A stretch of DNA of 51,330 nt, counting the filler, from Streblomastix strix (Eukaryota): the NCBI GenBank assembly GCA_008636045.1. It is 3 parts of 3 records of this genome, joined end to end, with 100 filler letters (N's around TTAATTAATTAA, not from the genome) between each part and the next. Parts side by side here need not be neighbours in the genome. Positions count along the whole stretch, not along the records: positions 17,147 to 34,190 come from SNRW01000734.1; 2 more parts are not named here. The stretch is one strand, 5' to 3'. A program made the position numbers and the translations under genes. The notes beneath the pieces were generated by a model. It saw only the letters and a list, made by a program, of their open reading frames with translations, made no database searches and had not been told where the DNA came from. Position 1 is the first letter of the stretch. Every line of letters starts with the position of its first letter. Shown piece after piece: positions 1 through 51,330 of this stretch.

Positions 1-189
1 TTCAATGAGTAAAACTTGAAATTCTGGATTTATAAATGTAAAAATTGGTTATGGGGTCTAGGCTTCCGCTGATAATAATATATATGAAAAAAAAGGGGAT
101 GATTGAATATAATAAAAAATAAGGAATTATAACTAATAAATAAAGCAAAGCTAATTATTATTATTGTGACTTATAAAAATATAATTCAA

Positions 190-967
190 TCTCTCCCCAA
201 TATCGAACAGTCTTTTCATTATCTTCCTTAGTTATATTCAATTAAGCGTTGTATGAATAATAATTAATAGATAAATAAATAATTTAATATTAAATATTAT
301 CATTAATTAATATTAAATATAATATTGGAAATAAATATAAATTAAAATTTTATAAAAAATTTATACTTCCAACATCCCAAGAGGGTCCTTTGTCAGTGGC
401 AAAAGAACAAGATGCATCAGCAATATCAATGCTTTTAATATAAATAAAATATATAGTGAATAGAAATAAAGAATAAAAATATTATAATTATCATTCATTC
501 TCATATTTATATTTATTAATTCTTACTAATATACCTCTTGTTCATCATCCAATATTTTAAAAGACAATTTCTATTCTAACCATTCCTTTGTTTATTACTG
601 GATATATTGCTATTGTACATCAATCATTATTCTCATCAGAATGAATAAATTTATTTCCTTCATATTTTCCTTATTTTGATTTTTTAATTATGAAATTTGG
701 TGTAATTCGATCTGAAGATTAATGAATGTTTTAAAATAATTAATAAAAATAAAATAATTTATTATAATTTATTTATTTATTCATACTAATAGACAATATT
801 ATTTTATCAAATCTAGGATGTTCTAAAAGTTTATAAATATTTTTGCATGAAACAAGAAACTATTAGACATCTTGTGGAAGGGCCTTCTCAGATTAGAGTT
901 CAAGTAAAATATATTCTCCCAATCCTAACAGAGTTCCATCTACATTATATTCTCTTGCATGTTCCAT
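190..967 (-). pseudogene. SPRY/B30.2-like multi-exon gene, probably a pseudogene (in-frame TGA at 620-622, 545-547, 542-544); 3' end uncertain
   Basis: With TAR=Gln: MEHAREYNVDGTLLGLGEYILLELQSEKALPQDVQQFLVSCKNIYKLLEHPRF..., then NKFIHSDENND*CTIAIYPVINKGMVRIEIVF, IADASCSFATDKGP, NEKTVRYWGE; GT-AG introns. Family call is by motif recognition. Confidence 0.55.
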
Positions 968-1687
968 TAATGCGTTTCTGAGTCAAAGATTTAAAAATAA
1001 TAAAAATAAAAAGTTAATAAAAAAAATTGGAAATTTGTTTAAAAAAAAGGTTTGGATAGAGAAAGAAAGTTTAAATGATTATAAAAATTTCATTGTTTTT
1101 AAGAGATAATTATAAAAAAAGAAAGTTTTTATCTTGAATCCCTTTTAAAAGTAAGAGATGTTTATGGATTAAAATAAATTGATATTTTATTAAATATCTT
1201 AAAATTATTTATTTTAAAATAAAATTTTATTGTTTGAAATACGGATATTCATGAGTAAATTGCAAATTATGATGTAAAAATTGTTTTAGCATCAGATTGG
1301 GCAATAGCATGTGCTAACCAAACATGTAATATAAAAACTCATTTAAAATATTGCAATTGAAAACATATTTGCTAGTAATACAATAATAGAAATAGTAAGT
1401 CGAGCGCAAATTTGTAAAAAAATAAAATCACTCTCCAAGTTCAAATTACGTTTAGACATGATGCTATCTGGCATTAACAGAGTGCATACTATACATAAGA
1501 AAATTTCCAGTGCGATTTTTAAAAGTTTTACATCAACAATTTTGATATTTTAATTTGATTAAGTTATTATTATATTAGATATTGGAAAATTATTAAAGTT
1601 TAAACTGTTGTTTTGGATAGTGATATGTTTAATAGAACAAGAAAGAAAGTATTAGGAAGACTAAAACAAATATTCCTGCTAATATTA

Positions 1688-4600
1688 TCAGAGTGGTTGT
1701 GAGCTATCGTTAAACATTTAGAAAAATATCTCGTTCTCATTGTTGCTGACATTGGACATCTATTCAGTTATGAATCCTCCATTTCTCAAGCATTAATCAT
1801 TATCTATAAAACAGAGAAATAACAATTATTTAATATTAATATAATATTTTGAAATAAACAGAATAATATATATTTTCACACCTCCAGCATGAGAAATACT
1901 TCGAAGTGCTATAGCTATTAATCCCTTAATTCGATTTTTTCGACTTATTCGTCCTTTTATTTCCAGCTTTTCTTTTTCATTTGTAGTATTTTACTCGTCT
2001 TTAGATCGCAGAAGTACTATAAGTGCTGTAATAATATCAGCAAAGTTGAATTAGAATGGTTATGATGATGGTCCTTGAGCAGTTTGATCAGCACTTTCAC
2101 TGTCTGTCGGTTTCTGTGTTGAGTAAGGAAGGGGAATCTATGAACCACAATAAGCGATAATAAACGTGATTGAAAGAAGCCATAAAATTTCTGAACAAAA
2201 ATCTGAGATTTTCAAATTGAATACTGAATTTGTAATGAAATGCGATCCATCTCGCTGCATCTATTCAGAAGCAATGAAAGAAGCAGCTGTCAATGGATCC
2301 AATAGTTGAGTAATGGAAATAGCTTACTCCAATTTGCCTTGTTTTCTCTCAAATTCGTGTCTAATGCGTCTCAGAAGTATTTAGAAAGCCTGCATTAGAG
2401 ACGATGGACCATCTGCTGTAATGAAAACATTTAAATATGGGTTTCCAGCTCCAGCAGTCAGTGCTTGTGTAGTTTTTTGATATTACTAAATTCTGGTCTT
2501 CATTGGACTCATCATCCCTTCTCCATCCATGCCATCAATGAATTTAGACTCTTTTGTCAGATTATTCAATATATCTTCAAGGTCTTAGTCTTATAAAAGA
2601 TGAGATTCACTGATTTTTCGACTGTGAGATGAAGATTAGTTTCTTTTTTTGTCTGATTCTTAATTAGATGAGGATGTTGAAGAAGTTAATTCAATTGAAG
2701 ATTATAAGGCTAATTCAAGTTTCCATTGTTTAAATCCTTCAAATAGAAGCTCAAGAACAATATGTATGCATGTGTGGAGAACTTGGCATGTTTACATTAT
2801 TTCTTCATCAGTCTTCTTTTTTCTGGAAAAAAGCAATTATCTACTTACAGAACGAATGGCATTCAGTAATCCATCAAGAACACAAACTCCTTATTTATTA
2901 CTACCTTTATCATTCTTGTCTTATTCTTACGATGTTCCTACATTCATAACAGTTATTTGTTTACGTGCAATCAGCAGATCAGATATTTTGCATTCCATCT
3001 TATTTTTATCAAATTATTCATCACTTTTATCATTTTTTAATTGTATCTATTTCAAAGCTTAAACAGCAGCCATTCCTTTCACACTCTACCCCATCTTTCT
3101 AGAGAGTATATTATAAACAGCCAAATGTTCCTTCTATATATCTTAGCCAAGTGATACCATCAAATACATATCCAGTTCCAGAGCAAGAGTAGATTGTGAT
3201 TATGAAGTGTTTAGTTATTGTTGATCTACTTTTGCATTTGCATTTGCATTTGCATTTGCATTTGCATTCGGAGTGATGATATTCTTAATATCGATATTGT
3301 GCTCAAACACAGCTTCAGATGCACGAGTTTCAGGATCAGAAACAAGGATTACAGCTTCTGCAATCTGCGATATTAAAGCAAGAGTATTGCACCAATTATT
3401 ACTATCTTATTCACGTTATTATTCATTTTATTCTTTATCTTTTTCTTATTAAGGCTATTGTTATTATTACTCTCCAGATTTATCTGATTCAATCTTATCT
3501 TTATTCAATTTCTACCAATTCTACGACTCTCTCTCGAATCTCACTGTGAAAGCCAAAGCATCAAATAAACCTACTCCAAGAAGTGATGCAATCCATTCTT
3601 TACCTTCTTTGTCAAATTCCTATCCAGAAAAACATCTGCTTGTAATCAATTATATTTTATTCTTTAATGCTTTCAGAGTTGTTATAACTCCACTGAAATA
3701 CTAATTTCTAATATCTTGATTGATTTCAATTTTCTACTAACCTGCTTATTAATTTTTTTATTCTAATTTAAATTATTTTTCATATGCTCTTTATGCTGTA
3801 ATTGCTTAATGTGTTCTGACTATCAAATCTTCAACAAGATCTTAAGGAGGAATGACAGTCAGATAATCAAATTAATCATCTTTCTTATTATCCTTCTCTT
3901 TATCTTTTAATGAAACAATAATTGAACCTGGTTTTTAATTTTGTTTTTATAAGTTTTAAATTTCAACTTATTGAGGAATAATAACAGTATTATCTTTCTT
4001 TACAATAACAGGTTAAGTAGATTATGATGTCTATTATTAAGATTTTGACAAATTTGATTCATTCTTAGATTAATGACGTTAGTGCTTTACTTCATCCTAC
4101 GTTATAGGCATTATTTATTAAGATTGAGTTAATTACTAAATTGGCTGTTATTTATCAACTGAAGATTATTTTCCTTGCAGATTTGTTGTCGATTAGGCAT
4201 TACTTTAGGCCTTTTATGAAATGACATCATCAACACTTTTAATGTTTTTCTCTTTTTCTTTCTCTTTCTCTTTCTTTTTAAGTGTTGTTTTTGTCTTTGA
4301 TTGATCTTCTTTTTCTTAAGATTCTTATTCTTTCTCCTTATTCGCTGCACCAGCAAAATTCTCCTTCACTTATTAATATCCAGATGGTTTGACTCTCAAT
4401 TATTAGATTGGTTAGGATAGTTTCTATAAAAGCGAAGTTATTTGTTTCGATGCAGTACCTCCTTATTAAGCTTGAGCTTCCTTTCCAGTAGATGCACCAC
4501 TGAATGCAGTACTTGGAGTAGGTTAAGGTGTTTGTGTTGGAGTTGGAATTTTGGATTTTTAATTTTCAGTTTCATTAACAGTTTATTAATTATTCAATTT

Positions 4601-7600
4601 ATCTTCATCTTTATCAGATTTTTTATTGTCATTCCCTTTAGAACTTAAAGATCGATGTTTGCTTTTTTCTCTTTATTTTTCTTTTTACTGTTTATCATTC
4701 TCTTCCTCTTCTTCATTTTCTTCTTCTTCCTCCTCCTCTTCATATTCTTCTTCATCGTCATCTTCTTCATCATCATCGTCTTCTTCATCTTCTTCATCTT
4801 CATCTGATTCTGATTCTTCCTCTTCTTCAGATTCTTCGTCTGGTGATAATGAAATATTATCATCATCTTCTTCATAATCATCATCTTCCTCTTCCTCTTC
4901 TTCATTTTATTCTTCCCCATTTTCTTATTTGTTTTACTTTTTCAATTATTTCAATCTATCTCTTTCTTTTTGTCTTTCTTACTTTCTTTTCTCTTTTTTT
5001 ATATTCAACTTCTGTAATGCTCTATCTATTTTCTCTTATCTCTTTAATTCATCATTCCATTTTTTCTTTTTAGACTTCTTTTTCTTTACAACTTTCTCTT
5101 TACCATCTTCTTTTTAATTCTAATTCTTTTTAGGTTTTTCAATTTTTTTTGATCTTTAACTCTCAGAACTATCAGACATCAAACTTGAAGCACTTTATTT
5201 GGTCTTTGATCTTTGATGCTTTACTTGTTTTTAATCTTTGTCATTATCCTTACTTTATCTGCTGCCTTTTCTACCACTCAGCTATTCAGATTCAATTTAT
5301 GCAAATGAGAAAAAGGATAAAGAAGGAATTGGAGTCATTGTTTAATATTGGGAAGATATTGATGAGTGAGGTAAATTGAATGCTTGTGTAGAAAACTGCT
5401 GTATTTACGATGATAATGGAGATTGACTCATTTGAGATGTTGCATTTTTGTTTAATTTATTCCTTCCTTGTGGAGTAGCTGAAGAAAATGAAGAAGATAA
5501 TTATTGTGATAATTAATTTGATATCTACAATTTTAAATTTTTATCTCTTTCATTTCTATTCAAATTTTCATCTTTAATTTTAATAAATCCTTTAATCTCA
5601 TCTTTAGATTATGTTTTATCTTAATTTTATTCCATTTCCTATCTCTAAATCCTTAATTTTTCTCTATCCATCTTTTCACGTTCATATTATCTCTATTACT
5701 CTTTCTCTTTCTCCTTTAATTTCTCTTCATCGGACATATTTGCCCTTCTCTTTTCTTCTTCTTCTTGTCTCTACTGTAATGCTAGTTTAATTTTATCCAA
5801 AAATATCTTCCCTTCGTGTTTGTCTTTTGATTGGTTATCTTATTATTATGCAGTATTTTGAGTAGAAAATTTCACTTTCTATGTTCCACTCATTGTACTT
5901 CCACTACCTTGAGCTTAATTTTTATTAGTAGGTGTATTTAAAACTTAATCTTTTGTATTGCTTGATTTCAAAGCAGATTTCAATGTTCCTTGATTTGTTA
6001 ATGGGTTTGATAATGTAGCACTTTATAAGGAAGGAGATGTTGATTAACCAGGATATAAATTATTTACAGTTAATGAAGGCGAACCGTGTCTATTATATGA
6101 TGGCTGATCTGATATAACGCTCTTAGGGTCAGTAATTGCAAAGAATGAACTTGGGGGAGTTATAAGCATATCAGCTCTAGGAGTTAATACATTAGGTGAA
6201 CTGAGTGATGATGTAGATATCTACAATGTTGCTGATTTATTAATAGGTTTAGCATTTGAAGGAAAAGTTGTTGTTTTAGGGCTCTATTGTGCTTCAATTG
6301 GTGATGCAAGCGAGTGTATTGATGATAACAGAGATGTCTGGTTGTTAGTCAGCCTGTTTGGATATGGAGTTGATTTTCTTTCAATTACATACTCACCATC
6401 ATCAGAATTTGTCACACGATGCAAACTTACACTTCCTTTATCATGTCCTTTAGTAATTTTGCTTTTCTTGCTTAATTAAACTGGTACTGGTTCTTTTTGT
6501 CTGAGCTGTGGAATTGTAACAGTAGTAGCCATTGGTGTACTTGTCGTGTTCTTACTCGAAGCAAGCGATTTTTGTTTTAGTAAAATAGGTTGGGATTATA
6601 ACGATTATTGATTTAGTATATCTCGATCTTAAGAAACGATTTTTTATTTTTCTTATTGTACAAGTTTGCTCATATTCGGTTGTGTTCCACTTTTAGAGGA
6701 GGAAGATAATGAAGATGTTTTTGGATCTGCTTGAGAAGTTGATTTTTATTTCTCTTTATCTTTATCAGAAGTTGACGTATGACTACTTTTTGATTTAATA
6801 GTTTAATCTTTATCTTCATCTTTATTCTTTGAAGAACTTGGTTCTTATTACCAAAGTTGCTTGGATAATTATGATTAGTGTTTTAATGCTTTTGCTTATT
6901 ATTCAGCAGACTCATTACCACTTGGTTGCACATTTTTAGTTGACTTGTCCACATTTTGTGTAATTTTCTTTTTATCAGCAGTTTGAGTTGAAGGTTGTGA
7001 AGGTGTTGGATTTGTTACTAAATTTTAAGTATTTGTTGTTGTTGAAGCTTAACTGACTCGGCTGTTACTCGCATTTGTGACATTCGACTAAAGAGATACA
7101 TTTGATGTTAATGATGCCATTGAGTCTTTCCTGCTGAGGTTGACAGTTTTTTCTGATTATTTGTCTCGATCTCGATTCCTTTCACTTTAATTATCATTAA
7201 CAGCATTTGCATTCGCATTTGCACTGATATTTGCATTTGCATTTGGATTTCTATTCTAAATCATGCTTGTAGGACTCGAAGATTTAGGTAAATACTGCTT
7301 CTATTTGAGTGTAGCTTTCTACACAATCTCAACATAATTATCTTCCTTTTTGATATTCACTCCAACATTTTTGATTTACTGCAATTCTTCCTCAATTTCA
7401 CGTGCAATTTCAGCTTCAATCTCTTCTGCTCTTTCTTTCTGTCTTAATTCGTCTTCTTCAGAGTAATTCGCTTTATAAGGTGGAGGAGGGGGCAAATCCA
7501 TATCATCGTCCATTAATTGGTCTTACTAAGATTAGGATTATTATAATTGTTGCTATTATGATTAAAACACTTATGGTTTAGATGAAGCAGATATATTAGA

Positions 7601-10600
7601 TTAATTATGCTGATGGCGAGTTGAATCTGTTGGTGGTCTGACATCTGCAAGTAGGTATGATCCAGTTATTGGAGGAGTCATTAATCTCAATTCATCTTTG
7701 ATTTCTTATAATCTATCTTTATCCTTTATTATTTTGTCTTTATCTTTAGCTTTATCTTTTGTTTTTTTATTTTCTTTACTTTCTTTTTTAATTTATTATT
7801 CAGATCCATCTAATTCTTATTTCGTTTATTGAGTTGATATTTCTTTTTCATCTGTAAAAAGTTTTTTCTTAATTCTACTCAGCAATCCAGAGTTTTTAAT
7901 TTCTTTTTCATTACCTTTATCTTTATCCTTATCTTTGTCTTTTAATTTATCTTTTTTTTATTTTTCTTTATCTTTCACTTTATCTTTATCAATTTATTAT
8001 TATTCCTTCTATTATTTCAATTGTTCTTCTCTCTATTTATCAAATTGCAAAATATTTGATGAAATTGTCCCACCTCCATCAGATTCATCAGTTTAAACAA
8101 CTTATTCAAGTAACATCTGATGATATTACTCTTAGAAAATTCTCTATTACTCAAACAATGCATTATTTTATGCGCCAGTAAGATCAGATTACTGCGATTA
8201 AGATTGCTTTAATGATTATGGTTGCAATTATCCATCTGCAGGTCTTTCTGTAGTTGATCTTTTATGTAATTTAACTTTAGCAGTTGTACTTGCTATAACA
8301 TCATTAATATCTTTCTATTGAGTACCTTAATTTCTTTAAAGCTCTGCAGATTCAGCTGAAGTTGTATCACTTAATGCACCAGAAAAAAGAGATGTATCTT
8401 ATTCCAACTGTTTCGATCTATCCTTGATACTTTTCCTTGCCAATTCTTATATCTATTACTACAGCTACTACTCCTATAACAAATCTTGCTAGTTCTTCCC
8501 AGTGAATAATTACTATTCAAGAAATACATCTGGAACTTAATTATTACCTCCAATACGATCATGTATCATTCCAAATTCTTCTTCATCGGCTTTTTCTCGA
8601 TCTTGCTCTTTCTTTTCTCTTTCCCATCTCTCTTATGCTGTTTCAGCCAAAACAAACACTCTTTTATTGACACTAGCTAATCCAAGTTGATCCATTTACA
8701 ATCTTCTCTGTTCATCATCTTCTTTTTCTTTCTTTTGACGTTCTTCACGTTCTCTGTCAGCCTTTTCAATTCGTTCAATCTCGACTCGATCAAACATAGA
8801 AGCCACATCATAGTCATCATATCTGTAATTTATTATTATTATTAGTAATAATAATAATAAAATAAAATATTATGAAAATTGTATATGTTATAAAAACAAT
8901 TGTAAATAAATATATATTAAAAACAAAATTATCATTAAAATTAAAAATAATTTATAAAAAACCGATCATTAAAAACAGAATTAACACCACCAGTAATATT
9001 AGATTCATAATCATCCAAATCATTCATCCCAAAAGCCTACGAAATGGCTTAAAAATCAATTGGTCCGTTAATGCCTTAATATAAATTATATAGTTTAAAT
9101 AAAAGAAATTATTAATATAATTTATGCATGAATGTAATTTAATAATAATAAAAATTTATAAAAAAAATATTAATATTAATATGAATTTATTTACTAATAA
9201 ACTAAAATTTTTAAATTAATAAATTACCTCCTTAGACAACTCTTGGTGCTTATGCTCCATTCTAAAGAAATAAATTATGTAATTTTAAATAAATAAAATT
9301 TGAATTATAATAAAATGTATAATATTTTATATATTATAAATTTTGTACCTATTATTCTCTCTATCTTTATCTTTCTTCATATATTTGTCTGTAATCTCTT
9401 TGAGGCCTTCTATCAAATTGATTTACTGGGGTAGCTGGAAAAAATAAAATAAAATAAATGTGTAGAAAATATAAAGAAAATTTAAATTTCATAAATTAAT
9501 ATATTCTAATAATAAATTTAAAAAATTTAATAAATAAATATTTCAGAACCAATATAAAATATGCAAACCTTACATTGGACCATCAATTTCATCGCTCCTA
9601 TCTGCGCGATCAATCAAAGATGATGCTAAATTTAATGCATTGAATAAATCATCAGAAAATGCAGATCGTGTTTGTATTGAAACTGGTTGTGATGCTGGTT
9701 TGGGCTATTATTATTCAGTTGCAACTGTTGAAGCAGCTTATTATTATGGTTGCACTGTAGATGGTTAAGTTAAAGATTTTGTTTATTATTATTCTGAAGA
9801 ATGAGTTGCTTATTATTAAGATTACGGTTATTAAGCACTAGAATCCAACTACCTGTTAGACACTTTTGGTGTAGGAGTTTAAGAATTTGATTCAATAGCT
9901 GTATGTGCAGCACTGAATGCTGTTTGAGGCTGAGATTATATTAGCTTTTCTTTATCTTTCTTTTTATCTTTTTCTTTATCTTTTTCTTATTTCTTTTTCT
10001 CTTTTTCTTTTTCTTTCTTTTTTTTATCTTCTTCCTTCTTTTTCTTATCTTCTTTCTCTTTTTCTAATTATTTTTCCTTTTCTTTCTCTAACTGTTTTTC
10101 CTTCTCTAATTATTTTTCCTTCTCTTTCTCTTTTTATTATTCTTTTTCTTTCTCCAATTGTTTTTCCTTTTCTTTTTCTTTTTCTTTAATCTTTTCTTAT
10201 TCTTTAATCTTTTCTTTTTCCTTCTTTTTATCTTTATCTTTATCCTTAAGTTTTTCTTTCTCTTATTCTTTATTTTACTCTTTATTTTATTCTTTCTCTT
10301 TTTATTTTTGTTTATCATCAACAGTTTTCTTTAATTTACTTGGTGTATTGATTTCGTTTTGTTGTTATTATTCAATTTTTTATTTTTCAATGGCAATTTT
10401 CTTTATTTTTCTCTTTTCTTCCTTTTCTTTATTAAATTATTCCTTCTCTTTCATTTCGTTATATAAAGTCCAATTTAATTATCCAACATAAGTATTGTTT
10501 CTTCCTTTAATGATCTTTATTATTTATTTATATATCTTCTTTACTCTATCTTTAAATTTGAGAAAAACCCACCACGAATACAAAATCATTAACTTTTTCT

Positions 10601-12500
10601 CTTCATATTATTCTTTCACGAGTTGTTTTCTAATTTGTTTTTACTTTTCATTAGCAATTTATTGTTCTTTTTCTAATTTTTTATCTTTTTCTTTCTCTTT
10701 GATCTTCTCTTACTCTTTATTCTCAATTACAGTTGCTCCATCAATAATAGCTTCTTCTTATGAAATTTGTTGTAATTTTGATTTTTGAATTTAATTTTAA
10801 GAATTTAAATTAATAATCTTTATACTTGATGATGATGCAACTTTGATCATAGTATTTGGATTAAGTGGATTGGAACTTTGCAAAATTTTATTCCCATCAG
10901 AATCTTCTGCTTTTTCATCCGATTTTAAAATATCTTTTCCTTATACATATACCTATTATTATTACTATTATTATTCACTTGAATCTTAATTTACTTATTA
11001 CACGTTATTATCTTACTATTAATTGTTGTCCAATTGTTTGGTTGATGCATTTTTAACTTAGGTTCGCATTGGTGATGGAACGCCATCCTTCCAAACCCAA
11101 ACAAATTTTGTCTTCTTTTCTCCATCTTCATCCAACTCAGGATCTTCATCATAATCTTATCCATAATCAAACTATTATACGTTTTATTGTTATTATTATT
11201 AAATGCTTTATTATTAATATTATTGTAATTGTTTTTATTCATTTTATTTCTCATTTTCTTTCTCTTTATCTTTTTCTTAAATTTATTCTTTTTCTTTTTC
11301 TTTCTCAAGTTCTTTTTCTTTTTCTTAAATTTTCTCTTTTTCTTTCTCGAGTTCTTTTTCCTTATCTTTTACTTATTATTACGTTTATTTATCTTACTTC
11401 TCATTTTTCTATGTTATTTATTTTTATTATTCACTTTTACCTTCTTTATCATCAGTAGATTTCATAGAAACTAATTATCCATCCTTCATAACCCATATGA
11501 ATTTAGTTTTCTTTTCTCCATCCTCATCAAGCTCTTGCTCTTGTTATTACTACTATTATAATAGCTAATTATATATCTGTTGCTACTGAATAACTGATTT
11601 TGATTATTCTTTAGTTTTATCTTTCTTGTCCTCCATTCGAGCAGCGTGCTTCTCGTGCATTCGTACATGTGCGGCATATTTATTCTGCTTGAATATAATA
11701 TTGCAATATGGACATTATCTCATCTTATTCTGATCTATCTGATCTGTGCTGTATTCAAAACTTGCATTTTATTATTAATTCTATTATAATTACAACTTTA
11801 AGTTTTCTTTCTCTTTTTCTTTCTCTTGAAGTTGCTGTTATTATTAGTTTGCAGTCTACGATACATATTCTTTCAGTCTTTTCTCCATTTCTTCCTCTTC
11901 TTCTTTCCTTTTTTCATTTTTCATTCTTTCTTCTTCTTTTTATTCATATTTCATCCATCTTTTCCACCAGGATCTTTTTCGTCTGATCTTCTTTTTTCTT
12001 TGAATTGTTTCAATTAAGCCAATTTTATTAATTTTGTTTTTGATGTCTAATTTAACTTTAATTCCAATTAGTCTGTATTTGTATTTCTTTGGTTATTATT
12101 AGATCAATCTTTTGCTACTCTTTTCTTATTTATTATCCAGTTACTAATAATATTTATATTTATCTTTTATTTTAGTCCCATACCACTTAGATAACCAGCC
12201 TTTCCCATCTAATCTTTTCATCCATATATATTTACTAAATCTATTAAATTGCTGTTCCATAAGTTCTTCTTCTTATTATTCATCTTCAATCTATTATTTT
12301 ATTTGTTGAAGCAAATTATTGTTATTTCCTTCTTTTGGCTTTTAATTTTGTAATTCTTTTGTTTTCAATAAATTTTCACTGCTCTTACTATTTTCATTCT
12401 TAATATTATCAATCAAATTTATCTTTCCAAGTTTCCACTTGCTCATCACATTATCTTATAATGGAGGTGATTCAACAGCATTCTCAACTAATGTATTAGC

Positions 12501-12586
<86 letters not shown>

Positions 12587-15500
12587 TTGTTTAATTATCT
12601 TTACTCACACTCGGACTATCTAAATCATTCCAAGAACTCTTCCATTATTCTTTTAATTATTGTGATTGGTTGTATAATGAATATTAATACTGTTATGGTT
12701 AGACAGTAGCTATATCCAGTGAGTTAATGCGTTGGTTTAGTGGAGAGCGTATAAGAGAAAGAATATCAGATTTATTTCTATGATGAGTAATTTTTAGACT
12801 TTAAGGTGTAACTTACAATTATTGTTATTATTAGCCTTTATTTTATTATAAAGACTATACATTTGAAAAAATATCAATTCTTTCTTTCTATTCAGGAGTT
12901 TGGTTATTTTTCATTTAATTAACCATTTCATCGAAAGCTTTTTATCTTTTTTATCTTATTTCAGTCTGATCATTCAAAAATTTCAAAAATCTCTGTGATG
13001 GTGTCAGTTTCTAATCAGTTTTCTATTTTTCTCCACCATCAGTATTATCATCTGATTTTATTAAAATCTATTATTATTACTTCTTATCATTCTGGTTCAT
13101 AATTTACTCTTATATTTATAATTATTGTTAAATAAGTTTATCTACTTTATTTTGGATTTTCGCTTGATTGAATATTTTCTGCTGTTATTCGATGAACAGT
13201 TTTCTTTTCTCTTCTTGATCAATAAGTGCTTTTGAAGATTAAATTAGTTCTTTTTCACTTTTTATTAATAATTAATTACTGTCTTATCGACTAATTAAAG
13301 ATATTTTAGGTTTGTCACTTTTAATGTTATCATTACTTAATTGTTATAACTAAGGTTGGGATGATGAAATTTCTAAAGATACGGCTTTGTTTTTAATTTG
13401 TGTTAGTTGAGGGGATGAACCAAATGTACTTTGAATTAGTGGAGGCGATTTGCTTTATAAAAGCTTTTAATGTTATAATTACTGCAATTAGTACTAATTG
13501 TATTATTGTGGAGATAGTAAGTTAAATTGGGATGATTGGTTGTAATTGTCTATTAAGCTATTGTAATTATCAATCTCGTTTCCAAATTCATCAAATTATA
13601 TCATGCGTTTCATGTGAGCCTGCATTGCATTATAATTAAAAAAGTTATAAAAATACAACACAAACAAATTTATAATTAATTAAATTATCATAAATATAAA
13701 TATTATTCATGAATTTTAAATATATCATTTATTATTTAAAAACATAATATATTTATTAAAAATTTTTATTAATTTTTTTATATTAAATACCTGCATTCCA
13801 GAAGTATAACTATTATTTCTTTAATGTTAAATATTTCTGCCAACAAGAATTGCAATCCCTAAATTATAATTAATATTATATTATACAAATTAAGAATTAT
13901 AATGAAATAATTCACGTAATTTAATTAATATTTAATAAAATTAATTTATAAAATAAAACTATCATTTATTCTATAATAATTTCAAACCTTCATTCAAATT
14001 AATAATCTTAGGAGTTTTAGGAGTAATGGTTGTTCCAACGGCAGAATTCTATTTTGAAGGTGTCAGAAATAATTAACTCTGCTATAATATTGATGGTGAT
14101 TGTGCATTACCAGCAACTTCTATATTGGTTGTTTTACTTGGTTGTGGACTCTTGGATACATTTTATTATAGCTGTTATTAATGCTAAGGTTTTTTAGGAC
14201 TATTTTAGTGTAGATTGTAGAATTATTACTATGAAATTGGACTTTAAGTTGGTGCAGGTGATTTAGAAGGTTAATTAGACAAAAATTATTGATTTTACTA
14301 CGTGGTTGGACTTAATGGTGAAAATAATTGATATTTTTATTGTGTGTATTGTTAGCTCGGAGATTGTGGTAGTAATAACGCTTGTTTCTGTTATGTTTAC
14401 AATATTTGCAATTAATGAGTAATTCTTTTCTGTTCATCTGTATGTTTGAGTGAGTTTTATGGTGAAATGGTTTGTTAGATAGATTTATCCTCTTTAGAAG
14501 GTGCTTGCTGTATTTAATACTCTGGCTCTGAAGTATATTGTAAAACATTGTGAAATAAAGAGTCAAAAGAAAATTAATATATTTATAAATATAACAAATA
14601 ATAAAAATTTAATTAATATATAAAAAAAAACTCATATATAAAAACTCATATACACACCTTTTACTCCCAAATATCTCTCAGCAGTTTCAAAATTCAAATA
14701 TCTGAATGAAGGATATTTTGCATATTTCTTCTTTTTATCCAAAGTTGATAATTTCAATGATTATTATAATTGTTATTATTACTAATCAATTCTGAAAAAT
14801 GGGTGAGCAAGAACTTCTTTAACTGTCTTGAAACGCTTGATTTGTAGTTCTTTGCTGATTTAATTGTTCTCTTTCTCTTTGTTTCTGATGGGAACTGGCA
14901 TACGAAGGAGGAAGTCATCATATTCAGTAGATAATTTGCGAACTATGAAATAATTAATTAATAAAAATGATAATCATTTGTAAAAATATATAAATTTTAT
15001 CTTTTAAATTAATAATAATAATGAATATATAATTTAAATCCTTACCTTATCCTTCGACTTAGCTCCCAATCATCAGAGTATGAATGATCTTTATCATCAA
15101 ATACAAATCATCCTCTACAATTTACTCAGTTGTAATATACCCAGTACTCTCTTCACTTTTCTATTTCTTATTATCTTTGCTCTTTTCACTCTCATTATCA
15201 GATTCATTATCATCATCGCTTTTATCAACTAATCCAACACCAATCAATTTGCATATCACATATTTTCTTTTCTTTTTGATATCTGGAACTTTATTTTATT
15301 AATCTTTATCCTTTAAATTATCAATCTTTTCAATATCTTCTTCTTCTTCGCATTTTAAAACAATATCTTTGGAATGGATGGGTCTATTGTTTGTATACAT
15401 AGATGAATGAAGTAAAATAATAAGAATATAATTAGATTAATATTAATTTATTTTTCAATTATAAATATATTATAAAACCTGTGAAAGAGGTTAGTGGAAT

Positions 15501-16290
15501 GAATAAGATTGAGCGCTTCAACTGAAATATAAGTATATTAATATAACATAAATTAGATATTTTTGATTAATTTATTAATATGATCGATAAATTACTAAAA
15601 TATATAAATATAAGCAAATGTGAATGATTAATTATTCAAATTCATACATATTTATCTTGCTATTATTTTAACTACATTTTCTGGAGTTGGTTCTTTTCTC
15701 TATCTGATAAATTTTTCAAGCGAACCCAGATTGGCATGTTCTTCAAAGAGAATAATTTTCCCTCGGAGTTTTTGAATAGATTTGTTGGCCACAATGTATG
15801 GAATTTGAGAAGATCTTTATGTATAAGAGAAAATAAATAAAAAATAATAAAGTTATTGTATGAAAATAATGAAATTTAAAAAAAATAATTAAATATTAAT
15901 TAAATATTAATTTATATTGTGATAATTTTCAAAGATTAAATTTGTACTAGATAGTTTTTTAAGCTTTAGAATATTCTTATTCGTCTATTATATCATCATC
16001 GATCACTCTTGCAATTGAAAATTCGCCGTTTGCTTATTTAACAAGAAAAACACTGAAATAAAAGAGAAAAAATAGTAAACAATGTTCAATACACAACAAT
16101 TAAATCCCACCTTTCCAATTGCCCTTTATCTAATAAAATTAAGTATAAATATAAATTAATTTAAACAGAAGAATAGTAACATTAATAGGCAATGAGTAAG
16201 AAAAATAGACAGCAAACCGAGTGTTTCAATCACTGTGCATCGACAAGGTCCATTGAGTATCTGAGTGGCCTCATCGGTTGCACTATTCAT
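1688..16290 (-). CDS. Giant (~4,200 aa) multi-exon protein: N-terminal degenerate kinase (pseudokinase) domain, long Q/E/K/S/N-rich low-complexity and coiled-coil body, helical C-terminal region
   Basis: ATG at 16290 (MNSATDEATQILNGPCRCTVIETL). Kinase-like order: DKGQLESVFLVK, FSIARVI, IILFEEHANLGSLEKFI, EALNLIHSTNLFHRPIHSKDIVL, CKLIGVG, KEVLAHPFF. Splice phases at 9570-8824 and 1882-1804 are consistent with one gene; stop TGA 1688-1690. Not every codon of the two very long exons was checked. Confidence 0.65.
3233..3268 (-). repeat. (AATGCA)n coding repeat, Asn-Ala dipeptide run
   Basis: (tttgca)n on + strand inside the giant CDS. Confidence 0.8.
12502..12585 (-). repeat. (AAT)28 microsatellite encoding poly-Asn within the giant CDS
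   Basis: Perfect (tta)n on + strand; flanking frame DSPSVSKDNQTS-N(n)-ANTLVENAVESPP fixes the codon as AAT, not TAA. Confidence 0.85.
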
Positions 16291-17046
16291 GTTCTGTAAA
16301 AGTAGAATTAAAAAAATAAAGATTGTACATTATGAGCATATTAAAATGAATAAAAAATTAAAAAAATTGGCAAGTAAAATTACGAACGAAGAATAAAATA
16401 AATTGGTTGTTATGATAATTAACGAGTTTAAATTTTTGCAAATATAAAGTATAAATGTATTATAATGAAAATCAAAGTTAAAAGGATGGCTGTTCGCTAT
16501 TTTAATTTAGGTGTAAAAACCAGTTCGTTTGATGATGCTAATTACAATATTTTAAGGCAGCTAAGTGTGGTTGATTCAATTTCCGGCAAGAATCGTCGTA
16601 TAAAATAAACTCTTCTGGCCAGGCAAATCTTTAAAATCAATTTTTTAATTAAAATAATAAATCGATAATACAAATATTAGAGATGATTGAACTACTATTT
16701 ATGATATTATTAATTAATATTATGATGATTTTTAATTTCAAATAAATTAAAGGCACCTCTATTAAAATTATTATATTTTCGATGTTTAAGCTTAATCTAT
16801 GTAATTTCACAAAAGTTATTCTACAAATTATTATCAGTTTTAGATTGATAAATTTAATTACTTCATTTAATTTGGTTAGAATATTTTGTAAAAAAAGATA
16901 ATTTGTAAACTTTAGTACGAACATAACCTTTAGTTAAACTTTGGTTCTTTCTACTATATTTACTTAATAATTATAAATTTAATTCAATTATTCTCAATTC
17001 TAATAATAATATAATGGTACTATCCTTGGACTGTTTCTTCTATTTT

Positions 17047-17146
17047 NNNNNNNNNNNNNNNNNNNNNNNNNNNNNNNNNNNNNNNNNNNNTTAATTAATT
17101 AANNNNNNNNNNNNNNNNNNNNNNNNNNNNNNNNNNNNNNNNNNNN
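17047..17146. other. Artificial contig linker (N44-TTAATTAATTAA-N44)
   Basis: 100-bp spacer with a six-frame stop cassette; flanking contigs are 17046 and 17044 bp. Confidence 0.97.
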
Positions 17147-17787
17147 AATAAACATATTTAGCGTATTCTAACTATGCGAACAAATTAAATTTATTCAAAT
17201 TGTTTTTATTGTTGATATATTAAGCGTGAACATACAAATGTTCAGAAAAGAATGAATTGATAAAAATTGATTTAGTGTTGTGCGCTTTAATTCTCATTAT
17301 ATTTCGATATAAAGATAATGGTTGATATCGATCTTACAGATCAATTAGAAAATAAGAAGCAAAAATTAAACAAAGAAAAGTACTTGCATAAGAATAAAAG
17401 ACAAAAAGATTAATAAGCAAATTTAAAAGTGATTAAAATGTGATCAAAAAAATAGGCAAAGTATGAGATAAAATATAAAAATTGAAAAAAATAAAATAAA
17501 ATAAAGTAAAATGAAGTGGAACACTCATAGTTGGGTGAAATGTGTCTTTTTTGTGAATAATTGAAGGAGTAAATATAATTATTAAATATATATCATTTAA
17601 CTATCTAAATTGAATCTGTGCTAGCTAATGGGCATTAATCAACTCTAATATTAATAATTTTCATATAATTTTCATATCTACTTCATTTTTCATATAATTT
17701 TCATTCTTTAATTCATTTTTCATATAATTTTCACTCTTTCTTTTCTCATAAACCAATCCTTTCCCAATCATTTCAACATCAATTTCC

Positions 17788-18938
17788 TCAATCCCCAATA
17801 GCTTCGTTTTTCCCACCCCCAGAAGCATCTTTTTCTTTCTCCTTCTAATTCTCGCTCTCACCTTGCTTATATACCTGCTCATCCTCCGGAATTCCCTCAA
17901 GTGACGTCGGCGGGTGCTCCACGAAGTCGATAAAGCCGTCTTAGTACTATAAGCCATACACATTCGGTTCGTCTGGATTTTCTTCTTCGTCTTCTTCGGC
18001 TTCGTTTCCGTCGCCGCTTCCTTGGCCTTGGCTTTCTTCGCTCAGGGACCTCTCTTTGCTGAAGTCGGAGTTCTTGGACAGCACGGGCGAGGCGTTCGGT
18101 GAGAGATGCGGGTTTGTTGTGACTACTGGTTTAATTCCTTTGTTCTGCTCATTTTCAGCTTTTGTGGTGCTTAAGTGCTGCGCGAAAGACTCGCTGCCAA
18201 ACTTCTCAGGGACTAAAGGGGGTGGAGGCACTGGTGGAGTAGGTTTGTTGTATTTGGGTATTTTTGTGGGCCTCTTGCGCTAGTCACGGATGGACCCTTT
18301 TCTTATGAGAATTTCTCGGTATGCGCTGGGAATCCGCTGGGAGACGATGGAGGAGGTTGCGAAGGTGTGCCTACGTGGACGGCCGGTTTGGTCGAAGCCA
18401 CTGAGTGTTTTTGTGTTGATGTAGATAATTTGCTTGTACTGCGACGGGTGTGCGAAAGTTGAAGTGTCCTCCATCTGCAGCGATGACTTGGGGAGGTTGC
18501 TGTTTTGATCAAATTTCAGCTTTTGATATTGTATATGCTAATAGCTGCCAGTAAACATGGAACGTGACCGATTCTCACGAATTTGCTAGTCGATAAACAT
18601 TTCTTGTAAAGGTGGCGGAGCTGAAGAACAAAAGCAATTCGTGTTTGGATAATAAAAATAAAATCAGTAAGAAGTAATGCAAACCTATGGGAGGTATTCG
18701 CTAATTCGGAGAAGGTGAAGGGGATGGATGCAAATCATCAGCTTTAAAAAAAAATAAAAAAAAACGGATTAAAAGACGTATGAGTAAAATAAAATGTAAT
18801 ACAATTACTGTCTCGTCTATTAATTTCTGCGTAATTAAAAATACAAAATTACAGCCAAAATATAACAATAATAAAGCCAGAAAGTAAGAAATTCAAACCC
18901 TGCTCGGGCACGGTTGTCTTACTGTCTATATTTGTCAT
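17788..18938 (-). CDS. Hypothetical Pro/Ser-rich protein (about 3 exons), GC-rich relative to the background
   Basis: MTNIDSKTTVPEQ|ADDLHPSPSPSPNQRIPPI|APPPLQEMF... Two track ORFs (18280-18474, 17947-18231) join into one frame when TAG=Gln; ends ...GKNEAIGD-TGA. Confidence 0.7.
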
Positions 18939-19778
18939 TTTCAAGGTAGATCTAATATTTATATTAATAACGTATAAAAATTTTATAATAAAATGCAATA
19001 TAAACCGAATTTTTTGCTCGCTGGTCTCCAATCGTGAAAAATGAAAAATTAATATTTCGGATCTATTGAAATATCAAATGATTCGATTATTAAATTAATT
19101 TAAAATTAATTTTAAAAATGTTAAGTCAATCATTTTTTTTCTTTAAAACTATTTATTTTAGAATTTTTTTTTTAAATTTATTTACAGTTAAATAGTTTTA
19201 ATAAAATGTTGTTTATTATTTGTAATATTGTTATATGTTAATTTGAATAAATTGCAAAGTTACATTTTAATTATTTTAATAATTTTTTTTATTAATAATA
19301 TTTTTTGAATGTTGTTATTGTGTTATTATTATTTTTTTGTTAAGATATAAATTTTATTAGTTAATAATAAATATTTATCAAATATTAAATTTTTATTTAC
19401 TTTTTATTTGTTATACATAGAAATTTTTTAAAATGCTTAATTTGTTTCTTTTAATTATATATTTTATTAAATAATAATTATTCTAAATAAAAAATTTGAA
19501 AAGAATTAACATTATTTTAGATAAATTTTTATAATATGAAAACTTTTTCAGCTTCGTATGTTTGAAAAAAATTCATCTTGGGAAAATTGAAAAATACTTT
19601 CAATGTCAAGATTTTAAATAATGATTATGACAAATATATCATAGATATCGAAAATTTGAATAACTTAAATTTTATGACTTTTATATTTATATCGATAATT
19701 TGGGAAGATAAAAATTATTCCTCAACAAAAAAATTTACATGTTTATTTTTGAAAAATTTAACTTCATTTAAAAAAAAT

Positions 19779-19871
19779 CGCGGTTTGTAGGATTCGAACC
19801 TACGCGGGGAACCCCAATCGATACCTTGAAATTTTCAAGTCGATCTCCATAAACCACTCGGACAAAACCGC
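19779..19871 (-). tRNA. tRNA-Ser (anticodon TGA) with an 11-nt intron at position 37/38
   Basis: Acceptor GCGGTTT/AAACCGC plus G discriminator, D-arm GTCCGAGTGGTTTATGGAG, anticodon stem ATCGA/TCGAT with loop CT-TGA-A[AATTTCAAGGT]A, long variable arm GGGG-TT-CCCC, T-arm GTAGGTTCGAATCCTAC, downstream T-run Pol III terminator. Confidence 0.93.
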
Positions 19872-22091
19872 ATATCTTAGATGAATTATAGTTGGAGATT
19901 AAATCTATGAAAAATGAATTTTAATTATTTGTTACAATATTGTATTTCAATGAGAAAAATAATGTTAATAAATAAATATTTTTGAAAGTTTTTTAAATTA
20001 AAACTTCATTTCAAGTAATAAAAATTTAAATGTCAGAAAATATTTATAAGAAAATCGGTAAATCAACTCAAAAAAGTAAATTAATTGTTTAAAGATATTG
20101 ATTGTTAATAATAAATTGTTTATTTTATTATTAAAAATTTTTATTAAAAATATTAATCATTTATTAATGTAATTTTCTTCCTTTAACTATTCAAAGAAGA
20201 ATTCTTGATAACAATTCAACTGCTTCGGATTGTCTTCTTTATTTTTTTATAATTATAACTTTTCTTTGCTTCCTAAAAATATAGATCAAATTTTGATTTC
20301 AACGCTATCACAAATCATATATTTTTTTTATAATTATATTTTTTAGAAAATTAAATAAAATTATAATTAAACAAAAAAAACTTCTGGGATCTGTTAGATA
20401 ATCTCGGTTTTGTTCAAACATCTATACACCTTTAAGTTATATATAACTGTATTTATTAATATTTAAGATTTTTTTTTTAAAATTACTTCTTAATTAAAAA
20501 TTTATAATATCAATTTTTTTTGATTTTATTAATTAAATTCAATAAATATTTTATATGAACTAAAAATCATACTGAAAAAGAAAAATATATTACAAAAAGA
20601 ACATAAAATATATTTAGTAGAATTGGTTAAGCTGATATAAAGCCCAATTTATCTTTATGTAATCAATACTTGTTGTATTTTTCATAAATAATTTCAGATA
20701 TTCCATCAATCTTGCAGATCACAGTGAATCTTTATAATTAAAATAATTTGAATAATTCATAAATTAATAATTCAAAAAATTCAGTTAAAAATATTATTGG
20801 AATTAATCAATACAATAATTCTAAAATCAATTCATAAAATTTTAATATTATATTTAATAAATTAAATTTTTAAAACTATTAAAGGTTTTCAATTTTGAAA
20901 CTATAATAATCAATATCTTAGAAATAATTTTAACTTAGCTTAATTTATTAAATTATGATATCATTTATAATTTTAGTGTCAAAATTCAATTTTTAAGTTA
21001 TTCAATATATTCATCTAGAAATGCAATAGAATAAAAATTCAAAAATTTTAAGAGATTAATTAAAGAAACTAAAGAAATATTAAAACATTTCATTAAAGGT
21101 GGAAAATAGCAGTATGTTATACGATTTTTCAACAATAACAATTGAAAAATTTATCTAATGCTTTCTGACGGAATAATAAGATGATGGTTATTAATCGAAA
21201 TTGGAAGAGAAAGATATATCAAATCAATACCATGATATTGATGGATTGATATTAGAATAATCAACAAAATATGTTATCTCATTTTCTGCAACAGATTGCT
21301 AAGATTTCAGAGATCTCAAAGATGCAGTAATTCAAAAGTCGCAGAAAAACCAATTGATTCTAAAGATTGCATCATTGCAGTAAAATCACGAAAACATTAT
21401 ACATAATCGGTTAAGCAATTCAGAAAAGAGTTCTGCAGTTTCATTATAAACTGTAATAAGGAGTCTTTTGCAATAATTGCAATGGATAATTCATCAAAAG
21501 ACCATAATTTGCAAATTATGATTACAAAAAATCAACTATCCATTTAAGAATTTAAATCTCAATTTCTTAATTGAACCTTTTTTTTTAATATAGATTTTCT
21601 ACTCTTGGAGCATATTATATAGGTATTATCACTCCATTTTTAATATAATTTGCCGCATTCATTAGAAATTCTTCAAATGCATAATTATCAAAATTTTAAA
21701 TTGATATCTATGATTATTATACAAAAAATTTGTTCATATAATTCAAAATACCCGAAAGGCAAAAGAATTAAGAGGAAAAAAAATAACAACTTTTATTTTA
21801 TAAATATAATTAATAAATGAAAATAGTCAATAAAATTGAAGGTATCGATATTGTAAAAAATTCTTGAATTTTGAATTCTGTATTTCTAGCTCAAGATCCT
21901 CCATTTCATGTAGATGTAAAGCTCCTAATATTGCAATTAATATTAATTTAGACCATGAAAATTGAATATATTTTTAAATCACAAATGTTATTTCTAATGT
22001 ACTCATTACATTCGTGCTCTAAAGAGTATTTAACTACATTTTCATATTAAACAAAAATAATTTAATGCTCATTGTTTTTTGGCATATTTTT

Positions 22092-24041
22092 TCATCCAGC
22101 TCTAACCATTGTTCCTCCCATTTCTCCAATAACTTCTAAAGTTAGAACTTATGGATCAGGTGCATCATCAAAAGTAACTCTAACAATAGCATCACAAAGA
22201 TAATGCATCAATGGTGTTATTTATGCAGTTCTAGGATTTGGATGACTTCGTGTTGCACAAAATATTTGGTGATTATTCTGGTTCTCTCCTGGATAAAGTA
22301 ATGAATTTTCATTGATTTCAGGAGTTAATCTGCATTATAACTTTACTTGAATATTAGTTCATGCATCCATTTTAGATGAATTGTAGCCTCTCAAGAATGA
22401 ATCATCTGTAGCTATCTTTCATGTATGCATGAATTTATTTGGAAAATAAGCTTTCGTTGCTTTTCTTCCACTGAATAACGTTGTTTCATAGAATTTATTT
22501 TCTCTTTCTATTATTCCTGTACCAATTTTACATTAATAATCTTTTTCTGATTCGTTTATAGATTAGTTTTCAAATGTTAATAAATGATATAAATCTGATG
22601 GTACAGCAACTAAGTCTTAATCAACAAAACAATCAAACATTTAGCCACAAACCATTGGATTAAGTGAAGTGTAAGCTTCTGGTACTAGATGACACTAATC
22701 AATTATTAAATCAAACTTCTATAATAAAACAGGAAAGAACCAAGTAGGATATTAGTTCATTGCAAATGTCATATACATTGCTTTGATATTAGCAAATGAC
22801 ATTATACTCTATAAATTACCTCCATTTTCATCAAAACAATAGAAAGGAAAATATATGGATTTTATATGAATGATTAAAATAGGGAAGTTAATTATTTGTT
22901 GTGCTCAAGTTAGATCTTTAAAAGCATCTTCATTCTCAAAATTGAAACTTATAATGTTTATGTCTAATTTATCAAATTTTGCATTATTTATCTGTGAAAT
23001 CGTATTGGTTGGAAATTTTTCAGTGTTTGGTTTTCCATCCATATTAACAATTCTAACAGTATATATATTATATGCAACATCATCACGATTTCTTTGGAAT
23101 ATTATATCTGGCTTCTCTGGTGGAATCATTTAATATGCAAGATGTTCATTTGTCTCCATATTTGTCTAGTTTAATCATACAATCTTCAGATCTTATAATA
23201 AATCTTATGTCTGTAACTACAGATATAAAGCTGCATAATTACGTGCTAAACCAGGAAATGAATTGAAAATTGGATTCAATAGATTTAAATCAGGTACTCC
23301 TGAAAATGTTATTGGATATGGTATTTAATAATTGAATCTATCTGCTGTTGCACTGAATGCAGCTACTGGGATATCAATAAGTATTCCACAATGGCTTTTT
23401 CCAGCTGCTATTGATTCTAATGATGATACTCTTACAAAATTTTTGGTATATAAGTCAGATAATGAATTTGCTGAGATCACTGCTTACTCTCTTGCATAGA
23501 TTGATGTATCTCATAGTTTTGTATTATCTTTGCAAATAGCAAATTATTAAAATGGACCACAAGCAGCTGAATATCCATGCCAAAATTTGATATATTCTGA
23601 AGTATTATTTTGTTATTATGTATCGCCATCAGCTCCAGCTGCCATTGTTAGTAAATAGTTAAATGTATAATCAGCATTTCCTGTAAAATTAACTTTTTAT
23701 AATGCAGTTGCCGCTCCAGCTACAGCAGTTTAATCAGATTTATTAATTTATAAAGATAACCTACTTGCTGGAATCGTTATTTACCAATTAATCTAGCAAG
23801 TTTATACCATTGAACATATGCCACTTCATCTAGCACCTAATGGTGCATGGGTATATCTTTATCCATCATTCGATAATAGAGTAACTGGTTGATCAAAGAA
23901 CTAAACTCTACTTATAGAAAAACTTTATGGATGAATTGATGCAGTTCTTAAAACTTCATTCAATGCAGAATATGAAGAAATATAATCAGAATGTTATGCT
24001 TATGTGAGCATTTAAAGATAATTACTTGCAGAGAAACTCAT
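22092..24041 (-). pseudogene. Putative Polinton/PLV major capsid protein gene, copy 1 (649 codons, intronless, six internal TGA, no frameshift)
   Basis: MSFSASNYLQMLTQAQHSDY...FWHGYSAACGPFQQFAICKDNTKL*DTSIYAREQAVISANSL...MSFANIKAMYMTFAM...TPLMHYLCDAIVRVTFDDAPDPQVLTLEVIGEMGGTMVRAG*. Colinear with 34291-36000, which lies inside an element with a Polinton-type terminus. Capsid identity is inferred from size, beta-rich character and context. Confidence 0.6.
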
Positions 24042-24236
24042 TGTACTTGTATTTACTTATTTAAAAACTATCAATTTATATTTTTATTAATCAAAAATTT
24101 AAAATTGTTGATTATATTTATTTAGTTATATTTTATTTTATTAAATTTTAACCAGAAGCTTATATTCGTATTATCTTCACATTGATTCAATCCATTAGTT
24201 GCATATTTTTAATCTATTTTTTCTTTTTCTTTTATA

Positions 24237-25935
24237 TCACGATGTCCAAGCTTTGATGGTTGGAGACTTAACAGGATCAGCAATTAATTTCTTGAGTCTA
24301 TAAACAACGACATTGAACTGCGTTTCATTTGCTGAACTATAGCATATCTACATTAAAATTAAAAAGAAACATATATGATGAAAATATAATTGAATAAATA
24401 AGATTTTTTTAAAAAACTGTTTGATTGAAATTTATATAATCTTTTTTCTATTCGTATTTATCAATTTATTGATTCATACCCCAACTTTTAATATTGCTGG
24501 TATATTGATAACACAAACAGGTTGTTGTTGGAATGTGTGGAAGAAGAAAATGCGATGTGACTGAAATACAGATAAAAATATATATGAAATTTATTAAAAT
24601 GAATTGTTATTTATTTGTTAATTATATTTTAATAATCACACGATCATATCAACTTCCAAGCCTACAATGTCATTTACCGAAAATGATTTATTTCCGTTTC
24701 CATTTGTGGAGCTACCGTTCTAATAGATAGATCCACTTTAATTATAAATGAGTGAAAGAAGGAAAAAAGTATCCAAAAATAATAAACCTACTATCGTAAT
24801 CCAAGCTTTGTCTATTATTTCCCATGAAATTACTATTATTATGAGAAGGCTAATTATAATAATAATCATAATCCATAGTATTAATTAAAGAAAAAATAAT
24901 TTGAAAGATTGAATAAAATTAAAAGTATTTTAATGTAAAATAAATATACTTCAGCAACTCCAATAACTAAATAATAATAATAAAATGATATGAAAATAAA
25001 TATAATAATTAAATAAATAAAATATTCTCTCATTTTTATAGTAATTATTTTTCAATAATTATTTGTCTAACCCCATGAACCAGTTTTTTTCAATAGTTAA
25101 AATTAGCTGGAATATAAATATTAAATTAAAAACAAATCAAAATAATTTTATATTCATTTAAACTAAATAATTATTTCTATATTTCATACATTCTCCAAAT
25201 TCCTTCATTAAATACTTTATTAAGGAATATTGAACGTAGTGAAGAAGATGATATTGTTATTAAGTTTCCTACTTATGTAACACCTGTTGCTCCTGTTAGA
25301 TCGAAAGGGATTTATACTTATAAAATAATAATATATTAAAAGATATAGATAATAAAAAAATTAGATCAAAATATTAATTTGAAATAAAAAATATATTTCT
25401 AATGAAATTATATTAATGAAAAAAATATGTATTAATACATTTCATTCACATACTGAACTTTCCTTAATATTTTGAAATCCTGCATGCATTTGGAACTTAC
25501 TTTTCAGCGATGCTAATATAGTCATCAGATTCACTACTTGAACTGCTCTTCTCATCTGAATCTGAAGATGAATCAGAACTGGATTCATTACTTTCTATTT
25601 TATTGGAATTCTTCTTTTTTACTTCGTCTTCTATTCAAATAGAAAATGAATTAATAAATAAATAAATAAAATAGAAACAAACACAATATCTGGTGGAAAG
25701 GTTCACTACTCATTGATGCTTGTTCAGATGTCAGAGACAATGTAGAAGCCAATTAAGATTCAATACTTATTCCTCTCTCATGATCTTTGATTGCATGTTT
25801 CAGAGATCGAGCACTTTAAGCGAGTAAAGATGCAATACGTGTCTGACGTTCTTCACTAACACCAGACATATTCACACCAAGGGCTTCAAACACTTTCTAA
25901 GGATTCAATTGGACAGTTGCAAGAACTTCAGACAT
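24237..25935 (-). CDS. SPRY/B30.2-like domain protein, about 9 exons
   Basis: MSEVLATVQLNPQKVFEALG...; RSIFLNKVFNEGIWR, VIGVAE, GSIYQNG, SFSVNDIVGLEVDMISHRIFFF, QQPVCVINIP; ends KAWTS-TGA. Confidence 0.7.
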
Positions 25936-26026
25936 TCGAATGCAAGCAAAAACTGATAATAAAAGAAAAGTATAGAAGTAAAATTGATTTATTTTATATT
26001 GAATGATCGACTTAAGATAAATTTGT

Positions 26027-27545
26027 TCAGCTAATACATAGAATAGATCGTTAATTAACAGAAACAACAGCAAAGTAATATTAATATAAGATTGATAGTT
26101 TGAAATATTCTTTTGTACTTTTAAAAAAAAACTTAGATTGAAAATTATTTTTTGGGCTTGCATTAAAGAATATTTTGTGTTTTGATTTATAAAATTATTT
26201 ATTAATTTATTATTCAGAGTTTAATTTAATTATTATCGGATTTACTATCAAGTTGAGATTATTCTGGATTAGTTTTCATGCCATCAGAATTACTATTTAC
26301 TGATGATTATTATTCATTTTCAATTTGGTTGCTATTTGAATCATTATTATTTGATGATTGTTATTCTGAATTAGTATAATTATCATCAGATTTATTTATA
26401 ACTTTTTATTATTCTTCTTCTTTTTCAGTTTGGTTTTCATCAGATTAATTAATAGCTTTTTAATATTATTCAGTTGCATTATTATTATCATCATTATTAA
26501 TAGTTTTAATGAATGGTTAATCAAGAACAGCATACATTCTCAGTGATAAAAACGCAACAATCTGTACAATTGAAGAAGTTAAAGGAGAAATATCAACAAG
26601 AACATTTTAAATCATAGTTATAATACCAGTTAAAACATAATTAATACTTGAATGAATTTTTTTATTTTGTATTATTATTAGATTCTTTCTCAGAATTGGT
26701 AAGATGATTGTAATATGTTTATAATCCTCCATATGTAAGTAAGATTATAGAAAATGCTGCACCAACAAATTAAAGAATTTAGGTTGAGTTATTATTGCAA
26801 TAATCAAAGTATTGTGAAGTTTATTAATTATCTGCATTATTAACAAATGAGCATTATATAGGCTGAGCAAATGTTGAAATCATTGGTATTTGAAGTAAAT
26901 TAATTACAACTGTAGATAAAATCTTTGATATCAACTGTAGAGTTTTTGGAATATTGGTATTATTCTTATTGGTTATAAATATAGCTGTGCTCAAAGCTAT
27001 AATTCCAAAGATCATAAATGAAAATATGGATGTTGAAACTACTTATCTATTACCGTTAGGAATATATAATGATGGAACTAAATAAATACTAAAAAAAAAT
27101 AGATATTTGTGAATATTATAAATAAACAAATTATAAAGTTACAAAAAAGTAGTCCATAAATATAATAATAAATTGGTAAAACAATATGTATTTGAATACC
27201 TGATTTACTTAAAGACTTCATAAAATCCAATGAAATTGATATCAGATCTTTTTAATGGAAGGAAAAATAATTAAATTGTTTATAGAACAATCAATACAAT
27301 ATTCAACATTTTTGAAATTTGGTTTTAATTCTATTATATAGTGAGAATAATTTGTGATTGGTAAAATGATAATTTTAATAAATACAAAGAAAAAATAATA
27401 ACTGTTTAGTGAAAGAGAAGAAAGAAGAAATCCTGGAAAAGAAAACAAAATAAATTTAAAGAGTAATAACAAAAAGTTCATACTTTTTATCTTATTTAGG
27501 TTTTTTGTCTTTAGCTACAGTTGAATCTTTCTCAGAGTTCTTCAT
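26027..27545 (-). CDS. Multi-pass membrane protein (3 exons) with an N/Q/D-rich loop
   Basis: MKNSEKDSTVAKDKKPKQDK|KISSFLFH...; hydrophobic segments LNIVLIVLQTIQLFFLPL, SIFSFMIFGIIALSTAIFI, ILSTVVINLLQIPMISTF, FVGAAFSIILLTYGGL, SSIVQIVAFLSLRMYAVL. Confidence 0.6.
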
Positions 27546-28924
27546 TTTATATAAATTGAATTTGTCTACAAAGAAAATATAAAAAATAGAATTCAACAAC
27601 TATTATGAAAGGAATTTTAGAGTTTTGAAATATTAAATTTCAAAGTACGTTTAAAACATTAAATAATTATGAAACATAATTATTTATAATTTAATTGATA
27701 TATAATATCTCTAAAATTTAAATAAATATAACAAAGCATAATATTAATAATGTTAATACGATAGAAAAACTCGAAAAATTGAAATTTAAATATCCTTGTT
27801 ATTAGCAAAGTATATATCAGTGTCTTGATTCAAAAATTTAAATTTTTTTACAATCACTTCTATAAATAAGAATCAATTTTCTATTTCAAAGCTGAACTAA
27901 TAATTTCTTTTTGTAAATAAGAAAACAAAAGTAAAAATATATTTCGTTGGTAAAATGTACATAATTATTTATGAAGTTTATTGAAATACAATTGAAAGGG
28001 TTGGTGGAATGAATTAAATAACCCAAATTCAAGTAATTTTGAATATCAAATGGCATTTTTCATCTGGAAAAAGATCTTTCAATTTCGTTTTGTCAAAGAA
28101 ACCCTGAGTCTAGTATGCTCACCAAATTAATGCAAGTGCTACAAAGATGAGTAACTTATTCCCTCTATGAAAAATAGAAATTATTAGGGTTATTAAAAAA
28201 TAAAAATTAAATAGTTTTAAACAAACACCATCTGCTTCAATCCATCAACTACTGTTTACGACACGTCTACTGCAAATGGATGTTTCGGTTCGGAAGAGCA
28301 CATGTTTGGCAAATTCTGAAAAAGAAAAGAATGAAACAAAAAAATAAAGTCAAGAAATTGATAGTTTTCTAAATAATTATATACTTCAACAATTAAAAAA
28401 ATGAGCGTTTATTATTTAAGTTAAAATTTAAATATATTTGTAGTTACATGAAAAACGAACAAATTTATATTGTTTTAATTCACTAAGTATTAATGAAATT
28501 TCTGATAAATAAAATTTTAATTTTCTCATTTAAATAGAAGCATATATTTCGTAAAAATAATAAATTTTGTATTGCGAGTATAAAATATAACTGTTTATTG
28601 TAATATTAACTATTGTTTTGAATTTATTACGATTTTATTACGATGCTTCACGATCGGGCCCTTAATATATTAAAATTTTTAGATTTTAAATATAAAATTA
28701 CAAAATAATTGTAGTATTGCATTAGAATGACTAATTGGAACATTATATTTTTAATGTTATTAATAAAATATAAGCACAAGTAAAAAAATCAATTAATTTT
28801 ATAATTTTTTTGAATAGTTTCCATATAGAGATATGGAAAAGCAGAATAATATGAAATGTAAAACTGTTAAATTTATTAATTCAATGGGACGTTAATAAAT
28901 GATCAAAATTTCAATATCAATATC

Positions 28925-30260
28925 TGTAGTATATGATGGGGATTTATGCCCAACTACACGAAGTATTCAGTTTTTTAAAAAATCTCCACTCCAACATTTT
29001 ATAAGCTTTGACCTTACAATTTATAAAATTTTCTCACATCTGGCTAACGCATTCGTTCGAAAATATTATAGAATTGTTAGACCATCACTTACAAAATGAA
29101 TTATTATAAAAACTAATACCCTTAAAGTTACTGCATAAGTCACTTATAAATAATACTACTAATGTGCAAAATAAATAAAATATATCAACACCTTTATATA
29201 AAATAATTAAAATAAATAATTTGTAGGTTAAAAAAAGCTTTTTAAAAAATATCTCTGACAAATCACCTACATCAATTTATAATAATATATAAAACAAATA
29301 AAGGATATACATAATTTTTATAATAATTTTAGAATGGAGTTTTAACAAAAAATGTCATAGCCACAGACCGTTCCAGGTGTTCCGGGTGTTCTGAGTAAAA
29401 TAGGTTCTATGAAAAATGTCAGTCGATCCGTCAAAAAATTTTTCTTGATGAATGACTTATATAATTGGAATAAAATAATTTAATATATAATAAATGTAGT
29501 AATAAATAATAAAATTTATTGACAATACGGTTTCCAAAGTCGATAAAATAAAACTATAGGATTTTATAGGAAATTTAAATTTTCATTTTAAAAAACAATT
29601 TAACATTAACAATTTGTAAGAATAGTTCGAAAATAAAACTTTATCCTAATGGTATAAAATTTACTTGGATAATTTCACGAAATACCACTCTGAAAGAATA
29701 AAACAAACAATAAAGCCATAAGTAAAGCCAAACTAGGAACAATAGCCTAAGCAAATGGTAAATATATTTCGTAGTAAAATTTAAAACACAAATGATATAG
29801 TACAAGATATAAAAATAAAACCTTTAAAAAAATACTAAAGACCATATTTTTCACCAGAACTTGGAAGCTGGGAATTTGATTTTATTTTTGTAATGCACCA
29901 AACAATTAATAAAATTGTGTAATAATATTTGTTTTGCATTAATATTAATACCAAATTTTTAGTTGTATTTTCTTTAAAGGATAAAACAGCAAACGAACTA
30001 CTAAGATGTATAAAGTAGCTTATCAAAGACTAAAATGTTAATACCATACGTTCTGATGGTGAAGCGGCTTTAGGTAGCAAACAAATCAAGGAGTTTTTAA
30101 AAGAAAATAATATAATTTTTTTTTAATTCTTCACCTTTCATTAATAAAAATCGAGTTGTTGATTCAGTAATAAGAACAGTAAGAAACGCATTTGAAAATG
30201 ACTCTAAGCTAATGGCTAATAACAAATAAATATAGCAAATACATGGTAAAGTTGGTTAAT
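28925..30260 (+). mobile_element. Truncated end of a Polinton/Maverick: terminal repeat (~28925-29450) followed by an integrase remnant
   Basis: Begins TGTAGTATATGATGGGGATTTATGCCC; colinear with the reverse complement of 39530-40403, and the similarity stops at the (A/T)GTAGT terminus. Confidence 0.8.
29790..30245 (+). pseudogene. rve-family (retroviral-like) integrase core, frameshifted and truncated
   Basis: KPLKKYQRPYFSPELGSWEFDFIF...YLFCININTKFLVVFSLKDKTANELLRCI...NTIRSDGEAALGSKQIKEFLKENNI [frameshift in T-run 30116-30124] SSPFINKNRVVDSVIRTVRNAF. Confidence 0.8.
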
Positions 30261-31418
30261 GGGTAAAAAAAATAGCCTCTCCAAAAAGTCCAATTATATG
30301 TCCGGTGGGTCGTTTTTGAGTTATTAATAAAATAATGTTCTATGATATGAAACGCACAAATTGGCATAAAAATTTATAGACGCTAAATTGAAAGTTATCG
30401 AGAAATCTAACTTTTTTTTATTTTGCTTGAAATATTCACTTTAATGAATTAATGATTAAATATATATTAAATGTATTTAAATAAACATAAATAATTAAAT
30501 TAATAGTTTTAAATGAAAAATTATTTTAGATTGATGTTGTTTATTGATGGATTCAATAATCAAATTTTTTGGTGCATCATTCTTTTGATAGGTAATATAC
30601 CACTTCTCTTATTCTAAATATAATTTTTATTCATAAGCAAAAACAAATTGAAATAAATGACAATTACATCAAAATTATTTGTAGATCCTGCAGAATTATG
30701 ATGTAAATTACTGAACATTAAATTCCTTGTTTAACAAGTTCTCTTCTGTCAAACACTTCAAAAACACTAATAAATTTATAATTATATATTATTAATTTGT
30801 TTTACATAGAAAATATATTTATTAGCATAAACATGTCGAGAAAACCTGGCTGCAACTTAAAATTAACACGTTGACTCTCGCAATTTCATTAATTTATTAA
30901 ACATAGCATTTTTTCAACATTCACTTCATTTAATATTTAACTTGCATGTATAATACAATATTTTAAATATATTTATAATCGAACGCTTTTTTCATAAATT
31001 CTGCGATATCTCTGCTCCAAAAATAACTTAAGCATATTTGATAATATTTATTACCTTTCCCCCTGATATATATCAGTTTTCTAAAATATTGTAAATATTT
31101 AAACAATTAAATATGCCAAAATACCCGCATTTTTTTAACCAGGTCTTGAGCATATTGGATGGTATATTGCATTTAATTTACTTTTTTTGTGGGGCAGACC
31201 CCAAATTTTCATATTAACTTTTTTTGTTTCGCTCTGGAAACGTATTTCGCATTTTCTGAAATTGACAAACCGGACGGTTTTGGAAAGGCTATTATTTTTA
31301 CCCAATAACCAACGAAATTCAAATAATACATATATAATAAATACTTATATTTAATTATTGTTTAATTGTTTTTATTATAATTTTATTGATTATTAATTAT
31401 ATAAATATGATTGTGACT

Positions 31419-32007
31419 TCATTTTTTTTTCTTTTTTCCAGTGGCATCCTTTTTGCTATTTATTGCAACTCGTCGCTCATGCATAATTGGAGCTATAGCA
31501 TTAAGAAGTTAATTTTCTATTCAAATTTAAAAATAAATATAACATTAAATGATAATTAAAAAGAAAATTTGATGTACTGTTTCGAATATTCTCTTTAACA
31601 AAAGCTTTTACTTGTTTATCGCCTTCCAATCGTGCATATATTTATACACGCACCCTACCCTCCGAGAAAAAATCACGAGAATATTTCTTTTTTTCCTGGA
31701 GAAGAGCAAATAAGACTTTAAAAATAAAAATTTTAAAATTGTGAAAACTTCCACTCGTGTTTCTAATCCAACCTCTTTGCAAGCAGCAACAATCTCATTT
31801 ATTGTAGGGTTCTCAACAGCAATCTCTTTGTTCACTAATCTTCCTGTGGGGCACAAAAAATCAAGCAAAAAGAAAGAAAAAAAAAATCCACGCACCTTCG
31901 TGCTTCTTCTTAGTTGAATCTAAGTATGCAGGATATATGACATGCCAATGATATATCTCTGGAGCAGTTTTCAGCAAACCAGACTCTTCAGTTGTAATAA
32001 ATTCCAT
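31419..32007 (-). CDS. SRP19: Signal recognition particle 19 kDa protein (4 exons)
   Basis: WHVIYPAYLDSTKKKHEGRLVNKEIAVENPTINEI...EKKKYSRDFFSEGRVRVQI...KNQLLNAIA...GKKKKK*. Confidence 0.93.
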
Positions 32008-32314
32008 GTGATTATACAGCTTAATATAATGGTAATATTAAATACTTTAAACATCTATATTATTTGCAATATATATAATTCTAACTAGATCCGTGCGTTT
32101 GTGACAAACCGATAAGTCTTTTTTGATCTTGTCAGCCATTTGATTTTAGATATTTGATCTGAAAATATTTGTTAATGTACCATAAATATAATATTATTTA
32201 CTATTCGTTACGTTCAGTTTGTATATTATTCATATTGGTGTGAAATATAAATGGGCAAAGAATGTGTATGTAACTCTAATTATCAAAATAAAATACTTAC
32301 CATGAAGGGTATGT

Positions 32315-32530
32315 TCATGGAGGATTACTGGAGAAAACTTTGATATCACCATCAGCGCCTGCAGTCACAAGTATTGGATGTTGTGGATGAGCTACGATCT
32401 TGGTGATACTTTCATTGAATATTGGAGAAGAAGATGAAGAAGGCATTATGGGAGATGATATTAATATGGATGAAGGAGAAATAGAAGATTTCAATAATTA
32501 TTTCAATACTGATACAAATGACGATGCTTG
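32315..32530 (-). pseudogene. Orphan terminal WD40-repeat exon (gene fragment)
   Basis: NESITKIVAHPQHPILVTAGADGDIKVFSSNPP*; no upstream WD40 exons in the ~300 bp before the neighbouring kinase stop. Confidence 0.55.
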
Positions 32531-32848
32531 ATTGAAATTTTATTAAAAGAAAAGTCATTTATTATTATTTATTTAATTTTATAACATTTAGATAATAAAA
32601 TATTGAAATTTGAAAAATAAATTTACATTCCATTATTTTTATTTTTATTATAAATATTATAAAAAAGCTTAATAGAAAGAAGGAGAAATAACAGATATAT
32701 TAAACCTATCAATTAATCATTGTTAATAGAATAAACATGGTTAATTAAACATGCATTGTTGATTGCTTCTCTTTTTCTTTTATATCAGTTTGCTAATGTC
32801 ATTCATATTTTTTACAATTCTTTCAACAGTACACCATAAATTGCCATT

Positions 32849-34168
32849 TCATATCTTTGCCAAACAAGCAATTATTTCTGGAGTTTACATAATTTCATTG
32901 GTGGTTATTCTCTAACGTGGATCCTGAATAAATAAAAGGGAAAATAAAAAATAAATAATAAAATAATTTGAAATAATAATTATTTTATTTTCAACTTACC
33001 TTCACCAGCATCTTTAATATAAGTTTCCTCATGTTCTCTGGATAACGAAGTGGAAGTTGTCTTGGTTCGTTTTCAGCCACAAGTTTGAGGTTTGAAAGAA
33101 TGAAGTGATCTTCACCTTTATTCATGAATGGATGATATTGTGCAAGAAGTTCAAAAAGAATAATACCCAAGGCCCAGATATCTGACGAGAATCGTAACTC
33201 TAATTTATCTTTTAGCATACTTAATATATGATTATAAAGTAATTAATAAAACATATGATATTTTAAAAAAAATAGTTAATTAATGAATTGAAAATAAATA
33301 TTTAATAAAAGTTAATAACATAAATTTATTCTAAATATTTTTATTTCATACTCTTCCATTTTTAATCCTATGATGTTTTGCTACTATAATGGTTACAAGA
33401 GTTCAGGAGCTAAATATCGCCTGATCAATTATATATTATATTAGTAAAAAAAATTGTTAATAAATATAATAATAATTATTATTATTAAAAATAACCAAGA
33501 AAATCCGTTTGCAGTCGCATAAGTTGCTCCATTCTATAGCTTCCTAGCCAATCCAAAATCTCCTGGATAATTAAATCATGGATAAATAAATAAAATTAGA
33601 ATAAAATAATATTGAATAAACCAAGCTTGATTTTTCTGTCTCTTGATAACAAAACATTAGATGGTTTTAAATCTCCATGAATTATTCCATTAAAATGCAT
33701 CTGACTAATTGTAGATACCATCTGGGAAATAAAAGTCCAGGCATCCTAATCATTATATATATTGAATAGATTATAAATAAAATATAATAGTTTTAATAAT
33801 AAAAATACAAAAATTATTCTAATTTACCTCTTCAGAGATCATTTATCCACTTTTTTTCATATCTTCTATATATTAATGTAAGTCTCCACCTTCGCAATAT
33901 TCCATAATAAGAAACGCTTTAAATTCTTCTTCATCAACAAAGAAACCAAGAGGTTCGATTACATGAGAAAATGAATTTTGCGATTTCGATGATCTGTGAA
34001 ATATTTCATTAATTTCCAGAATAATTCTAACTTCACAATTAACCATATCTATTTATTTTGGTTTTCCATAATTCATCTCTTTTCGAGCCATTAGTTTACC
34101 TGATAGCTTTTCTTTCACGAGGCAGATTGTTCCAAAGCCACCAGAACCAATTTATCTCAAACATTGAA
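32849..34168 (-). CDS. NEK-like Ser/Thr protein kinase, 5' end cut by the contig edge
   Basis: IGSGGFGTICLV, MARKEM, FLIMEYCEGGDL, IIHGDLKPSNV, GDFGLAR, RYLAPE, SSDIWALGIILFELL, DPRQRITTNEIM; GT-AG introns; TGA stop. Confidence 0.9.
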
Positions 34169-34190
34169 CTATATTTAATATGAATAAAAA

Positions 34191-34290
34191 NNNNNNNNNN
34201 NNNNNNNNNNNNNNNNNNNNNNNNNNNNNNNNNNTTAATTAATTAANNNNNNNNNNNNNNNNNNNNNNNNNNNNNNNNNNNNNNNNNNNN
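34191..34290. other. Artificial contig linker (N44-TTAATTAATTAA-N44)
   Basis: Identical to the 17047-17146 linker. Confidence 0.97.
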
Positions 34291-36000
34291 ATCCCTGCAA
34301 ATATATTAGCCATATAATTAAATAGGTATGAAATTAGAGATAAGGATGAGGGTTAAATAAATGGAAGGGTTAATTTTAATGCAAAGGCTAACCCTATAAC
34401 AGATAATAACAAAGATATGTAATAAGTTAATTAAAAATATTATGGTAAAACTGCTGATGGTTCAGAACATAGTGAACACTTGTACTTTTGGCTTGGATTT
34501 TCTACAGCTTGCGGACCCTTTAATTAGTTTGCAATATTACGAGATGCTTAAAATTTATGAAATACAGCAATATATGCGAGAGAGTAAGCAGTTATTTGTT
34601 CAAATTCATTAACAGATTTATGCACTAATAATAGCGTTTGTTTCTCACCACTCGAGAGTATCATCGCTGGAAAACGGCATTGAGGTATTTTTTTGGATTT
34701 TCCACTTAGTGATATAGATAAAGCAGCAGAATGAGGTACAGAATATTTTTATATGATTCCATATGATATAATTGTTAGCGGTGTTTTAGATTTGAACTAA
34801 TAAAACCCAATTATTAACATATTCCCCGTACTGACAAGAAACTTTGCATCATTATACTTATAGCTATGGATGTAGGATTTCCTTTAGAATTTAAAAATTG
34901 TGTGGCTAAATAAATCAGATACCATTTTTTAATCGTTATCTGGTTAATGCAATGATTACACCCGAGAAACCAGATATTGTTTATCTATAAAGTGAAAATG
35001 AAGATGTTTTAATATTATATGAATAATATGCTGTTAAGCAAGTTAATATGTAAAATGTTCCGAATACTGCAAAACTACCATAAAATTCAATTAGTTAAAT
35101 ATCAGATGGTAAATTCGAAGAGCTAGAAATATAAAATGTATGTTTTAATATAGAAAATGAAGAAGCAATTATTGAGATGATAAAAACATAAAGAATAATA
35201 AATTTCCCTACACAAGTTATATGGTCTTAACCTTCAAATTTCCCCTTCAGTGGTTTTTAAGCTGTATCTGGTAGTATGTAAAGTATAATGTCATTTGCTA
35301 ATATAAAGGCACTATTTATGACATTTGCCATGCCATAATATTCTACTTGGTTATTCCCAGTACAATTTTATAACTTTAATTTGGTTATTGATTAAAATAT
35401 TCAAATACCATAACCGAATAAAGCACTGATCCAAACAACTAATAGCTAAATGTTTGATTTTTCTGTTGATTAAGGTGTTGAAAGTGCTCCATCAGACCTA
35501 TGCCATTCATTTACTTTTGAAAATGTAAATGTTGATGATAAAAGTATATTTATGGATATGTTGATGATGGAGGTGATGTAACATCTACTGCCAATATATT
35601 TTATAACACTACATTATTCAATGGAAGTAAAGCCACAAAAACATTATACCCAAACAAGTATATGCTAGCGTGAAAGCTGGCAACTGATAACTCTTTTATG
35701 CATGGCTATAAATCTTCAAAAACTGGTGCTAGGACAAATATATAAGTGATTTTAAACGGCTATTTGACAAATGGAATTATAGATACTACATAATTAAATC
35801 CATCACAGAATTTAAATGATTTAAAGCAATTTATTGGTATGCGAAGCTATCCAGATCCACATCAGGTTGCGTTAACACCTATCATGCACTATTTATGTGA
35901 AGCATTTATTCGTATAGCTTTTGAAGATAACCCAGACCCCCAAGTATTAAGCATGGATGTTATAGGAGAAATAGGAAGTTCATCAATTAGATGCGGTTGA
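34291..36000 (+). pseudogene. Putative major capsid protein gene, copy 2 (5'-truncated, four internal TGA seen, two frameshifts near 34930 and 35545)
   Basis: FWLGFSTACGPFNQFAILRDAQNL*NTAIYAREQAVICSNSL...MSFANIKALFMTFAM...TPIMHYLCEAFIRIAFEDNPDPQVLSMDVIGEIGSSSIRCG*; same stop position as copy 1. Confidence 0.6.
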
Positions 36001-36202
36001 TAGGATTAATGGGATTAAAATAATAAATATTATTTTTGATAAAATAATGGTTTCCATTCATTTGCAAATCTTCGATTCGCAAGCATATTTGATTGCTGCC
36101 TCTTAAATGGTTTTAAATATTGCATGCCAATTTATGTTTAATTTTTCAAGGGAATATATTAAAATCTTGTTAAATCCGTCCATTTATTTATTTTTAAAAT
36201 TA

Positions 36203-37393
36203 TCAATTACCATCGAAGTTAATAAAATATGTACCATTAATTTACACATTTATTGGTGAAGGTAAATTTATAAGAGAATTTGAATTTATGATGACCTCGC
36301 CCCGCTGATTGATTACGCAATTGAGACATTAATTTATATTTTGTGATGAAGCCGTTAAATGCTACATGACCACACGGTCAGAAAAATGGGGGATAAATTC
36401 ATCATCTACGTATCTTACTATAACAGGGATACTAGTCGAACCCCCTTATGATGTCCAACGAAGGTATGCGCTAATATAAAAGATTCCGCTGTTACTCAAA
36501 ACTAAAGAACCTTGACTTAACCCGACGACATAATCACCTGCATGAAAAATTCCTGATTTTGCAGTTGTTGTACCAACGGTTTTACCATTAAATTTTAATA
36601 TCGTACAATCCCGATCTATATATATCCCTCCATTTATATTTTTATAATCATCATCTTTTTATATCTGGAAAGGTGCATCACGCAACCATGTTCCTGTACC
36701 GTCAAATTATGAAGAAATTACCCAACTATATTCTACAGTTGATACTCCACCAATTGACTAATAAATATTAGCACCTAAATATATATTACTCGGTTAACTT
36801 CCCATTCCTCTGTTTATTTTAATCCCAGCATCTTTTGTGTCTATTAGTAATGATGTCGGTTATAGGGTAAAATCACTTAAAGCGTATGGATTTTCTTTTG
36901 GTAAAAAATCATACACATCAGCAGTAGCGCCATTAGCTAATAGAATTTATTTATTTATACCATTAATTTTAACGAATTTTTCGGCAATAATAGGTTATAA
37001 AAATGTTTTGCTTCCGTTTACTGTTTGACTAGTATTTATATTTACAAAATAATTTATGTCTGATGTGTCACCATTAGCTAGAAAAAATTAATTGCTTACA
37101 TCATTATTTTTAACTAATATTTCAGCATCTATAGGCTATAAAACGTCTTTACTCCATTAATTACTTGATTGGTACGTAAATTTACATAATCAATTGAATT
37201 TCTGAAAAATTAACCCTAATTGTTGAAATATTTTATGATTTCGTTATCTTTTATTTACAATAGGAGTATTTTTTTACTTCGTCTAATTTTGCTATTCTTC
37301 CCGTATTTTCTATATTCTTTTTAATTCTTCTTTCTAAATTTTCAAATTGTCATCATCAAGTAGTGATAAATCAGAAGTTATTTAATCGTTCAT
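36203..37393 (-). pseudogene. Tail-fibre-like protein gene (~395 codons, two frameshifts)
   Basis: Tandem units YVNLRTNQVINGVKTF...QIFLANGD and FVNINTSQTVNGSKTFLQPI...QILLANGA, then a Gly/beta-rich region ending ...INQRGEVIINS...QINGTYFINFDGN*. Confidence 0.55.
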
Positions 37394-37983
37394 TTTAATT
37401 ATCCAAAAATAAGTCATATTATTCATTAACATAATAGTCTATGCAATTAATCAGATATTTAACCCCACTTTAGCCGTATTTATTATATTTTGTATTAAAT
37501 TATATTTATTCTACAGCTTCTTTTAATTCTCGGTATTTTACCCCAAAATCCCTGTTATCACATAATACCTTCATTAGTTCTGTATATTCTTTAATTATAT
37601 CGTCGATATGCTCATTGTTTCTTTTTTCAATCATTATATATACTTGTTATGGGTATTTATCAGGGTTATTTCCATATCTTTTTACCAACTTATAATATGG
37701 CTTATTATTTTTACTTAATGTATGTTAAATAAAAATTATCATAACATTAATAAATACGCTCTACATATTTTTCTTTTGGTATATTTTAGGGGTGATAGAG
37801 CAATTTACCTTTTACTATTTCAGTTTGTGAAAGCATTTTTATAGATAATAAAAATAATAAAAAATAAATTTGGATATAAAAATTTTCAAAAATCTTTATC
37901 TGTAATTTCTACCTCTTGTGCTTCACTTAAACGAATGAAGTCGCAATTTACTCGATAAAATTTTTTCAATAGAGTTATATTGC

Positions 37984-38612
37984 TCATTATCCAACACTTT
38001 TACAGATACATTTTTTATTAAAATATCTTATACTCTAATATGTTCTTTTTTCTTGAACTTCTTAGGTATGCAGGTATGGGGTTAAATAATTGCTTCCTCT
38101 AGTACTATTTCAACATCATTTTCATCATTCTATGTGATTAGTGCCCAAAATTTTATAAAATTTTCAGATGGAAAAACAAAATCATCACTTCTTTATCTAT
38201 ATGTAATAGTGTGCCAAATAACATCAATGAAAAACTTTTATACTATGAGATTCAGATGCGATAAGTATATACTTTTTGGCTATTATTTTGCTAACTATTG
38301 GATTGCTTCTTCTGGTTCCACTTATGCAGTTGTTCTATCTACATCTTTATATTTATTTATATTGTATAAACGTTTTAGCGTTTCTGGACCTTCGGGCTAT
38401 TTTCTGTGGAGTACATTTTTGTTTTCGTTTTCAAAAACTTTTTATTGTGTAATTTCTAAGTCTGCAGGCATTATTTTTATACGATTAATAGCTTCATCGA
38501 TTAGTTATAGTCTGACCTTGTCCTCATCTGTAAGCTCATTTTTCTTAATATCTGCCATTTATTTCTTACTTTTCGACATTCTTACTTGGTTTCTTTCAAT
38601 ACCCTTTATCAT
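37984..38612 (-). CDS. Polinton ORF of unknown function (3' part possibly frameshifted)
   Basis: Intronless frame MIKGIERNQVRMSKSKKQMADIKKNELTDEDKVRLQLIDEAI...; explains the antisense 177-aa track ORF. Confidence 0.5.
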
Positions 38613-38636
38613 TTTATTTATTTATAAAATATTAAA

Positions 38637-39299
38637 ATGGAATTATCGCATGCGCTTAAGAATTTGATAGAAAACGGGACAAATATAGAATATTTTGATA
38701 AGGATTATGTTGTATAGATTAACAAACAAATAAAGGTATATGAGGACGGCAGAAAGCAACTATGAAAATTGACACAAAAATAGTAAAATAAGCTATTGCT
38801 ATAAGCTCGTGGACGTAGAGAAATAAAGAAAAAACTATCAATATAGTCTATATAGAAATAGGAAGTAAATGATGAAGAAGATTTTTTAAACAATAAATAA
38901 TAGGAAGAAAGACATAGAAATATATAGTATGATATGAATGAAAGCGATGATGAAACAATCAGCTAAAGCGAAAGACCCGAAAGGCCAATAAAACATTAGT
39001 TTGAGGCTAAACAAGCTCATAAAAAAGCTATAAAAACATCAAAATAGCCATAAATCAACTATACTAATCCATTACTTGATTTTGTAGAATTAATTCGTTT
39101 AAGAACTGAAAATACTTTTATAAAGCAATAGCATTAAGACGCTATAAAATAAATAGAGAAATACAAACAAAAAGTAAAACGTTATAAGCAACCAAAATAG
39201 ACACTTGAAAAAGAAGAATAACAAGAGATTCAACTCGAGCTTTTATAATAAAATTATTAACCTGAATAATAATTTAGCGAATATGACCTATATAATTGA
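38637..39299 (+). pseudogene. Polinton ORF of unknown function, charged/coiled-coil, one internal TGA
   Basis: MELSHALKNLIENGTNIEYFDKDYVVQINKQIKVYEDGRKQL*KLTQ...EYDLYN*. Confidence 0.5.
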
Positions 39300-39327
39300 T
39301 AAAATTTATTTTTAACTAATTATAAAA

Positions 39328-39534
39328 ATGGAAGAATTTTAAAGTCTTTTAAAAGATTAAGAACCTAAACTATAACAAATGCTTTAACAACTAAATAAAG
39401 AAATAAAAGATTTTAACATAGAGCTAAAGAAATTATAAGTTTCAACTTTACGTTTTGCACTTAGCAATATACATGATATAATGAAAACATTAGAGCCATT
39501 ATATGGAAGTTAAAAATATAATGCAAAATTATGA
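39328..39534 (+). CDS. Small coiled-coil Polinton ORF (68 aa)
   Basis: MEEFQSLLKDQEPKLQQMLQQLNKEIKDFNIELKKLQ...YNAKL*. Confidence 0.4.
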
Positions 39535-40403
39535 GAAATTTTTTTTGACAGATTGGGAGTCTAGCAGTACTTTTTTATGACAACTTTTTACCCGGTCCAC
39601 ATGATCCTCCTGGGGCAGTCCGTGGCTATGGCATTTTGCTTCAAAACTCATTGATAAAATTATTATAATAAATTATGTGTATTCATTATTTGTTATTATA
39701 TGGGCAATTTTCATCACAACAAATAGTCTATAAATTTTTTTGTATTTAAATTTAAAATAATTTTATTAGTAAAAGTCACAAATTATATATATATGTCAAA
39801 ACTGCCTGGACAAAAAATATTTTTTTGTTTAAAAATTTAAAAATTCAAATATTTTATTTTTTTTTTAAGAGTACGATATTTAACTAAATTTATATATAAT
39901 TAAATATAATTAACATTCACAATTTTAAAAATAGTAAACAAATTTAAATTGCATCATTGATTGTAAAGTCGAAAAAAAATTGATTTTAAAATATCTATTT
40001 TATGTCTAGGCTGTTTTGACATATATATAATTTGTGACTTTTACTACTAAAATTATTTTAAAATAATATATTAAAAAATTAATAGACTATTGGTTGTGAT
40101 GAAAAATGGCCATATATTATTATAAATTGATAGCTTGACTTATTGGAGATATTTTTTTTAAAAAGCTTTTTTAACCTACAAATTATTTATTTTAATTATT
40201 TTATGTAAAGGGTTGATATAGGGAATTTATTTTAATTATTTTATATATGAAATTTATGCTTCAACTTCAAGGGTATTAGTCTTTATAAAAAATCATGAAA
40301 TTCATTTTATAGGATAAAACTTATAAAATTGTTGGAGTGGAGATTTTTTTATAAAACTGAATACTTTTTGAAGTTGGGGCATAAATCCCCTACATTTACT
40401 ACT
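39530..40403 (-). repeat. Polinton terminal (inverted) repeat, interrupted by a MITE
   Basis: Reverse complement matches 28925-29450, e.g. AAAATCTCCACTCCAACA, TTTGTAGGTTAAAAAAGCTTTTTAAAAAA, ATG[C/T]CATAGCCAC[G/A]GAC. Confidence 0.8.
39702..40111. mobile_element. 410-bp MITE with ~120-bp TIRs and an ATAT target-site duplication
   Basis: GGGCAATTTTCATCACAAC...GTTGTGATGAAAAATGGCC; ATAT at 39698-39701 and 40112-40115; empty site at ~29281-29295. Confidence 0.85.
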
Positions 40404-41301
40404 TATATTAGGTTAAGTGATTAAATATGGTAATTTGAAATTAGTACAGTACATTTATAAAAGTTATTGAATGGATTTTAGTAAATTGATTTTATTTGTA
40501 AATATTTCACGAAAATAATTAGATTGGGAAGAAGAAAATATTATATTTAATCTCGAATGGGCAAAATTTCGCTTTTATTTTTTAGATCTGATGTTAATAG
40601 TTTGCTAGGATGCAAATATAATTTAAATGGAAATATTCTCATGTATGTGCAAAATTAGTCATAAAAATAAAATTTTTAAAGTAAGTAATAGTTCGTGAAT
40701 GTTAGCAGGTGTAATTTATATTTTAAAAATTTTTAAAAACAATTCTCATAAATAATTCAGTTCAAAATTAGTTATATATGAATTTATTTATTTGTAAAAT
40801 ATGACATAAAATTAGAAAATTATTTCAAAATAAATTAAAATTAACTTGCACCGTAGCAAGCAACAAAATAAAAAAAATCTGCATTTACAGCGAACGCATA
40901 AAAGGAATGCTTCAATAATGTTCAAATAAAATCAAATGATAAATATAATATAATATTAATTATAAAAAAAAATACTGAGTTATCAACATAGCGCAAAAGT
41001 TGCAAAATAAATAAAAAAATCAAAAATTGTTTTAAACTTTAATCAAAGAATAAAATTATTGAAATGTGTTCAAAATTAGTTAGAAATAAAGTATCAATAA
41101 TAAAATTACATTAAAAATAGGGAAAAAAGTGTAAAAAATTCTGCAGCAGTCTGTTTAGTAATTAGAGCTTATTTTCACGTAACCCCTGAGAATTTTATTA
41201 AAATATTAATAAAAATCAGTTTAAGTTGATAAAAAAATATATATATTTATAAAATGTATAAAAATTAAATTAATTACAGCACTGTAGTAAATCATCACAT
41301 T

Positions 41302-41740
41302 TAGAATGATACAAACTTGGTTGGGTTGGGTCGGGTCAGGTATTTTTTTTTTAAAGCCAAATTTGGATTGTAACAAGAATTACGCAGTTGCAAAGTAGTA
41401 ATTTATAAATTTATTTTGACATAAATTGAGTAAAAATATAAATTTATAAAATTTTAATAAATTTAGATTACAATATAATTGATTGAGTGAAAAAATGACC
41501 GACCCATTGCGACCCGCATTAATTTTTAGAAAAAAATATTATTTTTGATAGAATTCATTTATTTTATTCAAATGTATATAAACATATTATATATGAATAT
41601 TAAAACACATTAAATATATTACTAATCAGGTCTAACTCATTAAAAAAAAATATTTTTTTTTTTTATTTTTTCATTTTGGGTCGTTTTTTCTTGTATGTGT
41701 GGGTCGATAAGGATCTAGGTGGTTGGGTTGGCATCCCCTA
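41302..41740. repeat. Possible degenerate non-autonomous hAT-like element
   Basis: Clustered GGGTCG/CGACCC motifs, right end CATCCCCTA resembling the hAT TIR consensus TAGGGATG; its first ~95 bp recur at 48821-48910. Confidence 0.35.
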
Positions 41741-41940
41741 GTTTCATCTATATATCAGTATGTATTCAACAAACAATGTTGCAACATATGAGATCACTTG
41801 GCATAGTTCAATTTCAAATAAATTTAACAAAATTTTCTAATATTAATGAAGTGCAAATAACAGAATTAATTTATCAAATATCAATGTTTTATACAAGTAG
41901 AGATTATTTTATTACCATACAAGAACTTCAATTCGCATAC

Positions 41941-44649
41941 TCATTATGATATTTTCTTATCAGCTGCATCCTTTGGTGTCTTTGGATCCCACCAATGTGT
42001 TCCCCACTTTATCTCTTCTTTTCCAGTCAAGTCTGGCAATTCGTTTGATATCTTCACACTTTTATCCACGATCTCAACCGATGAACCAGCGTAGAACCTT
42101 GAGACCTTAATTGTATTTAAAAAAAATAATTTAAAAATGATTTAATATTTGATTTCAATCAATAAATTTCTTTATTTCTCAGTTCATACGCAGAATCTGA
42201 ATGTCGAAGGAATATTTGTAATGACAACGTCTTGAACTTTCTTATTCACAGTGATCGTCATAAATGGCGCTGTCTCTTTAATATCAAGCACTTTTTAATG
42301 TTTATCTTTCGCAACATTTTCATCCTAATCTAATACTATTCGTTTTGGTTCCTTCTTTATTGGAAGATAGACATCCAATGTGACAAGGACGTTGTTTTCA
42401 CACTTATCAATCTGTTTAATTGAGTACATATCTTGGATGATATACCCACTGATGATATAATGTGATAATTAAAAAGGATAATTAACATATGAATTAAGAT
42501 TGTATAATAAAGAAGTAATAAATAATATTATTATCAACATCGAGTATTTTAAATTTAATATATTATATAAAAATATACTTGAGTCCATTGTAGCCTATGC
42601 TTTCTATTATCAAAAAATGAATAATAATTTAAAGAAAAAATGATGATTAAAGATAAATGTTACACAAATGAAAATTAGTTATTAATTAAAGAATAAATAA
42701 ATAAATATTTTTTTTGCTCATTAATAATATAAGTTAGAATTTTTGCATACATTCATTTGAACCAGGGAAGAATCCGCTTTATCCAAGGAAAAATTTATTT
42801 TAGGCGTTAGGAAAAGGATCGACGATACCAAAGACTGAAATATTTTATTAAAATTGAATATAACAATAATTAGAAGACAAATGCCAAGAAAATGTTGAAA
42901 ATTCGAATTTTTTATGATAAAATAATTTATGAAATAAATATCTATTTCATTAATTAAATGTTGTCTTACCTCTAAATGCTTCATTCTCTTAACCTCTGAA
43001 AATGACAGTAAAATGTGCATGCTGTGCTTGATCTTTCATCTAAAAATATCAAAATTATTAACAAATATTAGAAAAAAACGAAAAAAATAACGTTTAAAAT
43101 GTAAAAGCATATTATATATTGAAAAATTATATTTAAAAATAGAATTATTTATACGTATACATTTATACTAGGGTTCATTATCACTGTAGTTTTACAGTCA
43201 GCTTGAATAATAAAAATATATGAATAATATAAAAATAATAATTAATATTAATAATAGAATTATTTAAATCTACAAAAAAAATACAATTAAAATATAAGCA
43301 AACCTCCATCACGCATTTTGAACAGAGCCAAATATGGAGGTTGTTCAGTTCCTTCCTAACCTTCCTCAATTCTTATCGGCAAAACTTCTGATTTTGGCTG
43401 AATTCCTTCCTAAGAACCTAATGGTGGCAGGCGATCACAAGGAACGATTTTGTAGACATGCGATGATTCTTGATCAATTTTTATGAGATTTTCAATTGCT
43501 TCATCCAACCAAGCAGGATTTTTCGGATTTGACGGACCTTCATGTTTGATGTATTTTTATATTTTCGGTTCTGCAAGCAGTTCCAGAATTGTTGGGCGCT
43601 TTTTATCATCCTAGTTAAAATATAATTGAGTTAAATTAAATTTGAAAATAATTTATTAATTAAATAAAAACAATAATTCTTTCTCAATCCAAACATACTC
43701 TATTAACCATAGCTAATATCAATTTTTGCAATTCTTCTTTATAATTAGCTGGAATTTAGTTTGCAAATTATTAGTGCAATATATTATCACTCAACTAAAT
43801 ATATCCTTCATGTGTGAATGGTTATGCACCAGTAAGAACTTCAAATATAGAAATGCCAATTCCATATATATCTGATCGTCTTGAATAGCCCCTTCCTTGA
43901 ATACGCTCTGGGCATTCATACATTAGTGTGCCTACATTTGAATATGCAGATTATTAAGCATAGTCGAGCTATTTTGAAGTTCCAAAGTCACCAACCTGAA
44001 ATTTTATAATAAATAATTACTAATAAAAAATATAAATATAATTTTCATACAACAATTGTATTATCTTCCCTCAAGAATATGTTGGTTGGTTTAACGTCCC
44101 GGTGAATTATGCGCTTGCTTTGAATGACTGCAAAGGCTTATACAAGCTGGGAAAGATATTTCCAAGCATCCTATAATAATAGTAATATATTTTATCAAAA
44201 ATTAATTAAAGTTAGAAATATAAACACACTTCTTCTGATATATACAGATTATCCTTAGGACGACTTTTATACAAATTTGTAAGATTTCCATTCTCACATA
44301 ATTCCGAGATAATGTAGAACTCATCATTTTCTTTGAACTTAAAAATAAAATAAGAGAAAATAATTATAAAATTATTAAAAAATAATATAATATAATAAAA
44401 TACTGCTTCCACTGCTTTCAAAACATAAGGGCAATCAGGTATAGTCTAAATGAGCTCAAATTCATGTTTAAATGTTAATTCATTTATGCCCTTTTGATTT
44501 AACTCTTTAAGTGCATAAAGTTTCTCGTCACCTTATTTCTTGGCTTTAAATACTTTACCAAATCCCCCCTCCCCAAGCTTTCCAAGTTTTTCGTACCCAT
44601 GAATGATCACAACTTTCGCCCCTTTACCATCATGCTAAGTTTCTAACAT
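41941..44649 (-). CDS. NEK-like Ser/Thr kinase with a C-terminal SPRY-like domain
   Basis: MLETQHDGKGAKVVIIHGYEKLGKLGEGGFGKVF, YALKEL, ISELCENGNL, IIHRDVKPTNIF, GDFG, GTLMYECPE, RSDIYGIG, DDKKRPTILELL; spliced in frame to FGIVDP, SIGYNGLNGYIIQ, VVITNIPSTFRFCVSRFYAGSSVEIV; TGA at 41941-41943. Confidence 0.85.
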
Positions 44650-45316
44650 TCTTTAGAAGATAAAAGAGAAAAAATAAATTAAAAAGATAAAAAAAGAAAG
44701 AGAATTTGAAAGGTTGACCTTCATTTAAACTCTGTTATTTTTTAAATTTGTAAAAATGATCATTTTAAATTGAAATCTAAACCCTAATTTGAATAAGTAA
44801 AATGGAAAATAGTAAAAACAGTTTATTTAGCCATAATCATTCAGCAAATAATACTTTTTTAACTGTATTAACTAGTCAATAATTTTTACATATTACTTAA
44901 TATGCTATTTGATTTTTGTATAATTGTGCTATAGAGAAAATCAATAATTATTACAATCATGTGTACATTTCACATATTGTTGTAAATATATTTTGATTGT
45001 ATACCCAACATGATTGTAAAACAATTATTGTATATAATAAGATATAAAAAACAAAATTTAAAGCTGTAGAATGTAAATAAGTATCGTTTTATGTATTAAC
45101 TTAATATATATATATTGTTTATGTATTTAAATCACGTTCAACATATTTAACCCAAATTTAAACTTAAAAGTAGTATAATTTTACTTTTTTATCCAATTTA
45201 AAGATTTTTTCATAATAATCTAAAAAATGACATTTTTTTACGACTACTTCATTTTTTAATAATTAAATCAATTTTTAATATATTTAGTTATATTTTACAT
45301 AGAAATATTCAGTGAA

Positions 45317-48000
45317 ATGGCTGAAAATGTATATGAGGAAACTTAAGATGAAGATGATTAATTGAATTTTGGCATGATTCCACAAAAATTGAGCAAAGAT
45401 GAAACAGAGAAATAATTTCAAGTTAGCAATGATGATACTCCACCTGAAAAGCGACGTTTAATTGATGATGGTGAAATTTTAGATGAAGAACTAAGTCCTG
45501 TTATGGTGGACACTGATTTTTGCCTATTTTCATAGTGAATTAGATAGCCCTTGTTGAATATTTCAAACACTAATTAAATCGATTTTTTTCTAGATATTAG
45601 TAATAGTGGAGAGGCAGCGCTTGCAAGATTAAAATATTTTTGGTATTTTCTACATATTTATATTACAAAATTTTAGATAATTTTATTATTGTAATTTGTT
45701 AAATATATATCAATAAATAAATTATTTGAATGAAAATTTAATCATATTTTGTTCGATTGCAGTCAAAAGGTTGATTTTTGAGCAAAAAATTAAAAAATGT
45801 TGAATTTATGTTAATTTGAATAAAAATCGAAACATTTGGATTGGAAAGTTAATAAGACATTGGTGGAATTCAATGCCATTTATCAAATATATTGGAATCA
45901 ATGATAAAAGAAAAGCTATCCATGAAAGAAATTTGTTAGAATGTCTGTGTTTTGATTTAGAATAATGATTATGCTAAGTTTTTTGCAAAATAGTTCGTTA
46001 AAAGAAGATGTTTCATAAAATCTGTTATTTTACAACCCCAAAACTATATTATAATTACTAAATTAAACCAATAATCAAACCAAACTTTATTAGCCAGAGA
46101 AGGTCTCATTTTTTTCTTCAACATCATCTTTATAATTTGTAGAGTTACTATTGCAAACATCATCTATTCCAATAAAAGAATATAAAATTAATGAAAAAAA
46201 AACATTAAAAGTACGTAATTATAAAACAAATAAAAAATTACTCAAATTTAAATATCTTCATGCGTTATTCTTAGATCAGCTGTTCAAATCTAGATTGATA
46301 AAAAAATTTTAATTTACACACATTTCCATTTTGAATTACATTAAAGCAAATATGTCACAATATCAAATATCTTAACGATTTCATTCTTCAAATAAGCAAG
46401 AAAATAGCTATGTTCGTTTCATTAATCACATTTAGATCCTAGCGAGCACAATGTTTGAATTGCAACACAAATTTGATGGCCTGAAAATGCTAGAAAACAA
46501 TCATCTAAAAATAAATATTTCAACTGGAATGAATAGTGAAGATAATGGTTTGATTTGAAGATTATTTATTTTCAAATTCAAAATATTTTCACTTCAAATT
46601 TTAACTACTAAATATTAATGTTTGAGATATCCCTCATAGAATATTTTGATTTATTTTGAACATTCATTTAATTGAAACAGTTTTAAATATTTTCATTCAG
46701 GAATACTCAGAATTGATAATTAAATATGATCCACTTAAGGATGTAATATAACCGATTTAGCAAGTTTAAAAGATAAGTTATTTACTAATATATCATCTAA
46801 AAGTGATATCTATAAATTATCTTTAAATATATCTATTAATGAAGTTCAAATACTAAATTAATTTTTTTTATTTTTATTCTTCAAAATAATTTTTTTTTTA
46901 ATTTTAATACACTTCTTATAGGATCGAGTATTTAGATAAATAAAGTAACTAAAAAAATTAATTTCTACTGTCTTTGAATTGTTTTGATTTTGTCAGATTA
47001 TATCAACTCATTATAATTTATTTTATGTAGCCAAATGTTCACTCAAAAAAATAATATTGAAGTAGGTTTTATTCAATTTAATTTAATTTCTGTTATTTAG
47101 TTAAATGTTTAAAATGAAATTAAATTTCAATCAAACTTAAAATTAAATTATTTTATATTAATTATTATAAATTATATTATGAAACATATATTTATGATTC
47201 AAAAATTTATAAATAATCATATATCACTTTCTTCCCATCAATTTATTGAATTGTTTGATATATATCAAATGTTGATGGATATGAAATTTCGGCAAATTGT
47301 ATCCTACGAACTTGATAAATATTATTTTTATAATAATTACAATTATGTTAGAGATATATCTGGAATTAAAAGATAAATTTACCTAGGTTTGAAATTCTCT
47401 GTTTCAATTACAATCTGTTATTCAATGTAATAAGAGATATACCTATATAATTTGTTCACATTCAGATCTTGAACAGCGTCCTACATATCGAATTAACTCT
47501 TTTAAGTTTCAACCCTTGTTTCTCTGTGAGCAAGTACAATTTTTTTTATTTATTAGAAAATTTATTGTATTTGATTTAATTTATCTTTGATTAATTTTAC
47601 TTCATTATTACATACAACTATATTAGTGTTTAACTAACTCTCATCGATATATATTGCTCGCTACTCACCGTATTTATACTTATTTTCTATTTAATTGTTC
47701 ATTTTTACATTTTTTTATTAATAACTATAATTATTATAGATTTCTTTGCTAAATACATATTTCAGACAATTTGGTTCTCAGAAATCATTTTTTTTCTGAT
47801 TAATTTTTTTTATTTATAAATTATTTATTTAATTTTATCATTTTTGTTCTAACATTTTTGTTGGTATTTATTAATAATCATGGACAATTTACAACTGAAA
47901 CTTTGAAAATTGCTTATTTGGAGCGATTATTTGCTTCTTTAATGTGGAATATTTTACGCCTTTATTATTTGTCCAATTAAATGTCAAAGTTATAAAATTT
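45317..48000 (+). pseudogene. Heavily decayed multi-exon gene of unknown origin
   Basis: Acidic start MAENVYEETQDEDDQLNFGMIPQKL...PPEKRRL..., then TGA stops and broken frames. Confidence 0.3.
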
Positions 48001-49969
48001 GAGTTTTTCATTTTTTTGCAATCTATTACGTATATTTCATATTTTGGTAAAAAATTTCATAGGCATTAAATTGAAAACTATCGAGAAAACTTTTTTTTTT
48101 TAAAATAAATTGAAAATTGAACTTAATAAATTTTTATACACATATATAATAATTGTATTTAACATCATTGATATAAGAAAAATTAATAAAATAAATGAAT
48201 ATAGGGGCATTATAATGAAGATTATGTTATTTTTAGATGACAAAAATTTTTATAAGGTAATAATTTTGCAGCATTAAGGTTATATTTTAAATAAATATAA
48301 TATTTTATGTACATATGGTATTTTATTGCAAAATATAATGCTAAACATAGTTATATAAGTTTGAATGATCTACATTTGAGATGCTAAATGTGAAAATTAA
48401 AGGAACAATCACCTCACATGTATACAACCAAATTTCAAATAAATATAAAACACTTAGCAAAAATATTATTATTTATTTATTTAATTTATTAACTATCGTA
48501 ATTAAAATAGCACCATGCCAATATTCAACAAAATAATAAAAAATTGCTTAACAATTTATCTGAATTTTCAAATTTAATTATTTGCAAATTCATTAAATAA
48601 TACGCCTAATTTGCTATCAATGCAAATAAAATTTAATGATTATATATGATATTTGCATTTTAAGAATCATTTCCTATTTTCAGAGCTATTTTTGTTTGAA
48701 TGATATATTTTGAAAATTAAGTTAAGTATTCTCATCAAAAATTCTTCTATCTAGAAACATTCAGAAAATTAAATTAAATTTGTAGAAGAATAGTGGTAAA
48801 TATTCTTATTTGTATAGATTCAGAATGGGTTCGGTCCGGTCTAATTGGGTCGGATCGCGTAGTTTTTTTTAAGAACAAATTTAGATTGTACTAAGAATAG
48901 CGCGCTTGTAAGATAATAATAAAGTAATTGATTAGAACAAAAATTTGATATTGAAATAATTACGTATAACTATTATAAATATAATCTATTATACAAATAG
49001 CTCCCTGTGAAAAAGATCTTACCCAAGATAACCAGTATTACAGTCTGTTTTGTGTTTTTGTAAATCGTCAAGTTTTTTAATACAGTTTAACTTGGTAGTT
49101 GACTGACGCACAATTTGTTTGATTTTTTATAAATAAGTAATTAAAATAAATAATAAAAAGTGCAAATTTATAAAATTGTTTATTAAAACGTAAGTTCTAT
49201 TCTTATGTCGGCCACAGTATGTGAATTTAAGCTTAAAAAAATTTAAAAAAAAAATTTGTGCGAAAAAAGTTTGTTAAACATAAAAATAAAAGTTGAAATA
49301 TATAGATAAATATAATATTTCCATAAATTCAGAATATATATGAAATTTGTTGGGTATATCGTTGGGTACGCGCAGTTTAACAAATGCACCCGTTGCCTCA
49401 ATCCACGAGACCATGAAAATACGCAATTCTACAAATATAATGTTTTAAATATACAACTAAACAATATAATATGCACTATTACAAACATTTCGAAGCAGTG
49501 TGAGAGGATGGACATTCAATATAAACTTTCGAATGTTCTCAGTTCAGTAAAACTGTGCTTATTTTGAAAATGTTTAAAGAATATTGATGTATATTAATTC
49601 AATTTGCATACATGCACAAATAAGTCAGTGTGTACGCTTTATGTCTTCCAAAAATCGCGTGTCAAAATTACAGAATTTTATCAGGATGTGTTTCTAAGTA
49701 TCTGTGGTGCAATTTTTAGTCAATCATAAGATAATAATGCAAAACAGTAAATAAAAAATAAAAAGTAGTTCATTATAAATTTATTAAAGTATTTGATGGA
49801 TTACAGGGCAAATTGCATTTCAGCCGAAATCCTTTCGTATTAGCAATTTAACTTAGGTTATTATCAAAAAAAGTTCAAATTAACGTGTTTAACCAGTTGT
49901 TAAATGAGAATTGAAGAGTGCAGTTACATACTTATCAAATTGAATATTTTTGAACATAACATATATTCT

Positions 49970-50190
49970 GGAATTTTTTAGTTAATCAGTCATTTGTTCA
50001 AAAATTAAATTAAATACTAAATGTCCATCGTGATGAGACTCACCCAATTATTCATAAAGAATTAAATTTTATTTATAATTCTGTAAATTTATTGATTGGT
50101 TAGCGTGGCAATGGTAAAACATACAATGCCTTCAAAGAGTTAATTAAATTAAGCCAATTGATGAAACATTGTCATACACTGTTCATATAG
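49970..50190 (+). pseudogene. N-terminal fragment of an A32/FtsK-like DNA packaging ATPase (Polinton type)
   Basis: HPIIHKELNFIYNSVNLLIGQRGNGKTYNAFKELIKLSQL; Walker A GQRGNGKT at 50098-50121, with its Gln encoded by TAG. Confidence 0.65.
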
Positions 50191-50719
50191 ATTGGCACGC
50201 TATTTGATGTTTTAAAATGGATCATTTGCTACTAATTAAATTTTGAGTTGATGTTTTGATTCCGTATGAGAGATTTTAAAAAAAAATAATTTGATCAATT
50301 CCTTATAATTTGTTATTATTATTGCGGAAACTACTTCTTTGCCTTTTTATTATTATTTAGTTATATTTCATTATTTACCTATTTTTAATTTTCAGTAAGT
50401 TTTAAAGTGACTACGAATTAACTGTAATTCGTAACTCAAAAACCAGCAATGCTTGATCTACGAATTAAACGTTATCTACTGTAATAACTAAAACTGTAGT
50501 AGTTCATATTTTTATAAATTGTGTTAATAAATAAAAACTATATCATATCATTTTGATAAATTAATTAAATACAGAATATTGAAGACTATATTTAATAGGT
50601 CATAAACAAAAAAAATGAGGTGAAATTGTTACTGATAAGACAGAATTATATATATATAAGTTCACTCAAGCTTAAATAAAATGTCAATAAAACTAAGGAA
50701 TTAACAATAATCTAACACT

Positions 50720-51330
50720 TCAGCAGCAGCATCCGCTTGTTTCACCATCTTAACCAATACCAAGTTTCTTAACAATACGAAGCATCTCCTATCGGCGCAT
50801 TCCTTCAAACCTAATCTTATTAGGAGGTGCAATCCATGTGCTCTGCTCAACTGCAAATAGCTTCTATAGGAAAGAGTTACGATCCTACTCAGATGACGCC
50901 CTGTAAATAGGTGGATTACGAAGCCTTGGTAAGTATGGTGATACAATCCCTGATTTGTATGCAACAGATACTAGATAATAGATCTCATCTACATTATCAC
51001 TATAATTAGCACTGTCATCAATATCAGGTTTCGCATTATCATAAGATCTGTACGTGAGATCTTCATCAAATATTGGAACAGGAGATGGAGAATGTTCAGA
51101 TGATGACGATGAAGGTTATTGTTATGGTGTTGTAGATCTATAAGTAACTAATATATCTGTTTCAGGTTGATCACTAAATCCTCCTTCAACTTATGGTTCA
51201 TCTCCTCCTGATCCTCTTGGTCTTCTTCTCAAGAATACATCTTCTTATCCTTCAATCTCAATCCCCATTCCTGCTCCTGCATCTCCATCATTATCTGCTT
51301 CTTATTCACCTGATACTTCTTTTTCTTTCT
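50720..51330 (-). CDS. 3' end of a Rap/Ran-GAP domain protein
   Basis: YYLVSVAYKSGIVSPYLPRLRNPPIYRASSEQDRNSFLQKLFAVEQSTW...RFEGMRRQEMLRIVKKL follows the RapGAP domain C-terminal pattern; ends ETSGCCC*. Confidence 0.7.

Follow-up and report, generated by a model that had tools for sequence, protein, structure and literature searches.

Endogenous capsid genes of Maverick-Polinton-type viruses have been assigned to a Metamonada group, in which the Trichomonas vaginalis capsid gene corresponds to DUF4106. In the parts of Bellas et al. (2023; PMC10120064) drawn on here, this group includes 820 matches from Streblomastix strix, and the capsid-gene relics of this species use TAA and TAG as glutamine codons. 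The S. strix representatives include KAA6394011.1. Database proteins were matched up to residue ~553, one being 562 amino acids in length, and the S. strix proteins are ~32% identical to the T. vaginalis copies.

Here, we describe a 51,330-nucleotide stretch of S. strix DNA, hereafter the window, made of three parts joined end to end with filler. It contains two regions, copy 1 and copy 2, that we interpret, with a probability of roughly 0.88, as dead genes for a major capsid protein whose predicted fold is a double jelly-roll. Two polinton-like DNA viruses, related but distinct, are likely to have left them by integrating separately into an oxymonad that decodes TAA and TAG as glutamine. Feature coordinates are listed in Table 1.

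Table 1. Positions of the capsid gene copies and neighbouring features in the window.
Feature	Position	Strand	Basis
Copy 1, capsid-protein pseudogene	22092..24041	-	translation and codon count
Copy 1, internal TGA	23826-23828, 23511-23513, 23175-23177, 22905-22907, 22419-22421, 22359-22361	-	codon count
Copy 2, capsid-protein pseudogene	34291..36000	+	tblastn of copy 1 and codon count
Copy 2, frame pieces	34291-34920, 34931-35539, 35569-36000	+	tblastn of copy 1
Copy 2, internal TGA (n=4)	34558-34560, 34681-34683, 34732-34734, 35671-35673	+	codon count
ORF, 328 codons, convergent with copy 2	36203..37189	-	open between two TGA
ORF, 304 codons	37923..38837	-	P0279 homology
Weak rve-type integrase core	ORF 29452..30162, residues 139-221, about 29866-30114	+	Pfam rve
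Repeat arm, just upstream of integrase ORF	28919..29377	+	blastn
Inverted partner of repeat arm, with ~410-nt insertion	39609..40409	-	blastn

When translated with table 6, the minus strand of copy 1 is a single frame of 649 codons followed by a TGA stop. The plus-strand table 11 reading of the same interval yields stops only. In tblastn comparisons copy 1 matches copy 2 in three pieces with 46-50% amino-acid identity (E 5e-132), and the two agree at 268 of 544 aligned residues (49.3%). DNA identity is 63.5% over 1516 nt (blastn, 22116-23585 against 35976-34486, E 1.6e-46). These are the only two copies of this capsid gene in the whole window, and in both the gene is of ~650 codons when TAA and TAG are read as glutamine. 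Six motif blocks occur in both copies: ACGPF; IYAREQAVI..NSL; PEKPDI; MSFANIKA..MTFAM; PSDL.H..TFEN; and MHYLC.A..R..F.D.PDPQVL...VIGE.G. Both copies terminate with R[AC]G and TGA at the same aligned position (22092-22094 in copy 1 and 35998-36000 in copy 2). Only residues 90-649 of copy 1 have a counterpart in copy 2, of which the 5' end, truncated or masked, adjoins a block of Ns (34191-34290). The initial annotation had described two paralogous frames that align block by block and share a stop position, and the alignments agree on both points. It needs amendment in detail: the IYAREQAVI block has two variable residues, not one, as has the PSDL.H block before TFEN; copy 1, for which no strand had been given, is on the minus strand; and copy 2 is partial, with two changes of frame.

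We compared the coding state of the copies with that of intact S. strix relatives. Copy 1 has no frameshift across its 649 codons. Its six in-frame TGA triplets align, in the order of Table 1, to Gly, Trp, Trp, Arg, Trp and Arg in the S. strix protein P0159 (EZS28_024122). Copy 2 has four internal TGA triplets and two frameshifts, near 34921-34930 and 35540-35568. Codon counts gave 34 in-frame TAA or TAG codons in copy 1 and 30 in copy 2; P0159 has glutamine opposite 29 of the 34. Both viral gene copies therefore conform to host-code usage. Two cellular ORFs in the window, with 2425 and 1387 codons, follow the same code, being open under table 6 only. Both copies are pseudogenes, and neither can now make capsid protein.

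It could be argued that both genes still function, the in-frame TGA triplets being read through or decoded as tryptophan or selenocysteine by virus or host. The intact 649-codon frame of copy 1 is in keeping with this, and two TGA triplets fall at the same two tryptophan positions in both copies. However, TGG would have become TGA at 3 of the 7 tryptophan sites of copy 1 and at 2 of the 6 of copy 2, and with so many hit the chance of two shared sites is ~0.14. No single decoding of TGA fits the data because the remaining sites of copy 1 face Gly, Arg and Arg, whereas those of copy 2 face residues such as Cys and Thr. In addition, TGA terminates the long cellular ORFs of the window, copy 2 is frameshifted and without its first ~89 codons, and related contigs from two termite-gut DNA runs have sense codons at 23828 and 23511. 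Continued function is thus exceedingly improbable. As pseudogenes, the copies would have decayed neutrally in an AT-rich genome after integration, with TGG to TGA among the changes.

The differences between the copies retain a coding signature. For copy 1 against copy 2, dN/dS is 0.28, a value that is only rough because dS is near saturation (pS 0.65). Across 542 codon pairs pN/pS is 0.49 (bootstrap 0.43-0.57), the lowest of six frames; the others range from 0.62 to 1.34. Differences at codon positions 1, 2 and 3 of these pairs number 206, 148 and 278 respectively. Much of the divergence between copies 1 and 2 arose under purifying selection. Past purifying selection, with many differences synonymous or conservative, had been proposed on first inspection together with a dN/dS calculation, and the values given here bear the proposal out.

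Two antisense ORFs, on the plus strand at 22870-23892 (340 amino acids) and on the minus strand at 33750-35246 (498 amino acids), are longer than any sense piece and were considered as genes. Both were ruled out. Their third codon positions coincide with those of the true frame, pN/pS is higher for them (0.62-0.73 compared with 0.49), and every database relative matches the sense frame.

The AF2 model of the copy 1 sequence has a pLDDT of 72.4 and a pTM of 0.79, with weak stretches at residues 100-140 and 490-530 (pLDDT <60). Foldseek returned 205 PDB matches at E<=0.001; the 22 matches listed all have probability 1.0 and belong to viral capsids, hexons or related proteins, with no cellular enzyme among them. 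Against BFVD there were 65 matches at E<=0.001, headed by adomavirus LO7 and by capsid proteins of virophages and giant viruses. Foldseek TM-scores were only 0.33-0.58. VIA-align found 230 chains at Z>=8, including those of faustovirus (18.5), PBCV-1 (18.4), ASFV p72 (17.7), vaccinia D13 (16.3), mavirus (14.0), Sputnik (13.2) and PRD1 P3 (12.6). The alignments reach model residues ~30-640 and so cover both barrels. The solved capsid proteins of faustovirus, PBCV-1 (Vp54), ASFV (p72), mavirus and Sputnik resemble the predicted fold across both barrels (Z 18.5 to 13.2; 327-389 residues aligned at 3.4-5.2 Å), but their sequence identity with copy 1 is only 6-9%. Sequence searches of copy 1 matched no PDB chain and no family in Pfam or PHROGs, the one chance match being to RuBisCO (E 0.19). 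None of 42 family members matches Capsid_NCLDV, Capsid_N or any other capsid model in Pfam. The model, which is of middling confidence, predicts a single chain with two eight-stranded jelly-roll barrels in tandem, as in the PRD1-adenovirus lineage. This supports the double-jelly-roll major capsid protein put forward in the initial annotation, for which missing tandem jelly-rolls or a match to a cellular enzyme had been named as contrary evidence; neither was seen, in the model or among the matches listed.

Alternatively, the double jelly-roll could belong to a scaffold similar to D13, or to a domesticated cellular protein. In VIA-align the scaffold proteins of vaccinia (D13) and orf virus reach Z 15-16, near true capsid proteins, and the Pfam scans revealed no penton or ATPase gene next to either copy. 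Shell proteins, however, are the top VIA-align matches, and most of the many S. strix copies of the family are broken, a pattern to be expected for viral relics but not for a host gene. Furthermore, a standard-code relative, at metagenome locus L002, lies in a compact 13-kb gene array where the capsid-like gene is directly followed by a Walker-A ORF. We therefore consider a role other than in the shell very unlikely. As a shell component, the intact protein would form trimeric, pseudo-hexagonal capsomers tiling an icosahedral shell, and the dsDNA genome enclosed would measure about 15-25 kb.

Relatives of the protein are numerous. HMMER gave 189 matches among 1.84 billion representatives, with seven full-length homologues (599-696 amino acids) at 24-30% identity. 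A word-indexed protein search gave 317 matches. Among the matches listed, all 120 are from S. strix, several are intact (644-656 amino acids), and 12 have the UniRef name 'Major capsid protein', which is a database label. Examples are EZS28_024122 (P0159), EZS28_011740 (P0158) and EZS28_014178 (P0163). These S. strix proteins have the same length range and genetic code as the window copies; their gene models are intact, whereas the window copies are broken. The description of the protein as novel and unannotated is not supported as worded, given more than 300 public relatives, the 12 named entries and the S. strix capsid relics published in those parts of Bellas et al. (2023; PMC10120064) cited above. 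Separately, termite-gut DNA contigs from two runs overlap the copy stretch only in short pieces that come from many related copies, and so bear out or correct nothing in the sequence of this locus; exact pieces are present in one run, perhaps the source sample. No RNA run containing the stretch was listed.

The two copies have different closest relatives. Copy 1 is 82.0% identical to intact P0159 (532/649, no gaps) and copy 2 is 80.3% identical to intact P0163 (448/558), compared with 49.3% between the copies. In a tree of 55 rows from a quick search, copy 1 falls in a clade of eight (SH-aLRT 100) with P0159, P0158 and P0198. Copy 2 falls in a clade of three (SH-aLRT 100) with P0163 and P0175, on a separate major branch. 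The two subfamilies suggested beforehand are thus distinct. Because each copy groups with different intact S. strix proteins, the sequence comparisons indicate that the copies are likely to be separate insertions of two virus lineages, not products of local duplication. Duplication within this locus, followed by divergence in place as local paralogues, would suit the inverted arrangement of the copies, only 10 kb apart in window coordinates, and the second inverted pair in the same region (Table 1, repeat arms). Against it, the copies are not sisters in the tree, each is far closer to its own intact relative than to the other copy, and their flanks have no other similarity in common. Hence, local duplication is highly improbable.

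Copy 1 stands alone; two linked virus-type ORFs are kept beside copy 2 only. The 328-codon ORF encodes fibre-like 'Q.V.G.K.F' repeats, its C-terminal part is rich in beta structure, and S. strix has three proteins homologous to it, P0277-P0279 (E 2e-107 to 6e-25). P0279 (EZS28_024121) adjoins the P0159 capsid gene, both being on a 4946-nt contig. Residues 109-196 of P0279 match 36616-36359, within the 328-codon ORF, and residues 1-115 match 38471-38103 (60% identity, E 6e-43), within the 304-codon ORF. Linkage of the capsid gene with the neighbours of copy 2 therefore recurs on an S. strix contig, and the two ORFs are likely to be the second and third genes of copy 2's viral relic. Neither has a Pfam match. 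For the 328-codon ORF, a structure predicted from a four-row alignment was unusable (pLDDT 28.7), and BLASTP against the fibre-like ORF of L002 aligned a 19-residue repeat motif only (E 0.10).

Other genes of a Polinton-type element were sought with six-frame Pfam scans of 19000-22092, 24042-29500, 29400-34190 and 36001-41400. Within 3-5 kb of copy 1 and of copy 2, no FtsK/A32-type packaging ATPase, penton protein or protease was detected; Pfam coverage of penton proteins is poor. Scans of ORFs and of six frames found neither a protein-primed polymerase (DNA_pol_B_2) nor any other polymerase in 19000-22092, 24042-34190 and 36001-41400, and the long ORFs at 1688-13706 contain none. The sole candidate was the rve match, with E 3.7e-5 and 24.4 bits, below the 32.6-bit cutoff (six-frame scan, E 6e-4). 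It may belong to some integrating element, with at most a putative link to either capsid copy. Two cellular genes, SRP19 (~31627-31847) and a kinase (32991-34190), lie between it and copy 2 in the window. The repeat arms match in three pieces at 79-86% identity (blastn), with short translated matches too. They are the only such inverted pair in the window, enclose copy 2 and the cellular genes, and may be two remnants of one integrase-bearing element rather than terminal inverted repeats that bound a Polinton-type element; a six-frame Pfam scan of 36001-41400 found no integrase core beside the distal arm. With one sub-threshold rve match, cellular genes alongside, and no protein-primed polymerase, packaging ATPase or protease in the ranges scanned, the proposed location in a Polinton-type element is not borne out. 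Most neighbouring viral genes would have been lost after integration.

Uncultured metagenome relatives (P0034, P0046, P0093, P0115, P0120, P0128 and P0141; loci L001 and L002) are full-length homologues, but use the standard code, unlike the window genes. The virus-like array at L002 has 16 ORFs. None has a Pfam capsid, polymerase, ATPase or protease match; the sole match is to KELK (E 0.0078, below cutoff), and a PDB sequence search of the Walker-A ORF returned nothing. When all ORFs of L001-L004 were compared with the window by tblastn, the capsid gene alone matched. IMG/VR scans with P0128 and P0115 gave no relative, and a word-indexed search with the metagenome-relative profile gave five close relatives only, none of them named.

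Capsid-gene relics of this kind show that small DNA viruses have invaded a protist genome repeatedly. In the window, one capsid family is represented by two lineages that lie within 10 kb in window coordinates, both decayed. Because the family is without a Pfam model, annotators could name hundreds of orphan genes if a curated one were built. From the standard-code metagenome relatives one could learn how viruses of a lineage adjust to the reassignment of stop codons in their host.

In comparison with the Metamonada group, as far as the portions of Bellas et al. (2023; PMC10120064) used here describe it, the finding is mostly ordinary and of modest novelty, adding little for S. strix. The relics are alike in kind, in host type and in the use of TAA and TAG as glutamine. 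In both families the fold is a double jelly-roll, predicted in our case, and resembles the capsids of virophages and giant viruses. They differ in size, the window family being ~650 amino acids and the S. strix representative of the Metamonada group ~560. The printed 562-amino-acid representative has no clear identity with copy 1 when compared by eye, and by that comparison looks like a different, ~560-amino-acid family. None of the 42 window-family members matches DUF4106 (PF13388) at E<=10. The window family may be a second capsid lineage in oxymonads. More tentatively, and with the odds rather against it, the ~650-amino-acid protein could mark a second, sequence-distinct polinton-like virus lineage in these hosts, separate from the DUF4106 type, whose standard-code metagenome relatives, such as L002, where none of the other genes resembles a capsid, polymerase, ATPase or protease family, would place it in an undescribed clade crossing between hosts with different codes.

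The initial annotation placed a gene at 22092-24041. The interval was correct but needed a strand: the plus-strand reading is nonsense and the true frame is on the minus strand. Read in this way, copy 1 (24041 to 22092) is a single frame of 649 codons that starts with MSFSASNYLQ, ends with RAG-TGA and has no frameshifts. It contains 34 in-frame TAA or TAG codons and six in-frame TGA codons. Copy 2 (34291-36000, plus strand) corresponds to residues 90-649 of copy 1. Its frame is split into three pieces (34291-34920, 34931-35539 and 35569-35997), and hence has two frameshifts, with four internal TGA codons. Because a filler block (34191-34290) adjoins the 5' end of copy 2, the cause of the truncation cannot be read. 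Nothing resembling the missing 89 codons was found anywhere upstream of that block. Both filler blocks, this one and 17047-17146, have an identical layout of 44 N, 12 bases and 44 N. The copies share 63.5% identity over 1516 nt of DNA (blastn, E 1.6e-46) and 268 of 544 residues (49.3%). As originally described, the six motif blocks each occur in both copies, whose stop codons align. The window contains no further copy of the gene. Both copies are dead relics.

Opposite each copy is an antisense ORF longer than any sense piece. Since sense and antisense frames share third codon positions, periodicity alone cannot decide which frame is coding. Across 542 aligned codon pairs, the copies differ at 206, 148 and 278 sites in codon positions 1, 2 and 3 respectively. 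For the sense frame, pS was 0.648 and pN was 0.319. The resulting pN/pS of 0.49 (bootstrap 0.43-0.57) is the lowest among the six frames, the other five giving 0.62-1.34, and the sense frame is the one matched by all database relatives. The antisense ORFs can thus be ruled out as genes. The Jukes-Cantor corrected dN/dS for the sense frame was 0.28, a rough value because dS is near saturation. Together with the pN/pS ranking, this value backs the past purifying selection suggested previously. Antisense ORFs of this kind are a trap for gene callers where TGA is the sole stop.

We considered whether TGA might be recoded. The same two Trp codons are TGA in both copies (23511-23513 with 34558-34560, and 22419-22421 with 35671-35673). 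In total, TGA replaces 3 of 7 Trp codons in copy 1 and 2 of 6 in copy 2. The TGA triplets elsewhere in the two copies replace codons for Gly, Arg, Cys and other residues; for copy 1, the six sites face Gly, Trp, Trp, Arg, Trp and Arg in P0159 (EZS28_024122), an S. strix protein of the same family. By our own count, two such sites would be common to both copies with a probability of ~0.14. The shared sites therefore give no indication of recoding, and independent TGG-to-TGA decay accounts for them.

A HMMER search of 1.84 billion representative sequences gave 189 matches at E<=0.001 (158 at E<=1e-10 and 80 at E<=1e-30). Most were fragments; seven were full-length relatives (599-696 aa, 24-30% identity) on metagenome contigs of 2.7-22 kb. 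A word-indexed search returned 317 matches. All 120 of the matches listed were named S. strix, as were all named close relatives in our searches, and many were intact, with lengths of 644-656 aa. 'Major capsid protein' is the UniRef name for 12 of these 120. A precomputed capsid Pfam domain is absent from all 120, and 119 have no precomputed Pfam domain of any kind; the exception, a fused model of 1057 aa, has an HNH domain (PF13392). Similarly, none of 42 aligned members matched the Pfam capsid families, including DUF4106, Capsid_NCLDV and Capsid_N. In two termite-gut DNA studies, short contigs over the capsid gene had a very high summed depth, consistent with a highly repeated family.

The initial annotation favoured a double jelly-roll major capsid protein, a reading that a model without such barrels, or with a cellular enzyme fold, would contradict. 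We generated an AlphaFold2 model of copy 1 from a 42-row alignment, with X placed at each TGA (pLDDT 72.4, pTM 0.79). Foldseek found 205 PDB matches at E<=0.001. The best 22 were all viral double jelly-roll proteins, from PBCV-1, EhV-201, grouper iridovirus, mavirus, Sputnik, faustovirus and adenovirus (hexon). Of 65 BFVD matches at E<=0.001, the top ones were adomavirus LO7 and the capsids of virophages and giant viruses; among the best 50, a single one, a BTB-domain protein, had an unrelated label. VIA-align Z scores were 18.5 for faustovirus, 18.4 for PBCV-1, 17.7 for ASFV p72, 16.3 for vaccinia D13, 14.0 for mavirus, 13.2 for Sputnik and 12.6 for PRD1 P3. These alignments covered 327-389 residues, spanning both barrels (model residues ~30-640). 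TM-scores of the structural matches were modest (0.33-0.58) and sequence identity was 6-10%. The predicted model thus withstands the comparison, since no cellular enzyme is among the structural matches listed. The nearest ESM Atlas clusters of intact P0159 were, by score, Preaxostyla, Parabasalia, Preplasmiviricota Capsid_N, giant-virus capsid and Sputnik capsid; we treat this agreement as a lead only. Taken together, the predicted structure supports the view that the copies encode a double jelly-roll capsid protein.

To place the copies, we ran a quick IQ-TREE search on 55 rows: the two copies, 46 other proteins (45 named S. strix; P0007 is nameless) and seven metagenome proteins. P0013 was left out (<440 aa). 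In this quick tree, copy 1 is in a clade of eight with the S. strix proteins P0159, P0158, P0160 and P0198 (SH-aLRT 100). Copy 2 groups with P0163 and P0175, also from S. strix, in a clade of three (100) on a different major branch (97). Copy 1 is 82.0% identical to P0159 (532/649, gapless) and copy 2 is 80.3% identical to P0163 (448/558); P0159 and P0163 share 65.6%. Local duplication is unlikely, given the separate clades and a mutual identity of 49.3%, compared with 82.0% and 80.3% to separate relatives. Hence, the copies likely derive from different virus lineages, each then drifting by ~18-20%, and the two subfamilies proposed at the outset are upheld.

Features of the window and of the metagenome locus L002
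Feature	Sequence	Position	Strand	Details
Low-complexity ORF	Window	1688-8965	-	Gln/Lys/Glu-rich; open under table 6 only
Low-complexity ORF	Window	9543-13706	-	Gln/Lys/Glu-rich; open under table 6 only
ORF in G+C island	Window	17788-18663	-	291 codons; no Pfam match
tRNA-Phe (GAA) gene	Window	19778-19872	-	95 nt
ORF antisense to copy 1	Window	22870-23892	+	340 codons
Inverted repeat	Window	28919-29377 and 39609-40409		79-86% identity
rve integrase core	Window	~29866-30114	+	Weak; Pfam scan of 29400-34190
SRP19 gene	Window	~31627-31847	-	Two frames carry the domain (28.1 and 24.3 bits); between integrase remnant and copy 2
Kinase gene	Window	32991-34190	-	Several frames; Pkinase E 3.7e-18 (scan of 29400-34190); adjoins filler block beside copy 2
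ORF antisense to copy 2	Window	33750-35246	-	498 codons
ORF downstream of copy 2	Window	36203-37189	-	S. strix homologues
ORF downstream of copy 2	Window	37923-38837	-	S. strix homologues
Kinase gene	Window	42981-44940	-	Paralogue of 32991-34190
Capsid gene	L002			666 aa
Walker A ORF	L002	4464-5363		299 aa; after capsid gene
Three tandem paralogues	L002	5380-7293		~200 aa each; after Walker A ORF
Long ORF	L002			701 aa; in compact array
Fibre-like ORF	L002	10073-11806		577 aa; repeats 'Q.[IV]SG.KTF'

The window is ~25% G+C, with a ~41% island at 17850-18620 and 16-34% elsewhere. Almost no ORFs are present under table 11. Table 6 (TAA/TAG=Gln) opens two cellular-looking ORFs, of 2425 and 1387 codons, with 206 and 162 in-frame TAA/TAG codons; these long low-complexity ORFs had no convincing Pfam match. 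Together with the S. strix names of the close relatives, this code points to an oxymonad of the S. strix type. The tRNA-Phe gene may contain an intron, being longer than a plain tRNA. A further diverged repeat pair (41020-41625 and 48700-49515; translated identity 40-49%) is unrelated to the capsid genes.

Six-frame Pfam scans of the copy 1 flanks (19000-22092 and 24042-29500) gave no match, and copy 1 stands alone without companion viral genes. Downstream of copy 2, parts of both ORFs are matched by a single S. strix gene model, P0279 (EZS28_024121). This is the locus-tag neighbour of capsid gene EZS28_024122, with an equal listed contig size (4946 nt), suggesting that capsid gene and ORFs travel together. 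Copy 2 is thus likely, from this gene order, to be part of a viral relic covering at least 34.3-38.8 kb. The inverted repeat encloses cellular genes; its arms may be terminal repeats or two leftover pieces of an element with an integrase. Introns or decay divide each kinase gene among several frames. Pfam scans around both copies and of the long ORFs revealed no polymerase, ATPase or protease. The location in a Polinton-type element proposed initially is therefore not borne out; no clear Polinton hallmark gene was found near the copies, and linked viral ORFs occur beside copy 2 only.

A metagenome scan for capsid relatives yielded four loci. One, L002, is a 13.5 kb compact gene array with 31.5% G+C and the standard code. 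None of its 16 ORFs matched capsid, polymerase, ATPase or protease families in Pfam; the sole match was a weak, below-cutoff KELK hit (E 0.0078) to ORF 12334-12807. Similarity to the window is confined to the capsid gene. The repeats of the fibre-like ORF resemble those of the first ORF downstream of copy 2, but with a BLASTP E of only 0.10.

In the literature on Streblomastix capsids, endogenous viruses and Polintons, the sole study of S. strix viral relics that we found was Bellas et al. 2023 (PMC10120064). Capsid relics are thus already known for this type of host. That study describes capsid genes of a 'Metamonada group', for which a T. vaginalis gene (DUF4106) served as seed, and S. strix relics with TAA/TAG=Gln. 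Its Tables S1 and S4 hold 820 S. strix matches in a single cluster. Five locus tags of the window family do not occur in its supplement up to the S. strix rows. In Table S5, the matches to S. strix database proteins reach residue ~553, and Table S3 lists one such protein of 562 aa; identity to T. vaginalis contigs is ~32%. Conversely, the window family is ~650 aa and has no DUF4106 match. Because of these two differences it looks distinct from the family in those tables (~553-562 aa), and may be a second, undescribed capsid lineage.

Follow-up and report, generated by a model that had tools for sequence, protein, structure and literature searches.

The Polinton/Maverick gene set was reportedly set out by Kapitonov and Jurka in 2006 and by Pritham and colleagues in 2007, for example in Trichomonas vaginalis. 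Tetrahymena reads TAA and TAG as glutamine. Streblomastix strix, a protist of the termite gut, is an oxymonad and not a ciliate. In Tetrahymena thermophila, the endogenous Tlr elements encode a capsid and bear an integrase (Krupovic et al. 2014, PMC4028283). In S. strix itself, capsid genes of endogenous viruses use TAA and TAG for glutamine, and 820 capsid hits were counted in assembly SNRW01 (Bellas et al. 2023, PNAS, PMC10120064). These S. strix capsids are about 32% identical to those of Trichomonas, and fall in a 'Metamonada group' of PLV/Maverick type that joins S. strix with parabasalids.

We analysed a window of 51,330 nucleotides, meaning the whole stretch of DNA, made of three contigs (1-17046, 17147-34190, and 34291-51330) with runs of N as spacers. 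Contig 3 starts within a repeated block of 6.1 kb that ends sharply at 40402. It contains the 3' 570 codons of a predicted capsid gene, a fibre-like gene, a gene of what we call the 218-aa family, and further ORFs. Very probably, this block is what remains of an endogenous DNA virus, integrated and then decayed, whose family is present at high copy number in S. strix or a very close relative. The block has a predicted double-jelly-roll capsid gene and uses the TAA/TAG=Gln code, and its shared terminus links it to a likely rve-type integrase. In this form, the original prediction of an endogenous, DNA-virus-like family that encodes a capsid, has a high copy number, and follows the host's code is supported. 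Element DNA amounts to 8-9 kb of the window in total, and represents parts of an element only. The features are as follows.

22092-24041, minus strand: predicted major capsid protein gene, copy B, full length
28926-29377, plus strand: second copy of the terminal region, interior to the right (alignment, depth step)
29452-30250, plus strand: likely rve-type integrase gene, broken (weak Pfam rve match)
30251-31313, no strand: MITE-like insertion of 1063 bp with 36-nt terminal inverted repeats
34291-36000, plus strand: predicted major capsid protein gene, copy A, P0018 subfamily (tblastn to P0018, frame and TGA mapping)
36203-37341, minus strand: fibre-like gene, convergent with the capsid gene (translation, repeated motif)
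37374-37922, minus strand: 183-codon ORF, open under table 6
37889-38579, minus strand: conserved element gene of the 218-aa family (S. strix relatives)
38766-39534, plus strand: two overlapping open frames of 177 and 198 codons, towards the terminus (translation)
39609-40402, minus strand: element terminal region with the terminus at 40402, homologous to 28926-29377
39694-40119, no strand: foldback (palindromic) insertion inside the terminal region (self inverted repeat, 73% over 450 nt)
49954-50256, plus strand: 101-codon ORF with a Walker-A-like GQRGNGKT (motif only)

Two copies of a predicted capsid gene

A second copy of the roughly 650-aa gene had been noted at 22092-24041. These coordinates are exact; copy B has 649 codons and a stop. 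Copy A spans amino acids 90-658, the first 89 codons being lost at the contig start, and has its stop codon at 35998-36000. The two are copies of one gene, with 63.5% nucleotide identity across 1516 nt, and 47-49% amino acid identity in the coding frame. Both match S. strix proteins at E=0 in tblastn searches; copy B is 82% identical to family member P0001, and copy A, in three frame segments, is 75-81% identical to P0018 (tblastn). Of 7,996 scored candidates, at least 182 are relatives at E<=1e-3. The 120 listed all carry the name S. strix, with a best identity of 82%. Genes of the family encode 649-658 amino acids, and intact full-length members of 649-651 amino acids are present elsewhere in S. 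strix. It had been suggested that code-unaware gene calling would miss the family. That concern is superseded; the NCBI annotation of S. strix already includes the proteins, some of which are entered in UniRef as 'Major capsid protein'.

The structure of P0001 was modelled with AF2 (AlphaFold) from a diverse alignment of 23 sequences (pLDDT 72.6, pTM 0.79). Foldseek searches of the PDB with this model returned the capsids of PBCV-1 (1.6e-12), mavirus (6.9e-11), and Sputnik (7.4e-10). All PDB matches listed are double-jelly-roll capsid or scaffold proteins, including those of faustovirus, ASFV (p72), and vaccinia (D13). Similarly, matches in BFVD were adomavirus LO7 and the capsids of virophages, adintoviruses, and giant viruses. 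The nearest Atlas clusters, with scores of 0.95-0.98, were from Preaxostyla and Parabasalia, followed by viral Capsid_N/Capsid_NCLDV and the Sputnik MCP. The best structural matches (PDB entries 6g43-6g45, 3j26, and 8h2i for mavirus, Sputnik, and PBCV-1) have a Foldseek probability of 1.00 and E values of 1e-12 to 1e-9, but sequence identity is only 7-10% and TM is 0.37-0.48. The protein is also 130-240 residues longer than most of these capsids. The model thus identifies the 649-aa family protein as a predicted double-jelly-roll major capsid protein. We know of no dependence of the S. strix element on a giant virus.

Copy B has a summed contig depth of 1047-4313, compared with 26 in the adjoining left bin, and an exact single-copy contig spans 21417-21945, beside the gene. 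We conclude that copy B is a lone gene with single-copy flanks.

Genetic code and probable decay

Element ORFs had been described as open only if TAA and TAG are read as glutamine. The code is indeed needed, with 34 in-frame TAA or TAG codons in copy B and 30 in copy A, but the genes are not open under table 6 either, owing to TGAs and frameshifts. The reading as glutamine agrees with conservation. In nine distant relatives of copy B (21-29% identity), glutamine occupies 51 of 281 cells (18.1%) at the TAA/TAG sites of copy B, compared with 4.0% at the other 599 positions, a 4.5-fold enrichment. Furthermore, glutamine codon use in the element is similar to that of host ORFs. SRP19 and kinase genes, written in the same code, share contigs with element pieces. 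This favours integration of the pieces in host DNA.

Copy A has four in-frame TGAs (at 34558, 34681, 34732, and 35671), with frameshifts near 34920-34931 and near 35547-35551, and copy B has six TGAs. Were TGA a sense codon, such as one for tryptophan, a code with all three stops reassigned would leave the capsid genes open. Two TGAs do fall at the same aligned positions in both copies, and one in copy B lies opposite a tryptophan in copy A. However, the six TGA sites of copy B correspond to G, W, W, R, W, and R in 10 intact relatives, and not to one residue. The relatives annotated with table 6 run to full length and have no TGA, host ORFs of up to 2425 codons also lack it, and copy A is frameshifted as well. 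We consider a sense TGA extremely improbable.

Damage is not confined to the capsid genes. In sum, there are 10 TGAs, at least five frameshifts, the 1063-bp insertion, and the foldback insertion. We conclude that, as assembled, no element gene in the window is intact, the breaks being in-frame TGAs, frameshifts, the contig end, or the MITE-like insertion. The proposal that the lineage forms virions is not upheld by these broken copies, although intact 649-aa ORFs exist elsewhere in S. strix.

Some of the breaks may be assembly errors. Taken further, the element family would be alive and the window copies intact, with TGAs and frameshifts being artefacts of short-read assembly from many near-identical copies in amplified single-cell DNA. 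There is precedent, since polishing can remove premature stops from endogenous PLVs, and a warning against such errors has been given (Bellas et al. 2023, PMC10120064); intact 649-aa relatives exist too. At the two sites examined, 23828 and 35546, no exact contig backs the window version. Here, X1 or X2 contigs, which come only from other family copies about 91-93% identical, have a sense codon, GGA, at 23826-23828 or an extra G at 35546. Against this, the contigs with another reading at these sites represent other copies, with 9 to 24 further differences per 122-270 nt. The damage is also of many kinds and affects all genes; the 1063-bp insertion ends the integrase gene beside single-copy DNA, and the single-copy flanks of copy B show a solitary gene rather than a collapsed element. 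It is unlikely that artefacts account for the damage, and we favour genuine decay of integrated copies.

The contig-3 block, its terminus and a likely integrase

High copy number, as predicted, applies to the whole contig-3 block and not just to the capsid gene with its many relatives. All 30 bins across 34291-40420 have a summed depth of 138-7288 in run X1, where exact single pieces have 12-33 and the contig-2 background is 26-66. Depth is uneven, at 4,000-20,000 in the terminal region, 1,000-4,300 in the capsid gene, and 150-460 in the fibre-like gene. Hence, a more abundant derivative, or a different element, may carry the terminus as well.

Next to the capsid gene, the fibre-like gene has an open part of 328 codons (36206-37189) with 14 TAA/TAG and no TGA; its 5' part is in another frame, indicating one frameshift. 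The encoded repeats are of the type 'NQ.v.G.KtF..P..A..FVK.nG....LLANG...D', with no sequence match in Pfam or the PDB. Summed contig depth in this gene (156-460) is above the contig-2 background. The 183-codon ORF, which lies between the fibre-like and 218-aa genes and may be a gene in its own right, had no family match when scanned as part of a 402-aa query. For the 218-aa family, 67 of 183 candidates matched, all 67 from S. strix, the best with 80% identity; the family has no Atlas match. The window gene is frameshifted near 37962-37969, about 25 codons before its end, and the last 27 residues are in another frame (tblastn). Since 218-aa and capsid locus tags are 1-2 apart in four cases (EZS28_024121/024122, 003583/003584, 025551/025553, and 025946/025948), each pair being on contigs of equal length, the two genes form a conserved neighbourhood. 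The 177- and 198-codon frames gave chance-level Pfam matches only, and summed depth here is up to 7288.

A terminal repeat starting AGTAGT, with a diverged copy at 28925, had been noted. There is a terminus common to 28926 and 40402, but AGTAGT occurs in one copy only; the shared part begins GTAGTA, preceded by A in contig 3 and T in contig 2. The 23-nt motif common to the termini, GTAGTAWATGNNGGGGATTTATG, is found in the window only at 28926-28948 (plus strand) and 40402-40380 (minus strand). These two matches compare with 0.01 expected, and none of 100 shuffles reached two. Likeness extends inward for ~450 nt in three blocks (86%, 79%, and 81%). Farther inward, the similarity is lost and each copy runs on into a different gene. 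At the contig-2 terminus, depth steps from 60 (27958-28526) to 20239 (29096-29664). The contig-2 terminus copy, where the alignment has a gap, lacks the foldback insertion, as do other copies from run X1, in which contigs skip it with junctions 39668>40112, 39699>40169, and 39701>40167. One terminal sequence thus ties the capsid block of contig 3 to the likely integrase of contig 2. Because no element in the window has both ends on one contig, we only infer that the terminal repeat is inverted.

An rve integrase had been noted after the contig-2 terminus. An rve-like ORF does start at 29452, but it is frameshifted and its Pfam match (E 3.7e-5, 24.4 bits) is below the cut-off of 32.6. The frameshift is near 30090-30119, and the gene is cut at 30250 by the inserted element. 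It has four relatives, which share the motifs RPYFSP..GSWE.D, YLFCININTKFL, and IRGDGE, together with conserved D...D motifs. All four are metagenome proteins, none is from S. strix, and one is also a weak rve match. A PDB profile search with the ORF gave two matches, both named 'Integrase' and both non-significant (E 0.58 and 0.87). The MITE-like insertion that follows has arms at 30251-30286 and 31278-31313 that are 92% complementary, and a summed depth of 16691-19120. Thereafter, host DNA is single copy (exact contig 31279-32306, depth 9).

Could the terminus and integrase be a separate DNA transposon, or a derived MITE family, that merely lies beside a capsid relic in contig 3? Depth in the terminal region is 5-20 times as high as in the capsid gene and about 50 times as high as in the fibre-like gene. 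In addition, the integrase relatives are missing from the S. strix annotation, where the capsid and 218-aa genes have many, and nested insertions are common in the window DNA. Conversely, the contig-3 repeat is unbroken from capsid gene to terminus, with none of 30 bins at background, and past ~450 nt the terminus copies lead into different genes, like two ends of one element. Elements that spawn MITEs also usually have a high copy number of terminal repeats. A separate transposon seems improbable to us, and one integrated virus family remains our preferred reading.

For that family, the two termini would be the left end, with the integrase, and the right end, with capsid and fibre, of one element type having inverted repeats of ~450 bp. 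The ancestor may have been a polinton-like or Maverick-like virus, its genome packaged in an icosahedral capsid, that entered the chromosome through the element's own integrase. Point mutation, small indels, and two small non-autonomous element insertions would then have caused decay, such that the window copies probably no longer produce protein. Of the seven conserved tryptophan codons of copy B, four are now TGA or a glutamine codon.

Polinton hallmarks and known lineages

Like Polintons/Mavericks, the element has a predicted double-jelly-roll capsid and compact intronless genes, and is integrated in chromosomes at high copy number. The likely rve-type integrase close to an end and the long terminal repeats would be further points in common. 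In contrast, the 8-9 kb of element DNA in the window show no pPolB, Ulp1/adenovirus-type protease, A32/FtsK ATPase, or penton, and the terminus starts GTAGTA. Pfam scans covered the 105 ORFs of at least 140 amino acids in contigs 2 and 3, out of 158 in the whole window. Among these 105, there was no protein-primed family B DNA polymerase (pPolB), adenovirus/Ulp1-type maturation (cysteine) protease, or FtsK/A32-type packaging ATPase, and no ORF matched a penton (single-jelly-roll minor capsid) family. These absences concern the partial element of the window and not the whole family. The lack of a visible pPolB or protease had been noted before. Membership of the Polintons/Mavericks proper is not borne out by what the window contains.

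A Walker-A ATPase fragment had also been proposed near 50100. The motif of this 101-codon ORF arises at chance level (28 of 100 simulated sequences), and there is no family match at E<=1. The ORF lies 9.5 kb past the terminus, beyond a host kinase gene, and we do not count it as part of the element.

Tlr elements resemble the family in joining capsid and integrase (PMC4028283). They too reside in a host with the TAA/TAG=Gln code, and their genes follow it. They differ in having a ciliate host, from another supergroup than oxymonads, and are likened by features and not by sequence. The 'Metamonada group' agrees in species, code, high copy number, and double-jelly-roll capsid, and in having many copies on short contigs, with stops (PMC10120064). 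We conclude that the window copies are decayed relics of a kind already known since 2023, the capsid-bearing S. strix viruses in this code. The S. strix capsids of Bellas et al. (KAA6394011.1, KAA6381728.1, and KAA6401509.1) are 562 amino acids long or aligned to residue 550-553, compared with 649-658 amino acids here. The examined part of their SI contains none of ten locus tags and six sequence motifs taken from the 649-aa family. This family may represent a second lineage or else be included in the 820 hits. As a lead only on grouping with the Trichomonas vaginalis Maverick capsid and the published S. strix proteins, the second-ranked Atlas cluster, with 522 members and a score of 0.97, is from Parabasalia.

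We tentatively raise a further possibility, which is more doubtful than not. The 649-aa family could be a second oxymonad polinton-like lineage, distinct from the 562-aa capsids and with its own fibre and 218-aa partner genes. It may still form virions, since intact capsid ORFs survive, and its genes would be unreadable outside TAA/TAG=Gln hosts. If true, the lineage would be a virus locked to the genetic code of its host.

The repeated block and its terminus

The three contigs extend over positions 1-17046, 17147-34190 and 34291-51330, with N spacers between. The finding described here is the first 6.1 kb of contig 3. Across the window, G+C content is 16-41%, mostly 20-30%, and there are no long ORFs unless TAA and TAG are sense codons, with TGA the sole stop. 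Features discussed are as follows.

22092-24041, minus strand: capsid gene, copy B
30251-31313: MITE-like element of 1063 bp, the 36-nt terminal inverted repeats of which are 92% complementary; this element interrupts the candidate integrase gene
31524-31970, minus strand: SRP19, a host-type gene in the same code (Pfam)
32994-33575, minus strand: protein kinase, a host-type gene in the same code (Pfam)
34291-36000, plus strand: capsid gene, copy A
36206-37189, minus strand: fibre-like ORF with a repeated motif, convergent with and downstream of the capsid gene; its 5' start is in another frame
37889-38579, minus strand: 218-aa gene
38766-39534: two overlapping frames that run into the terminal region
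44074-44940, minus strand: protein kinase, a host-type gene in the same code (Pfam)

Contigs from two public sequencing runs, X1 and X2, were aligned to the window and their depths summed. A third run, X3, yielded no aligned contig, and the sequencing runs listed included no RNA data set containing this DNA. Run X1, labelled as a termite gut metagenome, contains one third of the words in the block, and parts of both contigs occur in it exactly. Its depth was 138-7288 in all 30 bins of 34291-40420, where exact single pieces have 12-33; in contig 2, single-copy DNA has a depth of 26-66. Since all 30 bins are above single-copy depth, we conclude that the whole block is repeated DNA. Depth is uneven, being lowest in the fibre-like region and highest in the terminal region.

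After the fibre-like ORF come a 183-codon ORF and then the 218-aa gene, the last 27 codons of which are shifted to another frame. Among 183 candidates, 67 were relatives of the 218-aa gene. All 67 are from S. strix, and they are 133-363 aa long (mostly ~200-250 aa). An Atlas search with this family returned nothing. On four contigs, of matching lengths, locus tags of these relatives are one or two away from those of capsid genes (tag pairs EZS28_024121/024122, 003583/003584, 025551/025553 and 025946/025948). Judged by these tags, synteny of the capsid and 218-aa genes is conserved, as in the window.

The block ends in a terminal region with a second copy in contig 2. Here, 28919-29009, 29096-29290 and 29287-29377 match 40409-40316, 40296-40112 and 39701-39609, respectively, at 79-86% identity (blastn). 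Just two sites carry the terminus motif GTAGTAWATGNNGGGGATTTATG, namely 28926-28948 (plus strand) and 40402-40380 (minus strand). Against these two matches, 0.01 are expected, and two were reached in 0 of 100 shuffles. The original prediction was of a terminus starting 5'-AGTAGT. One copy has this sequence but the other has T, in place of A, before GTAGTA. The two termini would be opposite ends of a single type of element, bounded by inverted repeats of ~450 bp. Inside the terminal region, 39694-40119 is a foldback of ~425 bp, forming an inverted repeat with itself at 73% identity. The foldback is absent from the contig 2 terminus, is skipped by three X1 contigs, and is a nested insertion.

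A capsid family of S. strix

Of 7,996 candidates scored against the capsid-like protein, at least 182 were relatives at E<=1e-3. The best is full length (649 aa) and 82% identical; some UniRef entries are named 'Major capsid protein'. Because the NCBI name for 120/120 of the relatives listed is Streblomastix strix, these sequences identify the host of the family as the oxymonad S. strix or a very close relative. A ciliate host, suggested at first by the AT-rich DNA and the code, was rejected on the same grounds. Pfam searches identified no family for the capsid proteins or their distant relatives; the fibre-like gene, 218-aa gene and other ORFs were likewise without a match. In PDB sequence searches, neither the capsid profile nor the fibre-like gene had a match, and related loci sought in viral contigs and metagenome contigs were not found.

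When 1.84 billion representatives were searched with a profile, 214 relatives were returned at E<=1e-3, mostly fragments. Around ten are full-length distant relatives, with 22-30% identity, from Logan, ENA, JGI and NCBI records; their contigs reach ~22 kb. Using an alignment of 32 S. strix paralogs alone, AF2 produced an unusable model (pLDDT 34.5). With the distant relatives added, the model for P0001, a full-length S. strix member, had pLDDT 72.6 and pTM 0.79. In Foldseek searches with this model, the top of both PDB and BFVD consisted only of double-jelly-roll capsid-type proteins. The PDB matches were PBCV-1 (1.6e-12), mavirus (6.9e-11) and Sputnik (7.4e-10), together with EhV-201, grouper iridovirus, faustovirus, ASFV p72 and vaccinia D13. 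Matches in BFVD were adomavirus LO7 and virophage, adintovirus and giant-virus capsids. TM-scores were moderate (0.37-0.48). The language-model Atlas, as a lead, is consistent with a capsid fold. We conclude that the predicted structure of the 649-aa family shows a double-jelly-roll capsid fold.

Two further observations concern relatives. First, P0149, P0203, P0207, P0225 and others, all full length and 22-30% identical, are on contigs of 10-22 kb from metagenome or run assemblies; they could come from other hosts, as free or as endogenous relatives. Second, P0103 (S. strix, 1057 aa) combines a capsid relative and an HNH_3 endonuclease domain in one annotated protein (Pfam E 3.1e-8). Either a homing endonuclease has inserted into, or next to, a capsid gene, or the gene model is fused.

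Endogenous capsid-encoding DNA viruses are a large share of protist genomes. In Bellas, Hackl et al. 2023 (PMC10120064), S. strix belongs to a 'Metamonada group' of endogenous virus capsids that was seeded from Trichomonas. These authors also state that endogenous viral elements of S. strix use TAA/TAG=Gln. Their SI lists 820 capsid matches in the S. strix assembly. Hence, an S. strix endogenous virus in a TAA/TAG=Gln code, the headline of the original prediction, is already published (PMC10120064). For the S. strix capsids named there, the length is 562 aa or the alignment extends to residue 550-553, and identity to Trichomonas is ~32%. By length, the window family differs, at 649 aa. Ten of its locus tags and six of its motifs are absent from the part of the SI text searched, where a control tag occurs 378 times. 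The 649-aa family may be a second S. strix capsid lineage or part of the 820 matches. A literature search for Streblomastix capsid, Polinton or Maverick elements found no other paper.

A viral lineage in a reassigned code is a record of long virus-host co-residence, and shows how a virus can be confined by a change of code. This point is already published for S. strix. The addition made by the window is modest: the anatomy of one element end (capsid, fibre-like gene, 218-aa gene and terminal repeat), a terminus-based link to a probable integrase, evidence for decay and nested small transposons, and a hint of a second capsid lineage in S. strix.

Decay and genetic code of the capsid copies

Copy B runs from 24041 to 22092 (649 codons plus stop), exactly as first predicted for the second copy of the large gene. 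When the contigs were aligned against each other, 22116-23585 matched the reverse strand at 35976-34486, with 63.5% identity across 1516 nt (blastn). Protein identity between copies A and B is 47-49% in the coding frame, compared with 26-43% in other frame pairs. Hence, part of their divergence arose under selection on that frame. In a six-frame comparison of 21.9-24.2 kb with contig 3, the capsid gene was the sole shared part. Copy B stands alone: within the gene, depth is 1047-4313, against 26 in the adjoining left bin, and there is an exact single-copy contig at 21417-21945.

The ORFs were originally described as open only if TAA and TAG encode Gln. These codons must indeed be sense but, under table 6, copy B still has six in-frame TGAs. 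Copy A has four, with two frame changes (near 34920-34931 and 35547-35551), and its first 89 codons are missing at the contig start. TGA as a sense codon was tried, using tables 6, 27 and TGA=X. This was ruled out by ten intact relatives, which have G, W, W, R, W and R at the six copy B positions. Since these residues are mixed, the TGAs are single-base nonsense changes and not a code. Across both copies, the nonsense changes concentrate on Trp codons. Seven Trp columns are conserved in the family; in copy B, three of these are TGA and another is a Gln codon. Two TGAs are at the same aligned positions in both copies (34558 and 35671 in copy A share Trp positions with 23511 and 22419 in copy B). 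Recurrent G>A change, or chance, could explain this pattern.

At two break sites, the sole X1 or X2 contigs are other copies, with a sense codon or an extra base. Because other copies differ in this way at these sites, and premature stops of such kind can be assembly errors (Bellas et al. 2023, PMC10120064), part of the damage could be an assembly artefact. The insertions and single-copy flanks could not. The feature is real, and of a known kind, and the window copies are decayed. They would be dead relics, eroded by point mutations, indels and the insertion of two small transposons.

Gln is encoded in copy B by 34 TAA/TAG and 10 CAA/CAG codons, and host ORFs are much alike. In nine distant relatives, Gln is the commonest residue at those 34 positions, filling 51 of 281 aligned cells (18.1%), compared with 4.0% of 4,969 cells elsewhere. 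The alignments support TAA/TAG=Gln in the viral capsid gene. Our data show a capsid-encoding, high-copy, S. strix-specific family, in the host's code, with a defined terminus and joined to host genes on the same contigs. The capsid fold, S. strix relatives, block depth, Gln at TAA/TAG and host genes on the contigs thus uphold the prediction of an endogenous, high-copy capsid-virus family.

A candidate integrase in contig 2 and other Polinton hallmarks

Depth leaps from ~60 to 20,239 at 28926. As predicted, this terminus copy is followed by an ORF, but its match to an rve integrase is weak (E 3.7e-5) and, at 24.4 bits, below the Pfam cut-off of 32.6. The candidate has four relatives, all metagenome proteins and none named S. 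strix. All five share RPYFSP..GSWE.D, YLFCININTKFL and IRGDGE, and also NRVVD.VIRT, which is in a second frame in the window. A PDB sequence search with the integrase alone gave one chance match. The gene has a frame change near 30090-30119 and is cut at 30250 by the 1063-bp element, which has the highest depth in contig 2 (16,691-19,120). Because single-copy host DNA directly abuts this element, a deletion may have accompanied its insertion.

Consistent with the original prediction that no pPolB or protease is visible, Pfam polymerase, protease, ATPase and capsid families were absent from the 105 ORFs of at least 140 aa in contigs 2 and 3 (the whole window has 158 such ORFs). An ATPase fragment had been proposed near 50100. 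The motif concerned, GQRGNGKT, is in a 101-codon ORF, 9.5 kb past the terminus and beyond a host kinase gene. This ORF matches no family at E<=1, and a Walker-A-type motif is present in 28 of 100 simulated sequences. We rejected the ATPase, since its motif is at chance level. Polinton membership beyond the capsid, probable integrase and terminal repeat is unproven. The ancestor would have been a polinton-like virus, integrated by its rve integrase.

Other parts of the window have their own peculiarities. In contig 2, 17486-18663 contains long open frames in both orientations, has the depth of single-copy DNA and matches nothing in Pfam. G+C is 0.41 in 18001-19000, compared with 0.16-0.31 in other bins of contigs 2 and 3. 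On the minus strand, 1688-8965 and 9543-13706 are table-6 ORFs of 2425 and 1387 codons, free of TGA, and presumably host genes. Tandem-like repeats are found inside the long minus-strand ORFs, at ~9935-11450.
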